Source of the DNA: Oscillospiraceae bacterium | GTDB taxonomy: Bacteria; Bacillota; Clostridia; Oscillospirales; Acutalibacteraceae | Length of the DNA stretch: 39,074 bases | NCBI GenBank assembly: GCA_031262125.1 | Contig: JAISII010000169.1 | Coordinates: 1-39,074, forward strand | Direction: 5' to 3' | Shown: one piece after another, positions 1 to 39,074 of the stretch | Layout of the letters: every line of letters starts with the position of its first letter | Numbering within the stretch: position 1 is the first letter of the stretch | Program-made: the position numbers and the translations under genes | Notes under the pieces: model-generated | Told to the model about the DNA's origin: nothing | Databases searched by the model: none | The model's input: the letters and a program-made list of their open reading frames with translations, nothing else

Positions 1-471
1 AAAAATATCCTCCGGGCAATGGTGCGTAAGCTCGGTAATATCGAACAAATCGGTCGTCATACGGCTCATAATCTGCCCTGTGCGGTTTTGGTCATAAAAC
101 TTAAAGCTAAGGCGTTGCAAGTGGTTGAATAAATCGCTTCGCATACCCGCCTCTATATACACCCCAAGCTGATGCCCCCAATAGGTGATTATATAATGCA
201 GCCCCGAGCGGATTACATAAAACAGCACCAGCATTGCCATCAGCCAAAAAAATTCCGAAAATTGCTTATTTGGCAGCAAATTGTTAAGTGCAAATCGTGT
301 AATCATCGGGTATGCAACATCTATTGCGGCAACAAAAAAGGCACAGGTCATATCCAGCACAAACAAGTTAAGGTGCGGTTTATAAAAGCTTGCAAAAATG
401 CTCAGCTTAGATTTTTGGTATTTATCGGCAGGATTTTTAAGCCTTTTTGGGCTTTTGCTCAAATTATGCAC
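1..471 (-). CDS. ABC exporter, N-terminal transmembrane domain (MsbA/LmrA-like). The 5' end is in the window and the 3' part runs off the left edge.
   Basis: My own minus-strand translation; the ORF is absent from the track because it is open at the window edge. It reads VHNLSKSPKRLKNPADKYQKSKLSIFASFYKPHLNLFVLDMTCAFFVAAIDVAYPMITRFALNNLL...LQRLSFKFYDQNRTGQIMSRMTTDLFDITELTHH. The FYDxxxTGxxxSRxxxD motif is typical of type-I ABC exporter membrane domains. Start is GTG 471 or TTG 462, preceded by AAGGGAAG. Confidence 0.7.
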   Translation of the reverse strand, partial: MHNLSKSPKRLKNPADKYQKSKLSIFASFYKPHLNLFVLDMTCAFFVAAIDVAYPMITRFALNNLLPNKQFSEFFWLMAMLVLFYVIRSGLHYIITYWGHQLGVYIEAGMRSDLFNHLQRLSFKFYDQNRTGQIMSRMTTDLFDITELTHHCPEDIF

Positions 472-572
472 TTCCCTTTTTAAACAAAAAGTTATTGATT
501 TTATTTTACCATAATTTTCTTTATTTATCAATAAATTTTGCCTATAAATACAGTTATGATAACAGTATAAAC

Positions 573-1838
573 TTACGAACCTCTCGTTTTTAAAACCGCC
601 TCTGCCGCTTTTAAAACGCCGTATTTGCCGCTGTGGAAGTTCAACCCCCCTTGCAGCCAAGCACAATACGGCGGCCGCAGAGGAGCATCGGCGGAAAGCT
701 CGATTGACGAACCAAGCGTAAACGCACCGGCAGCCATAATCACCTTGCAGTCATAACCGGGCATATCCCACGGCTCGGGCACAACAAAGCTGTCCACCGC
801 CGAGCCGGATTGTATGCCACGGCAAAACGCAATCATTTCTTGCTCGTTGTTAAACTTTACAGTTTGTATAATATCGGGGCGGGGTTCTTCGAAGGTTGGG
901 GTAACTTCAAAGCCAAGCTCCTCAAACAACGCCGCCGCAAAAATTGCTGTTTTAAGAGCCTCGCCCGTTGCATGGGGTGCGTTAAAAGCACCCAAAAACA
1001 TTTGACGCATAACACTCAGCGTGCAGCCAACTTCGCCGCCTGTACCCGGTGTTGTAAGCCGATAGGCACATTGCTCTACAAGCTCTTTTTTGCCTGCTAT
1101 GTAGCCGCCGGTTGGTGCAATTCCGCCCCCTGCGTTTTTAATCAGTGAGCCTGCTATCAAATCTGCCCCGCATTGCAGCGGTTCCGGTTTTTCGGTAAAT
1201 TCGCCATAGCAATTGTCGGCAAAAACAATACAGTTTGTAGAATTTGCTTTTACAACTTCGGCAATAGCTTTAATGTCTGCCACCGTTAACGACGGTCGCA
1301 GTGTGTACCCCCGTGAACGTTGAATATAAACCATACGGGTTTTCGGAGTAAGTGCAGAGGGGATTTTTTGCAAATCCACACGCCCTTTTGCATGCAGCGG
1401 CAGCTCTTTATAAACAATGCCAAACTCTTTTAGCGAGCCGGAGGAATTTTCTCCAATGCCCAAAACCCCACGTATGGTGTCGTACGGTGTGCCTGTAACA
1501 CACAAAACCTCGTCGCCGGGGCGTAAAACGCCGAACAACGCAACTGTAATTGCATGAGTCCCCGACACAAAATTGTGCCGTACCAACGCACTTTCGGCTT
1601 CAAAAACATTGCGGTATACTTCGTCTAATGCCTCTCGCCCACGGTCGCCGTAGCCGTAACCCGTGCTGCCCGCAAAGTGAGATTCGGAAACCCGTGCCGC
1701 CTGAAAAGCCTTCAGCAATTTTATTTGATGAAACTCTTGGTTTTGCTCAATAAGCTCAAGCTGTTTTTGAGTTTTCTTAATTGCATGCTCTGCTGCGTTG
1801 TCTAAAATTTTTTTAAGGTTATTTTCGTTCATATGCAC
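573..1838 (-). CDS. PLP-dependent lyase of the 'aluminium resistance protein' / Met_gamma_lyase family (B. subtilis YnbB-like)
   Basis: 421-aa ORF. Motifs FAGSTGYGYGDRGREALDEVY and GSLIKNAGGGIAPTGGYIAGKKELV are characteristic of this family. It lies 23 nt downstream of the M42 gene pair. Confidence 0.75.
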   Translation of the reverse strand: MHMNENNLKKILDNAAEHAIKKTQKQLELIEQNQEFHQIKLLKAFQAARVSESHFAGSTGYGYGDRGREALDEVYRNVFEAESALVRHNFVSGTHAITVALFGVLRPGDEVLCVTGTPYDTIRGVLGIGENSSGSLKEFGIVYKELPLHAKGRVDLQKIPSALTPKTRMVYIQRSRGYTLRPSLTVADIKAIAEVVKANSTNCIVFADNCYGEFTEKPEPLQCGADLIAGSLIKNAGGGIAPTGGYIAGKKELVEQCAYRLTTPGTGGEVGCTLSVMRQMFLGAFNAPHATGEALKTAIFAAALFEELGFEVTPTFEEPRPDIIQTVKFNNEQEMIAFCRGIQSGSAVDSFVVPEPWDMPGYDCKVIMAAGAFTLGSSIELSADAPLRPPYCAWLQGGLNFHSGKYGVLKAAEAVLKTRGS

Positions 1839-1861
1839 CTTTTTAAAGTCTTAATTTATAA

Positions 1862-2881
1862 TTATATGTTTTGCATAATCATCTCTTTTGCCAAGGCAAA
1901 AACGCTCTGCACATCGGCAATTTTGCACATTGCAAGCTGCGAGTGCAAATAGCGTGTGGGAGCCGAAATTGCCAGCACCCTTGCTCCAAAAGCGGTTGTG
2001 TTGTATGCACCCGAGTCGTTACCTCCGGCTACTGCTTGCTTTGCTTGCAGCGGGATGCCCAGTCTCTCGGCAATATTTTGTGCTGTGGAATACATTTGCT
2101 TGTCGTAAATTGCCGACTTGTCCATAAACGAAATTGCAGCACCGCCGCCCAAGGTGCAAACCTGTTCGCCGCTTGCAACGTCGGGCAAATCTTGTGCGGT
2201 TGTGGACTCTATAACAATTGCAGAGTCGGGGTTTAATGCAAAGGCGGCAGTTTTTGCCCCACGCATACCAACTTCCTCCTGCACTGCAAAAACAAAATGC
2301 ACATCGCAGGGGTAGTTGTGTTTTAGCAGCTCGATTAAAATACAGCAGCCCACCCTGTCGTCAATAGCTTTAGAAGTAATAGTGCTGTCGCTAATCTCGC
2401 AGCCCGATTCAAAAACAACACTGTCGCCCGGGCGAACATATTTTTGTGCGTCCTCTTTGTTAAGTGCACCAATATCAATATACATTTGCTTAATTGCAGA
2501 ATATTTATCTCGCTCGGCAGCCGAAGTTAAATGCACCGGCACGCTGGAGATTACACCGTTTAGTTTTTTGCCGCCCACTTTAACACGTTTGCCTGCCAGC
2601 ACCCGTGGTTCTATGCCGCCAACAGTGTCGAACTTTAAAAAGCCGCCGTCGGTTACAGAAGTTACAATCAAGCCGACTTCGTCCATATGTGCCGAAAGTA
2701 CAAGCTTGTTTTTTGGCGTAGAATTGCCCTTTTTAAATGCCAAAATATTGCCTAAGGCATCCACCTTAACATCGGTGCAATGCTCTGCAATCTCGTTTAA
2801 AATAATTTCTCTAACATCCGCTTCGTCGCCGGATAATCCGCCGGCACAAAGCATTTTACGGAGTAAATCTTTATTCAGCAT
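1862..2881 (-). CDS. M42 family metallo-aminopeptidase (FrvX/YsdC/TET-like)
   Basis: 339-aa ORF with LSAHMDEVGLIVT and AVQEEVGMRGAKTAAF metal-ligand motifs. GGAGG lies 8 nt upstream of the ATG. The start overlaps the upstream paralog by 11 nt. Confidence 0.85.
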   Translation of the reverse strand: MLNKDLLRKMLCAGGLSGDEADVREIILNEIAEHCTDVKVDALGNILAFKKGNSTPKNKLVLSAHMDEVGLIVTSVTDGGFLKFDTVGGIEPRVLAGKRVKVGGKKLNGVISSVPVHLTSAAERDKYSAIKQMYIDIGALNKEDAQKYVRPGDSVVFESGCEISDSTITSKAIDDRVGCCILIELLKHNYPCDVHFVFAVQEEVGMRGAKTAAFALNPDSAIVIESTTAQDLPDVASGEQVCTLGGGAAISFMDKSAIYDKQMYSTAQNIAERLGIPLQAKQAVAGGNDSGAYNTTAFGARVLAISAPTRYLHSQLAMCKIADVQSVFALAKEMIMQNI

Positions 2882-3899
2882 TAAACATACCTCCGTCTAA
2901 AATACTTGCGGCAATCAAATCGGCGGTTGCTTCAATATCACCAACATCAACAACCTCCGACTGTGTGTGCATATACCGCAGGGGGATAGAAATCAGCCCG
3001 GTCTCAGCTCCCGTTTTTGCGACACCGATATGGTCAATGTTCGTTCCGGTTGTGCCGCCGCAAACCTCTGTTTGATATGGTATGTTATGTGCTGTTGCGG
3101 TAGATTCAAACAGTGCAGACATTGCTTTGCTTAAAGTGCCCGAGTAGCAAACCATTGGTCCGCCACCCAAAACGCCGGGCGTTGGGTAGTCAATAACCTC
3201 CCCTTGTGTGGCAAACGATACATCAACCGCAATCGCTTTATCAAACTCGAGTGCAAACGCACCTGTTTTTGCTCCTTTTGCAAAGGTTTCCTCCCCTACG
3301 CTGAACAAAAAGCACACGTTGCACTTCAAATCATTTGCTTGGCTGAGTTTTTTTGCAACACTAATTAAGGCTGCAACTCCTGCACGGTTGTCAATAGCCG
3401 GTGAGGTAACACGATTGTTTAAAAGCTCGGCAAATTCGGCAGCGTATGAGATTCGGCAGCCCGTCTGTACAAGCTCTTTAACTTCCTTTTCGCTCAAGCC
3501 TGTGTCTGCAAACAGCTTGTCTATTGGCACGGCACTGTCGCTTTTGCCCGACAAATGCGGCGGAATTGACGTAATAACGCCCTTAATATTCCGCTTGCCG
3601 TGTATTATAACCTCGGTTGCGGGCAAAACCCTTTGGTCTGCCCCGCCAACATTGGCAAAACGCAAAAAACCGCCCCCCGCAAGCGATGTTACCACAAACC
3701 CAACTTGGTCTATGTGGGCATCTAACAGGATGGTATGTTCAAACTCGCCGCTTTGCAGCTTTGCAAAAACACTGCCGCCCTGCCCTATTGTAACCTCGGC
3801 ACAATAGGGTTGCAGGGTTTTAACCAAATATTCGGCAATTGGGGATTCTTCACCGCTTGGGGCAACAATTGTGCATAAATCTTTTAAAAGTTCTTTCAT
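2871..3899 (-). CDS. M42 family metallo-aminopeptidase paralog
   Basis: 342-aa ORF with LDAHIDQVGFVVT and SVGEETFAKGAKTGAF. It has the same fold signature as the downstream paralog but is clearly diverged. Confidence 0.8.
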   Translation of the reverse strand: MKELLKDLCTIVAPSGEESPIAEYLVKTLQPYCAEVTIGQGGSVFAKLQSGEFEHTILLDAHIDQVGFVVTSLAGGGFLRFANVGGADQRVLPATEVIIHGKRNIKGVITSIPPHLSGKSDSAVPIDKLFADTGLSEKEVKELVQTGCRISYAAEFAELLNNRVTSPAIDNRAGVAALISVAKKLSQANDLKCNVCFLFSVGEETFAKGAKTGAFALEFDKAIAVDVSFATQGEVIDYPTPGVLGGGPMVCYSGTLSKAMSALFESTATAHNIPYQTEVCGGTTGTNIDHIGVAKTGAETGLISIPLRYMHTQSEVVDVGDIEATADLIAASILDGGMFNAE

Positions 3900-3925
3900 T
3901 AAAAATTCCTTATTATTTTTCTTTA

Positions 3926-5329
3926 TTATTTATTATTTTCTTTTAGCTCAAGCACTAATTGCTTAAAATGCTTGCCACGTGCGTCAAAATTTTTATAAAG
4001 GTCAAAGCTTGCACTTGCGGGCGAAAGCGAAACTATATCCCCCTCAATTGCGTTTTGCCGTGCTGCAAGAACGGCTTCTTCCATATTACTTACTTCCATA
4101 ATTTTCGGATTATCAGGCGAATAATTGTCAGCCGTAAGGGTTGCCTCTTTAATTTTTGGTGCGGTGTTGCCCATAATTATAAGAGTTTTAACCTTGTTGC
4201 AAATTACAGGCCCCAGCAGCTTGTAAGAGATTTTTTTGTCGTACCCGCCGGCAATTAGTATAATTTTTTGTTTATAGAGCGAGAGCGTGCCCGAAGCCGT
4301 ACGTGTGGGGCTGGACGCTATAGAATCGTTATAATATTTTACGCCGTCAACCTCTGCCACAAACTCGGCACGGTGCTCAACACCGGCAAACTCTTTTGCA
4401 ACCTGTGCAATAACCTGCGGTGTAACCAACCCCCACACTGCACAAATTGCCGCCATATAATTCTCGGTGTTGTGCCAACCGGGTATTTTAATATCAGCGG
4501 TTTTAATTACCGGGGTAATTGTGCCGTTATCGGCAAAATAAATTGTATCGTCTTTTAAAAATGTACCGTTGTTTACGTTTTGTTTTCTTGAAAAATACAG
4601 CACATTGCCTCGTGCTTCTTTTGCAAATTCAGAGGTAATATCGTCATCAAGGTTAAGCACAGTTTTGCCGAAAGCATTTTGGTGCAAAAAAATGTTTTTC
4701 TTGCTGTCGGTGTACTCTTGCATATCCTTATGAATATCCAAATGGTTTGGCGAAAGGTTTGTAACTACTGCAATATCGGGGCTTTGCCGCATAGAAATCA
4801 ACTGGAAGCTTGAAAGCTCGACAACTGCAAAATCTTCGGGGTTAATACTCTCTATAATCGGCAAAAGCGGTGTGCCAATGTTACCGCCCAAATGTACTGT
4901 GTAGCCTGCTTTTTTTAAAAACTCCGAAATTATGGTTGTGGTTGTGGTTTTGCCGTCGGAACCCGTCACGGCAATAATTTTGCAAGGGCAAAGGTCAAAA
5001 AACAGTTCCATCTCGGAGGTTACAACTATACCTTTGGCACGAAAATTATTTAGCTCATCGGAATAATAACGCATACCCGGTGTTCGCAAAATAATATCGC
5101 ACTGCAAGTTTTGCAAATAATCTTTGCCCAAATTCAGCACTGCTCCGGCGGACTTTGCTTTTGCGGCGTTTTCGCCGAGTTCACTCTCGGTTTTGCTGTC
5201 GCAAGCTATAACGGTTGCCCCGTATTTTTTAAACAAGCCTATAAGCGGCAAATTGCTTGTGCCAATGCCAACAAGTGCTATAGTCTTGCCGTTTAGTTTT
5301 TTTAAAAAGGTTTCACTCATATTGTTCAC
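3926..5329 (-). CDS. murD: UDP-N-acetylmuramoyl-L-alanine--D-glutamate ligase
   Basis: 467-aa ORF. N-terminal Rossmann motif LVGIGTSNLPL, Mur-ligase P-loop VTGSDGKTTTTTII and NLSPNHLDIHKDMQEY. GGAGG lies upstream of the GTG start at 5329; ATG 5320 is an alternative. Confidence 0.9.
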   Translation of the reverse strand: MNNMSETFLKKLNGKTIALVGIGTSNLPLIGLFKKYGATVIACDSKTESELGENAAKAKSAGAVLNLGKDYLQNLQCDIILRTPGMRYYSDELNNFRAKGIVVTSEMELFFDLCPCKIIAVTGSDGKTTTTTIISEFLKKAGYTVHLGGNIGTPLLPIIESINPEDFAVVELSSFQLISMRQSPDIAVVTNLSPNHLDIHKDMQEYTDSKKNIFLHQNAFGKTVLNLDDDITSEFAKEARGNVLYFSRKQNVNNGTFLKDDTIYFADNGTITPVIKTADIKIPGWHNTENYMAAICAVWGLVTPQVIAQVAKEFAGVEHRAEFVAEVDGVKYYNDSIASSPTRTASGTLSLYKQKIILIAGGYDKKISYKLLGPVICNKVKTLIIMGNTAPKIKEATLTADNYSPDNPKIMEVSNMEEAVLAARQNAIEGDIVSLSPASASFDLYKNFDARGKHFKQLVLELKENNK

Positions 5330-5435
5330 AGTTTACCTCCAAATTTGTACTGATTATATTATATTCCAAAATTTAAAATTATAATAATTTAAGAGAATTT
5401 TTATTAATTCTTTTTTTAAAATTTTCAAAAAAAAT

Positions 5436-5452
5436 GCCGGTATTTCTACCGA
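5436..5452 (-). terminator. Weak rho-independent terminator after the XRE gene
   Basis: Minus strand reads GUCGGUA-GAAA-UACCGGC (one mismatch) followed by UUUUUUUU (plus-strand A-run 5427-5434). Confidence 0.4.
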
Positions 5453-5470
5453 CAATTTTCTGTTAAGAAA

Positions 5471-5734
5471 TTAAATGTTAGAGGGCGTCTCTCCCCGCCC
5501 AAGCAAAGCGTCTACCGATATTTCAAAAATATCAGCCAATGCCAGCATCTCAAAATCGGTAACAAAGCGTATTTGCCCCTCTAATTTTGATAATCCCGAA
5601 GCATTCATATCTACCCCGTTAACTTGCAGTTGTGCCAGCAAATCCTTTTGCTTCATATTCCTTTCTTTGCGAATAGCCTCTACCCGCGCACCTATGAGGT
5701 TTCTGTCCCCCAAATCCTGCTTACGCAATCTCAT
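5471..5734 (-). CDS. Small XRE-family helix-turn-helix transcriptional regulator (87 aa)
   Basis: MRLRKQDLGDRNLIGARVEAIRKERNMKQKDLLAQLQVNGVDMNASGLSKLEGQIRFVTDFEMLALADIFEISVDALLG is a classic HTH_3 pattern. I chose the internal ATG at 5734 (GGAGTG 6 nt upstream) rather than the track start at 5833. The 33 extra residues look non-coding and contain the putative promoter. Confidence 0.75.
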   Translation of the reverse strand: MRLRKQDLGDRNLIGARVEAIRKERNMKQKDLLAQLQVNGVDMNASGLSKLEGQIRFVTDFEMLALADIFEISVDALLGRGETPSNI

Positions 5735-5758
5735 AACGTACACTCCAAAAAAAATTTT

Positions 5759-5767
5759 ATTATAACA
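5759..5767 (-). promoter_or_regulatory. Extended -10 element (TGtTATAAT) for the XRE gene
   Basis: Minus strand reads ...ggtgtttaTGtTATAATaaaatttttttttGGAGTGtacgttATG. No good -35 is present, and the extended -10 may compensate. Confidence 0.35.
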
Positions 5768-6017
5768 TAAACACCGTTTATATTGCGTATCAGAAATATA
5801 GACGGCATAGTGAGGATAATTAATAAAAATCAAGTATTCCCTTTAAAATCTGCATAAACACTGTACTTTATTATAATACGTACGGCAAAAAAAAACAAGT
5901 CTTTTTGCAAAATAATTTAAAATTTGTCATTTTTTTAACTTTATGTTGCCTGTTTGTAATTGTTTTTGTGGGTTGAAATAACAAAGATGTGCAATTTTTA
6001 GTTTTTTAATAGCTTTT

Positions 6018-7313
6018 TTATAAAGCACCAATCATCGCACTGCCGTCTTGAGTAATTGAGATTAACCGTACATCTATAATTTTGCCCGCCAAATTGTCGT
6101 TTGAACTTACTCGTACAGGGGTGTAGTTAGCACTAAAGCCTTCCCACTCTCCTTTTGGGTTTTGCTTTTCGAACAGCACGCTTTCGGTTTTGCCTATTTG
6201 AGTTTTTAAAAAGTCTTTGTGCAGTTGGTCGGCAATTTTAAGCATTGCTGCTGCCCGTTGGTTTTTTATGCTTTGCTCAATTTGCTCGTCAAACTCAGCT
6301 GCTTTTGTGCCCGCCCTTGGAGAATATGGAAAAACGTGAATTTTTGCAAAACCGATTTTTTTGGCAAAACTAACACTGTCTGAAAAATCTTCTTCGCTCT
6401 CGCCGGGGAACCCGACCATAATATCGGTTGTAATTGCCGGGTTTTTGAAAATTCGCCTAATATTTTTTACAATTTCTTCATACTCATTAGTAGTGTATTT
6501 TCGGTTCATATGCTGTAAAGTTCTATTGCACCCGCTTTGCAGCGACAAATGGAACTGCGGGCAAAACTGCGGCACACTGTGCAAAGCCAGCAGCACATTT
6601 TCGGTCAGATATTCCGGCTCCAGCGAGCCAAGCCTCACACGGGCAACGCCCTGCACAGCCCCAACGGCTTTAACGGCATCGCACAGCTCCAGCCCGATAT
6701 CCTGCCCATAGCACGACAAATTTATGCCAACCAAAACAACCTCTGTGTAGCCGTTTTTGGCAAGGCTTTCGGCTTCGGTTTGCAAAGCTGCAAGCGGTTT
6801 TGAACGCACACTCCCCCGTGCGTAGGGAATAATGCAATAAGAGCAATAGCGGTTGCAGCCGTCCTGTATTTTTATAATCGCCCTTGTGCGGTTGCTCAAG
6901 TGGCTTATTTGTGCATTTTCGTAAGCCTCTTCCCTCTTTTTGTGCTGCTCTATTTTTATAATTTGCTGCCCGTTTTGCAAAAATTCGGATATTAATTTTG
7001 GAATTTCTGCCCTGTTGGTGTTGCCTGCAACAATATCGCAACCCTCAAAAAGTATGGGATTTTGTGGGAAAGCCTGCGGCATACAGCCGGTTAGAACAAC
7101 TATTGCGGCAGGGTTTTCTCGCTTTAGTTTGCGTATTAGCTTGCGGTTTTTGGAATCGGCTACCGAGGTTACGGTGCAGGAATTTATAATTATAACATCG
7201 GCGGTTTGCAAATTTTGTGCCGGCTTTAACCCTGCATTTTCCAGTGCGTTATGCATAACCTCCGATTCGTAGCGGTTAACCTTGCAACCAAAGGTATAAA
7301 TATAAAAATTCAA
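6018..7313 (-). CDS. mtaB: tRNA (t6A37) methylthiotransferase MtaB, a radical-SAM MTTase
   Basis: N-terminal MTTase motif YTFGCKVNRYESE, radical-SAM cluster motif GCNRYCSYCIIPYARG and a C-terminal TRAM-like segment. The track ORF extends to 7370 (TTG). That TTG is part of a TTGCGA -35-like box, whereas TTG 7313 is preceded by GGAGA at 7 nt, so I place the start at 7313. Confidence 0.8.
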   Translation of the reverse strand: MNFYIYTFGCKVNRYESEVMHNALENAGLKPAQNLQTADVIIINSCTVTSVADSKNRKLIRKLKRENPAAIVVLTGCMPQAFPQNPILFEGCDIVAGNTNRAEIPKLISEFLQNGQQIIKIEQHKKREEAYENAQISHLSNRTRAIIKIQDGCNRYCSYCIIPYARGSVRSKPLAALQTEAESLAKNGYTEVVLVGINLSCYGQDIGLELCDAVKAVGAVQGVARVRLGSLEPEYLTENVLLALHSVPQFCPQFHLSLQSGCNRTLQHMNRKYTTNEYEEIVKNIRRIFKNPAITTDIMVGFPGESEEDFSDSVSFAKKIGFAKIHVFPYSPRAGTKAAEFDEQIEQSIKNQRAAAMLKIADQLHKDFLKTQIGKTESVLFEKQNPKGEWEGFSANYTPVRVSSNDNLAGKIIDVRLISITQDGSAMIGAL

Positions 7314-7391
7314 CAGATTATCTCCACTTTCTGAAAATTTTTTTGTAAAGTAAATGAAATTGTGTCGCAAAAGGCGTTTTTGATTGATTTT

Positions 7392-7420
7392 TTGCGACTA
7401 TTGTGCTAATATTGTAATAT
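7392..7420 (+). promoter_or_regulatory. Putative sigma-A promoter of the HPr-like gene
   Basis: TTGCGA (7392-7397), a 17-nt spacer, then TAATAT (7415-7420). GGAGGG lies at 7430-7435 and the ATG at 7441. Confidence 0.4.
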
Positions 7421-7440
7421 AAAATTAACGGAGGGTCAAT

Positions 7441-7674
7441 ATGTTTTGTCAAACTATTTGCATTTCGAGTTTTGAAGCCGCCAAAAGATTTATTAATATG
7501 ACCAATAGGTATATGAACCTTAAAATCAACCTTTTTTCCGAAGATTACATTATTGACGCTCATTCGGTTATGGGCATTTTGTCGCTGGATATGAACAAAC
7601 CCGTAGAGCTGCGTGCCGAGGGCGAAACCTTGAACGATTTTATTAAAGATATTGCCCCCTTTGCAGCTGCTTAA
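7441..7674 (+). CDS. HPr-like small protein (PTS phosphocarrier fold, truncated and divergent)
   Basis: 77 aa. IIDAHSVMGILSLDMNKPVELRAEGETLNDFIKDIAPF aligns by eye with HPr VNLKSIMGVMSLG..AEITI.A.G.DE..A. There is a strong RBS. This is the only plus-strand gene in the window. Confidence 0.65.
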   Translation: MFCQTICISSFEAAKRFINMTNRYMNLKINLFSEDYIIDAHSVMGILSLDMNKPVELRAEGETLNDFIKDIAPFAAA

Positions 7675-7703
7675 TTTTTTTAATTTAAAACTTGCAATTT
7701 TTG

Positions 7704-7735
7704 CCCCGATTTTGTATCGGGGTTTTCTGTTTTTC
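7704..7735 (+). terminator. Rho-independent terminator of the HPr-like gene
   Basis: CCCCGAT-tttgt-ATCGGGG (7704-7722) followed by TTTTCTGTTTTTC. Confidence 0.7.
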
Positions 7736-7779
7736 TAAAAAAGTTTTGTATGTAAATAAATGGCAACACTAATACACAA

Positions 7780-7814
7780 AATCGCCCCACCGCAAAATTA
7801 GCGGCAGGGCGATT
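7780..7814 (-). terminator. Terminator downstream of the 1160-aa surface protein gene (potentially bidirectional)
   Basis: AATCGCCC (7780-7787) pairs with GGGCGATT (7807-7814). An inner 4-bp extension (7790-7793 with 7801-7804) follows a 2-nt internal loop. T-rich tracts are present on both strands. Confidence 0.6.
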
Positions 7815-7858
7815 GTTTTATTTGTTTTTAATTATGTCTAATTTGTTATTAGTAGGAA

Positions 7859-10800
7859 TTATTTGTTAAATATACCCGGGATTACCTCGCCGTCAGGTCC
7901 GTCGTGCTGCAAAAGCCAAGGAGTATCAAAGAAAACAATCTCACCTTTATAGTCAACATAGAAATCAAGGTCCGGCGTTGATACAGTCTCATAAATTCCG
8001 CTGAAACTATTTGAATATGTAACACGCATCTTATAGCGTACTCTTTTTGAGTCAAGGTAGCATCTTTGGTAAATGTCAAAATAATCATCGCTAACATCTA
8101 ACATCATGCCATCCCTTGCTTTAATCGAAACATCACACCAAGAACCCCTATAACCGACCCATTCAGGGTCATTATCGTAATCCTTATTAATGTACAAATC
8201 GGTATCCACACACATAACTTCTATTTTCCAGCCCAGATATTCAAAATCCGATGCTTGCATTTCGCCCTGACTATAGAAGCTAATCAGCTCGGTAACTTCA
8301 TCACGGTCTGGCAGCCAGTTGCCGTTACCGGTTACTTCACTCATCGGTGCATTGAATCGTGGCTTCCATTTTAAGGTTGGAGTTATTCCTCCCACATGAA
8401 TATCCCAATCCGTCTCATAAACTTGGATTTGTTCACCATCAACAACCTTATACACCCTTGCCACCATATGCCAAAGCCCACGCTCAGTAAGTCGATTTAG
8501 AGGGTGATAGCCATAATAATTAACAGTTTCGGTGTTATTAGGGTCGTTTTGCTTGGTAAGCCAATATACATCAATATATTCGCCTGAAGAGTAGTTTATA
8601 TTCAGCCCTTCAGCCCAAACATAATCACCGTCATCGCCCATGGGGTAAAACACTCCTTCAGAGTAGCCTGCCGTATATAGCGGTGGCGTTACGAACAGTC
8701 GGTCGTCGGTAGTGAATATTTTATACGAACCCACGATAGAATCGTAGCCGTATGCACTTATTGTATAGTTTATTGTAAATTCTTTGCCATATTTTTTTGT
8801 TGCAAGGAAAGGTTTGGTTATTGTTTTATATGTCCAATACGCATCTTCATCATCACACCAATACGAGATGCTGATTTCATCCGCGGACGGACCTATAACT
8901 TGGGGGTTAAGCACACTATCAGGCATCAGGTTATATTCTTGGTTTTCATCTGAGCCAACATATTGATAAGAAGCCACTTTGCCGCCCGTCATCGTGCGGT
9001 TTTTAACGGTAAATACCTCGTCTACGGTATAGTAGTAATTGGTGTTTGCACCGGGACCGTATAGGATTATAACAACTACCTTAAACTGCCCTCCGGGCAC
9101 CAAATCAGCTTGTGTCAGCTCGTTGTTGTCAAGGTCGTGCCATCTGAACAGCTTTGAATCGGGTTGTTGTGTAAAAGCCGCAACCGATTCGTCAAACACC
9201 ACATGGGCATTAAGTTCTGAGAGTGTAACAGGGTACTCCAGCTCTTCATCAATTTCAAGCTCCACATGGTTAGAAATATTCATTCCAAGCACCCTAACTC
9301 TGTACGATAGCGGTGTCGGGGCATAATTTACCGCAGTGTTGCCCGTTGGGGTTACTAAGCAAGTTACCATATAATCGCCCGCATATTTAACCTTATAAGG
9401 TCCGGGTCCCGTATACAAGGTATCATTGCCGAATTTTACTGTATAACTGAGCGTATATGTTGCATCCGGCGTAGTAATTGTAGGAGCAACAATACAATCT
9501 TGAAAATCGTTGTTAAATGTCAGTTCAACATTTTGCATAGTTTGGGCTGCCAAGGTTGAAGATATGAGCATAGAAGAAGCAAAATGAAAATACTCGGTTT
9601 CGATGTTATCACCGTTTTTATGGTAGCAATAGTCGGCAGCATCGCCTAAATCTATAAGTGCATAAATACCAAAAGATTTTGCATGGTCGTAAGCGGTAAC
9701 CCAATCAATCGATTCATACCAAGGGTAATTATCAAGGTTTGCAAAATTTGCACCCGCAGCTCTAAATTTTTGATTATTGCTCCAGCCCATATATATAATC
9801 TCGGCTTTTCCGCCAAGTTCCTCAAACCATGTCGGCAACCCCGATAATACTGGTGCTTCTATTGCTTGCGGATAGGTAAAGTTTTTAGAGGTATACGACA
9901 GTGCGGTTTTAAGCTCATATTTTTCAATCTCGAAAATATAATAATCGCTGACTGTGCCATAGCCGTCTGCCGCAATTTGAAAATAAACCTTATGCTCGCC
10001 AACTTCTTTAAAAGACGGCGGTGTTGCAAGGTTATATTCGCCCTCTTGTGTGCCGTACATTAATGTATAGTCGGCATCAAGAGTGGTTACGGTAACAGCA
10101 GGTGCTGCAAAAAATACATTATCAAACACGGCTGTTGTGCCGCTTGTGGGTTTTGTGTATTCAACAGCAGGCAGCCACTTGGCATACAATGTAATATCAC
10201 CGCTCGAGCCGAGCTCAATGCTCTCTACCCTATCTTCCCACACGCCGTCATCGGTATACCAACCGTCAAAAACATAGTCTTCACGTGTTGCCGGTTGCAA
10301 TGTAACAATACTATCGGCACTGTACAACGTTGGGTTAAGATAATAATTTTCGCCGCCGTTTAGCTCATATGTAATGTTATAAAATGTCGGCAAGTTTTCC
10401 AGCATTTTGCCGTCGGCACCAAAGGCATATGTGCCTATGGGCATATCGCAATAAGTGTTATAAACACTGAAAATTCCGCTTGTTTTTACAACGCCGCCCC
10501 AGTTGGAGTAGTAATAATCTTCGCCTGATTTATACAACCCGTTACCCGTAGTATCGCCGTTAATATAAAGGTAAAGTGTGCCGTCAACGTCTACAATGCC
10601 GTCAAGCATTTTGCCGTCGGCTCCAAAAGAGTATGACTTGCCGGCCGGTAAATCACAATAGGTTGATTCTACATAGTATCTGCCATCGGTGAAAATCACA
10701 CCGCCCCAATCGGAGAAGTAATAATCTTCACCCACTTTATATAAACCATTACCTGCAGTAACCCCGTTAATATAAAGGTAAAGTATATCGTCTTTCTCAA

Positions 10801-11341
10801 CAATTCCATTCACCATTTTGCCGTCGGTACCAAAGGTGTAGTTGCCAACCGGCAAATCGCAGAAAGTTGTGTCTACATAATAGGTTAAGCCTGCTATAAT
10901 AACGCCGCCCCAAGCAACAAAGTAATAGGCGTTGTTAATTTTATGCAAACCATACGGGGCAGTTATGCCGTTAATAAAATAGTGCCGTGTACCATCGATT
11001 TCTACAATACCGTTAAGCATTTTGCCGTCGGCATCGATTGTATAGTTCCTGCCAGCCGGCAAATCGCAATAGGTTGCTGCTGCATAATATGTGCCGTCGG
11101 TTAATATCACACCGCCCCAATCGGCAAGGTAATAGTCGTCGTCGATTTTAAACAAACCCTGCACAGAAGTTATGCCGTCAACATAGAGCAATTTTGTGCC
11201 GTCGTCTTGTTCAACAATGCCGGTAAAGTCAGACGTTATCGCCTGTGGTGCATCATCGGCAAAAGCAGTAACACCGCAAACCGTAAACGTTGTTGCTAAC
11301 ATAATTAGTGTTAAGGTAACGCAGAGTATTCTTTTAAACAT
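7859..11341 (-). CDS. Secreted cell-surface protein. Layout: signal peptide, 4 x ~65-aa cell-wall-binding-type repeats, a Listeria-Bacteroides (Flg_new-type) repeat, then ~770 aa of unassigned sequence that is probably Ig-like and adhesin-like.
   Basis: 1160-aa ORF. Signal peptide MFKRILCVTLTLIMLATTFTVCGVTAFA|DD. Repeats of the form LYLYINGxTxGNGLYKxGEDYYxSDWGGVIxTDGRYYVxSTYCDLPAGxSYxFGADGKMLxG span aa ~40-315. NITYELNGGENYYLNP...YVFDGWYTDDG...ITLYAKW (aa ~318-389) is the Listeria-Bacteroides repeat pattern. The rest carries recurring xxYTLxY...G.Y.V...NY...I motifs. Confidence 0.85.
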   Translation of the reverse strand: MFKRILCVTLTLIMLATTFTVCGVTAFADDAPQAITSDFTGIVEQDDGTKLLYVDGITSVQGLFKIDDDYYLADWGGVILTDGTYYAAATYCDLPAGRNYTIDADGKMLNGIVEIDGTRHYFINGITAPYGLHKINNAYYFVAWGGVIIAGLTYYVDTTFCDLPVGNYTFGTDGKMVNGIVEKDDILYLYINGVTAGNGLYKVGEDYYFSDWGGVIFTDGRYYVESTYCDLPAGKSYSFGADGKMLDGIVDVDGTLYLYINGDTTGNGLYKSGEDYYYSNWGGVVKTSGIFSVYNTYCDMPIGTYAFGADGKMLENLPTFYNITYELNGGENYYLNPTLYSADSIVTLQPATREDYVFDGWYTDDGVWEDRVESIELGSSGDITLYAKWLPAVEYTKPTSGTTAVFDNVFFAAPAVTVTTLDADYTLMYGTQEGEYNLATPPSFKEVGEHKVYFQIAADGYGTVSDYYIFEIEKYELKTALSYTSKNFTYPQAIEAPVLSGLPTWFEELGGKAEIIYMGWSNNQKFRAAGANFANLDNYPWYESIDWVTAYDHAKSFGIYALIDLGDAADYCYHKNGDNIETEYFHFASSMLISSTLAAQTMQNVELTFNNDFQDCIVAPTITTPDATYTLSYTVKFGNDTLYTGPGPYKVKYAGDYMVTCLVTPTGNTAVNYAPTPLSYRVRVLGMNISNHVELEIDEELEYPVTLSELNAHVVFDESVAAFTQQPDSKLFRWHDLDNNELTQADLVPGGQFKVVVIILYGPGANTNYYYTVDEVFTVKNRTMTGGKVASYQYVGSDENQEYNLMPDSVLNPQVIGPSADEISISYWCDDEDAYWTYKTITKPFLATKKYGKEFTINYTISAYGYDSIVGSYKIFTTDDRLFVTPPLYTAGYSEGVFYPMGDDGDYVWAEGLNINYSSGEYIDVYWLTKQNDPNNTETVNYYGYHPLNRLTERGLWHMVARVYKVVDGEQIQVYETDWDIHVGGITPTLKWKPRFNAPMSEVTGNGNWLPDRDEVTELISFYSQGEMQASDFEYLGWKIEVMCVDTDLYINKDYDNDPEWVGYRGSWCDVSIKARDGMMLDVSDDYFDIYQRCYLDSKRVRYKMRVTYSNSFSGIYETVSTPDLDFYVDYKGEIVFFDTPWLLQHDGPDGEVIPGIFNK
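10397..11224 (-). repeat. Four tandem ~195-bp (65-aa) wall-binding-type coding repeats
   Basis: Recurring DNA strings such as aagcattttgccgtcggc and caccgccccaatcgg recur with ~195-nt spacing. At protein level each unit is three ~20-aa aromatic/Gly sub-repeats, like choline-/glucan-binding (CW_binding_1-type) repeats. Confidence 0.8.
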
Positions 11342-11389
11342 AAAGGCATCTCCTCAAAATAAAGTAGGGCAATTTTCTCAAGATAATTA

Positions 11390-11418
11390 ATTTTAACATA
11401 TTTAAACAAAAATAGCAA
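11390..11418 (-). promoter_or_regulatory. Putative promoter of the 1160-aa surface protein gene (extended -10)
   Basis: Minus strand: TTGCTA (11418-11413), a 17-nt spacer ending in TGt, then TAAAAT (11395-11390). The same architecture and flanking sequence occur upstream of the scaffoldin gene. Confidence 0.5.
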
Positions 11419-11498
11419 GGAATTTCACGTTTTTTGTACACATTGACATAATTTGACACATAACTATATTAGTGTAATGATATAAATTAGAAACGCAA

Positions 11499-11529
11499 AA
11501 ATCCCCTCTGCCATAGACAAAGGGGATTT
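11499..11529 (-). terminator. Rho-independent terminator of the scaffoldin gene
   Basis: AAATCCCCT (11499-11507) pairs with AGGGGATTT (11521-11529). On the minus strand it is followed by TTTGCGTTTC. Confidence 0.7.
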
Positions 11530-11586
11530 AGGTTTTAATTATAGATTATTACTATAGTTTAGCAGAGTTTATGCAAAACTGATTAA

Positions 11587-14500
11587 TTAAGCAATAACTT
11601 TGCCGCTTGCATCAAAGGTGTATTCCATCGGTACAGAAAGACCATTGGTGATTTCTGCAAAGAAGGTTTGGTCAGTAATAAGTTTGCCGCCTTCGGTTAC
11701 ATAGTAATAATCACCGTCTACTGCAATCAAGCCCAAAGGTGCGGGGTTGCCGTTTTGATAGAGATAGATGCCGTCGGTTTTTGTTACAAAACCATCAAGC
11801 ATTTTACCATCGACTCCAAAAGTGTAGTTGCCAATCGGCAAATCACAGTTGGTAACATCTACATAATATGTGCCGTCGGTGTTAATTACGCCGCCCCAGC
11901 TTGCAAAGTAATAATCGCCGTCTAACTCAAACAAACCATATGGAGTGGTAATTCCGTTAATGTAGAGATACAGTATACCGTCAATCTCTACCATACCATT
12001 AAGCATTTTGCCGTCTGCACCGAAAGAGTAAGACAGGCCCGCCGATAAATCACAATAGGTTGTATCTACATGATAACTGCCATCGGTTTTAATTACGCCA
12101 CCCCAATCAGAGAGGTAATAATCATCGCCTATTTTGTATAAACCTTTGCTTGAAGTATCGCCGTTAATATAAAGGTAAAGTGTACCGTCGTTTTCTACAA
12201 TACCATTAAGCATTTTGCCATCGGCACCGAAATAGTACGACCTGTCTGCCGGCAAATCACAATAGGTTGTTACTACATGGTATCTGCCATCGGTGGTAAT
12301 TACACCGCCCCAATCAGAGAGGTAGTAATCGTCGCCAATTTTGTATAACCCTTTACTTGTAGTGTCGCCGTTAATATAAAGGTAAAGTGTGCCTTCGTTT
12401 TCTACAACACCGTTAAGCATTTTGCCGTCTGCACCAAAATAGTACGACCAGCCTGCTGGTATATCACAATAGGTTGTATCTACATGGTATCTGCCGTCTG
12501 TGAAAATTACGCCGCCCCAATAGGAGAGGTAGTAATCGTCGCCTATTTTGAATAAACCTTTACTTGCAGTATCGCCGTTAATATAAAGGATACCGTCGTA
12601 AATGCCGTTAAGCATTTTGCCGTCTGCTCCGAAATAATACGACCTGCCTGCCGGTAAATCGCAGTAAGTATTTGCAACATGGTATCTGCCATTGGCAAGA
12701 TTAATGCCGCCCCAATCGGAGAGATAATAATCATCTCCTATTTTGTACAAACCGTTGCTTGTGGTGTCGCCGTTAATATAAAGGTAAGATGTATCATCGC
12801 TTTCTAAAACACCGTTAAGCATTTTACCGTCGGCTCCAAAATAGTACGATCTGCCTGCCGGCATATCACAATAGGTTGTTTCTACATGGTATCTGCCGTC
12901 TGTGAAGATTACGCCGCCCCAATTGGAGAGATAATAATCGTCGCCGACTTTATATAAACCGTTAGCAGTAGTTACGCCGTCAAGGTAAAGGTAAAGTGTT
13001 CCTTCTTTTTCGACTATTTCGTTAATGCCTTTGTAATCTTCGCCGAAAATCATTCCGTAAATTTCGCCTTTTTGTGCATAGCCATTATCGCTGAAGAAAT
13101 ATACAGCATCTCCGATTTGTTGGAAGCCTTGCAAGCCTAAACCGTTCTGTGCATAAGCATAACCGTTACGGTCTGTATAGAAACCGTCAGCAATTTCTAC
13201 AGTTAAATCACGTGTGCCGTCTTCGTTAAAGAAGTACCAAGTTAAAACACCTTCCGCATTGGGAACAAGTTGTAACCCGCCCTCTAAACGGTAACCGGCT
13301 TCAAAGAAGTAATCTACATCATCGATTGTATACCAACCGCTGTAGTAGTATGAGGTTTCGCTATAGAAATAACGTGTACCGAAAAGTGTTTTCACCCATC
13401 CGCCAACGGGCTCCGGCTCGGGGTTAGTCGGGTCAGGTTCAGGATCTGTGGGATCCGGGTCAGGGTCTGTTGGGTCTGTTATCGGGTCAGTCGGGTCGGG
13501 CTCAGGATCCGTGGGATCCGGCTCAGGGTCAGTTGGATCCGGTTCGGGTTCTGTCGCTGCAGGTGTAATCGTAATAGCTTCAGAATCTGAAGTTAGAGAG
13601 AAAGAATCATCGATTACTGTAAAATATTCAACTAAGTAAGAGAGGTCTTCGGTTGTTGAATCTGCTACAGCCAAATCTCTGATATTCAAATCTACGCTGC
13701 CTGTGCCTGCAGCAATTACTTTAAATGTAATTGTAGCAAGAACTTTGCCCTCGTCGTTAAAGTCAAAACCATTAAAACCGGTTGCGGGATGGTAATAAGC
13801 AGAAGAGTTGAAATAGATTTTGCCTTCTTCGCCTGTGTTTGTCATTAAATTGCCGCCCGAAAGAACAGGGATACTGATTCTTTCAAATTCGATAACGTCC
13901 GAAGAGTATGTGATATGAACGTCAAGTGAAGTTGCAATTTTATCGGAAGGCAGGTTGAGTTCGTAAGTTGCTGTTACTGTGTCGCCGATATTTGCTTCGG
14001 TAAGTTCGAATGTGGAGATAACAGGTTCGGGAGTTGTGTATGTGTATGAATTTACCGACGTCGGGTCTACAGTCTCGTTGTCAAAATAGAAGCATACGCC
14101 GTCATACAAATCTGCAATTGCAATATCTTCTGTTTGGAAGTAATTGCCCCATTTTGTTGCGTCAAAATTATTGCGGAAGAGTATTCCTATAGCGGTATCT
14201 AAAACTTCGCCGGGAATAACTGCCGACCAAATATCGCCGTTTTCGCCGTAATTACCTGTTGCTGTCATCGGTATTGTGCCGTCTGAATTAGAGGTCCAAT
14301 AGAAGATAGCTGCAGGTGCCCAATTATATTTGTTCTCTAAGTATACTGTAATATCGGCAGTAGGAGGTGCTGTTGGAGGTTCTGTAGGTGGCACAGATTC
14401 TTTATATTCTCTCCAGTGGCCATCGAGTTTATCGGGCCAGGCTGTGCCTTCTGCTATGCTGGTGAAAGTGAATGTGCAGAAGTCCGGGTCGGCTGAGATT

Positions 14501-16602
14501 GTTGTGTCGATAGTTTCGTTGTAAACTATGGCATCCCATGTTGAGGCGGTAATTTCGCTTAACTCTTTTGTCGGGTCTATACGGCCAAACAATGCGTTTG
14601 CTCCGATATATTCAGCAGGTACCGAGTAGCTGTAGATGGGAGGATTGCTGCCCGTTACATATGTCGGGGCTATCCAAAGGTTGCCGCTTTCGTTCCATAC
14701 ATACAAGCCTGATTTTACACCGCTGCTTGCCCATGCAGGCAAGTTCTTTGTATCAAGATATACTGTTATGGGTTCGCTCGGTTCAACCGGTTCGGTTGCA
14801 GCTGTAGTAGGTTCGTCTACGGTGGGTTCTTCATCGCCCCCTGTCGGTGCGATGAGAATTTCGCAATAGCTGCCGTTGACTACATCTTCGCCAACATGGA
14901 AGATGATTTCTACTGTTGTCCAGGCCCATGTGATTTCTATTACTGCATTACCTGCAGAGTCTGCTAAGCCATCTTCATTCCAAGAATGACCGTTTGGTGA
15001 TTCTACAGAATCATACCATGCGCCGTTTGTTACTTTGAATTCGTATGTGCCTTTTACTAAGTGTTCAAAAACTAAGCCGTATGTGTTATCGTCAATTTTG
15101 GTCATTTCCAGACCGTCAACGTTCCAAGCACCAACTTCTTCGCCTACAAGACCAACTGTGCCTGCCAAATAGTATTTAACTTCCGGGGCAGGTTCGGGTT
15201 CGTCTTCAGTTGGGGCTTCGGTTGGTTCTGCAGGTGTGTATGTGTAAGAATTAACCGATTGCACATTTGTAGTGCTGTCAAAATAGAATGCAATGTTGTC
15301 ATGCAAGTCCGCTACTGCAATATCTTCTGTTTTGAAGTAGTCTTCCCATTTGTCTTTTGCAGTCTCGTACTCGTTGCGGAACAGAATACCGTCTGCACTG
15401 TCTAAAACTGTGCCGGGGATTACTGCTGACCAAAGGTCGCCGTTTGCTCCGCTTGCCCCTGTTGCTGTCATGTTTATTGTGCCGCTTGTTTCAGCTCCCC
15501 AATAATAGATTGCTGCAGGTGCCCAGTTGTAATTGTTTTCAAGGTATACTGTAATATCTTCCGAAGGTACGGGAGGTTCGGTTACGGGAGCCTCTGTGGG
15601 AGCGTCGGTTACAGGAGGTTCAGTAGGAGCTTCAGTGGGAGGCTCTGTTGGTTCTGCGGGTGCTCTGTATTCTCTCCAGTGTCCGGCGAATTTGTCTTCC
15701 CATGTTTTACCGTCTGCACTATCAAACGAGAATGTGCTGAATGCCGGGTCAGCCGAGATTGTTGTGTTGATAGTTTCGTTGTATACTATTGTATCCCATG
15801 TTGTACCGGTGATGTCGCTTAATTCTTTTGTCGGGTCAAGTCGAGCGAACAATGCACCTGCACCGATATATTCTGCAGGTACTGAATAACTATAGATTGG
15901 CGGGTTGCTGTTTTCTACATATGTCGGGGCAATCCAAAGGTTGCTGCCGCCGTTTATCCATACATACAAACCTGATTTTACGCCACTACTGGTCCATGGT
16001 GTAAAGTTTTTAGTATCTAAATATACTGTAATAGGTTCGGCAAGCACCGGAGGTTCGGTAACAGGTGCTTCTGTAATCGGCTCTGTGGGAGCATCAGTCG
16101 GATACTCTGTTACTTCTTCTGCTGTGGTCTCAACAACAGGAGGTTCGGTGGGTTCTGTTGGTGGTACTGTGGGCTCTTCTTCAGTTACAACTTCAAAAGC
16201 TACAACGTCAGACCATTTGCCGCCGCTTTTCGCAGAACTCTCCAGCGACCAAGCATAATCTTCGCCAATAGGAATATTGTTTGTTTGATTACCGCCATTG
16301 TCATTGAAAATTATGGTATCATACAAGCTAAGGTTTGCGTTTAAAGTGTAATAGTAATAGTTGTCATCGGCCTCAAGATATGCCATTTTTTGCCCTGGCC
16401 ATTCGGCATTTTTTGCACTTGAGCCGCTTTTGTACATATAAGCGTAAATGTCGTACCAGCCGCTGCTGATTGTTTTTGCTTTGCGGAAATAAATTTCCGA
16501 ACTGTCTGAACCATCTGCGGCTACTGCCGTAACAGCACAAACAGAAAACATTGCAGCAACCATTACTGCGGTTAAGATAATGCTAAGAATTCGTTTTGCC
16601 AT
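11587..16602 (-). CDS. Amylosome-type scaffoldin-like surface protein. Layout: signal peptide, CBM25/26-like starch-binding module, two copies each of two further module families, a beta-sandwich module, one cohesin-like domain, a PEPDPTD linker and a C-terminal wall-binding repeat array.
   Basis: 1671-aa ORF. Signal peptide MAKRILSIILTAVMVAAMFSVCAVTAVAA|DG. Module A: IYFRKAKTISSGWYDIYAYMYKSG..AEWPGQKM...YDTIIFNDNGGNQTNNI (WPGxxM/IIFN..G.QT pattern of CBM25/26). Module family B at aa 190-312 and 611-733; family C at aa 349-456 and 750-857. Cohesin-like domain at aa 861-1012. Six full, one partial and several degenerate wall-binding repeats at aa 1066-1671. There is no LPXTG motif and no SLH domain. 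Confidence 0.85.
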   Translation of the reverse strand: MAKRILSIILTAVMVAAMFSVCAVTAVAADGSDSSEIYFRKAKTISSGWYDIYAYMYKSGSSAKNAEWPGQKMAYLEADDNYYYYTLNANLSLYDTIIFNDNGGNQTNNIPIGEDYAWSLESSAKSGGKWSDVVAFEVVTEEEPTVPPTEPTEPPVVETTAEEVTEYPTDAPTEPITEAPVTEPPVLAEPITVYLDTKNFTPWTSSGVKSGLYVWINGGSNLWIAPTYVENSNPPIYSYSVPAEYIGAGALFARLDPTKELSDITGTTWDTIVYNETINTTISADPAFSTFSFDSADGKTWEDKFAGHWREYRAPAEPTEPPTEAPTEPPVTDAPTEAPVTEPPVPSEDITVYLENNYNWAPAAIYYWGAETSGTINMTATGASGANGDLWSAVIPGTVLDSADGILFRNEYETAKDKWEDYFKTEDIAVADLHDNIAFYFDSTTNVQSVNSYTYTPAEPTEAPTEDEPEPAPEVKYYLAGTVGLVGEEVGAWNVDGLEMTKIDDNTYGLVFEHLVKGTYEFKVTNGAWYDSVESPNGHSWNEDGLADSAGNAVIEITWAWTTVEIIFHVGEDVVNGSYCEILIAPTGGDEEPTVDEPTTAATEPVEPSEPITVYLDTKNLPAWASSGVKSGLYVWNESGNLWIAPTYVTGSNPPIYSYSVPAEYIGANALFGRIDPTKELSEITASTWDAIVYNETIDTTISADPDFCTFTFTSIAEGTAWPDKLDGHWREYKESVPPTEPPTAPPTADITVYLENKYNWAPAAIFYWTSNSDGTIPMTATGNYGENGDIWSAVIPGEVLDTAIGILFRNNFDATKWGNYFQTEDIAIADLYDGVCFYFDNETVDPTSVNSYTYTTPEPVISTFELTEANIGDTVTATYELNLPSDKIATSLDVHITYSSDVIEFERISIPVLSGGNLMTNTGEEGKIYFNSSAYYHPATGFNGFDFNDEGKVLATITFKVIAAGTGSVDLNIRDLAVADSTTEDLSYLVEYFTVIDDSFSLTSDSEAITITPAATEPEPDPTDPEPDPTDPEPDPTDPITDPTDPDPDPTDPEPDPTNPEPEPVGGWVKTLFGTRYFYSETSYYYSGWYTIDDVDYFFEAGYRLEGGLQLVPNAEGVLTWYFFNEDGTRDLTVEIADGFYTDRNGYAYAQNGLGLQGFQQIGDAVYFFSDNGYAQKGEIYGMIFGEDYKGINEIVEKEGTLYLYLDGVTTANGLYKVGDDYYLSNWGGVIFTDGRYHVETTYCDMPAGRSYYFGADGKMLNGVLESDDTSYLYINGDTTSNGLYKIGDDYYLSDWGGINLANGRYHVANTYCDLPAGRSYYFGADGKMLNGIYDGILYINGDTASKGLFKIGDDYYLSYWGGVIFTDGRYHVDTTYCDIPAGWSYYFGADGKMLNGVVENEGTLYLYINGDTTSKGLYKIGDDYYLSDWGGVITTDGRYHVVTTYCDLPADRSYYFGADGKMLNGIVENDGTLYLYINGDTSSKGLYKIGDDYYLSDWGGVIKTDGSYHVDTTYCDLSAGLSYSFGADGKMLNGMVEIDGILYLYINGITTPYGLFELDGDYYFASWGGVINTDGTYYVDVTNCDLPIGNYTFGVDGKMLDGFVTKTDGIYLYQNGNPAPLGLIAVDGDYYYVTEGGKLITDQTFFAEITNGLSVPMEYTFDASGKVIA
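11590..13407 (-). repeat. C-terminal array of wall-binding-type repeats: a degenerate ~135-aa lead-in, six full ~65-70-aa units and one partial unit
   Basis: Units are GTLYLYINGDTTSKGLYKIGDDYYLSDWGGVIxTDGRYHVxTTYCDLPAGRSYYFGADGKMLNGxVE. Neighbouring units are highly similar at the DNA level, and all resemble the repeats at 10397-11224. Confidence 0.85.
13408..13548 (-). repeat. In-frame 21-bp tandem repeat encoding a (PEPDPTD)n linker
   Basis: Protein reads PEPDPTDPEPDPTDPEPDPTDPITDPTDPDPDPTDPEPDPTNPEPEP. The DNA shows repeated ggatccgg(g/c)tcagggtc units. Confidence 0.9.
13567..14022 (-). other. Cohesin-like domain of the scaffoldin (aa ~861-1012)
   Basis: VISTFELTEANIGDTVTATYELNLPSDKIATSLDVHITYSSDVIEFERISIP...EGKIYFNSS...DEGKVLATITFKVIAAGTGSVDLNI follows the cohesin pattern G.TV.V.V.L......I...D..I.YD..VLE........G.I.F.......DG.LA.I.FKV....G....L. 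Boundaries are by eye. Confidence 0.65.
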
Positions 16603-16666
16603 AAATACATCTCCTCAAATTTTAATATCTTTTTACGTTATACAACGCAAATTTTCAGATAATACA

Positions 16667-16695
16667 ATTTTAACATTTTAAAATGCAATTTGCAA
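16667..16695 (-). promoter_or_regulatory. Putative promoter of the scaffoldin gene (extended -10)
   Basis: Minus strand: TTGCAA (16695-16690), a 17-nt spacer ending in TGt, then TAAAAT (16672-16667). The downstream leader shares TTATCTGAAAATTTGC and ATTTGAGGAGATG with the leader at 11342-11389. Confidence 0.5.
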
Positions 16696-16770
16696 GTGTT
16701 TTTTTGCATATTCACAATTTATTTATAATTAAATGCCAATCCTGTTTTTTTATTGCACTTTGTGTAGGAA

Positions 16771-16804
16771 AAAATCCCCTCCGTTAAAAAACGAAGGGGA
16801 TTTT
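16771..16804 (-). terminator. Rho-independent terminator of the amylase gene
   Basis: On the plus strand AAAATCCCCTcCGT pairs with ACGaAGGGGATTTT (one mismatch, loop TAAAAA). The minus-strand hairpin runs into TTTTTTCC. Confidence 0.8.
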
Positions 16805-16837
16805 AAGGTTAATTAAGTTATTTGTAATGCCATAAAC

Positions 16838-19800
16838 TTATACTTCGGGTATATAGGTGTAAGAATTTACAGACTGCAGTTCAGAGGCACTGTCGAAATA
16901 GAATGCAATGCCGTCATACAAATCTGCAACTGCAATGTCCTCTGTTTGATAATAATTGCCCCATGTTTCTTTAACTTCTTCGTAATTGTTGCGGAACAAA
17001 ATTGCTGTTGCACTTTCCAAAATTTCGCTCGGTATTACTGCCGACCAGATTGCACCATTACTTCCATTTTTGCCCGTTGCTGTCATTTCAATTATACCTA
17101 TTAAGCCGTCGGGGTTCCAATAGCGGATTGCTGCCGGTGCCCAATTATATTTATTTTCAAAATAAATTGTTATTGAAGAGCCGGGGTTAGGCGGGTAATA
17201 TGGGTCGCCGCCGCCGCCAACGTCGCTGAGTGTGCCGCTTTCGGGGTCAAACACTTTTTGGTCGTAAGAGGTATCTCCTGTTATTGAAATGCAGTTTGCA
17301 CCGCTTTGCAAGTTAATGTTATCCCACATATTGTAATAATCTGTGCCTACAGCACCGCCATCATCTTTAGCAACAAGTGTGGCAACTTCATAGCCTGTGC
17401 GGTAAATTGCAATATATGTCCAATCGCTGGGCAATTCATCCAAAAATGCATAGGTAGAGTTATCAGCATCGCCGGCTGCTTCAAGCTCTTTTGTCAGCGA
17501 GAAGCTTTCGCCGGTAGCTTTGTTGTAAATCCACAATTTTGCACCTTCTATAAACAGCCATTTGCCTGTTGCGGTTTTATCAGAACCGGATGTGCTGTCA
17601 TAAACATAGAAAGCATTGTCGCCGGGGTTCGGGTCGGGAGGATTGGGAGGTTCGGGTGGGTCAATTATCGGGTCGCCATGGTCAACATAAGACCATGTGC
17701 CTTTGCCGCCGGTTTCTATTGTAAGTGTGTTCATACCTGCCTGCCCTGCAAGGTCGGCAGTTTGGTTAGTTGTCTTCCAATCTGCTTTATCAACAAGCTT
17801 AAAGCAATCAACACCCGCCGGAACTGAAGTCGTATAGGCGGAAAAGTCAATTGAATAAACTCCATTGCCCTCGTCAGTACATTGAATAAACGGGTCAGTC
17901 GCAGTTGTTGGCAAGCCGCTTACACCCCAACCGTGAATATAAACAGATTCCCAGCCGCTGGGTTTTACAAAGTACAGTTTTAAGGGGATTGTAGCTTCAA
18001 CAGCATCGGGGTCATAATTGGCAATCAAATTACCTGAGGTAGAACCTGTAAGTTCATAAGCATTGTTGCTGCCAATGGTAATATTTTCCCATTTATCATA
18101 TACAATTGTCTTATCGCCCAAAGCTGCTTCTACTTCTGCACCTGTTGCCGGACCACCATCATAAGAACCTTTTACATTATAGATGGAGATATTGTTAACC
18201 GAGCTGCCTAAAGCAAAGCTGGCATAACGTGAATTATTGTCGGTGGGTGAATCGTTCTCGCCCAAATACCATGTGCCTGTGTCGTTATCACGTATCCACA
18301 GCAGTTTTGCATCGTCTAACGCCCAGCCTACTTTGTCGGCTACATAGAATGTTTTTGCGTTCGGGTCGGGCTCGGGAGGATTGGGAGGTTCGGGTGGGTC
18401 AACAATTATCGGACCGTCGCCATAGTCAACATAAGACCAAGTGCCTTTTAGCCCTTGTTGAATTGTAAGTGTGTTTTTGCCCTTCTCGCCTGCAATATTG
18501 TCGGTTTGCTTTGTTGCATTCCACTCTGCATCTGTTGTCGCAATTGTTTCAGTAAGTTTAAACATAGGCATACCCGGTGTGATTGCAGATGTATACGCCG
18601 AGAAGTCAAACGAATAAACACCATTACCTTCGTCTGTACATTCAAAGAACTGAGCATTTAAGCCGGTTCCACCCCAGCCGTAAACATAAACAGTCTGCCA
18701 ATCAGCGGGTTTTATAAAGTAGAGCTTTAATGGAATTGAATCTTCAACAGCATTGGGGTCATAATTAGCAATCAGTTCGCCTGTGGAGTTGCCTGTAAGT
18801 GCGTAAGCGTTGTTGCTGCCGATTGAGATATTTTCCCATTTGTTATAAACTATTGACGTATCATTCAGTGCAGCTTCAACTTCTGCACCTGTTGCAGGAC
18901 CACCTGCATAAGAACCCATAACATGGTATATTGAGATATTGCTTACATTTTTATCTAAAATGAATTCTGCATAGCGTGCATCGTTAGAAGGCAGTTCTTT
19001 AAAGCCCATATACCATTCGCCGGAAACATTATCATGTACCCAAAGGTCTGCTGCATTATCTAATGCCCATGCTACTTTGTCTACTACATAGAATAATTTT
19101 CTGTCGGGGTCTGGCTCCGGTTCGGTGTCAGGTACGGTGGTCGGTGTCGTGTCAGGTACGGTGGTGATTTCGCTGCCACCTGCAGGTTCGCCTACATTAC
19201 CTGTTTTCTCAAAATGTGCAAGATATTTTTGTATTAACGTAACATCGGCTACTGTAACACCTGATTCTTCATCGGCATTTGCCGCCGAAAGAGCTGTGCC
19301 TGTAATTGATTTAACTTTAGCCAAATGTTTTTGAATTTCGGTTGCATCGTCTACTGTTACTTTATTGTCGCCATTAGCATCGCCAATAATATAGCTGCCG
19401 GGGTTAATGACCGGAGCGGTAGTAGTTACAACGGGTGTAGTTGTAGTTATAACGGGTGTAGTTGTAGTTATAACGGGTGTTGTGGTGGTTATAATTGGTG
19501 TAGTTGTTGTAGATGTTTCTACACTTGTGGGTTGTTCATCGTCTTTTGCCGGCACAAGTATAACTTCCGGTGCAGGTGCCTCGGTAGGAACTTTGCCTGT
19601 GTATACTTTAAAAACCGAATTGGTAGTTAAAATATACGATTGGTTCTTTTCTACAAAAGGTCCTGTTGGTACTTTAGCAGCCGGATATTGAGGCGGCGGG
19701 TTTTTACCGCTGTTATCCATAAAAACAATGTGGCAACCTTCGGCATAACCTTTCGGCAGCTCGTAAAAATAATATCCGTAGCTAATTTCATCGTGCCTTG

Positions 19801-21709
19801 TCATTTTTTCGCCGGGCCACTCTGCATTAATAATCTGATTAACGCCTTCTTGCTCTCTATCCCACTTAGTACGCTTGCCATTGCTATGATACCATACATA
19901 GATGTTTGGAACATCATAACCCTTAGGATTACCATTCGAAAATTTAGTGTTATCCAAAACAACCCATACGCCGCTGCCATCTTTTTCTACTTTTTCGTAA
20001 TTATAGGTGTTGGTAACGGTTTTTGTGCCGTCGGTTGCAGTTAAGGTTACTTTGTATTTTGTACCTGCTTTGTCGTTTTCGCCCAAATAATAGTCGAAAT
20101 TGCCATTTGTAATAACATATTTTTGACCATTGTTAATCTGGAATGTGCCATAGGTTGCATTGTTGTAGCTGAAGTTTAATTTAAGGTAGCTTGTGCCAAA
20201 CTTTTTACTGTCGGATGAACTGGTAACAAAAGGTGTTGTTGCAGCCTGACGCAGAACAGCTACGCCGCTGGAACCAATGTTACCCTTAATTTGACCACCC
20301 GAAACAGTAAATTTGTCGCCTGTTACCATATCGGTATAATTGCCGTCTGCAAGCTTGTTTGCTTTAATATTAACCGAGCCGGAGTTAGAAGCAGCTGTGT
20401 TAACAATAACAGCACCGCTTGTTCCACGCTCTATATAAGCAAAAGTTCCCGACGAAGCAACATATTCGGATTGACCGATAAATGCATTATGAAATTTATT
20501 AACTTCGGCGACGGGTACACTTTTCCAAGAAGGGTCGCCTATTTCGCCCATAAGACCTGATTCGCCTGTTCGGGAGAAATAAAGGGCGGTTGCATGTTCT
20601 CTTGAGCCAACAAGTGCCCATGTTTTAACCATATCCGAAATGCTAAAATCTTTGGTATAATCGATGTTACGACTACCGTCCGGATTGAACTCATCACCGG
20701 CATAACAGTCGTGAGATTCTGCCCACAAAACGTATTTATTAGGTGTGTTACCTGCATTGTAAGAGCCTTGAGCAGCAGCGGAGGCACTATGATTTTTTAC
20801 TCCGTTGCGAATATTACGACCTATAACATTGTCTGTTATAGACATAAATTCGGTATAAGCATCAAACCCTCTCGAACGCCCATTGCCTGTGGTGTTTAAG
20901 ATTTCGCCGTAATAGTAAGGGGTTACACCTTTGCCTTGTGCATATGCTGTTGTGGCGTTTAAAACATTCGGCCAGAAGTCTGAAGCATATTGACCATCAT
21001 AAGGAGTTTCGATATGCTTTGCAGCATCAAAACGGAAGCCGTCAACGCCTACATCAATACACTGTTTAAGCAGGTCAGTAACACTTTGCTGAATGTATGA
21101 GTTGCCGGTGTTAACACTTTGCATGCCGCTAAGGCGACCTTGCACCTGCCACTTGATATTCTTGTCGTCTGTATTCTGTGATTCTTGGTGAAAATAGTCT
21201 GAGGTTATACCTGCGTTAAAAATCTGCGGCTCATACTGCTTAACTATATCATCAAGGGTACCTTCGCTTTTGCCGGCTGTACCCAAATGGTTTGCCACGA
21301 TATCTACAATAATTTTAATGCCGTACTTATCAGCCTCGGTACACAAAGACCTCAATTCGTCTTCGCTGCCCAAATAGTTAGTTTCAATTGAATAGCTAAC
21401 CGGCTGATAGAGCTTCCACCACTGCCCGCCAACGTCGATATTTTTGGGTGTGTATGTCTTGGGCATTTGCACCGGCGAAGTTTGCACCGTGCTGTAGCCC
21501 GACTGTGCTATAACCGGAAGCTGTGCCTTAATGTTGTTGTAAGACCAGTTCCATGCGTGCAGAATTACACCATCTTGTACATTAGTTGCCAAGTTATACT
21601 CGCCTGTTGTGCCAGCTGCTGCAACATTAATTGTAGCGGGCAAAACCGCCATTGTTGCAAGCAGAGTAACAGCCAACAGCAAACTCAGCAATCTTTTTGC
21701 TTTTTTCAT
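16838..21709 (-). CDS. Secreted multi-modular GH13 alpha-amylase (AmyE-like) with a CBM26-like module, a Thr-rich linker, an internal dockerin, duplicated ~230-aa modules and a C-terminal family-C module
   Basis: 1623-aa ORF. Signal peptide MKKAKRLLSLLLAVTLLATMAVLPATINVAAA|G. GH13 conserved regions: DIVANH; GFRFDAAKH (D228); YYYGEIL (E269); LWAESHD (D334). CBM-like segment: IYVWYHSNG...AEWPGEKM...HIVFMDNSG. Dockerin at aa 774-835. AGGAGG RBS at ~21718-21723. Confidence 0.9.
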   Translation of the reverse strand: MKKAKRLLSLLLAVTLLATMAVLPATINVAAAGTTGEYNLATNVQDGVILHAWNWSYNNIKAQLPVIAQSGYSTVQTSPVQMPKTYTPKNIDVGGQWWKLYQPVSYSIETNYLGSEDELRSLCTEADKYGIKIIVDIVANHLGTAGKSEGTLDDIVKQYEPQIFNAGITSDYFHQESQNTDDKNIKWQVQGRLSGMQSVNTGNSYIQQSVTDLLKQCIDVGVDGFRFDAAKHIETPYDGQYASDFWPNVLNATTAYAQGKGVTPYYYGEILNTTGNGRSRGFDAYTEFMSITDNVIGRNIRNGVKNHSASAAAQGSYNAGNTPNKYVLWAESHDCYAGDEFNPDGSRNIDYTKDFSISDMVKTWALVGSREHATALYFSRTGESGLMGEIGDPSWKSVPVAEVNKFHNAFIGQSEYVASSGTFAYIERGTSGAVIVNTAASNSGSVNIKANKLADGNYTDMVTGDKFTVSGGQIKGNIGSSGVAVLRQAATTPFVTSSSDSKKFGTSYLKLNFSYNNATYGTFQINNGQKYVITNGNFDYYLGENDKAGTKYKVTLTATDGTKTVTNTYNYEKVEKDGSGVWVVLDNTKFSNGNPKGYDVPNIYVWYHSNGKRTKWDREQEGVNQIINAEWPGEKMTRHDEISYGYYFYELPKGYAEGCHIVFMDNSGKNPPPQYPAAKVPTGPFVEKNQSYILTTNSVFKVYTGKVPTEAPAPEVILVPAKDDEQPTSVETSTTTTPIITTTTPVITTTTPVITTTTPVVTTTAPVINPGSYIIGDANGDNKVTVDDATEIQKHLAKVKSITGTALSAANADEESGVTVADVTLIQKYLAHFEKTGNVGEPAGGSEITTVPDTTPTTVPDTEPEPDPDRKLFYVVDKVAWALDNAADLWVHDNVSGEWYMGFKELPSNDARYAEFILDKNVSNISIYHVMGSYAGGPATGAEVEAALNDTSIVYNKWENISIGSNNAYALTGNSTGELIANYDPNAVEDSIPLKLYFIKPADWQTVYVYGWGGTGLNAQFFECTDEGNGVYSFDFSAYTSAITPGMPMFKLTETIATTDAEWNATKQTDNIAGEKGKNTLTIQQGLKGTWSYVDYGDGPIIVDPPEPPNPPEPDPNAKTFYVADKVGWALDDAKLLWIRDNDTGTWYLGENDSPTDNNSRYASFALGSSVNNISIYNVKGSYDGGPATGAEVEAALGDKTIVYDKWENITIGSNNAYELTGSTSGNLIANYDPDAVEATIPLKLYFVKPSGWESVYIHGWGVSGLPTTATDPFIQCTDEGNGVYSIDFSAYTTSVPAGVDCFKLVDKADWKTTNQTADLAGQAGMNTLTIETGGKGTWSYVDHGDPIIDPPEPPNPPDPNPGDNAFYVYDSTSGSDKTATGKWLFIEGAKLWIYNKATGESFSLTKELEAAGDADNSTYAFLDELPSDWTYIAIYRTGYEVATLVAKDDGGAVGTDYYNMWDNINLQSGANCISITGDTSYDQKVFDPESGTLSDVGGGGDPYYPPNPGSSITIYFENKYNWAPAAIRYWNPDGLIGIIEMTATGKNGSNGAIWSAVIPSEILESATAILFRNNYEEVKETWGNYYQTEDIAVADLYDGIAFYFDSASELQSVNSYTYIPEV
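17669..19099 (-). repeat. Two tandem copies (R1 aa 871-1100, R2 aa 1119-1347) of a ~230-aa bipartite module separated by PPEPPNPP linkers. A diverged half-copy (R3) follows at 17225-17614.
   Basis: R1 and R2 align along their whole length, for example FYVxDKVxWALDxAxLW...NISIYxVxGSYxGGPATGAEVEAAL...KWENIxIGSNNAYxLTG...LIANYDPxAVExxIPLKLYFxKPxxWxxVYxxGWG...CTDEGNGVYSxDFSAYT...GTWSYVD. Confidence 0.85.
19205..19390 (-). other. Dockerin module (aa ~774-835) inside the amylase
   Basis: Two Ca-binding-loop plus helix segments: GDANGDNKVTVDDATEIQKHLAKV and NADEESGVTVADVTLIQKYLAHF. These match the duplicated D.N.D..V...D.T.IQ..LA pattern of ruminococcal dockerins. Confidence 0.8.
19412..19510 (-). 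repeat. In-frame 24-bp tandem repeat encoding a (TTTTPVIT)n linker
   Basis: Protein reads TTTTPIITTTTPVITTTTPVITTTTPVVTTTAP. The DNA shows repeated gtagttgtagttataacgggt units. Confidence 0.9.
20246..21613 (-). other. GH13 catalytic domain plus C-domain (aa ~33-488)
   Basis: The four canonical alpha-amylase regions listed above closely resemble B. subtilis AmyE (GFRFDAAKH, YGEIL, ESHD). Boundaries are by eye. Confidence 0.85.
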
Positions 21710-21830
21710 ACTGTTATGTCCTCCTAAAAATAGATAAAAAAATTATTTATGACAACGACCTAAGCCGTAAATCCCTAAAAAAACATAATAAACACTTTAC
21801 ATAATATATCATTATGTTAGCAGAAGTATA

Positions 21831-22160
21831 TCACGTATTTTTATCTACTTTGTGAATAATTTTTAAATTTTTTTGTTTTTCTGCTCTAATTTGCAATTCT
21901 TTTGTAACATTTTCCAGTAAAATGTCTTGTTGTGCCATCATTACAAACAAATGGAAAATCAAATCAGAAATTTCTCCCACTGTGTCTTCTTTATTGCCGT
22001 TTTTTGCTGCAATAATGGTTTCGGCGGATTCCTCCCCCACTTTTTTAAGGATTTTATCTAACCCTTTCTCAAAAAGGTAGCAGGTGTAAGAACCCTCTAT
22101 ATAATTATCTTTTCGGCTCTTTATTACATCATATAATTCATTAAAAACATCTGTAGACAT
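21831..22160 (-). CDS. hisE: Phosphoribosyl-ATP pyrophosphohydrolase
   Basis: MSTDVFNELYDVIKSRK...KVGEESAETIIAAKNG...EISDLIFHLFVMM is the PRA-PH (MazG-like) pattern. I placed the start at ATG 22160 (GGAGGG 5 nt upstream) rather than the track start at TTG 22175. Confidence 0.85.
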   Translation of the reverse strand: MSTDVFNELYDVIKSRKDNYIEGSYTCYLFEKGLDKILKKVGEESAETIIAAKNGNKEDTVGEISDLIFHLFVMMAQQDILLENVTKELQIRAEKQKNLKIIHKVDKNT

Positions 22161-22244
22161 ATTGACCCTCCGCAAATTTATATATTATTTTATTGAAAAA
22201 GTAAGTATGTAATTAAAAATAATAAAATTTTTAAAATAAAAAAA

Positions 22245-22583
22245 TTACACTATCTTCTTAAAGAAACAACTATGTTCACCTGTATGGCAAGCTGCACCTG
22301 TTTGTTCAACAATCACCAAAAAAGTGTCGTCATCACAATCGCTGTACATTTGCAAAACCTTTTGCAAGTGCCCCGAGGTTGCACCTTTGTTCCAAAGCTC
22401 TTGCCTGCTGCGGCTGTAAAACCACGTGTAGCCCGTTTGCAGCGTTTTTTGCAGCGATTCACGGTTCATATAAGCAAGCATCAACACCTGCCCGGTAGAT
22501 TTCTCTTGCACAATTGCCGGCACAAGCTCTGCTTTTGCAAAGTATTTTTCTATATTTTCGGTTTGTGTAATTTCGGTTTTCAT
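22245..22583 (-). CDS. hisI: Phosphoribosyl-AMP cyclohydrolase
   Basis: [24 protein letters not shown]...[22 protein letters not shown]...[27 protein letters not shown]. Confidence 0.9.
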
Positions 22584-22586
22584 AAC

Positions 22587-23303
22587 TCAACCCCCATAAA
22601 GTGCAATTGCTGCAGCTAAGTCAATATCTTTTGTATATACCGCTTTGCCGCATATTATGCCGTAAAGCGGCAACTGTGCCAATGCATTTAAATCCTCCAT
22701 AGAGCCAACGCCGCCGCTTGCCGTAACATTGCAGCCAACCGCCGCAGTAAGCTGTTTTAAATGCTCAAGGTTTGGACCTTGCAGTGTACCGTCAGTGCTG
22801 ATGTCTGTATAAATAATCTCGGTCGCACCCATATCCTCAACCCGTTTTGCAAGCTCTAAAAATGTTACGTTGCTTTTGTCCAGCCAACCCTCGGTTTTAA
22901 CAAAGCCGTCTTTGGCATCTATGCCCACAACAATTTGCTTGCCGTAGTTTTTAACGGCAGTTTTAAGCAACTCGGGGTTTTTAATGGCAGCCGAACCCAA
23001 AATAACACGGCTTATGCCGCTGTTTATGTAGAACTCAATCGTTTGCATATCCCGCACGCCGCCACCAATTTCGGTTTGCAAGCCTGTGGATTTTACAATT
23101 TGCAAAACAGTGTCGGCATTGTCGGGGCGTCCGCTTTTTGCACCGTCCAAATCTACAATATGCAGCAGCTTTGTTCCGGCGTTTTCAAACTCTAATGCTG
23201 TGGTTATCGGGTCAGATGCCACCTTATGTGCAGTAGAGTACTCACCCTTAACCAGCCGAACGCAGTTGCCGTTAATAATATCAATCGCAGGTATAATTTT
23301 CAA
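22587..23303 (-). CDS. hisA: ProFAR isomerase (1-(5-phosphoribosyl)-5-[(5-phosphoribosylamino)methylideneamino]imidazole-4-carboxamide isomerase)
   Basis: MKIIPAIDIINGNCVRLVKGEY...LHIVDLDGAKSG.P.N...EIGGGVR...RVILGSAAIKNP...IIYTDISTDGTLQGPN is HisA-type rather than HisF-type (no RIIPCLDV). Confidence 0.85.
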   Translation of the reverse strand: MKIIPAIDIINGNCVRLVKGEYSTAHKVASDPITTALEFENAGTKLLHIVDLDGAKSGRPDNADTVLQIVKSTGLQTEIGGGVRDMQTIEFYINSGISRVILGSAAIKNPELLKTAVKNYGKQIVVGIDAKDGFVKTEGWLDKSNVTFLELAKRVEDMGATEIIYTDISTDGTLQGPNLEHLKQLTAAVGCNVTASGGVGSMEDLNALAQLPLYGIICGKAVYTKDIDLAAAIALYGG

Positions 23304-23338
23304 TTTGTTCTCTCCTGTATATAAAACTTTTTAGCTTT

Positions 23339-23550
23339 GCAAAAAGTTGCAAAGTGGGGGTTTCGCTTTCTCCCCCTAACCTTCAAGAGGCACTTTGTTT
23401 TGCTCTCGCTTTCTCCCCCTGTCGGCTTCGCCGACATCCCCTCCCGGAGGGGGACTTTTTTGGCTCTGGATCCCAAAGCCTCCCTCTTAAGGGAGGTGGC
23501 AGAGCGTAGCTCTGACGGAAGGAGAAAAAAGCAATTTGCAAAGGTGGGGG
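23339..23550. repeat. Palindrome-rich, GC-rich intergenic repeat element (REP/BIME-like) between hisB and hisA
   Basis: Serial short hairpins: gtcggc-ttc-gccgac (23421-23435), cccctc-ccg-gagggg (23438-23452), ctccct-ctta-agggag (23480-23495) and cagagc-gta-gctctg (23500-23514). Direct repeats cgctttctccccct occur at 23364 and 23407. The element is flanked by ttgcaaagtggggg and ttgcaaaggtggggg. Confidence 0.7.
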
Positions 23551-23585
23551 TATTTCTGCATTCTGCATTATTATTTCTTATTTAT

Positions 23586-24170
23586 TTAAAGTGTCCCTTT
23601 AGTAGAAAGCAAAGCTTCCCTCGGCACAACCGCCAGCCGCATTGCATGGGCAGCCGCTTTAAACAGGGCTTCGGTAATATGGTGCGAGTTAAGCCCGTAC
23701 TCGGCTCGCATATGCAAGGTTAACCCTGCGTTATTTGCAAATGCCGTAAAAAACTCATATGTCATACAGGTGTCATAATCGCCGCATTTAGCTTCGGGGA
23801 ACACCGCATCATACACCAAATACGCACGGTTTGATACATCAACAGCCGCAAACGCCAAAGCTTCGTCCATCGGCACAAAAAAGCTGCCAAAGCGTGCAAT
23901 TTGCGGGTTTGTGCCCAACGCTTGCCTAAAAGCAGTGCCAAGTGCTATGCCTGCATCCTCAACCGTGTGATGCGTGTCCACCTGCAAATCGCCTGTTATA
24001 TCAACCTTTAAGCCAAAATTGCCGTGTGCTGCAAAAGCGGTAAGCATATGGTCAAAAAAACCTATGCCTGTGTTTATGGCTATTTCTCCCCCGTCTAAGT
24101 TTAGGTTGAGGGTAATCTGCGTTTCTTTAGTATTGCGGGCTATGCTTGCTGTTCTTGTCATAGTCTTCAC
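23586..24170 (-). CDS. hisB: Imidazoleglycerol-phosphate dehydratase
   Basis: 194 aa with GIGFFDHMLTAFAAHG, DTHHTVEDAGIALG and SHHITEALFKA motifs. Confidence 0.9.
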   Translation of the reverse strand: MKTMTRTASIARNTKETQITLNLNLDGGEIAINTGIGFFDHMLTAFAAHGNFGLKVDITGDLQVDTHHTVEDAGIALGTAFRQALGTNPQIARFGSFFVPMDEALAFAAVDVSNRAYLVYDAVFPEAKCGDYDTCMTYEFFTAFANNAGLTLHMRAEYGLNSHHITEALFKAAAHAMRLAVVPREALLSTKGTL

Positions 24171-24191
24171 CTTTTTTTAAAATGTTTTTCT

Positions 24192-25238
24192 TTAACTGTT
24201 ATAATATTCTTCCATTGCGGCTATCAGCTGTGCATTTTCTTGCTCGGTGCCGCAGCAAATCCTCAAATGGTCTGCAAATTTGCGTACAACGATAGATTTC
24301 TCCAGCAAAAAGCTTGCGATTTGCTCACCTTCATCGGTTTTTATAAAAATAAAGTTTGCCGCCGTGGGGTAAACCCTCATATTCGGGCGGGTTGCTGCAA
24401 ACTCACAAAATTTATCTTGCAAAAGCTTTATGCCGGCCTTAACTTTGCTAAGGTTTTGCATAACCTCGGCTTTTTGCCCAAAAACAATTGTGCCAAACGC
24501 TTGCGACAGGCTGTTGACGTTATAGGGCGATTTTACCGACCGCAGGGCGTTTGTTATGGTTTTGTTTGCAACCGCAAACCCAAGCCGCATTGCCGCCGCA
24601 CCAAAAAGCTTTGATGCCGTTTTTAAAATTATTAAATTATCGTAATTTTCTACCTGCGGCAAAAGCGATTCGTCCCAAAAGTCCATATACGCTTCGTCGG
24701 CTATTACCAGCACTTCAACCGAGGTTATCAGCTTGCGGACATCATCCGCTTTTAAGCCAATGCCGGTTGGGTTGCACGGGTTAGAGAACACAATTGCCGA
24801 AACATTCTCGCTTTTTGCAAAGGCAATAAGCTCGTCTATGTTAATTTGCAAATCGTTTTTTTGGTACACAACCGCTTGCAGCCCTGTTACGTTAGCGTTA
24901 AAGGCATACATTGAAAAGTCGGGATTGCAAACCAAAATTTTGTCGCCGCTGTTTAAAAGTGCCGCTTCTATCAAAAATATCAGCTCGTCCGAGCCGTTGC
25001 CGGCAGTTACCAAATTTGGTGAAATGCCGTAAAAATCGGCAAAAGCTTCAATAAGCTCTGTCGCCAACGGGTCGGGATAGCGGTTAAACTCAATTTGCAT
25101 AAGCTTGTCTGCAATTTTTTGCCGTGTGGCATCACTAAGGTTAACCGGCAGTTCGTTTACATCAAGCCTAATTTTATAATCACCGAAAATCGGCTCATAT
25201 GGCACAAGGTCTTTAACCTTTTGGGGTAATTGGTACAT
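24192..25238 (-). CDS. hisC: Histidinol-phosphate aminotransferase
   Basis: 348 aa, class-II aminotransferase. Motifs: GNGSDELI, NPCNPTG and PLP-lysine context LKTASKLFGAAAMRLGF. It sits between hisD and hisB. Confidence 0.85.
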   Translation of the reverse strand: MYQLPQKVKDLVPYEPIFGDYKIRLDVNELPVNLSDATRQKIADKLMQIEFNRYPDPLATELIEAFADFYGISPNLVTAGNGSDELIFLIEAALLNSGDKILVCNPDFSMYAFNANVTGLQAVVYQKNDLQINIDELIAFAKSENVSAIVFSNPCNPTGIGLKADDVRKLITSVEVLVIADEAYMDFWDESLLPQVENYDNLIILKTASKLFGAAAMRLGFAVANKTITNALRSVKSPYNVNSLSQAFGTIVFGQKAEVMQNLSKVKAGIKLLQDKFCEFAATRPNMRVYPTAANFIFIKTDEGEQIASFLLEKSIVVRKFADHLRICCGTEQENAQLIAAMEEYYNS

Positions 25239-25275
25239 TTTGTAGCTCCATTTATTCAGTTTCTTAAAATAAAAA

Positions 25276-26562
25276 TCAATTATCTTGCAGGCGAATATTA
25301 ATGCTGTTTTTGTGTGCGGTTAAACCTTCGGCAGCTGCAATTTCCATAACCAATGGGGCATCCTTTTGCAAAGCCTCTTTATTATAATAAATAAAGCTTG
25401 ACTTTTTCACAAAGCTTTCTACCGACAATGGCGAGAAAAACCTTGCAGTGCCGGACGTTGGCAAAACGTGGTTTGGTCCTGCAAAATAGTCGCCCAGCGG
25501 TTCGGGGCTGTAGTTGCCCAAAAACACCGAGCCCGCATTATCCAGCTTGCCGATATACTCCATTGGGTTTGCACAGCAAACCTCAAGGTGTTCGGGGGCA
25601 ATTTCGTTTGCAAATTCAATTGCTTGTGCCATACTGCTGCACACAACAATTGCACCCAAATCGCTAATCGACTTTTCGGCAATATCTTTTCGCTCAAGCT
25701 TTTGCAGTTGGGTTTCCAGCTCTGCCTCAACTTGTTTAGCAAGCTCTGCATCGGTGGTTAGCAAAATCGACGATGCTAAAACATCGTGTTCAGCTTGGCT
25801 TAGCAAATCGGCAGCAACGTATGCCGGGTTAGCAGTGCTGTCGGCAATAATCAAAATGTCGCTGGGTCCTGCTATCATATCAATATCAACCGTACCGAAA
25901 AGCAGTTTTTTTGCCGTAGCAACAAAAATGTTGCCCGGTCCTACAATTTTGTCGGCTTGGGGTATATTTTGTGTTCCGTATGCCAGTGCAGCAACAGCCT
26001 GTGCACCGCCGACGGTAAAAATACGGTCAACGCCCGATATTTTAGCCGCCGCAAGTATTTTAGGGCTAACCAGCCCCGGCGGTGTTACCATAATCACTTC
26101 TTTAACGCCCGCCAATTTTGCGGGTATAGCCGTCATAAGCACCGAGGACGGGTATGCAGCAGTGCCTCCGGGAACATAAATGCCCACACGGTTTAGTCCA
26201 CGCACCCTCTGCCCCATTATTACCCCGTTGCTTTTGGTGGTCAGCCAGCTTTGCTGAATTTGCCGTGCATGGAAGTCCCTGATATTATCTGCTGCTGCTG
26301 TAATTGCAGCTAAAAATTCGGCACCGCACTGTGTAACTGCCGCATCAATCTCCTCTTGAGGAATTTCAAAGCTTTGCAGCTTAATTTTATCAAACTTTTC
26401 GGTGTAATATAGCAGTGCCTTGTCGCCCTGTTGCTTAACTGTGCTTATAATTTCCTCAACAATCGGCACAAATTTTTTGTCCGACTCGACCGATTGTTTT
26501 TTAAATTGCTTTAAAAATTCATATTCGGCAGTGCCGTTTGCCACAACTTTTTTAATTGGCAT
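25276..26562 (-). CDS. hisD: Histidinol dehydrogenase
   Basis: 428 aa with YVPGGTAAYPSSVLM, GPGNIFVATAK, GPSDILIIAD, SQAEHD and NHVLPTSGTARF. Confidence 0.9.
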   Translation of the reverse strand: MPIKKVVANGTAEYEFLKQFKKQSVESDKKFVPIVEEIISTVKQQGDKALLYYTEKFDKIKLQSFEIPQEEIDAAVTQCGAEFLAAITAAADNIRDFHARQIQQSWLTTKSNGVIMGQRVRGLNRVGIYVPGGTAAYPSSVLMTAIPAKLAGVKEVIMVTPPGLVSPKILAAAKISGVDRIFTVGGAQAVAALAYGTQNIPQADKIVGPGNIFVATAKKLLFGTVDIDMIAGPSDILIIADSTANPAYVAADLLSQAEHDVLASSILLTTDAELAKQVEAELETQLQKLERKDIAEKSISDLGAIVVCSSMAQAIEFANEIAPEHLEVCCANPMEYIGKLDNAGSVFLGNYSPEPLGDYFAGPNHVLPTSGTARFFSPLSVESFVKKSSFIYYNKEALQKDAPLVMEIAAAEGLTAHKNSINIRLQDN

Positions 26563-26617
26563 TGTTTTTTTACCTTTCTTGTTCTCAACAAATAATCTTA
26601 TATAAACTTGAAAAAAG

Positions 26618-28255
26618 CTATTTTAAAACTCCCACAATTTCATCCACAAAAGCTTCAATCTCGTTTTTACGCAGCTTTAGGCTTGCAATGTTAGAAATAA
26701 GCCTTGCCGAAATCGGCGTAATTTCTTCAATAACCTCTAACCCGTTTTCTTTAAGGGTCGAGCCCGTTTCTACAATATCAACAATGGCATCTGCCAAACC
26801 AACCAGCGGTGCAAGCTCAACCGAGCCCTCGATTTTTATGATTTTAACGTCCATATTTTTGCTCTCGAAAAATTTGCGAGCCACAACAGGGTATTTGGTT
26901 GCAATTGTTTTTATGTTATAGCCGGCGTAAAAATCCTCGCCTACCTTAGAAGCTAACGCAAACCTGCACCTTCCAAAGCCCAAATCATACAGCTCATAAA
27001 ATATTGTACCGTTTTCTAATATAGTATCTTTGCCCACAACGCCCAAATCGCACACGCCGTTTTCTACATATGTAATAACATCGGGGGCTTTTGCAAGCAC
27101 AATTTCAAACACTCTATCGCCTTTGCTTACCTTTAAAATCAACTTGCGGCCTTTGTTTTCAATCTCGTCAACATTATAGTCAAGTTGTTTAAACAGTGCT
27201 ACGGTGTCTTTTTCTAAGCGACCTTTTGTCAGTGCAATCCTAATCGGGGCAGCGTTGTTATCTTTGCTGCTTTTGGTTTTGCCGCCCAAAACAATTTGTG
27301 TTACCGCACTTACATCAACTGCAAAGCCTGCCGCACCCATGGGCATATCAAAGGCTTCCATAAGTCTGTCGTACCGTCCGCCGGTAATAATCGCATCGCC
27401 ATGCCCGTCGGCATAGCCCGAAAAAACCATACCGCTGTAATAATCGGTTTTAAGCACTTGCCCCAAATCTATAATAATGTTTGTATGCAGGTTTTGCTTT
27501 TTTAAAGTGCCGTACAAATCTTCAAGGTATTCTAACGCATATTTTTCATCGTAACCACGGCAGAGCTTGCGTGCCTTTTCAAAAACCTCTTCGCCGCCGA
27601 AAAGTCGTGTAACCTTACGCAGTGCCAAGCTTTCTTCAGATGCTTCCAGCCCGTCCAAAATCTCGGTTAGTGCCGAATAGTTTTTGCTTTGGCAAGCATC
27701 GGTTATGCTTTGCTTTTGCTCGGGTGTTGCGTTAAGGCGGTTAATAAATGCCTTAATAAAGCCCGAATGCCCGATTTCTATACGGAATCCGGATAATACA
27801 CTCTGCACGCTCTCAATAGCAGCCGACAGCACCTCTAAATCGGCATCCTTACCCTCTGCACCCAAAAGCTCGGTGCCAATTTGATACACCTCATTAGAAC
27901 GCCCCGAGAGTGCAGGCACAATACGGTAAACCGGCTGGCTGTAATACAGTCTTATGGGCAGCTGCTCCCCACGCAAGCGGGACGACACCATACGGGCAAT
28001 CGGCAAGGTAGAATCGCTCCTTGCACATAAAATTCGCCCTTTGTTGTCTATGGTTTTAAACATATCCTCCGAATGCAGCATATTGCCCTGCAACGAAAAC
28101 AAGTCCAAAAACTCAAACCCCGGGGTAATAACTGGGTTATAATTGCGTTTTTGCAGCACCTTTTGAATTTTCTCGGTAGTTTTTGAAAGAGCAATGCACT
28201 CTTCAAAAAGCAAATCACGGCTGCCCTCGGGGGCGGTTTTGTTGTATTTTTTCAT
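26618..28255 (-). CDS. hisZG: Fused HisZ-HisG: ATP phosphoribosyltransferase regulatory subunit (aa 1-~325) joined to a short-form catalytic HisG (aa ~338-545)
   Basis: The N-terminal part has aaRS-like HisZ motifs (PEGSRDLLFEE, YYSQPVYR, DYYSGMVFSGY, GGRYDRL). After the linker GGKTKSSKDNNAAP, the C-terminal part reads IRIALTKGRLEKD...DLGVVGKD...KIEGSVELAP..GLADAIVDIVETGSTLKENGL, which is HisG short form. It is one uninterrupted 545-aa ORF. Confidence 0.8.
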   Translation of the reverse strand: MKKYNKTAPEGSRDLLFEECIALSKTTEKIQKVLQKRNYNPVITPGFEFLDLFSLQGNMLHSEDMFKTIDNKGRILCARSDSTLPIARMVSSRLRGEQLPIRLYYSQPVYRIVPALSGRSNEVYQIGTELLGAEGKDADLEVLSAAIESVQSVLSGFRIEIGHSGFIKAFINRLNATPEQKQSITDACQSKNYSALTEILDGLEASEESLALRKVTRLFGGEEVFEKARKLCRGYDEKYALEYLEDLYGTLKKQNLHTNIIIDLGQVLKTDYYSGMVFSGYADGHGDAIITGGRYDRLMEAFDMPMGAAGFAVDVSAVTQIVLGGKTKSSKDNNAAPIRIALTKGRLEKDTVALFKQLDYNVDEIENKGRKLILKVSKGDRVFEIVLAKAPDVITYVENGVCDLGVVGKDTILENGTIFYELYDLGFGRCRFALASKVGEDFYAGYNIKTIATKYPVVARKFFESKNMDVKIIKIEGSVELAPLVGLADAIVDIVETGSTLKENGLEVIEEITPISARLISNIASLKLRKNEIEAFVDEIVGVLK

Positions 28256-28288
28256 AGATTAATCTGTTCCTTAATTTATTGTAGTAGC

Positions 28289-28317
28289 ATAGTAGCACAC
28301 TAAAGCGTTTTTGTCAA
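28289..28317 (-). promoter_or_regulatory. Putative sigma-A promoter of the his operon
   Basis: Minus strand: TTGACA (28317-28312), a 17-nt spacer ending in TGc, then TACTAT (28294-28289). AAGGA and the ATG at 28255 follow ~30 nt later. Confidence 0.5.
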
Positions 28318-28326
28318 GTTCTAAAT

Positions 28327-29505
28327 TTACTCTTGCGGTTTGTCGGCTTTTGTGGGTTTGTTTTTGCCCAAGCGTTGCTTAACATTTTGCCCCACCAAGG
28401 TATAAATAACGGCAAAGCACGGCACGCCCAGCACCATACCCGGCAATTGGAACAAACTGCCGCCCAAAATCACACTAAACAGTACCCAGATGCCGCTTAT
28501 GCCTATCGAGTTGCCCATTATACGGGGATAAATAATATTGCCGTCGATTTGTTGCAGCACAACCATAAAAATAATAAAGAACAAGCAATGCCACGGGTTT
28601 ATTAACAGCAGCAAAAATGCACTGGGTATGCCCCCGATAAACGGACCGAAAAACGGAATTATATTTGTAAACGCAATAATGAAGCTTATCAGAAGCGGGT
28701 ACTCAAACCCGAAAATGCTCATACCAACATAGCAAACTACACCTACAATTGCGGCGTCGGTTAGCTGACCAACCAAATATTTGCCAAACTTGTTATTTGC
28801 AAGGCTTAAAATCTCCTCGGCTTTTGCAAAAGCTTTTTGCGGCAAATAGGCAGAGAAAAAGTTGCGTGTAATAAGGCAAAGCTGCTCTTTGCTTGCCAAA
28901 AAATAAACCGAAACGATTATCGCAATAACCCAGTTATAAACCTCGCCCAAAACGGCTTTTGTTCCCTCCCAAACTTGGGGGAAAATTTGGTTTATAAAAT
29001 CGTTTACCCCGCCGCCTGAGGAATTTTTTTGGTTTAAAATATTGTCCAGCAGCGAGTCAAGTATTGTTTTGTTGTCCAAACTCGTGCCTAAAGAGGTGTT
29101 AATCAGTTCGATAATCAACCGCTCGGTCTGCATAAACTGGTTAGCATAGCCTGAGAAGTTATCTGCCAGCCTTTGAATATTAACTTGCAATTGCGGGATA
29201 AGTATGCCTAAGAAAAATGCAACAATGCCAAATGCAAAAATGTAGGTAATAATAAGAGAAAGCGGCTTTTTGAATTTTAGCCAAAACTTGTGCTTGCTGC
29301 CCATTTTTTTAAATATTTTTTTACGCAGCAACTCATACGGGAACTTTAGCAAATATGCCAAACCAAAGCCGTACAAAAACGGCATTATTATGTTTGCAAA
29401 TGCAGAAACAAAGCCCCATATTTCTTTAAGGTGAAATAGGGCAAACACAAGCAAAATGCCGAATGTTATAAGCCAAAAAATTCCCGAAAAAGTTTTTTTG
29501 TTCAA
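28327..29505 (-). CDS. AI-2E family transporter (PerM/YhhT-like, UPF0118) membrane protein
   Basis: 392 aa and multi-pass hydrophobic. It carries the family motif NIIPFFGPFIGGIPSAFLLL and the ending GNxIYPRIMGNSIGISG. Confidence 0.8.
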   Translation of the reverse strand: MNKKTFSGIFWLITFGILLVFALFHLKEIWGFVSAFANIIMPFLYGFGLAYLLKFPYELLRKKIFKKMGSKHKFWLKFKKPLSLIITYIFAFGIVAFFLGILIPQLQVNIQRLADNFSGYANQFMQTERLIIELINTSLGTSLDNKTILDSLLDNILNQKNSSGGGVNDFINQIFPQVWEGTKAVLGEVYNWVIAIIVSVYFLASKEQLCLITRNFFSAYLPQKAFAKAEEILSLANNKFGKYLVGQLTDAAIVGVVCYVGMSIFGFEYPLLISFIIAFTNIIPFFGPFIGGIPSAFLLLLINPWHCLFFIIFMVVLQQIDGNIIYPRIMGNSIGISGIWVLFSVILGGSLFQLPGMVLGVPCFAVIYTLVGQNVKQRLGKNKPTKADKPQE

Positions 29506-29522
29506 AGTTTAGCTCCTAAATA

Positions 29523-29720
29523 AAACCACCCCGTCAGGGCTGACGCCCTGCCACCCCTCCACGGAGGGGAATTTTCGTGCATTGACGAGGCTTTAAGTTT
29601 GGTGTTTTGTTTTTTGAATTTATATATTGTGGTTTGCAATCAGTCTATTATTAGTGCTAATATTCCCCTCCGTGGAGGGGTGGCTCAACACTCATTTCAT
29701 AAGTGTTGAGCCGGGGTGGT
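29523..29720. mobile_element. MITE-like non-coding element: ~50-nt composite terminal inverted repeats around an AT-rich core
   Basis: Left arm: aaaccaccccg-[cagggc tgac gccctg]-ccacccctccacggaggggaat (29523-29571). The right arm (29663-29720) is its reverse complement except that the inner hairpin is replaced by ctcaacact-catttcat-aagtgttgag. There is no ORF and no obvious target-site duplication. Confidence 0.55.
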
Positions 29721-29729
29721 TTGTGTTCT

Positions 29730-32700
29730 CTAAAACAACGAAATCTGGTCAGTGTCGGGCAAATCGCCAAACACTCCGGCGTCTTTTAATTTTTCTATAA
29801 CCGTTTTGTTTGCACCGGTTTTAATCTGCATATCTTCAATAGAAAGATATTTAACCTTTCTGCCCCATTCTTCCATGCTTTTTGCAGCGTTCTCACCCAC
29901 TCCGTCAACCGAAGCAAACGGCAGGCGTATTTTACCGTCCTCTACCTCAAATTTTGTGGCGGAGGATTTGTAAATATCAACAGGCAAAACCTCTATTTTG
30001 CGGCAGAACATTTCGTTTATAATCTGCAAAGTGTCAAGCTCGGATTTTTCTTTAGCCGAAGCTGTTTTTTGGTTGATTTTTGATTTTATGTCTGCAATTT
30101 TTGCTCTTATAGCCAAATGACCCTGCATAGCGGCTGCACCGTCAAAATCTTCTCCCCGCACGGTAAAATATGCAGCATAAAACTCAAGCGGCTTATAAAC
30201 TTTATACCAGCCCATACGCAAAGCACCAATCATATATGCCGCTGCGTGTGCCTTTGGGAACATATATTTTATCTTCATGCAAGAATCAATATACCACTGC
30301 GGCACATTGTTTTTTCGCATTGCTTCTATATGCTCGGGCGTAAGCTCTTTTACAGCCTTACCTTTACGCACAATTTCCATAATTTTAAACGACATTTGCG
30401 GGTCCAGCCCTTTATGAATAAGATATGTCATAATCGAGTCTCGTGTTCCGATAACGTCTGAAATTGTACAGGTTCCGTCTTTAATCAAATCCTGTGCGTT
30501 GCCGTTCCAAACATCTGTGCCGTGAGAAAGCCCCGAAACCTGCAATAAATCCGAAAATTTTGTCGGCTGTGCTTCTGCAAGCATTTGGCGTACAAAACCT
30601 GTGCCAAGTTCGGGCAAGCTTAATGTGCCTGTTTGTGCTTCAATCTCTTGAGAGGTTACGCCAAGTGCCTCGGGCGAAATAAACAGCGACATTACCTTTT
30701 CGTCGCTCATCGGCACATCGGTTACGGGCACGCCTGTATAATCCTCCAAATATTTGCATATTGTCGGCACGTCGTGCCCAAGCTCGTCCAGTTTGCAAAT
30801 ATTATCGTGAATCGCATGAAAGTCAAAGTGAGTGGTGATATTATCGTTGTTCATATCGTTTGCCGGGTGCTGCGTGGGGCAAAAGTCATAAATTTCCATA
30901 TTCCGTGGCACAACAACCATACCGCCGGGGTGCTGCCCTGTGGTGCGTTTAACGCCTGTGCAGCCAATTGCAAGGCGTAGCTCTTCGGCTTTTTTCATCT
31001 CTTTAAACATCGGCACAGCCGTTGAGTTTTGTGCGTTTTGCCGTCCGTTTGCCAAATCATCAAACCCTGTTTTGGCGGCAGAACCTGCATTTAAAGCCGA
31101 CGCTTTAAGCATTTTTTCAAATTCGGCACGTTTTTCTTCATCGTATTTTTTAACAAAACCTATTGCGGTTTTTTCTTGAATACAAGATATTGTACCCGCT
31201 TTAAACACGTTTTCTTTGCCAAAAATCTCTTCGGTGTAGCGGTGCACACGTTCTTGCACTTCTCCGCTGAAGTTTAAGTCAATATCGGGCACCTTGTCGC
31301 CCTTAAAGCCCAAAAATGTTTCAAAGGGTATTTCTTGCCCGTCCCGCTCAAAAGATGTGCCGCAATCGGGGCAATTTTTGGGCGGCAAATCGAACCCCGA
31401 GCCAATAGAACCATCGGTTATGGCTTCAAAATGCTTGCACTTGGGGCAAATGTAGTGCGGCGGCAACGGGTTAACCTCCGAAATTCCGCAAACTGTTGCA
31501 ACAAATGAAGAACCAACGCTCCCCCGTGAGCCAACTTGGTAGCCGTTTTTAACGCTGTATGCCACCAGCTTTTGTGCCGTCATATACAACACCGAAAATT
31601 TGTATTTTATAATTGCATTAAGCTCTTTTTCTAAGCGTTCTTTTACCAAATCGGGCAACGGGTCGCCGTATTTTGCTTTTGCGTTGCTCCAGCTTATGTT
31701 AATAAGCTCTTCTTGTGCTCCGTCAATAATCGGGTGAAAGGTTTCTTTTGGAATCGGTCTGATGTAATCTATCATATCGGCAATTTTGTTCGTGTTTTCT
31801 ACCACGACTTCATATGCCTTTTCTTTGCCCAAATAGCTGAACTCCTCCAGCATTTCGGCAGTTGTTCGCAAATATAGCGGAGCTTGGTTATCGGCGTCAG
31901 AAAAGCCTTTACCCGCCTGCAAAATTTTGCGGTACTGTGCTTGGTACGGGTCCATAAAGTGCACATCGCAGGTTGCAACAACGGGTATGCCAAGCTCCTC
32001 GCCTAAGCGTACAATTGCAGTGTTAATTTGCACCAGCTCTTTTTGGGATTCTACCATTCCCTTTTCTATCATGAATTGGTTGTTTTGCAGGGGCTGAATT
32101 TCTAAAAAGTCGTAATACGAAGCGATTTTTTTAATTTCGCTCCACGGTTTGCCGTTAAAAATCGCTTGGAACAGCTGCCCGCTTTCGCACGCCGAGCCGA
32201 TAATCAAACCCTCTCGGTGGGCATCTAAAATTGTTTTTAAAATGCGAGGGCGTTTATAATAGTGTTTAAGATGACTGTCGGATATCAGCTTGTAGAGATT
32301 TTTAAGCCCCGTTGCATTTTTAACAAGAATTATCTGGTGGTATGTAGGCAAATATTTATAGTTTGATTTGCCCAATTTTGAGGTTATTGCCCCAACACTT
32401 AAAACATCCTGCTTTTTAAGGCGTGCAATGTATTCAATAAAAATACGGGACAATACTTCGGCATCGTCTTTGGCACGGTGATGGTTAAACGTGCCCAAAC
32501 GCAGGTGCTTAACCACCTTGTCTAACTTGGCGGATTTTAGCTCAGGCACAAGGCTGCGGGTTAGTGCAACCGTATCTATAGCCGAATAGTTATATTCTAT
32601 GTTATGGCGTGTGCAAACCGCTTTTAAAAACGAGGTGTCGAACTGGGCATTGTGTGCCACCAAAACCGAATCGCCGCAAAATTCAAAAAAGCTTTTAACA

Positions 32701-34211
32701 GCTTCGTCCTCAAGCGGAGCATTGGCAACCATACTGTCGGTTATGCCGGTTAGCTTTACAATACGGGCAGGGATTGGTATTTGCGGGTTTACAAAAGTGC
32801 CGAACGACTCTTTAAACATCCCGTTTTCGATTTTTACTGCACCTATTTCGGTTATCCTGTCAAATCCGGCAGAAAGCCCGGTGGTTTCTAAGTCGAAGCA
32901 AACAAAAGTGCCGCTAAGCGGTGTGTCGGCTTCGCCATCGACTGCTGTTGCTTGATTATCGGAAAAATACGCTTCTAAGCCGTAAATTACCTTAAACTTT
33001 TCTTCGTCCTCGCCTTTTGCTTTGTTTATGGCTTCGGCTGTATTCATTGCTTCGGGGTAGCTTTGTGCAACGCCGTGGTCGGTTATTGCAATAGCTTTAT
33101 GCCCCCATGCCGCCGCACGTTTTATCAAATTCGCCGCCGGAGTAATAGCGTCCATTTCTGACATTGTGGTATGCAAATGCAGCTCTACACGCTTTTTTTC
33201 TGCCTTGTCTGCCGTTACGGTTTTTGTAACCTTAGAGATTGATTTAGGACGTAAGGTAAGCTCGTTACGGTTATATTTGTCGTAATACAGCTCGCCACGC
33301 AAATAGAGCGTGTCGCCTTTTTTTAGCTCGGCAATTCGCTTGCCCTCTTCTATTGGCGTAAAAAGCGAAACATAAACTGAATCGGTATAATCGGTTATGC
33401 CGAACAAAATGCTGTAGCTTCGCCCATCGGCTGTTAGCTTGCATTTGTCTATGTTAAACACATCGCCCCAAACAGCGGCGGTGCCTGTTTCGATATCTAA
33501 ACTGCTGAGTTTTTTTGGCGTGCCCTTTGTTTTAGTGTTGCCGAAAATTAGGCTTGCACTGTCTAAAACAGGTGTGGGCAGCAAAGTGTCGCCTTTTCTT
33601 ATTTCAATTTCGGTTATCTGTTGGCTTTCGGTTTTTTCTACCTTAGGGGCGTTTAGCAGACGCTCACGCTCTAACTTTTCGGCATAAATCTCTTTTTTTT
33701 CTATATAAATTTCGCTGTCGGCGTTTAGCTCGGTAACGCCACTCAACTCTACATTTTGTATGTTAACATCAAACTGCCGTGCAATTTCGGCTTTTAGCTC
33801 CGGCACAAAATTTTTCTGCTCTAAAATTAAAGCACCGCCGTTTTTAAGCTCAATTTCAATATTATTATCGTCGGTTATGGTATAAACTGCGTTGTTTAAA
33901 GTGCCGTTTAGCGATGGAATTTTAAATTTTAATTCGTCAATAACATCGGGCAAAACGTCGGCACAAAACGTGCTTGCGGAGTAGCTTGGGTAAATTTTTG
34001 CCCTTTGCACACCAAGCGGTGAGTTTTTAACGGCAATCTCTAAAGCAGTAATTTCGCTTTTTGGTATGTATGCACTAAAATTTAAATAAAAGCTGATTAA
34101 CCCTTCCCCGCTGTTAAGCTTTGCCGAAAGCAGCTCGCCGCCAAGGGCGTTTGCAAACAGAGGGTTTTGCGTGTCTATATAATTTTGCAGCATATTGCAT
34201 AGTGTTCCCAT
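29730..34211 (-). CDS. polC: DNA polymerase III alpha subunit, PolC type
   Basis: 1493 aa. PHP domain VELHLHTTMSEMDA...AITDHG, inserted 3'-5' exonuclease FVCFDLETTGLS...HNAQFDTSFL, Zn-finger CPKCKHFE...CPDCG and a Pol III core. Confidence 0.95.
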   Translation of the reverse strand: MGTLCNMLQNYIDTQNPLFANALGGELLSAKLNSGEGLISFYLNFSAYIPKSEITALEIAVKNSPLGVQRAKIYPSYSASTFCADVLPDVIDELKFKIPSLNGTLNNAVYTITDDNNIEIELKNGGALILEQKNFVPELKAEIARQFDVNIQNVELSGVTELNADSEIYIEKKEIYAEKLERERLLNAPKVEKTESQQITEIEIRKGDTLLPTPVLDSASLIFGNTKTKGTPKKLSSLDIETGTAAVWGDVFNIDKCKLTADGRSYSILFGITDYTDSVYVSLFTPIEEGKRIAELKKGDTLYLRGELYYDKYNRNELTLRPKSISKVTKTVTADKAEKKRVELHLHTTMSEMDAITPAANLIKRAAAWGHKAIAITDHGVAQSYPEAMNTAEAINKAKGEDEEKFKVIYGLEAYFSDNQATAVDGEADTPLSGTFVCFDLETTGLSAGFDRITEIGAVKIENGMFKESFGTFVNPQIPIPARIVKLTGITDSMVANAPLEDEAVKSFFEFCGDSVLVAHNAQFDTSFLKAVCTRHNIEYNYSAIDTVALTRSLVPELKSAKLDKVVKHLRLGTFNHHRAKDDAEVLSRIFIEYIARLKKQDVLSVGAITSKLGKSNYKYLPTYHQIILVKNATGLKNLYKLISDSHLKHYYKRPRILKTILDAHREGLIIGSACESGQLFQAIFNGKPWSEIKKIASYYDFLEIQPLQNNQFMIEKGMVESQKELVQINTAIVRLGEELGIPVVATCDVHFMDPYQAQYRKILQAGKGFSDADNQAPLYLRTTAEMLEEFSYLGKEKAYEVVVENTNKIADMIDYIRPIPKETFHPIIDGAQEELINISWSNAKAKYGDPLPDLVKERLEKELNAIIKYKFSVLYMTAQKLVAYSVKNGYQVGSRGSVGSSFVATVCGISEVNPLPPHYICPKCKHFEAITDGSIGSGFDLPPKNCPDCGTSFERDGQEIPFETFLGFKGDKVPDIDLNFSGEVQERVHRYTEEIFGKENVFKAGTISCIQEKTAIGFVKKYDEEKRAEFEKMLKASALNAGSAAKTGFDDLANGRQNAQNSTAVPMFKEMKKAEELRLAIGCTGVKRTTGQHPGGMVVVPRNMEIYDFCPTQHPANDMNNDNITTHFDFHAIHDNICKLDELGHDVPTICKYLEDYTGVPVTDVPMSDEKVMSLFISPEALGVTSQEIEAQTGTLSLPELGTGFVRQMLAEAQPTKFSDLLQVSGLSHGTDVWNGNAQDLIKDGTCTISDVIGTRDSIMTYLIHKGLDPQMSFKIMEIVRKGKAVKELTPEHIEAMRKNNVPQWYIDSCMKIKYMFPKAHAAAYMIGALRMGWYKVYKPLEFYAAYFTVRGEDFDGAAAMQGHLAIRAKIADIKSKINQKTASAKEKSELDTLQIINEMFCRKIEVLPVDIYKSSATKFEVEDGKIRLPFASVDGVGENAAKSMEEWGRKVKYLSIEDMQIKTGANKTVIEKLKDAGVFGDLPDTDQISLF

Positions 34212-34238
34212 ATGTACCCCTAATTCTTGTTTTGCGTT

Positions 34239-35312
34239 TTACAGTGTTTCTATTTCGTGCATTAGTTCTTGCAGCAAATCGGCTTCGCTGACTTTACGTA
34301 AAATTTTGCCTTTTTTAAAAATAAGCCCTTCGCCGTTGCCGCCTGCAATGCCAATATCGGCTTCTTGTGCTTCGCCCGGTCCGTTAACGGCACAACCCAT
34401 AACTGCTACCTTAGTTGGTTTTTTTATGTTTTTTAAGGCTTGTTCAACTTGGTTTGCCAAAGTTATAACATCAATTTTTGTTCGCCCGCACGTTGGGCAT
34501 GCAATAAGCTGCACCCCTGATTTTTCAATATCCAAAGCCCGCAGCAAATCGTGCCCGGCTGCAACCTCCAACACAGGGTCGGCGGTTAGTGAAACACGAA
34601 TCGTGTCGCCAATGCCGTCCAAAAGCAACGCACCAATGCCCGCTGAGGATTTTATTAAACCCGTACGTTCGGTGCCCGCCTCGGTTACGCCCAAATGCAG
34701 CGGGTAATCGCACTTTTCTGCGGCAAGTTTATATGCGTGCACCATTGTTTGCACCGACGAGCTTTTCATAGACAGCACAATATCGCTAAACTCAAATTTT
34801 TCGAGCAAAGACGCATGATACAAGGCACTTTCGCACAGTGCCGCTGCGGTTGGGCTGCCATGCTTTTTTAAAATTTCTTTTTCCAGCGAGCCGGAGTTAA
34901 CCCCGATGCGAATTGGTATTTTTGCGTTGCGGCAGGCGTTAACCACCGCCAAAATCTTCTCTTGCGAGCCGATGTTGCCCGGGTTTATTCTAATTTTATC
35001 AACTCCGGCGGCAACACATTCCAGTGCAATTTTATAGTCAAAATGAATATCCGCCACAACGGGGATATTCAAGCTGTTTTTAAGTGCATAAATAAGCGGC
35101 ACACAATCAACATTCGGCACAGCTGCACGAATAACCTCGCACCCTTTTTCTTGCAGCAGCAACGCTTGTGCAACACTTTTTTCAATATTGTCCGCCGGGG
35201 TGTTAAGCATAGACTGCACGGTTATTTTTGCACCGCCGCCCATTAAAACATTGCCGACTTTTACTTGTTTTTTGCTGCCCATTTTTTGCACCGCCTTATT
35301 TTTAAAAATCAC
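34239..35312 (-). CDS. ispG: 4-hydroxy-3-methylbut-2-en-1-yl diphosphate synthase (flavodoxin)
   Basis: 357 aa with VQSMLNT, RAAVPN, IRINPGNIG, ACPTCGRT and MGCAVNGPGEAQEADIGIAGG. The start could also be the internal Met at 35282. Confidence 0.9.
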   Translation of the reverse strand: MIFKNKAVQKMGSKKQVKVGNVLMGGGAKITVQSMLNTPADNIEKSVAQALLLQEKGCEVIRAAVPNVDCVPLIYALKNSLNIPVVADIHFDYKIALECVAAGVDKIRINPGNIGSQEKILAVVNACRNAKIPIRIGVNSGSLEKEILKKHGSPTAAALCESALYHASLLEKFEFSDIVLSMKSSSVQTMVHAYKLAAEKCDYPLHLGVTEAGTERTGLIKSSAGIGALLLDGIGDTIRVSLTADPVLEVAAGHDLLRALDIEKSGVQLIACPTCGRTKIDVITLANQVEQALKNIKKPTKVAVMGCAVNGPGEAQEADIGIAGGNGEGLIFKKGKILRKVSEADLLQELMHEIETL

Positions 35313-35323
35313 TTAAAAGTTAA

Positions 35324-36658
35324 CTAAATAAAAATATTTGCCACAAGCTGCCAAACATCTTTTAGCGTAACAACCAAAATAAACAGCATTAATATTGCAA
35401 GCCCTGCACCGTTAACCGCCGCTTCTATCTTGCGGGGGATTGGCTTGCGGGCAATAGCCTCGATGGCAAGGAACACAAAACGTCCGCCGTCCAACGCAGG
35501 GAAGGGCAACAGGTTAAACACGCCTAAGTTTACGGTTATAAGCATCATCATAAAGAACAAGCGGTTAAAACCCTCGGCAAAGCCGCCAACTTCCAAACCC
35601 TCCGACGTTACCTGCTGTATTGCCGAAGTCATACCAACCGGGCCTGCAACGTCGGTCAACCCAAATTGCCCCGTAACAAGCCCGATTAGGCTTGCCCAAA
35701 CCATTTTAACAACCGAAATTGTATCGTTAAAGGTGTTGCTTAAAACCGTGCCGAAGTTTTTTTCTTGTGCCGTAGTATAAAAATCAAGCTGAACCATAGG
35801 CTGTGCTTCTTCGGATTCTTTATAACCTAAAAAGTTTACATCATATAGCTCAACAATCTGCCCGTTACGCTCGACTGTTACGTTTGTTTTAAAGCTTTGG
35901 CGTGTGCTTTGCGTTGCAAGTGCAGGCAGAGTATATTCGCCGTATTTGTGGTCCATATCGTTGTAGCATTTGCTGTATATACTCTCAACCTCGGCAACAG
36001 TTTTTGCACTACGCAATGCCGGCAAATAGCTGTTTAACACTGCTACAGCATCATTAAATTTGGCTTCTAAAACCGACTGTTCGGCATCTTTATATTTATC
36101 CCTAATGTCAACGGTAATATGGTCTACCAGATTATTAATCGCATCTTTTTTGTAAAAAACAATATTTTTACCGTCAAGATTATCCGAAACCTTTATTGTT
36201 GCCAAACCGTACTGAAAATCTCGCATTGTGGTAACGCCGTAGTTGTTAATGCGAACTATTTTATCTCCCTCTTTTAACCCTGTAAAGGCAGAGTATGACT
36301 GCTCGGGAAACGAATCTACAACTGGCTGCACAAAATAGGGCTGCTGCACCTCAATAATCAGCATAAAAATAAAGCCGAGCAAAATGTTAAGCAACGCTCC
36401 GGCTACTATTATAATCATACGCTTCCACAATTTTGCATTGTTAAAGGCACGGGGGTTTTGGCTGTCTTCATCCTCACCCTCCATTGCACAAAAGCCGCCA
36501 ATTGGCAACGCTCGCAGCGAATACACAGTCTCGCCCTTAGTAAACGAAAACAGCTTTGGGCCCATCCCAAGCGAAAATTCATTTACCTTAACGCCGCTGC
36601 GTTTTGCACTAATAAAATGCCCGAACTCGTGCACAAAAATAATTGCTTCAAAAAGCAA
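35324..36658 (-). CDS. rseP: RIP metalloprotease RseP (M50 site-2 protease)
   Basis: HEFGHF zinc motif, a central PDZ-like region and NLLPFPALDGG near the C-terminus. The track start (TTG 36658) lies only 8 codons before HExxH. The in-frame upstream sequence ILEGILLVIIGI looks like the missing first transmembrane helix (see findings). Confidence 0.85.
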   Translation of the reverse strand: MLFEAIIFVHEFGHFISAKRSGVKVNEFSLGMGPKLFSFTKGETVYSLRALPIGGFCAMEGEDEDSQNPRAFNNAKLWKRMIIIVAGALLNILLGFIFMLIIEVQQPYFVQPVVDSFPEQSYSAFTGLKEGDKIVRINNYGVTTMRDFQYGLATIKVSDNLDGKNIVFYKKDAINNLVDHITVDIRDKYKDAEQSVLEAKFNDAVAVLNSYLPALRSAKTVAEVESIYSKCYNDMDHKYGEYTLPALATQSTRQSFKTNVTVERNGQIVELYDVNFLGYKESEEAQPMVQLDFYTTAQEKNFGTVLSNTFNDTISVVKMVWASLIGLVTGQFGLTDVAGPVGMTSAIQQVTSEGLEVGGFAEGFNRLFFMMMLITVNLGVFNLLPFPALDGGRFVFLAIEAIARKPIPRKIEAAVNGAGLAILMLFILVVTLKDVWQLVANIFI

Positions 36659-36699
36659 AATGCCTATTATTACTAATAAAATACCTTCTAATATTTAAA

Positions 36700-37932
36700 T
36701 CATAACCTTTCTTTTACATATTGCCGTGCTGCTTCGTCGCACTCAAAAACATCCTGCAAGCTTGCAATGTTATTATTACTTTGCGTTTGCATAGCATTGT
36801 ATACTAACTCGCCGATTTTTAAAAACGAAATTTTCCCGCTTCTAAAGGCGGCGTTTGCTTCCTCGTTTGCACCGTTTGCTGCGGTTTGTGCCGCTTGCCC
36901 ATAAACTAATGCTTGTTTGCAGGCTTGCATACACAAAAAGGTTTCATAATCCGGCTCAAAAAAAGTGAGCTTGCCAATATCGGTTAAGCTAAGCTGCGGT
37001 GTGCTGCAAGGCAGCCTTTTGGGGTATGTTATTGCATATTGAATGGGGATTTTCATATCCGGCATACCCAATTGTGCAATAACAGCGTTATCAGAATATT
37101 CAACCAGCGAATGAATTATGCTTTGCGGATGCACCACAACATCAATTTCTTCTGCCTTAACACCAAACAGCCAGTAGGCTTCAATAATTTCTAAGCCTTT
37201 GTTCATCATAGTCGCCGAATCTATAGTTATTTTTGCACCCATATTCCAGTTTGGGTGCTTTAGAGCCTGCTGCGGGGTTACATCCTTAAGCTGCTGCGTG
37301 GTTTTGCCCAAAAATGGTCCGCCCGATGCTGTGAGTATGAGCTTTTTAACCTCTTTTTTGCTGTTAGCCCCCTGCAAGCATTGGAATATTGCCGAATGTT
37401 CACTATCAACAGGCAGCAATGCTACGCCGTTTGCTTTTATTGCTTCTTTTACAAGCTCGCCGCCTGCAACCAAAGCTTCTTTGTTTGCCAGGGCAATATT
37501 TTTTTTTGCATTGGCAGCTTTTAAAGTCGGCTCTAAGCCAACCATACCGACCAAGGAGTTTAGCACCATATCGGTGTCGTCATACTCGGCGGCGGCAAGC
37601 AAGCCATCTTTACCGCACAGCACCTTTGTTTGAGTATCGGCAATTGCAATTTTTAGCTGTGCAGCCGCATTATTATCATAAACAGCAGCAATGTGCGGTT
37701 TATAACGCCGCACCTGCTGCTCTAAAGTTCTAATGTTTGTGTTGGCGGTTAAAACTGTTGGTGTTATATTCAGGTCGTCGCAAATTTCTAACGCTTGTGT
37801 GCCGATTGAACCCGTCGAGCCCAAAATACTGATTTTTTTAACCGCAGTTTTTTCATAATTATCGTCTGTAATAGTATTAACAATATTTTTTGCAGAATCG
37901 ATTATTGCAAAATTTTTAAAATCTTCACTCAT
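36700..37932 (-). CDS. dxr: 1-deoxy-D-xylulose 5-phosphate reductoisomerase
   Basis: KKISILGSTGSIGTQAL, LANKEALV, PVDSEHSAIFQCL and NKGLEIIEA. It carries a ~30-aa N-terminal extension relative to the usual M-KKI-ILGSTGSIG start. AAAGGA RBS lies before ATG 37932. Confidence 0.9.
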   Translation of the reverse strand: MSEDFKNFAIIDSAKNIVNTITDDNYEKTAVKKISILGSTGSIGTQALEICDDLNITPTVLTANTNIRTLEQQVRRYKPHIAAVYDNNAAAQLKIAIADTQTKVLCGKDGLLAAAEYDDTDMVLNSLVGMVGLEPTLKAANAKKNIALANKEALVAGGELVKEAIKANGVALLPVDSEHSAIFQCLQGANSKKEVKKLILTASGGPFLGKTTQQLKDVTPQQALKHPNWNMGAKITIDSATMMNKGLEIIEAYWLFGVKAEEIDVVVHPQSIIHSLVEYSDNAVIAQLGMPDMKIPIQYAITYPKRLPCSTPQLSLTDIGKLTFFEPDYETFLCMQACKQALVYGQAAQTAANGANEEANAAFRSGKISFLKIGELVYNAMQTQSNNNIASLQDVFECDEAARQYVKERL

Positions 37933-37944
37933 AGTAATATCCTT

Positions 37945-38799
37945 TTAAACCCCGGTAAAAAACAGTGCAAAATATACCACGGGGGCGGTAAAAATAACAC
38001 TGTCAAAACGGTCGAGCAAACCGCCGTGCCCGGGGATAATCGAGCCGTAGTCTTTGATATGGCAATTGCGTTTGATTAGCGAAAACGCCAAGTCGCCCAA
38101 AATTGACAAAAACGAGTTTGCCACGCCGATTAAAAGCAAAATTAAATAGTTCGGCACAAACCCGCCGTAAATAAAGCTGAAAACATAGCCGATTGCCAAT
38201 GCACCTAAAGTCCCGAACAAAATACCGAAGGCTGCACCCTCAACCGTTTTTTTGGGGCTTATTTTAGGGCAAAGCTTATGCTTGCCAAAAAATGTTCCGC
38301 CAAAATATGCACCCGCATCGGCAAGCCACGGCACACCTAAAATTAACACAATATAGTAAGAAACTCTTGAGGCACCCTCAACGCTGGCATAATCTTGATA
38401 TATAGCCTCGCAAATAAAGTGGAAGGCAAATGTTATTAGCGTAAAAGTGCCTATAATAAAAGTTAAGTCGTCAAACTTAAATTTCTCGTGGTCAAGCACC
38501 ATTACAAAGAACATTATTATAATAAGCAAAAATAAGCAAACCAAATATCCCGAAATTTGATAACGCCCTATAACATATGTAAAATCGGGGAAGAATGCTG
38601 CCAATGCTGCCAGCAAAATGCACGGGAGCGAAATTTTGTAGTTGCGAATAAGCCCCCTTGCCGAAAGCAGCTCGCCGTAAACCTCGGCACACGCCAAAGC
38701 AAAAATTCCGGCTAAAACAAGCGGTTGCCATTCGCCTAAAAACAGCACACCAACCACTACGGATATACCCACAATTCCCGAAATGATTCTGGTTAGCAT
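37945..38799 (-). CDS. cdsA: Phosphatidate cytidylyltransferase
   Basis: 284-aa polytopic protein with the signature SLIKRNCHIKDYGSIIPGHGGLLDRFDS. Confidence 0.9.
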   Translation of the reverse strand: MLTRIISGIVGISVVVGVLFLGEWQPLVLAGIFALACAEVYGELLSARGLIRNYKISLPCILLAALAAFFPDFTYVIGRYQISGYLVCLFLLIIIMFFVMVLDHEKFKFDDLTFIIGTFTLITFAFHFICEAIYQDYASVEGASRVSYYIVLILGVPWLADAGAYFGGTFFGKHKLCPKISPKKTVEGAAFGILFGTLGALAIGYVFSFIYGGFVPNYLILLLIGVANSFLSILGDLAFSLIKRNCHIKDYGSIIPGHGGLLDRFDSVIFTAPVVYFALFFTGV

Positions 38800-38927
38800 A
38801 ATACCTCCGTTTTTTGCAACTTGTCATGTTTAGTTTTTTTGTGCAAGCACAAAAACTTCTCAAATACGATAGTTGCCCTTTTTTGCAAATTTATAATAAA
38901 TAAACAATATTGTAACAGTACACACAA

Positions 38928-39074
38928 TTATTTAGAATCCACGCCGCCAAAGCGACGGTTGCGGCCGACGAATTGTGCAATAGCCTCGTCAATGTCCTCG
39001 GGTTTAAAGTCGGGCCAAAGCTTGTCGGTAATTATATATTCGGAATATGCCGACTGCCACAGCAAAAAATTGCT
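38928..39074 (-). CDS. uppS: Undecaprenyl-diphosphate synthase, C-terminal 48 codons (the 5' part lies beyond the right window edge)
   Basis: My own translation: [48 protein letters not shown]. This is the conserved UppS C-terminus (SNFLLWQ.AY.E..F...LWPDF...R.RRFG), in the canonical uppS-cdsA-dxr-rseP order. Confidence 0.85.

Follow-up and report, generated by a model that had tools for sequence, protein, structure and literature searches.

A putative cell-surface amylosome-type pair in an uncultured gut Firmicute: a dockerin-bearing amylase beside a single-cohesin protein with choline-binding-type repeats

Introduction

To our knowledge, amylosomes have been characterized essentially in Ruminococcus bromii only, where wall attachment occurs via scaffoldins with sortase signals. 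A 39,074-nt stretch of DNA (the window) from an uncultured gut Firmicute of the Oscillospiraceae/Ruminococcus group encodes a dockerin-bearing amylase (Amy), a cohesin protein (Sca), and a further surface protein (P3). Does this locus encode a comparable complex, and what would hold it at the cell surface?

Several components that characterize an amylosome are present, namely a secreted dockerin-bearing GH13 amylase, a cohesin scaffoldin from the same organism, and CBM26 modules on both. We lean towards the view that Amy and Sca are parts of a cell-surface amylosome-type complex, in which Sca would be attached to the wall by its repeats and its single cohesin would recruit an enzyme, likeliest Amy. 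The amylosome-type pairing proposed in the initial annotation, a dockerin amylase beside a cohesin protein rich in starch-binding modules, is thus upheld, with a plausible non-covalent wall anchor. Profile searches returned matches for cohesin, dockerin, CBM26, Choline_bind_3, and Flg_new. Comparison with R. bromii proteins, which the initial annotation had also proposed, relates Amy to Amy9/Amy16 and the Sca cohesin to the second cohesin of Sca5.

Organization and synteny of the locus

The genes, their transcription signals, and the distal boundary are as follows.

16838..21709, minus strand: Amy, secreted GH13 alpha-amylase, 1623 aa (domain and PDB searches)
16769..16804, minus strand: intrinsic terminator after Amy, AAAATCCCCTTCG-TTTTTTAA-CGGAGGGGATTTTTT (read by eye; missed by the scan)
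16667..16695, minus strand: promoter-like site upstream of Sca, TTGCAA-17-TAAAAT with TG (consensus match only)
11587..16602, minus strand: Sca, scaffoldin, 1671 aa (domain searches)
11499..11529, minus strand: intrinsic terminator after Sca, 14-bp stem (scan)
11390-11418: promoter-like site upstream of P3, homologous to the Sca site
7859..11341, minus strand: P3, surface protein, 1160 aa (domain searches)
7780..7814, minus strand: intrinsic terminator after P3, 14-bp stem with 9 GC pairs (scan)
7441..7674, plus strand: HPr-like ORF, 77 aa (Pfam PTS-HPr, 23.3 bits), outside the system

ORF calling places all three genes consecutively on the minus strand, as initially described, and a signal peptide and a terminator were found for each. 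The N-termini read as Sec signal peptides, in which a hydrophobic core lies between a K/R-rich start and an AxA-type site. Lipoprotein signal peptides were considered for Sca and P3 and rejected on a reading of the sequence only, as FSVC and FTVC misfit the lipobox (Val at -1). The stem of the Amy terminator is homologous to that of Sca. Because each gene has its own terminator, co-transcription is not implied. Neither Rfam families nor tRNAs were found within the 39,074-nt window.

The locus had been read as an insertion between housekeeping operons, which does not hold for the amylase. Two related loci (L081 and L087) share the order hisE, amylase, a 76-aa HPr-like ORF, and mtaB, and neither has Sca or P3 between the amylase and mtaB. 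This synteny puts the amylase at an ancestral site and leaves only Sca and P3 as lineage-specific, with the HPr-like ORF as the distal boundary of their insertion. Thus, the amylase gene would be ancestral here, and Sca and P3 (about 9 kb) would have been gained in this lineage, as would the C-terminal extension of the amylase (986 to 1623 aa). The GC content of the locus (0.38-0.46) is like that of its flanks. The idea that the locus was recently acquired as a whole by horizontal transfer was rejected on this flank-like composition and on the amylase synteny in relatives. In a search of genome contigs, the best MtaB match (55% identical) came from a rumen MAG labeled “uncultured Ruminococcus sp.”, and the synteny around it is uninformative at such distance. 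R. bromii Amy9 is not located at the his-mtaB site.

Amy is a dockerin-bearing GH13 amylase

Amy is organized as signal peptide, GH13, CBM26, Thr-rich linker, dockerin, two X+CBM26 units, a further X, and a module named Z.

20240..21607, minus strand: GH13 catalytic domain and C-domain, aa ~35-490 (phmmer)
19640..19942, minus strand: first CBM26, aa ~590-690, WPGEKM (Pfam CBM26, 36 bits)
19220..19384, minus strand: dockerin, aa 776-830 (Pfam Dockerin_1)
17675..19132, minus strand: two tandem X+CBM26 units, aa 860-1100 and 1108-1345 (self-comparison)
16847..17203, minus strand: C-terminal Z module, aa 1503-1621 (sequence comparison)

Residues 41-486 match the Bacillus subtilis alpha-amylases 3dc0 and 1bag (phmmer E about 1e-66). 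The best PDB match is R. bromii Amy16 (9qf9; phmmer E=1.8e-93), and this alignment includes the dockerin. All four GH13 conserved regions, with the Asp-Glu-Asp catalytic residues, are present (DIVANH, GFRFDAAKH, YGEIL, and WAESHD) and align with those of Amy16. We infer activity on starch from these motifs. Residues 1-1098 are collinear with R. bromii Amy9 (P0093) at 36% identity, and the first X+CBM26 unit corresponds to the Amy9 C-terminus. On these alignments, Amy is placed in the Amy9/Amy16 clade. Among 5.8 billion proteins, the closest homologue (P0081) is 49% identical over 40% of Amy, and no other exceeds 45% identity.

The catalytic regions, the WPGxKM module, and the dockerin were all described correctly at the outset, as phmmer and Pfam show. 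Two CBM26, three X modules, and one Z downstream of the dockerin had been missed. The two X+CBM26 units are 56-66% identical to each other, and the CBM26 scores within them are 26.9 and 31.1 bits (Pfam gathering threshold, GA, 28.1 bits). CBM26 thus occurs three times in Amy and once in Sca. The Z module shares 62-63% identity with both Z modules of Sca.

The dockerin scores 29.2 bits against Dockerin_1 as an isolated segment versus 22.0 in the whole protein (GA 22.9). It aligns with the Amy16 dockerin, which has been used experimentally. The isolated segment combines this type I score with two calcium-binding loop/helix repeats. Both loops, DANGDNKVTVDD and NADEESGVTVAD, are kept; the second is non-canonical, with N/D/E ligands.

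Starch-binding modules of Sca

Sca is organized as signal peptide, CBM26, Y, Z, an X25-like module, Y’, Z’, cohesin, PDPT linker, and choline-binding-type repeats. Only seven matches to residues 1-1010 were found among 5.8 billion proteins, and a search of PDB sequences with whole Sca found nothing.

16276..16467, minus strand: canonical CBM26, aa 46-109, AEWPGQKM ... IIFNDNGGNQT (Pfam CBM26, 55.9 bits)
14038..16041, minus strand: Y-Z, X25-like, and Y’-Z’ block, aa 188-855 (domain and profile comparison)
13645..14001, minus strand: single cohesin, aa 868-986 (Pfam, profile, AF2/Foldseek)
11590..13407, minus strand: choline-binding/CW_binding-type repeats, aa 1066-1671 (Pfam Choline_bind_3)

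The N-terminal module, annotated earlier as CBM25/26-like, is a CBM26. The WPGxKM motif coincides with a CBM26 score above the gathering threshold in this module and in the first CBM26 of Amy. Four more modules of the same layout had been claimed; they fall into two kinds. Z and Z’ are CBM26-like by profile comparison (hhalign 95%, E 2.9e-8); they score 15 bits in Pfam CBM26, below GA, and lack the Trp of WPGxKM. Y and Y’ have no detectable relationship to CBM26 (hhalign 33%) and no family match in Pfam, and are not demonstrably CBMs. The X25-like module (aa 470-575) had been overlooked; it scores 21.5 bits against X25_BaPul_like, below the GA of 27. Starch would be held by the canonical CBM26 and, judging from homology, probably also by the two Z modules and the X25-like module.

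An AF2 model of the Y-Z block, built from a 4-sequence alignment, was discarded as unreliable (pLDDT 51.6); Foldseek returned only antibody Fabs for it, at a meaningless TM of about 0.2. A search of metagenome contigs with the Y-Z alignment gave no confirmed match.

The Y and Z modules recur in P0005, an alkaline phosphatase with a CBM26 and a dockerin. Its Y and Z modules are 60% identical to those of Sca, and its Thr-rich linker is as in Amy. P0005 is a likely sister protein and suggests that the lineage has other dockerin proteins as well. An exact look-up in the contig index finds neither Sca nor P0005. It argues against the minimal one-cohesin, one-dockerin amylosome of the initial annotation, the contig covering 39 kb only. 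As a side observation, a dockerin-borne alkaline phosphatase with a CBM26 hints that amylosomes might also dephosphorylate starch.

The Sca cohesin and its candidate partners

The initial annotation gave Sca one cohesin and a repeat array, and both were recovered. The cohesin scores 26.8 bits as an isolated domain versus 22.2 in the whole protein (GA 24.1). Its single sequence finds only a marginal match in the PDB, so that a profile is needed; the profile matches 7urp (3e-17) and, in 9qf3, the cohesin of R. bromii Amy4 (1.7e-7). An AF2 model (pLDDT 84.7) has as its top Foldseek match the second Sca5 cohesin from R. bromii (7urp; TM 0.62, 26% identity), and all matches are cohesins (E 2.6e-5 to 1e-3). 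The isolated domain thus pairs a PF00963 score above threshold with the beta-sandwich fold.

The three genes could be mere neighbours that encode secreted proteins, with a cohesin and a dockerin that are vestigial or meant for unrelated partners. Separate transcription units and whole-protein Pfam scores just under the gathering thresholds would fit such an arrangement. However, both segments pass threshold when isolated, the cohesin folds confidently and resembles solved cohesins, and the Amy dockerin retains both calcium-binding loops. We consider the absence of any complex very improbable.

Through its single cohesin, Sca would provide one site at which a dockerin protein could bind in a calcium-dependent manner. 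Amy, encoded directly upstream, would be the most parsimonious partner; this assignment draws on the adjacency of the genes and on the Z module common to both proteins. Among 1.84 billion representatives, 41 relatives of the Sca cohesin were found. Nine of the best 10 carry a dockerin, and most of these 10 have several cohesin copies; the top relatives hold four to six copies with an N-terminal Dockerin_1. Of the 40 cohesin proteins nearest to it, 16 carry dockerins and none has choline-binding-type repeats. Since the nearest relatives are multi-cohesin proteins with an N-terminal dockerin, the cognate partner could be an adaptor scaffoldin and not Amy.

Sca would then anchor a larger amylosome. 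Its cohesin would bind an adaptor scaffoldin or an enzyme of the P0005 type, Amy would dock elsewhere, and the adjacency would be incidental. We regard this as a tentative possibility. P0005 speaks for it, being another dockerin protein in which the Y/Z modules and the Thr-rich linker recur, although it may come from another genome. R. bromii Amy16 reaches wall-bound scaffoldins only through Amy4, not directly (PMC12663171), and the amylase here stood at its site before Sca arrived. On the other side, neither an adaptor scaffoldin nor a second cohesin lies within the 39 kb, and the recently exchanged Z module of Amy and Sca suggests co-evolution. Recruitment of Amy by Sca is the reading that we lean towards.

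Repeat arrays and the candidate wall anchor

The Sca array begins with about 135 aa of short repeats of the ~20-aa type, followed by seven long units of 65-69 aa, and corresponds to the DNA repeat families D1/D2. It scores 37.9 bits against Choline_bind_3 (GA 27). The P3 array alone scores 10.8 bits, yet is 50-61% identical to the Sca array at the amino acid level. Sca ends in ...EYTFDASGKVIA and P3 in ...GIFNK. Neither protein contains LPXTG, and a reading of the sequence finds no C-terminal TM helix in Sca. Sortase-dependent attachment, as in Sca2/Sca5, is thus not indicated for Sca or P3, and the repeats are the sole candidate anchor of Sca. Most probably, these C-terminal repeats bind Sca to the cell wall without a covalent link.

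The choline-binding/CW_binding superfamily, whose repeats can also bind glucans or other carbohydrates, includes the glucan-binding domains of glucansucrases and the CROPs of clostridial toxins. The Sca and P3 repeats might likewise bind alpha-glucan or another carbohydrate; Sca would then coat starch as a scaffoldin free of the cell, as do Sca3/Sca4 of R. bromii. The 65-69-aa units depart widely from the canonical choline-binding repeat of 20 aa, and the repeat profile has no significant match in the PDB, where the best is a glucansucrase (E 0.11). However, P3 has the same repeats and no starch module, so that a generic surface anchor fits better. Weak matches extend to the LytA choline-binding domain and to pneumococcal PspA/PspC models, and such repeats reportedly act as wall anchors in rumen Butyrivibrio enzymes. 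A cell-free, starch-coating Sca is unlikely, and we keep to wall attachment by the repeats.

P3 is a putative second repeat-bearing surface protein

P3 consists of a signal peptide, four long Sca-type repeats (aa 45-318), an Flg_new domain (aa 321-388), and a 770-aa orphan region without a Pfam family. The C-terminal 860 aa give 101 matches, all resting on the Flg_new domain; only three (P0130, P0146, and P0169) cover more than 15% of this query. The signal-peptide type and repeats that P3 was said to share with Sca are borne out, as the 5’ end and signal-peptide coding regions are 71% identical over 108 nt (family D10) and the repeats are similar. However, Pfam finds no starch-related domain in P3, and the term three-gene starch locus is not retained. 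P3 would be a second surface protein with the promoter, signal-peptide, and anchor cassette of Sca.

Implications

A further-reaching reading concerns the origin of the complex. Sca may represent an undescribed class of anchoring scaffoldin, with non-covalent attachment by a divergent solenoid of choline-binding type made of 65-69-aa units, and with new starch-binding modules Y and Z. It may have come with P3 as a ~9-kb cassette beside an ancestral dockerin amylase, so that an enzyme formerly free, or docked in another way, would have become part of a self-contained, wall-bound mini-amylosome. This scenario is conceivable but doubtful as a whole. The synteny would offer a rare before-and-after view of a scaffoldin gene added beside an existing dockerin enzyme.

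A repeat-anchored, one-cohesin scaffoldin with a large capacity for starch and a probably non-covalent anchor would show the amylosome principle rebuilt from different parts in another gut lineage. If this is true, the cohesin-dockerin toolbox would gain a new way of anchoring, and Z, Y, and X would be candidate starch-binding modules. Surface display is a possible use for the cohesin-dockerin pair and for the repeat anchor.

Comparison with known systems

R. bromii Sca5 is a starch-binding, wall-attached scaffoldin with X25 domains, two cohesins, and a sortase signal (PMC9112005; PMC5814915). Sca resembles it as a secreted protein that combines starch-binding modules, an X25-like module among them, with a cohesin and a cell-surface attachment device. 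Its function would be analogous to that of Sca5, with another anchor and another module set. In contrast to Sca5, the 1671 aa of Sca comprise a CBM26, the Y/Z modules, a single X25-like module, and a single cohesin, followed by choline-binding-type repeats of about 600 aa, and LPXTG is absent. The whole-Sca PDB search indicates no overall sequence homology between the two.

Amy16 and Amy9 of R. bromii dock onto cohesins (PMC9112005; PMC5814915; PMC12663171). Amy shares with them the order signal peptide, GH13, CBM26, dockerin, (X), and CBM26. However, it is longer (1623 aa versus about 1060 in Amy9 and about 870 in Amy16). Its X+CBM26 unit is duplicated, a third X follows, and the C-terminus bears a Z that also occurs in the neighbouring scaffoldin. 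Its genomic context also differs from that in R. bromii.

Cellulosome anchoring scaffoldins (SLH-type OlpB/ScaB, sortase-type ScaE, and others) likewise fix dockerin-borne complexes to the envelope of Gram-positive cells by means of a cohesin. The scaffoldin anchors surveyed comprise SLH, LPxTG, LysM, a C-terminal TM helix, and a Cu-amine-oxidase-like module, and choline-binding/CW_binding repeats are not in that survey (PMC11557425). In the open literature, we found no description of a natural scaffoldin in which a cohesin is joined to repeats of this type. The Sca repeats are of the choline-binding/CW_binding type seen in pneumococcal CBPs/LytA, Butyrivibrio polysaccharidases, and glucansucrase domain V, whereas the long composite units of 65-69 aa are very divergent from choline-binding/CW_binding_1 repeat proteins.

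The metagenomic protein P0235 also joins CBM26 and cohesins of the same subfamily on one polypeptide. It has three cohesins and a dockerin end, which identifies it as an adaptor, whereas Sca has one cohesin and an end of wall-binding-type repeats. In principle, a scaffoldin that both binds starch and attaches to the wall is known from Sca5; what is new is the Sca architecture and its apparent non-sortase, repeat-based anchor.

Gene arrangement and expression signals

Three consecutive minus-strand ORFs encode the dockerin amylase (Amy), the scaffoldin (Sca) and a repeat surface protein (P3). ORF calling and translation reproduce exactly the coordinates of the initial annotation, and all three N-termini read as Sec-type, in line with the signal peptides claimed there. 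The claim that each gene has its own terminator also holds, with a hairpin and T-run 3' of every gene. The terminator of Amy is visible by reading the sequence and was missed by the terminator scan, probably because its loop is 8 nt long and its stem contains a mismatch.

21709-16838, minus strand: Amy ORF, 1623 aa
~16804-16769, minus strand: terminator 3' of Amy
16602-11587, minus strand: Sca ORF, 1671 aa
11529-11499, minus strand: terminator 3' of Sca, strong 14-bp stem (scan)
11341-7859, minus strand: P3 ORF, 1160 aa
7814-7780, minus strand: terminator 3' of P3, strong 14-bp stem (scan)
7441-7674, plus strand: HPr-like ORF, 77 aa (PF00381, 23.3 bits)

The Amy-Sca (16603-16840) and Sca-P3 (11342-11590) intergenic regions are homologous to each other (minus strand); both contain the stem AAATCCCCTT..GAGGGGATTT of the terminator as well as a promoter-like sequence, CTTGC(A/T)A-17-TGTTAAAAT. 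At their 5' ends the two genes Sca and P3 show 71% identity across 108 nt (repeat family D10). Thus, Sca and P3 have a common expression, secretion and anchor cassette, and this likeness indicates that the regulatory, signal-peptide and anchor segments were duplicated.

Housekeeping genes lie on both sides, with cdsA, dxr, rseP, ispG, polC, ytvI and a his cluster (hisZG-D-C-B-A-I-E, ending at 21830) upstream, and mtaB, a small HTH gene, murD and M42 peptidases downstream. At 0.38-0.46, the locus matches its flanks in GC content. hisZ and hisG form one fused 545-aa ORF (26618-28255, minus strand; HisZ aa 13-321, HisG aa 338-520) and are separate genes in L081, the contig of a relative; hisH and hisF are absent from the his cluster in both. 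The XRE-type helix-turn-helix ORF (5471-5833, minus strand, 120 aa by ORF call) sits in an AT-rich gap between mtaB and murD.

The amylase

Pfam content (Alpha-amylase, three CBM26 stretches and Dockerin_1) and alignment to Amy16 bear out the description of Amy as a GH13 alpha-amylase with four catalytic regions, a starch-binding-type module and a dockerin. The regions DIVANH, GFRFDAAKH, YGEIL and WAESHD are all intact. Ruminococcus bromii Amy16 is the best solved relative (9qf9, E 1.8e-93), aligned across GH13, CBM26 and dockerin, followed by B. subtilis-type amylases (E ~1e-66). The dockerin keeps both calcium loops and scores 22.0 bits in the whole protein versus 29.2 bits as an isolated segment (Pfam gathering threshold, GA, 22.9). 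Among the matches listed from 5.8 billion proteins, identity to Amy ranges from 29 to 49%, and nearly every relative has the GH13-CBM26-dockerin architecture.

Amy is collinear with a 1061-aa R. bromii protein (P0093; 36% identity over Amy aa 1-1098), which is Amy9 by its size and architecture (PMC5814915, Table 1). The two have in common the order SP-GH13-CBM26-dockerin-X-CBM26. Beyond it, Amy repeats the X+CBM26 unit (56-66% identity between the two copies) and goes on with one more X, its third, and with Z at the C-terminus. X, a module of ~125 aa outside any Pfam family, stands before every CBM26 that follows the dockerin in Amy (17675-19132 and 17318-17650, minus strand) and is found in Amy9 too.

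The scaffoldin and its cohesin

The module order of Sca comes from segment-wise Pfam scans and self-comparison, and its signal peptide and linker from sequence reading.

N-terminus: signal peptide
aa 46-109: CBM26, 55.9 bits
aa 188-310: Y, no Pfam family
aa 343-457: Z, CBM26-like
aa 470-575: X25-like, 21.5 bits, under GA 27
aa 603-730: Y', no Pfam family
aa 739-855: Z', CBM26-like
aa 868-986: cohesin
aa ~1000-1065: PDPT linker
aa 1066-1671: Choline_bind_3-type repeats, 37.9 bits, over GA 27

The four further starch-binding modules initially proposed hold for Z and Z', which align with CBM26 (hhalign probability 95%, E 2.9e-8) and lack the Trp of WPGxKM, but not for Y and Y', which profile comparisons (probability 33-38%) assign to no family. 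Structure prediction of Y-Z gave no usable model.

Five independent lines of evidence give good support to the cohesin-like domain of the initial annotation being a cohesin; the fifth is the make-up of its best relatives, given below. The domain alone scores 26.8 bits (GA 24.1), and it has 41 relatives among 1.84 billion representatives in a full HMMER scan. A profile of this family matches cohesin 2 of Sca5 from R. bromii (7urp, E 3e-17) and the cohesin within Amy4 from the same species (9qf3, residues 1117-1218; E 1.7e-7), with classical cellulosomal cohesins following. In Foldseek, the AF2 model (pLDDT 84.7, pTM 0.80) best matches 7urp, and 17/17 matches at E < 1e-3 are cohesins or cohesin-like modules.

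We rate as slightly better than even the overall reading in which Sca is a scaffoldin at the cell surface, its repeat solenoid providing a non-covalent anchor. It would hold starch through CBM26 and probably through Z and X25-like modules, and its single cohesin would recruit a dockerin enzyme. Amy would be the most parsimonious partner. The analysis shows the domain identities, the kinship with Amy9/Amy16 and with the Sca5 cohesin, the modules in common and the synteny; from these, the pairing specificity, attachment to the wall and starch binding by the non-canonical modules are inferred.

The best cohesin relatives carry 4-6 domain copies and, at the N-terminus, a dockerin; another combines three CBM26 with three cohesins and one dockerin. 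Among the 40 nearest cohesin proteins, 16 have dockerins, 6 a terminal TM helix and none choline-binding-type repeats. Several of the nearest (P0241, P0242, P0244, P0251, P0262, P0267) are short and end in a C-terminal transmembrane helix, as do the membrane-anchored scaffoldins of the kind lately reported from R. difficilis (PMC13463774).

Repeats and P3

The Sca array comprises ~135 aa of short ~20-aa-type repeats and then seven 65-69-aa composite units. Four such units directly follow the signal peptide of P3, and the two arrays are 50-61% identical in protein. Glucan binding by the repeats, leaving Sca cell-free, is an improbable alternative. A glucansucrase is the top PDB match of the repeat profile, but neither it nor LytA, which comes next, is significant. 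Beyond the cassette, P3 consists of a single Flg_new domain (aa 321-388) and ~770 aa for which Pfam scan and protein search return no family or homologue. Nothing connects P3 with starch, so the idea of a three-gene starch locus fails.

Genomic history

P0010, a protein of 986 aa with 40% identity, is the nearest homologue of the amylase; its gene is on the 47.6-kb contig L081 in the order polC - AI-2E/ytvI - hisZ - hisG - hisD - hisC - hisB - hisA - hisI - hisE - amylase - 76-aa ORF (opposite strand) - mtaB; HisD and MtaB are 70% and 56% identical to the window's proteins. A second relative (L087, amylase P0011) has hisB-A-I-E - amylase - 76-aa ORF - mtaB. The 76-aa ORFs are homologous to the HPr-like ORF, conserved on the opposite strand between amylase and mtaB. 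The amylase gene is therefore ancestral at this site, and Sca+P3 (~9 kb), exactly between amylase and HPr-like ORF, is lineage-specific; the HPr-like ORF marks the insertion boundary. Not the whole locus, as first proposed, but only Sca+P3 is extra. By the same comparison, the 640 aa that extend Amy at its C-terminus are also lineage-specific: the syntenic amylases (985-986 aa) end after the first X+CBM26 unit (L081 12962-13404, L087 10959-11438), and the window's Amy gained ~640 aa, including a module that the inserted scaffoldin also carries. The context of R. bromii Amy9 differs from this his-mtaB site. In a species-representative collection, the best MtaB match (55% identical) comes from MAGs of the rumen and ruminant gut that bear the labels Ruminococcus, Oscillospiraceae or Acutalibacteraceae.

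Size of the complex

Sca aa 1-1010 has only 7 matches among 5.8 billion proteins. The best, P0005 (1222 aa, annotated alkaline phosphatase, MAG Oscillospiraceae bacterium), contains Alk_phosphatase, two CBM26 and Dockerin_1, shares the TTTxP(I/V)xTTT linker style with Amy, and ends in Y and Z modules ~60% identical to those of Sca. It probably derives from this genome or a sister genome. Since this phosphatase carries both a dockerin and starch-binding modules, starch dephosphorylation may be part of this amylosome. Four copies of Z are known here, two in Sca and one each in P0005 and at the C-terminus of Amy. Because of P0005 and the multi-cohesin adaptors among the nearest cohesin relatives, a larger amylosome is no less likely than a one-plus-one system, a choice that the 39-kb window cannot decide. 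A less favoured alternative to recruitment of Amy is that Sca tethers an adaptor scaffoldin, or enzymes other than Amy, within such a complex. That the three genes have no functional link at all is very unlikely.

Comparison with known systems

In R. bromii, Sca5 already unites X25 domains that bind starch with two cohesins and a sortase signal (PMC9112005, PMC5814915), and Amy16 is recruited by Amy4 via the Amy4 cohesin (PMC12663171). Thus, the principle initially proposed is already known; the annotation was largely right, but its framing as minimal, three-gene and inserted was not. A scaffoldin survey reports SLH, LPxTG, LysM, TM-helix and Cu-amine-oxidase-like anchors, choline-binding repeats not among them (PMC11557425), and full-text literature searches returned no description of a natural scaffoldin anchored by such repeats. 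Unlike known systems, Sca has choline-binding-type repeats as its probable anchor and joins CBM26 with Y and Z modules, and the enzyme and scaffoldin genes are tightly adjacent.

Follow-up and report, generated by a model that had tools for sequence, protein, structure and literature searches.

A putative amylosome-type locus with neighbouring genes for a dockerin-bearing amylase and a single-cohesin scaffoldin in an uncultured Oscillospiraceae bacterium

A 39,074-nucleotide stretch of DNA (the window) from an uncultured Oscillospiraceae/Acutalibacteraceae-like, gut-type bacterium probably carries an amylosome-type locus, in which a monovalent starch-binding surface scaffoldin would have the amylase encoded next to it as one of several partners. 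Amylosomes are cellulosome-like complexes that act on starch, and the predicted products of the locus have the expected components: a secreted GH13 enzyme with a dockerin, and a cohesin-bearing scaffoldin with starch-binding modules. The locus is a new example of a known system and nothing shows exclusive pairing; many-to-many docking is still expected, and the amylosome concept is unchanged. Few bacteria are known to have amylosome-type resistant-starch machinery, and the locus extends their number by an uncultured lineage; its scaffoldin suggests an alternative surface-dock design with one cohesin, many starch-binding modules, and a C-terminus based on repeats rather than on a sortase signal. 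The enzyme and scaffoldin pair is also compact and cloneable, and suits tests of how cohesin–dockerin specificity arises in starch-degrading systems.

Organization of the locus

Three adjacent genes on the minus strand encode a secreted GH13 α-amylase of 1623 residues (16838–21709; identified as an ORF), a monovalent scaffoldin of 1671 residues (11587–16602; identified by its ORF, Pfam matches, and module alignments), and a third secreted protein of 1160 residues (7859–11341). The amylase and the scaffoldin both start with a signal peptide, and the hydrophobic segments of both are N-terminal only. Directly 3′ of the amylase stop codon lies a terminator-like hairpin with a U-run (16765–16804, minus strand; ΔG −21.8 kcal/mol, z = −5.66), and none of 200 shuffled sequences folded into an equally stable structure. 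This hairpin was overlooked by the consensus terminator scanner and was found by reading the sequence, with support from RNA folding. The scan did find a terminator-like hairpin with a 14-bp stem 3′ of the scaffoldin stop codon (11499–11529, minus strand), and the third gene has its own terminator at 7780–7814. As each gene has a separate terminator hairpin, the amylase and scaffoldin genes do not form an obvious operon.

The N-terminus of the third secreted protein carries scaffoldin-type repeats, which are 54–61% identical to those at the scaffoldin C-terminus. The protein also contains a Listeria–Bacteroides (Flg_new) repeat; about 770 of its residues have no family match, and profile searches detected neither a cohesin nor a dockerin in it. 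The protein is probably held at the cell surface in the same manner as the scaffoldin.

The amylase and its dockerin

The amylase consists of a signal peptide, a GH13 catalytic region, a CBM26, a Thr-rich linker, the dockerin, two units of an X module and a CBM26, a third X module, and a C-terminal "b" module (16847–17194, minus strand; residues 1506–1621) that is also present in the scaffoldin. Pfam recognizes Alpha-amylase and three CBM26 stretches, and the catalytic residues D228, E269, and D334, together with H141, R226, and H333, are present and invariant across the family alignment. The nearest solved structure is that of R. bromii Amy16 (9qf9, E = 1.8e-93), and no relative found exceeds roughly 50% identity (the closest entry of the protein database reaches 40%, and the best segment in GTDB genomes 52%).

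The dockerin (19205–19390, minus strand; residues 774–835) is flanked by linkers on either side and contains two 22-residue segments, each a 12-residue EF-hand-like loop followed by a helix, placed 34 residues apart, a spacing that is identical in 111 homologous dockerins. Pfam Dockerin_1 (PF00404, cutoff 22.9 bits) scores slightly below its cutoff on the whole amylase (22.0 bits) and above it on the isolated 71-residue module (29.4 bits, E = 8.9e-7). In a six-frame scan of the window, an HMM of 58 homologous dockerins, from which the window's own was excluded, gave E = 3.6e-22 for the amylase ORF and E = 0.48 for the runner-up, confirming a single dockerin at the place where the original prediction had put it. 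The module is internal, as had also been predicted, with 788 residues C-terminal of it; this position is not special, because at least 200 residues follow the dockerin in every one of the approximately 60 relatives inspected.

The two halves of the dockerin differ in their Ca loops, as originally described, but not in their helices. A canonical loop has D or N as Ca ligand at positions 1, 3, and 5, and D at position 12. Loop 1 (DANGDNKV) is canonical, whereas loop 2 (NADEESGV) is atypical, with N at position 1, D at position 3, and E at position 5, while the D at position 12 is kept; of the 58 family dockerins, 2 have N at position 1 and 1 has E at position 5. Loop 2 is possibly functional, because all of its ligands are oxygen ligands, and its atypical form stands as a counterpoint to the docking proposed below. 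Overall, 11 of the 22 residues are identical between the halves (family mean 13.0), compared with 9 of 14 in the helical parts (family mean 8.5). The helices, VTVDDATEIQKHLAK and VTVADVTLIQKYLAH, are nearly alike and bear the family-wide DATxIQK(H/Y) signature. In known dockerins, the recognition positions reside in the helices; the earlier argument from asymmetry against fully symmetric dual-mode binding, which used Ca-loop residues, is not supported for a dockerin whose helices are nearly the same in both halves.

Identity of the cohesin

The cohesin module (13567–14022, minus strand) covers scaffoldin residues 861–1012, and the profile match spans residues 868–1003. Pfam Cohesin (PF00963) scores 22.2 bits on the scaffoldin against a cutoff of 24.1, while several members of the same clade exceed that cutoff. 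With a profile made from the other members of the clade, the scaffoldin scores E = 8.8e-32 and the next ORF 0.86, so that the claim of one cohesin and one dockerin in the window, encoded in neighbouring genes, holds at the level of sequence profiles. Among PDB entries, a clade profile that includes the window's cohesin matches 7urp (E = 1.2e-14), the cohesin of R. bromii Amy4 (9qf3, E = 6.4e-8), and that of ScaB (4ums, E = 4.4e-5), and also finds classic cellulosomal cohesins.

The AlphaFold2 model, built from a 28-sequence alignment (pLDDT 83.3, pTM 0.77), has nine strands, and a nine-stranded β-sandwich (jelly-roll) is thus predicted, as had been anticipated for this region. When the PDB was searched with the model by Foldseek, all of the top 31 matches and 34 of the top 35 were cohesins, many of which had been solved in complex with dockerins; the best was 4ums (E = 1.5e-8, TM 0.67–0.69). 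None of 1.8 billion representative proteins is more than 42% identical to the cohesin, and its strongest matches are approximately 30% identical. The relatives form tandem arrays of two to six copies in proteins that also bear dockerins and CBM26, an arrangement typical of scaffoldins.

Scaffoldin modules and putative anchor

The scaffoldin, a singleton within the protein collection, has a signal peptide followed by a CBM26 (16276–16467, minus strand; residues 46–109; Pfam 49.1 bits, E = 6.2e-13), a first a+b pair (15217–16041, minus strand; residues 188–462), an X25-like module (core 14998–15111, minus strand; residues 498–535), a second a+b pair (14038–14790, minus strand; residues 605–855), the cohesin, a PEPDPTD linker, and about nine C-terminal repeats of approximately 65–69 residues (11590–13425, minus strand; residues 1060–1671). 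The two a+b pairs, delimited by module alignment, are 72% identical to each other; the a module has no family match, and the b module shows no more than a weak likeness to CBM26. Scaffoldin residues 343–457 are 62.9% identical over 116 residues to the amylase b module, and this common module is lineage-specific. The X25-like module, which we take to be of the pullulanase X25/SusE-F type, is a sub-threshold match to Pfam X25_BaPul_like (E = 0.024 for the whole protein, E = 2.1e-4 for the module alone).

A sortase anchor of the kind found in Sca2 and Sca5 is missing from the scaffoldin, which has neither an LPxTG motif nor a C-terminal hydrophobic segment. The repeats carry a recurring YYFGADGKMLNG motif, which resembles the choline-binding or cell-wall-binding repeat consensus. 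Among the Pfam choline-binding families (Choline_bind_1 and Choline_bind_3), no profile match exceeded the curated cutoff (17.7–21.9 bits at best against 27 for PF19127; 14.3 against 20.5 for PF01473), the NCBIfam PspA and PspC choline-binding regions matched at E = 2e-6 to 5e-4, well under their cutoffs, and no solved structure was matched by sequence. From these sub-threshold matches, the repeats are proposed to be a putative non-covalent cell-surface anchor, with glucan binding as an alternative role. The sub-threshold nature of the matches is a further counterpoint to the assembly described below.

Conservation of the gene pair

At the syntenic ortholog locus, the his operon, the amylase gene, and a radical-SAM gene are present, and the scaffoldin gene is missing. 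The flanks of 84 related amylase loci, retrieved to a length of up to 10 kb, contained no separate cohesin gene, and in 6 of these loci a cohesin lies within the amylase itself. By these results, the adjacency of amylase and scaffoldin genes is lineage-specific rather than conserved among relatives. In related human-gut contigs, the scaffoldins with the nearest-related cohesins adjoin a CBM26 dockerin protein, which suggests that genomic linkage of partners is common in this clade.

P0157, a further dockerin protein, shares its set of sources with the proteins of the window. Its dockerin helices are near-identical to those of the amylase, it shares the modules and the unusual TTTxPII linker of the window's proteins, and its a+b pair is 61% identical to the second pair of the scaffoldin. 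P0157 may come from a very close relative or from the same MAG, and the latter possibility hints that the amylase dockerin is not the only one in its genome.

Partnership of the cohesin and the dockerin

In the arrangement considered most probable, the dockerin of the secreted amylase is set off by flexible linkers from the catalytic module to its N-terminal side and from starch-binding modules to its C-terminal side. The scaffoldin would bind starch via its CBM26, X25-like, and b modules, would present its single cohesin, and would probably be held at the surface by the C-terminal repeats and not by a sortase signal. Most likely, the amylase dockerin is taken up by the cohesin in a Ca-dependent manner, and one enzyme would thus be tethered per scaffoldin molecule, between the cell and the starch granule. 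The docking would be non-exclusive: similar dockerins from elsewhere in the genome should also fit the cohesin, and the amylase may in turn use further cohesins. The amylosome character of the locus is supported by the starch-binding modules in both proteins and by the module that they have in common, while non-exclusive docking is supported by the DATxIQK(H/Y) helices, which are as in R. bromii amylase dockerins, shown experimentally to bind several cohesins (PMC4611034 Table 4; PMC5814915; PMC12663171). Each homologous dockerin in R. bromii has between three and five cohesin partners, and pairing is independent of gene order (PMC4611034, PMC5814915, PMC12663171). Monovalent anchoring is plausible because it is an established class, and because the structural search placed the cohesins of OlpA and OlpC near the top. 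The compatibility of these two particular modules is not guaranteed, given the narrow pairs known from R. bromii, in which Coh6 is the sole partner of the Sas20 dockerin (PMC9112005) and Amy16 binds neither cell-bound scaffoldin (PMC12663171).

The original prediction had read the two modules as a cognate 1:1 pair, and had added that dockerins elsewhere in the genome may compete for the cohesin. Both modules are genuine, both proteins are predicted to be secreted, and the monovalent cohesin would give 1:1 stoichiometry per molecule; exclusivity is the part that is not supported. That the cohesin evolved for this amylase alone, with adjacency reflecting this, would accord with two neighbouring genes on the same strand, a single cohesin and a single dockerin in 39 kb, the 63% common module, and a scaffoldin and third gene that resemble an insertion right beside a conserved amylase gene. 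By our own estimate, a cohesin gene would have a dockerin neighbour by chance in about 2–6% of cases, if the 27–80 dockerins recorded per genome (PMC12663171, PMC13463774) lie among approximately 2000–2500 genes. We nevertheless regard such dedication as distinctly unlikely, as the adjacency is missing in the syntenic ortholog and in all 84 related loci, each gene has its own terminator, the dockerin belongs to a conserved family type with promiscuous binding in R. bromii (PMC4611034), a near-identical dockerin occurs in P0157, and known amylosome and cellulosome genomes have many dockerins per cohesin. The competition half of the prediction is the better supported, with other dockerins and cohesins in the genome inferred rather than counted. 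A related proposal is that of a minimal self-contained amylosome, in which the scaffoldin gene, inserted beside an ancestral his-operon-linked amylase gene, encodes a dedicated dock, held non-covalently at the wall by a new type of repeat and not by sortase, SLH domains, or a membrane helix, with the degenerate loop 2 enforcing a single binding orientation; this can be given little credence.

The neighbours might instead not be partners, with the cohesin recognizing another dockerin class and the amylase docking on a scaffoldin encoded elsewhere, which seems unlikely but less easily dismissed. The R. bromii amylosome has distinct specificity classes, as for Coh6 with the Sas20 dockerin only (PMC9112005; PMC12663171), in the closest relative no cohesin adjoins the orthologous amylase, whose dockerin must therefore serve a distant one, the three genes resemble separate transcription units, and at only about 30% identity to its nearest relatives the cohesin has a specificity that is unreadable from homology. 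Against this, the two proteins have modules in common, the related human-gut contigs place scaffoldins with the nearest cohesins beside a CBM26 dockerin protein, and most cohesins are bound by most amylase dockerins in R. bromii (PMC4611034). It is most improbable that the module is a "non-cellulosomal" structural β-sandwich or spacer that binds no dockerin. The sub-threshold Pfam score, a 10–13-residue insertion of lower model confidence, and the existence of cohesin-like folds with other roles (the copper-binding protein YcnI at Foldseek rank 32; complement and integrin domains from rank 36) would allow it, but the tandem arrays of its relatives, the profile matches to experimentally validated cohesins, and the unbroken run of cohesins at the top of the structural search all speak for dockerin binding. 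A non-exclusive amylosome dock is the preferred reading.

Comparison with known systems

The closest parallel is the R. bromii amylosome, whose members include Amy4/Sca1, Amy9, Amy10, Amy12, and Amy16, and Sca2–Sca5 (PMC4611034, PMC5814915, PMC12663171). Both systems have secreted GH13 amylases with CBM26 and a dockerin bearing DATxIQK(H/Y) helices, as well as cohesin proteins with starch-binding X25/CBM modules; the window cohesin falls in the same divergent clade as those of R. bromii, by the profile match to the Amy4 cohesin, and Amy16 is the closest solved amylase. Unlike its counterparts, the window amylase is only 36–40% identical to R. bromii-type enzymes, and its dockerin is followed by three X modules, two CBM26, and a b module, where the relatives of about 1060 residues have a tail of about 270 residues. 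No scaffoldin gene adjoins that of the 1061-residue R. bromii homolog. Among the R. bromii scaffoldins, Sca5, with two X25 regions, two cohesins, and a sortase signal, similarly combines starch-binding modules, cohesin, and a surface anchor (putative in the window), and Sca2 is a monovalent anchoring cohesin protein (PMC4611034). The window scaffoldin differs from both in lacking LPxTG, in ending in about 600 residues of repeats, and in its extra a and b modules without a family match, and from Sca5 in having one cohesin rather than two.

C. thermocellum OlpA and OlpC, which have a single type I cohesin and an SLH anchor, are likewise monovalent and tether individual dockerin enzymes directly to the cell surface, and their structures (3ul4 and 4dh2) are among the top Foldseek matches, at an identity to the window cohesin of only about 16–17%. 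They differ in SLH anchoring, in acting on cellulose rather than starch, and in having no CBMs. The systems of R. difficilis, Ruminococcus sp. JE7B6, and their relatives ("group 7" cohesins; PMC13463774) have transmembrane-anchored, multi-cohesin scaffoldins and up to 80 dockerins, unlike the window, but share with it divergent cohesins that are hard for HMMs to detect, amylase–dockerin fusions, and CBM26-bearing scaffoldins, and indicate that amylosome-like systems extend beyond R. bromii.

The Amylase and Its Internal Dockerin

The observation of one cohesin and one dockerin in the window is confirmed; an exclusive reading of the cognate one-to-one pair proposed in the original prediction is not supported. 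The amylase, a GH13 protein, is encoded by a minus-strand ORF at 16838-21709 (1623 aa), and its catalytic residues Asp228, Glu269, and Asp334, together with His141, Arg226, and His333, do not vary across the family alignment. Among proteins of solved structure, R. bromii Amy16 is the closest (E = 1.8e-93), and the Bacillus subtilis alpha-amylase comes next. At E ≤ 1e-10, its relatives comprise 3694 GH13, CBM26, and dockerin enzymes, many of them from Ruminococcus/R. bromii. The protein forms a singleton in the protein collection, its best match there being 40% identical; best-segment identity reaches 52% among MAG relatives. The named relatives that come nearest, though none is close, are MAGs labelled Ruminococcus, Anaeromassilibacillus, Clostridia, and Acutalibacteraceae.

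The dockerin lies at 19205-19390, exactly where it had been placed from the sequence. Pfam Dockerin_1 matches amylase residues 776-830 at 22.0 bits within the whole protein, slightly below the cutoff of 22.9, and matches the isolated 71-residue module at 29.4 bits (E = 8.9e-7). An HMM of 58 distinct dockerins taken from homologous amylases, with that of the window excluded, recovers the amylase ORF from the six-frame translation of the window at E = 3.6e-22, the next best ORF scoring E = 0.48; at the sequence-profile level, the amylase carries the only dockerin in the window. Searching for Ca loops with a regular expression gives the same answer.

The dockerin is indeed internal, but this position is the norm of the family rather than a peculiarity: in about 60 inspected amylase relatives, the Ca loops lie at about residues 670-800, and each protein continues for at least 200 residues after the dockerin. 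Relatives of the R. bromii type, of about 1060 aa, extend for about 270 residues beyond the dockerin, with a family consensus of one unit consisting of an X module and a CBM26. The region 3′ of the dockerin in the window's amylase (16838-19100, minus strand) is a tandem expansion: two full units of X module and CBM26 are followed by another X module and by a terminal "b" module borrowed from the scaffoldin type. In effect, the amylase has multiplied its post-dockerin unit.

The two halves of the dockerin had been described as different, which was taken to argue against fully symmetric dual-mode binding. They do differ in loop positions 1-7, but the helix parts are alike: overall identity between the halves is 11/22 (family mean 13.0), whereas that of the helix part is 9/14 (family mean 8.5), and the family signature D-[AV]-T-x-I-Q-K-[HY] is present in both. 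Dockerin helix positions such as 10, 11, 17, 18, and 22 touch the cohesin in type I complexes of known structure. At these positions the first half has V-D/Q-K/K and the second V-A/Q-K/H. Since the helices of both halves are similar, the sequence gives no argument against binding in two orientations. The second Ca loop, N-A-D-E-E-S-G, is unusual, with Asn at position 1 found in 2 of 58 family dockerins and Glu at position 5 in 1 of 58, and this atypical loop could weaken the second Ca site.

The Scaffoldin Cohesin

The scaffoldin (minus strand, 11587-16602; 1671 aa) carries the cohesin at about residues 861-1012. The Pfam Cohesin profile matches residues 868-986 below threshold (22.2 bits against a cutoff of 24.1), and a word-indexed search with the cohesin module alone returned no homolog. 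An exhaustive search of 1.84 billion representatives identified 36 proteins matching the cohesin at E ≤ 1e-3, the strongest of which are about 30% identical. These relatives are of the scaffoldin type, with a dockerin at the N-terminus and tandem cohesins, and many of them match two to six times along their length; several exceed the Pfam Cohesin cutoff, and one contains three CBM26 modules, three cohesins, and one dockerin. A profile of this clade, A1, was assembled from 28 such cohesin domains. Against the PDB, A1 matches 7urp at E = 1.2e-14 and the R. bromii Amy4 cohesin (9qf3, residues 1117-1225) at E = 6.4e-8, with classic cellulosomal cohesins ranked below both; this profile search clarified the marginal result of the single sequence, which had matched 7urp alone at E = 0.031. 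The 7urp entry is deposited as "Ribonucleases G and E", and no mention of it was found in the searchable literature. Rebuilt without the query and compared with the ORFs of the window, A1 recovers the scaffoldin at E = 8.8e-32, the next score being 0.86.

The predicted fold fits the nine-stranded cohesin jelly-roll, the absence of which would have counted against the original prediction. The AlphaFold2 model computed with the A1 alignment (pLDDT 83.3, pTM 0.77) contains nine strands, and cohesins occupy each of the first 31 places, and 34 of the first 35, in a Foldseek search of the PDB (best match 4ums, E = 1.5e-8, TM 0.67-0.69). A single-sequence AlphaFold2 model was poor (pLDDT 55.6), and its Foldseek matches were meaningless and were discarded. 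By profile comparison, neither the amylase nor the third protein nor the N-terminal 855 residues of the scaffoldin shows a second cohesin, although a structure-only cohesin of the kind described in PMC13463774 is possible.

Scaffoldin Modules and C-Terminal Repeats

From the N-terminus, the scaffoldin consists of a CBM26, two pairs of the unassigned modules "a" and "b", a weak X25-like module, the cohesin, a Pro/Asp/Thr linker, and a block of repeats. The two "a+b" pairs are 72% identical to each other, and the "b" module is common to the scaffoldin and the amylase C-terminus (62.9% identity over 116 aa). No relatives of the scaffoldin were found in a scan of genome contigs, and none of the "a+b" module in a scan of metagenome contigs with the module alignment; the metagenome scan for the cohesin was seeded with a narrower alignment, the full one being too divergent.

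The C-terminal repeats (11590-13425, minus strand) span about 600 residues in units of about 65-69 aa with the motif YYFGADGKMLNG. The same repeat family, 54-61% identical to the scaffoldin repeats, occurs at the N-terminus of the third protein (10352-11254, minus strand), a secreted protein encoded by the third large ORF (7859-11341, minus strand; 1160 aa), which continues with a Listeria-Bacteroides (Flg_new) repeat and then about 770 residues that match no family. Typical signal peptides are found at the start of the amylase, the scaffoldin, and the third protein, and hydrophobic stretches in all three are confined to the N-termini. The scaffoldin contains neither an LPxTG motif nor a C-terminal membrane segment. 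Its repeats have no sequence match among solved structures in the PDB; their family matches, to choline-binding or cell-wall-binding repeats and, in PspA/PspC, to the choline-binding ends, are all sub-threshold. The repeats are a probable non-covalent surface anchor, and the third protein is probably a co-anchored surface protein. Repeats of the choline-/cell-wall-binding superfamily bind glucans in other proteins, and it is possible that the scaffoldin repeats bind starch or glucan rather than serve as an anchor. If the YYFGADGKMLNG repeats do anchor the protein, the scaffoldin would be retained on the cell in a manner unlike sortase, SLH, or transmembrane anchoring.

Gene Adjacency in the Window and in Relatives

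The pairing had been argued from the adjacency of the two genes, an argument that is weakened on three counts: the scaffoldin is absent from the locus of P0002, the closest amylase relative; no separate cohesin gene was found at 84 related amylase loci with flanks of up to 10 kb; and the two genes have separate terminators. A strong hairpin lies directly 3′ of the amylase stop codon (16765-16804, minus strand; dG −21.8 kcal/mol, z −5.66), spotted by reading the sequence after being overlooked by the consensus terminator scan, and it weakens an operon reading. Further terminator hairpins are located 3′ of the scaffoldin and 3′ of the third gene, and each of the three appears to be a transcription unit of its own. 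The remaining genes of the window are housekeeping genes (PolC, AI-2E transporter, histidine operon, ispG, dxr, peptidases, Mur ligase, and radical-SAM enzyme). HisZ, with its histidyl-tRNA-synthetase-like domain, and HisG are fused in a 545-aa ORF (26618-28255, minus strand); at the syntenic ortholog locus L001 they occupy separate genes, 390 and 217 codons long.

The P0002 locus has the same gene order as the window (PolC, AI-2E, his operon, amylase, and radical-SAM gene), with just a 76-codon ORF between the amylase and the radical-SAM gene. A second MAG contig (L005) likewise has the his operon and then the amylase. On these grounds, the position of the amylase is regarded as ancestral, and the scaffoldin and third genes would represent a lineage-specific gain, or a loss in the relative. 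The 1061-aa R. bromii homolog has no neighbouring cohesin gene, and the cohesin profile found no separate cohesin gene beside any of 84 related amylase loci (flanks ≤ 10 kb), its matches being inside the amylase ORF itself at six Amy4-like loci.

In three human-gut contigs that hold metagenome relatives of the cohesin, a dockerin-bearing ORF of 1404-1406 aa (L086:4352-8569, L087:554-4771, and L089:4750-8961) lies immediately upstream of a scaffoldin gene whose product has a dockerin at the N-terminus as well as cohesins. This scaffoldin is complete with three cohesins in two of the three contigs and truncated at the contig end in the third. The L086 ORF (1406 aa) encodes seven CBM26 modules, an alkaline phosphatase, and a dockerin. 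Neighbouring genes for a scaffoldin and a dockerin protein do recur in the cohesin clade, but with other partners and multivalent scaffoldins.

Candidate Partners of the Cohesin

The sole close relative of the scaffoldin modules is P0157 (MDR0914375.1, "MAG: alkaline phosphatase [Oscillospiraceae bacterium]"), which comprises an alkaline phosphatase, a dockerin (29.8 bits), three CBM26 modules, an "a+b" pair about 60% identical to those of the scaffoldin, and the unusual TTTxP(I/V)(I/V) linker of the window. This identity equals that between paralogous modules within the window (63-72%), and P0157 is found in the same source databases as the window's proteins (NCBI, JGI/IMG, and nr) and, as they are, is missing from the gene-position index. 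P0157 may come from the same MAG, which we treat as a hint and not as a result.

The helices of the P0157 dockerin, VTIADVTKIQKSLAA and VEIGDATEIQKFLAK, nearly match those of the window's dockerin; a cohesin that accepts the amylase dockerin would be expected to accept that of P0157. When P0157 residues 553-608 are compared with 19205-19390, the halves are apparently swapped (13 + 13 of 22 cross-wise, 11 + 9 in the same order, by a hand count of small numbers), an arrangement that would be compatible with halves able to replace each other in function. Alkaline phosphatases that carry a dockerin and are rich in CBM26 are a recurrent companion of the cohesin clade (P0157 and L086), and may strip phosphate esters from starch inside an amylosome; no paper combining "alkaline phosphatase", "dockerin", and "CBM26" was found among searchable papers.

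Specificity and Comparison with Known Amylosomes

An exclusive pair of scaffoldin cohesin and amylase dockerin finds no support in conservation, in transcription signals, in the dockerin sequence type, or in precedent, and is considered improbable. In R. bromii, cohesin-dockerin pairing is many-to-many within limits: the Amy4, Amy9, and Amy10 dockerins recognize three to five of the cohesins assayed, Amy16 binds Amy4 and Sca3 and not the cell-bound Sca2/Sca5, and the Sas20 dockerin binds Coh6 only (PMC4611034 Table 4; PMC5814915; PMC9112005; PMC12663171 section 10). Genomes of this kind encode from 27 (R. bromii) to 80 (R. difficilis) dockerin proteins (PMC12663171; PMC13463774). An unlikely alternative is that the neighbours do not bind each other at all: R. 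bromii offers cases of narrow specificity, and the cohesin has diverged too far for its own specificity to be assigned by homology.

The arrangement is most likely of the amylosome type. The scaffoldin is predicted to be monovalent, starch-binding, and surface-held, and would dock one dockerin protein at a time, with the neighbouring amylase as a likely client, although not the sole one. The locus is one more case of an already known type of system.

Follow-up and report, generated by a model that had tools for sequence, protein, structure and literature searches.

Whether a cohesin-dockerin complex works as surface machinery or as a shed, shareable enzyme package is decided by the mode of its fixation to the cell. 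The question of how such a complex is held is raised by a scaffoldin gene of an uncultured gut bacterium of the Oscillospiraceae (contig JAISII010000169.1), of which a stretch of 39,074 nucleotides (the window) was analysed. Here we describe the 605-aa repeat module in which the scaffoldin ends and argue, with moderate confidence, that it is a non-covalent cell-surface (wall) anchor. All features given below lie on the minus strand.

The scaffoldin and its neighbours

The scaffoldin gene (11587..16602; 1671 aa) was delimited from the list of open reading frames and its translation, and annotated with Pfam. The encoded protein consists, in this order, of a signal peptide (about aa 1-29; 16516..16602), a CBM26 starch-binding module (aa 46-109; 16276..16467; PF16738, 49.1 bits) that matches Amy13K in the PDB (6b15, E 5e-5), duplicated starch-module-like repeats, a divergent cohesin (aa 868-986; 13645..14001), an acidic Pro/Asp/Thr/Glu linker (aa 1014-1066; 13405..13563) and the repeat module. 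The linker contains 19 Asp and Glu residues but neither Lys, Arg nor aromatic residues, and part of its DNA is a 21-nt tandem repeat (13408-13554; Tandem Repeats Finder). A terminator-like hairpin with a 14-bp stem and a T-rich tail (11499..11529) is located 58 nt past the stop codon. The head of the scaffoldin had nine matches and no orthologues among 5.8 billion proteins. Apart from the scaffoldin gene and the two genes adjoining it, those of the window are housekeeping genes.

The identification of the protein as a scaffoldin, made in the initial annotation, was upheld by several results. The cohesin scored just below the Pfam cut-off (Cohesin, 22.2 vs. 24.1 bits), and its best sequence match in the PDB was the second cohesin of Ruminococcus bromii Sca5 (7urp). 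The same entry was the best fold match in Foldseek, a weak third line of evidence obtained with a single-sequence AF2 model (pLDDT 55). A word-index search for relatives of the cohesin returned no matches; exhaustive HMMER searches yielded relatives with E values of 1e-46 to 1e-10. These are found as 4-6 modules per protein, alongside dockerins, and three of the proteins exceed the Pfam Cohesin cut-off. Five of the 34 cohesin relatives examined end in a transmembrane helix (P0139, P0145, P0149, P0158, P0163), and the repeat unit is absent from all 34.

The gene directly upstream (16838..21709) encodes a GH13 amylase that carries CBM26 modules and, internally, a probable dockerin (aa 776-830; 19220..19384), which scored 22.0 bits against the Dockerin_1 cut-off of 22.9 and in which two Ca-loop/helix segments are visible. 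There is no terminator-like site between the amylase and scaffoldin genes. The amylase is a probable partner of the cohesin, and the two proteins may pair through cohesin and dockerin.

The downstream gene (7859..11341; 1160 aa) encodes a signal peptide, four units of the same repeat (68-71 aa each; aa 41-316; 10394..11221; unit alignment), a Flg_new repeat and about 770 aa without assignment. Its repeats have a period of 207 nt at 10529-11158 (Tandem Repeats Finder) and are N-terminal, whereas those of the scaffoldin are C-terminal.

The absence of conventional anchors from the three proteins, noted previously, is also evident here: no LPXTG-like motif was found near the C-termini, Pfam detected no SLH domain, and the N-terminal signal peptide was the only hydrophobic segment of each protein in a hydropathy scan. 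Sortase, SLH and transmembrane anchors are all lacking. As a candidate attachment device, the scaffoldin has the repeat module alone. Following an extended linker at the C-terminus, the module occupies the slot of the SLH domains or LPXTG signals of known anchoring scaffoldins.

Architecture and fold of the repeat module

The repeats of about 600 residues reported at 11590-13407 were recovered by Tandem Repeats Finder and translation as a module of 605 aa (aa 1067-1671; nt 11590-13404). A 207-nt period was detected at 11836-13011 (5.7 copies, score 1033), together with a 402-nt period (score 1273). The module starts with the previously described short, degenerate YF/GW repeats (126 aa; aa 1067-1192; 13027..13404), which match Choline_bind_3 and Choline_bind_1 and fold as about six shorter hairpins in the AF2 model. 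They are followed by seven units of 65-72 aa (aa 1193-1671; 11590..13026), as judged from Tandem Repeats Finder, unit alignment, AF2 and Foldseek. Unit 1 starts at nt 13026 (aa 1193-1264, 72 aa), unit 2 at nt 12810 (aa 1265-1333, 69 aa), unit 3 at nt 12603 (aa 1334-1398, 65 aa), unit 4 at nt 12408 (aa 1399-1467, 69 aa), unit 5 at nt 12201 (aa 1468-1536, 69 aa), unit 6 at nt 11994 (aa 1537-1604, 68 aa) and unit 7 at nt 11790 (aa 1605-1671, 67 aa).

The number of units agrees with the six full and one partial unit of the initial annotation, but the last one is not partial: it is a divergent unit of full length and forms a conserved C-terminal cap, which is found in homologues too. The period of ~65 aa had to be revised to a usual value of 68-69 aa, and the third unit (65 aa) is the sole shortened one in the array. 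Each unit indeed comprises three sub-repeats, which are beta-hairpins of about 19, 21 and 28 aa rather than of a uniform ~20 aa; the third has a loop some 10 residues long in which C-D-L-P is located (AF2). The single Cys described as conserved is present in six of the seven units and in all four units of the downstream gene, but it fills its column in only 26% of 534 units family-wide; it was therefore rejected as a functional or defining feature and is considered a local one.

Assignment of the module to the superfamily of choline-binding, CROP and glucan-binding repeats was confirmed by both sequence profiles and fold. Choline_bind_3 (PF19127) scored 36.8 bits on the isolated module (cut-off 27), although only 21.9 bits on the whole scaffoldin, and Choline_bind_1 (PF01473, CW_binding_1) remained below its gathering threshold of 20.5 bits (12.5 bits for the module, 15.1 bits for the short-repeat segment). 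When a profile of 82 units was compared with the PDB, the best match was CbpF (E 1e-14), and CbpJ, TcdA, TcsL, Pce, TcdB, glucansucrase, LytA, Cpl-1 and dozens of further superfamily members were also recovered; the pneumococcal choline-binding modules ranged from 1e-14 to 1e-6. The AF2 model (pLDDT 94.4) contains beta-hairpins only and agrees with the beta-solenoid expected in the initial annotation. In Foldseek, toxin CROPs came first (E 1.8e-29 to 1e-20, identity 16-19%), followed by the choline-binding module of LytB (6.5e-20), GtfD and CbpJ/CbpF/Pce, and the best 50 matches were without exception choline-binding modules, glucan-binding domains or CROPs. The ligands of CROPs are host glycans or receptors, and dextran is bound by the repeats of GH70 enzymes and streptococcal glucan-binding proteins. 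Since the same fold acts as a lectin for host glycans in clostridial toxins and binds glucan in GH70, it does not by itself reveal the ligand.

Choline and teichoic acid, which were considered as ligands initially, were not borne out by the sequence. The aromatic cage for choline comprises a Trp after the leading Gly, a Trp or Tyr in the second strand and a Tyr of the next hairpin. In the window, the leading Gly is followed by Ile or Val in hairpin 1, by Leu in hairpin 2 and by Arg or Thr in hairpin 3, and family-wide the corresponding position of hairpin 2 is occupied by Leu (79%) or Phe (15%). Judged by these residues, the cage is not conserved, its Trp being replaced in all three sub-repeats. 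The module is also acidic (pI about 4.1); on our reasoning, this would disfavour its electrostatic attraction to a teichoic acid that is purely anionic. With the 65-aa glucan-binding repeat of NCBIfam (TIGR04035, glucan_65_rpt), whose curated cut-off is 147.7 bits, the module reached only 17.0 bits and the neighbouring protein 13.6 bits.

Reuse of the cassette and the probable target of the module

The whole cassette of short hairpins, 7-8 units and cap is reused on unrelated heads of extracytoplasmic proteins at 55-59% identity. The N-terminal short-hairpin part is kept in four cohesin proteins (P0001, P0002, P0005, P0008) and in two NAGPA proteins (L001/L002). A cohesin is followed by the cassette in at least seven other proteins (the four mentioned above, P0031, P0034 and P0043); the gene of P0031 is directly downstream of that of an 830-aa cohesin and dockerin protein, and P0005 adjoins another cohesin protein. 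The same cassette of ~600 aa is present on NAGPA phosphodiester glycosidases of two other MAGs, whose genes sit within surface-polysaccharide clusters (GT2, GT4, acyltransferase_3, a Polysacc_synt family protein, Y_phosphatase3). A literature search on the function of bacterial NAGPA gave nothing useful. In a polytopic Wzy_C protein, three units are located in a long stretch between TM-like segments, which is a predicted outer loop, and fusions of units to Y_phosphatase3 also occur. At least 19 relatives among the 120 matches listed contain Flg_new repeats, which are typical of surface adhesins. The relatives are named as Oscillospiraceae, Acutalibacteraceae or Clostridia.

This context favours a surface glycopolymer of the bacterium itself over an alpha-glucan as the target of the module, and wall binding is suggested by homology, position and genomic setting. 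Besides the C-terminal slot of the module and the polysaccharide-related heads of the cassette, the recurrence of cohesin and cassette, the fact that the scaffoldin already owns a CBM26 and that neither GH13 nor CBM26 occurs among the 120 relatives listed, and the presence of four units on a different surface-protein head in the downstream gene speak for an anchor. On the other side are the fold shared with toxin lectins and GH70, the missing cage Trp, the acidity of the module and the N-terminal position of the array in the neighbouring protein. The search for phage endolysins with the 69-aa unit gave nothing specific: tblastn against 50,697 phage records returned four matches (24-30% identity) on unverified fecal contigs, of which the two examined appear to be bacterial and code for generic proteins with 20-aa repeats, and the unit was absent from the viral contigs scanned.

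Other functions of the array would have to account for the same data. As a lectin or adhesin, it might recognise foreign glycans of host mucus, epithelium or another microbe and bridge starch, enzymes and that surface; toxin CROPs are the best fold matches, the one-in-three long hairpins recall CROP long repeats, and the relatives with Flg_new repeats would fit. We nevertheless consider this rather unlikely, as it leaves unexplained both the fusion to enzymes that synthesize or modify surface polysaccharides and the location in their clusters, and since neither the scaffoldin nor the scaffoldin cluster of the P0031 type would then be attached to the cell. That the array is instead a carbohydrate-binding module directed at starch or another alpha-glucan substrate, and adds avidity to the CBM26-type modules, is marginally less probable still. 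Although the rest of the scaffoldin is starch-directed, profile and fold searches hit the glucan-binding domains of glucansucrase, GtfD and alternansucrase, and some homologues are labelled 'glucan-binding YG repeat protein' by JGI, the score of glucan_65_rpt is far too low, glucan-binding structures come after the toxin CROPs and LytB in Foldseek, and GH13, GH70 and CBM26 are lacking among the 120 matches listed; the heads of the cassette (NAGPA, Wzy_C, Y_phosphatase3, Flg_new, cohesin) have no link to starch.

We give the least credence to a rigid spacer or self-association module that has no specific ligand and belongs to a secreted, cell-free scaffoldin. LytA dimerises via its terminal hairpins, which lends such a role some plausibility. 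In addition, Sca3 and Sca4 of R. bromii are presumed to be cell-free (PMC12663171). However, spacing is already supplied by the Pro/Asp/Thr linker, and a specific function is indicated by how strongly the ~600-aa cassette, including its defined N- and C-terminal caps, is conserved on unrelated heads.

If the module is a wall anchor, the ~27 beta-hairpins would fold after Sec export into a long rod, a solenoid like those of other cell-wall-binding repeats, and this rod would engage a motif repeated many times along the wall glycopolymer of the bacterium. The ligand, which need not be choline, would probably be a sugar-phosphate polymer or a secondary polysaccharide of the wall. The acidic linker would project the starch-binding modules and the cohesin away from the cell. 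Enzymes with dockerins, for instance the amylase of the adjoining upstream gene, would dock onto the cohesin, so that the bacterium would be tethered to starch and the amylase concentrated at its surface. The module would thus do the job of the sortase linkage of R. bromii Sca2 and Sca5, but reversibly. We see an even chance that this extends to a class of scaffoldins in uncultured Oscillospiraceae-like Clostridia, which would hold their cohesin-dockerin complexes reversibly via the ~600-aa cassette; the cassette would read a lineage-specific wall glycopolymer and be common to the enzymes that build or trim it (NAGPA glycosidase, Wzy_C-type proteins).

Such an anchor would extend the known modes of attachment by one that is non-covalent and potentially regulated, so that cells could shed or exchange their complexes, and would provide a ready-made display module of ~600 aa for engineered surface complexes in gut Clostridia. 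The link of the cassette to polysaccharide-biosynthesis loci offers a route to the identity of the wall polymer.

Comparison with known systems

The closest parallels of the module are the pneumococcal choline-binding modules (LytA, CbpF, CbpJ, Pce, LytB), with which it shares the solenoid of ~20-aa aromatic/Gly beta-hairpins, detectable homology and fold, and the occurrence of a single module type on many surface proteins with varied heads. The pneumococcal modules are acidic, as is the module described here. It differs in its fixed super-repeat of three hairpins (~69 aa), every third of which is long, in the aliphatic or other residues that replace the GW Trp of the choline cage, in the much greater length of the array and the subthreshold Choline_bind_1 score, and in its head, which is a cohesin scaffold and not a wall hydrolase or adhesin. 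The CROPs of TcdA, TcdB, TcsL and TcsH are likewise long arrays that mix short and periodic long repeats, but they belong to secreted toxins, bind host glycans or receptors and have low identity to the module. In CROPs, long repeats are spaced about every 4-6 short repeats, whereas every third hairpin is long here.

The R. bromii system has cohesin-bearing surface proteins of a starch-degrading complex (Sca2, Sca5), as the scaffoldin described here would be, and GH13 amylases with CBM26 and a dockerin, which in the window is a probable one. A sortase motif provides the covalent attachment of Sca2 and Sca5 (PMC12663171); the scaffoldin described here lacks this motif and carries the repeat module in its stead. 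Published anchor types comprise SLH domains, sortase/LPXTG signals, LysM, transmembrane helices and Cu-amine-oxidase-like modules (PMC11557425), a list from which repeat modules of the cell-wall-binding type are missing, and the anchors described for amylosomes are sortase signals and transmembrane helices (PMC12663171, PMC13463774). Scaffoldins with LysM, C-terminal transmembrane or Cu-amine-oxidase-like anchors (PMC11557425, PMC13463774) combine cohesins with an alternative attachment to wall or membrane, as the present one probably does. Full-text searches of the literature, in which neuroscience papers on 'scaffolding' swamped the choline matches, returned no scaffoldin and no cohesin protein whose repeats are of the cell-wall-binding or choline-binding type, and we found no description of attachment by a repeat rod for cohesin-dockerin complexes. 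Screens limited to the published anchor types would probably miss scaffoldins that bear the cassette.

Repeats of the same superfamily, likened here at that level and not at that of the 69-aa subfamily, are C-terminal in large, cell-associated proteins of another gut Firmicute, Butyrivibrio proteoclasticus (Amy13A, Xyn10B and others). PF01473 repeats 'believed to anchor them' form the C-termini of nine of its polysaccharide-degrading enzymes, Amy13A among them, and the species has no cohesins or dockerins (PMC2914790). These enzymes are a precedent for the reading of the module as an anchor. The proposed anchor is on the enzymes in that case and on a cohesin scaffold in the present one, by which the whole complex would be anchored.

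Scaffoldin architecture and repeat units

The scaffoldin (1671 aa), encoded on the minus strand at 11587..16602, consists of a signal peptide, a CBM26 domain (aa 46-109; 49 bits), duplicated modules with Pro/Thr/Glu linkers between them, a cohesin-like module (aa 868-986), a linker of 53 aa (19 acidic, 0 basic and 0 aromatic residues) and a repeat module of 605 aa (aa 1067-1671; nt 11590-13404). A 21-nt tandem repeat present in seven copies (13408..13554) codes for this linker, of the PDPTDPE type, and is likely a hotspot at which the stalk connecting cohesin and anchor could vary in length.

The repeats have a period of 207 nt (Tandem Repeats Finder) and were cut at the ...DGKML(N/D)G motif into seven units of 72, 69, 65, 69, 69, 68 and 67 aa. 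The initial annotation had described them correctly except for details: the period, given as ~65 aa, is nearer 69 aa, and the supposed partial unit at the end is a full-length divergent cap, the shortened unit being the third. The conserved Cys that it recorded does not hold as a family trait, since the column contains Cys in only 26% of units. Its statement that sortase, SLH and transmembrane anchors are lacking was confirmed for the amylase, the scaffoldin and the downstream protein, all three of which lack SLH matches, a second hydrophobic segment and, close to the C-terminus, any LPXTG-like motif. With an HMM of the 11 units in the window (seven of the scaffoldin, four of the downstream protein), 534 units of nearly full length were matched in 120 database proteins, in which the arrays usually comprise three to eight and up to nine units and are mostly C-terminal. 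The consensus of the unit family is VEKDGKLYYYVNGKKAYAGLIKIDGDYYFANSSGKLVTNGTYYVWKTNCDLPAGNYEFGADGKML.

The Pfam match of the cohesin is marginal (22.2 bits vs. a cut-off of 24.1). Its best PDB sequence match (E 0.024, 111 residues aligned) is 7urp, 'Second cohesin module from Sca5 of Ruminococcus bromii', which also came out as the best fold match when a single-sequence model of low confidence (pLDDT 55) was compared. An exhaustive HMMER search recovered 35 proteins, of which the best (E 1e-46 to 1e-16) carry two to six copies of the module and N-terminal dockerins; three (P0132, P0134 and P0135, the last also with CBM26) score above the Pfam cut-off for Cohesin. The Pfam and 7urp matches and these dockerin-bearing relatives identify the module as a true, divergent R. 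bromii-type cohesin. No orthologue of the whole scaffoldin head was found among 5.8 billion proteins. Five small relatives (P0139, P0145, P0149, P0158 and P0163; 238-332 aa) have a single related cohesin and a C-terminal TM helix. This helix occupies the position equivalent to the repeat module, and the proteins match the TM-anchored cohesins reported for R. difficilis and rumen ruminococci (PMC13463774).

Fold of the repeat module

Choline_bind_3 scored below threshold on the whole scaffoldin (21.9 bits) and passed on the isolated repeat module (36.8 bits vs. 27, five stretches), on which Choline_bind_1 stayed below threshold. A single-sequence PDB search with the repeats barely detected a TcdA fragment (E 0.05), whereas a profile of 82 diverse units matched CbpF (1e-14), CbpJ (1e-13) and TcdA (1.6e-12), followed by TcsL, Pce, TcdB, glucansucrases (2e-8), Cpl-1 and LytA. 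Positions 3-43 of this profile correspond to two canonical ~20-aa repeats, and the remainder to a longer third repeat. The AlphaFold2 model of the repeat module, based on an alignment of 29 sequences, consists only of beta-hairpins (mean pLDDT 94.4). The first 126 residues form about six of them and each unit forms three, of which the last has a ~10-residue loop containing C-D-L-P. Foldseek matched the model to the CROPs of TcsH, TcdA, TcdB and TcsL (1.8e-29 to 1e-20), the choline-binding module of LytB (6.5e-20), GtfD (9e-17), CbpJ, CbpF and Pce (~1e-13) and alternansucrase (1e-11). The Pfam, profile, AlphaFold2 and Foldseek results together establish that the module belongs to this superfamily of choline-binding, CROP and glucan-binding repeats. 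The LytA solenoid has three hairpins per turn; if its geometry holds, one 69-aa unit would form one turn, with the long loops on one face. By sequence, the units do not belong among choline-cage repeats: the Trp after the leading Gly, part of the choline cage in LytA, is replaced by I/V, L and R/T in the three sub-repeats.

Carriers and proposed function of the cassette

The cassette is conserved as one block (55-59% identity) on unrelated heads, starting with short hairpins (...W(A/G/V)KTLFG(T/W)RY(Y/F)Y...), continuing with seven or eight units and ending in a cap (...YTFD..GK(I/V)(I/V)(G/A)). In the two closest species-representative genomes it forms the C-terminal end of secreted proteins of 1713 aa (locus L001, 6683..11824) and 1782 aa (locus L002, 6677..12025), which carry a NAGPA phosphodiester glycosidase at the N-terminus (107 and 98 bits, respectively) and ~700 aa of unknown sequence in between. 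Both genes lie in clusters that also encode a Y_phosphatase3 protein and glycosyltransferases of families GT2 and GT4; the L001 cluster additionally contains acyltransferase_3 and a Polysacc_synt family protein. The clusters look like surface-glycopolymer biosynthesis loci, and the NAGPA proteins, for whose function no literature was found, are candidate wall-polymer-trimming enzymes. In P0090, a polytopic membrane protein of 754 aa with a Wzy_C (O-antigen ligase/polymerase-like) domain, three 69-aa units precede this domain in a long stretch between TM-like segments, a predicted external loop; in P0104 and P0117, units are fused to Y_phosphatase3.

Seven of the listed relatives combine one or more cohesins with the cassette (P0001, P0002, P0005, P0008, P0031, P0034 and P0043). 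In two independent assemblies, P0031 is located directly downstream of an 830-aa cohesin and dockerin protein, which is the classical order of a primary or adaptor scaffoldin beside an anchoring scaffoldin; P0005 adjoins a second cohesin protein, and P0001 stands alone. The P0031 pair (L007, 7395..12685, and L008, 835..6125, Oscillospiraceae MAG) forms a two-gene sca-like cluster in which P0031 has two cohesins and seven units, with no sortase motif noted. Among the 120 listed unit relatives, none contains GH13 or CBM26, and 19 contain Flg_new repeats.

The conserved cassette, the NAGPA, Wzy_C and Y_phosphatase3 contexts, the cohesin partners, the absence of GH13 and CBM26 and the TM-ended cohesin relatives fit a general module that would attach extracytoplasmic proteins to a glycopolymer on the surface of the same cell and would have been recruited as a cohesin-scaffold anchor in the scaffoldin and at least seven other proteins. 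The initial reading as a non-covalent wall anchor is supported in part. Judged from the residues at the Trp position, the choline cage is missing, which speaks against choline binding of the classical kind. The occurrence of the cassette on NAGPA proteins is a hint that the wall ligand may be a sugar-phosphate polymer, and with a pI of ~4.1, purely electrostatic binding of the module to an anionic polymer would not be favoured. The exported solenoid would attach with multivalent avidity to repeated wall-polymer epitopes, and the acidic linker would hold the cohesin and starch-binding modules outward. The dockerin amylase would be bound by the cohesin; the amylase gene lies upstream of the scaffoldin gene, and no terminator-like site separates the two.

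Binding of the substrate alpha-glucan, the alternative raised in the initial annotation, is weakened by the failure of NCBIfam glucan_65_rpt on the repeat module (17 bits vs. a cut-off of 147.7) and by the lack of starch-enzyme association across the unit family. A role as a CROP-like lectin that recognises host or foreign glycans agrees with the top fold matches, which are CROPs, and with the Flg_new partners, but would leave the polysaccharide-synthesis fusions unexplained and the scaffoldins unattached. A module serving purely as spacer or for oligomerisation can hardly account for the conservation of the cassette with its cap.

Amylosome anchoring in R. bromii involves sortase (Sca2 and Sca5; PMC12663171), R. 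difficilis and some rumen ruminococci use TM-helix anchors (PMC13463774), and the Limousia mucinolysome has an LPXTG anchor (PMC12997984); a survey of cellulosome producers reported SLH, LPXTG, LysM, TM-helix and Cu-amine-oxidase-like anchors (PMC11557425). In Butyrivibrio proteoclasticus, an organism lacking cohesins, repeats of the same superfamily are presumed to anchor polysaccharide-degrading enzymes, one of them an amylase (PMC2914790), and CWB1 repeats are common in Ruminococcaceae and Lachnospiraceae (reviewed in PMC5817068). No description of a cohesin scaffoldin with such repeats was found in the searchable literature, where absence is not proof. The anchor fold is a known one; its 69-aa super-repeat cassette is distinct, and the cohesin scaffoldin is new as a carrier class, which would be useful to specialists and is somewhat unexpected rather than startling.

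Neighbouring genes

All long ORFs of the window are on the minus strand. The amylase gene (16838..21709) encodes 1623 aa with GH13 and three matches to CBM26; a dockerin-like module lies internally (aa 776-830; 22.0 bits vs. the Pfam cut-off of 22.9), behind a (TTTTP(I/V)I/V)n linker. The ~105-aa module at the C-terminus of the amylase has ~63% identity to modules present twice in the scaffoldin, so that enzyme and scaffold share a non-catalytic, possibly starch-binding module. The downstream gene (7859..11341) encodes 1160 aa with four repeat units right behind the signal peptide; the part after the units (7859..10393, minus strand) holds one Flg_new repeat and then ~770 aa without Pfam match. 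The sole PDB sequence match behind the units, internalin B, falls on the Flg_new repeat itself. This part is an uncharacterised surface-protein head that shares the proposed anchor cassette with the scaffoldin. Strong hairpins are located 3' of the scaffoldin gene (11529..11499) and of the downstream gene (7814..7780).

The three adjacent genes are flanked on both sides by housekeeping genes, with the his operon, polC, ispG, an M50 peptidase, dxr and cdsA on one side and a Mur ligase-family gene, a MiaB-like radical-SAM gene (UPF0004 and Radical_SAM), two M42 peptidases and methionine gamma-lyase on the other. A single 545-aa ORF (26618..28255, minus strand) combines a HisZ-like part (tRNA-synt_His, aa 11-318) with HisG (ATP phosphoribosyltransferase, aa 389-540), which are usually two separate subunits. 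The M42 genes (1862..3899, minus strand) are tandem glutamyl-aminopeptidase paralogues of 339 and 342 aa with an overlap of 11 nt.
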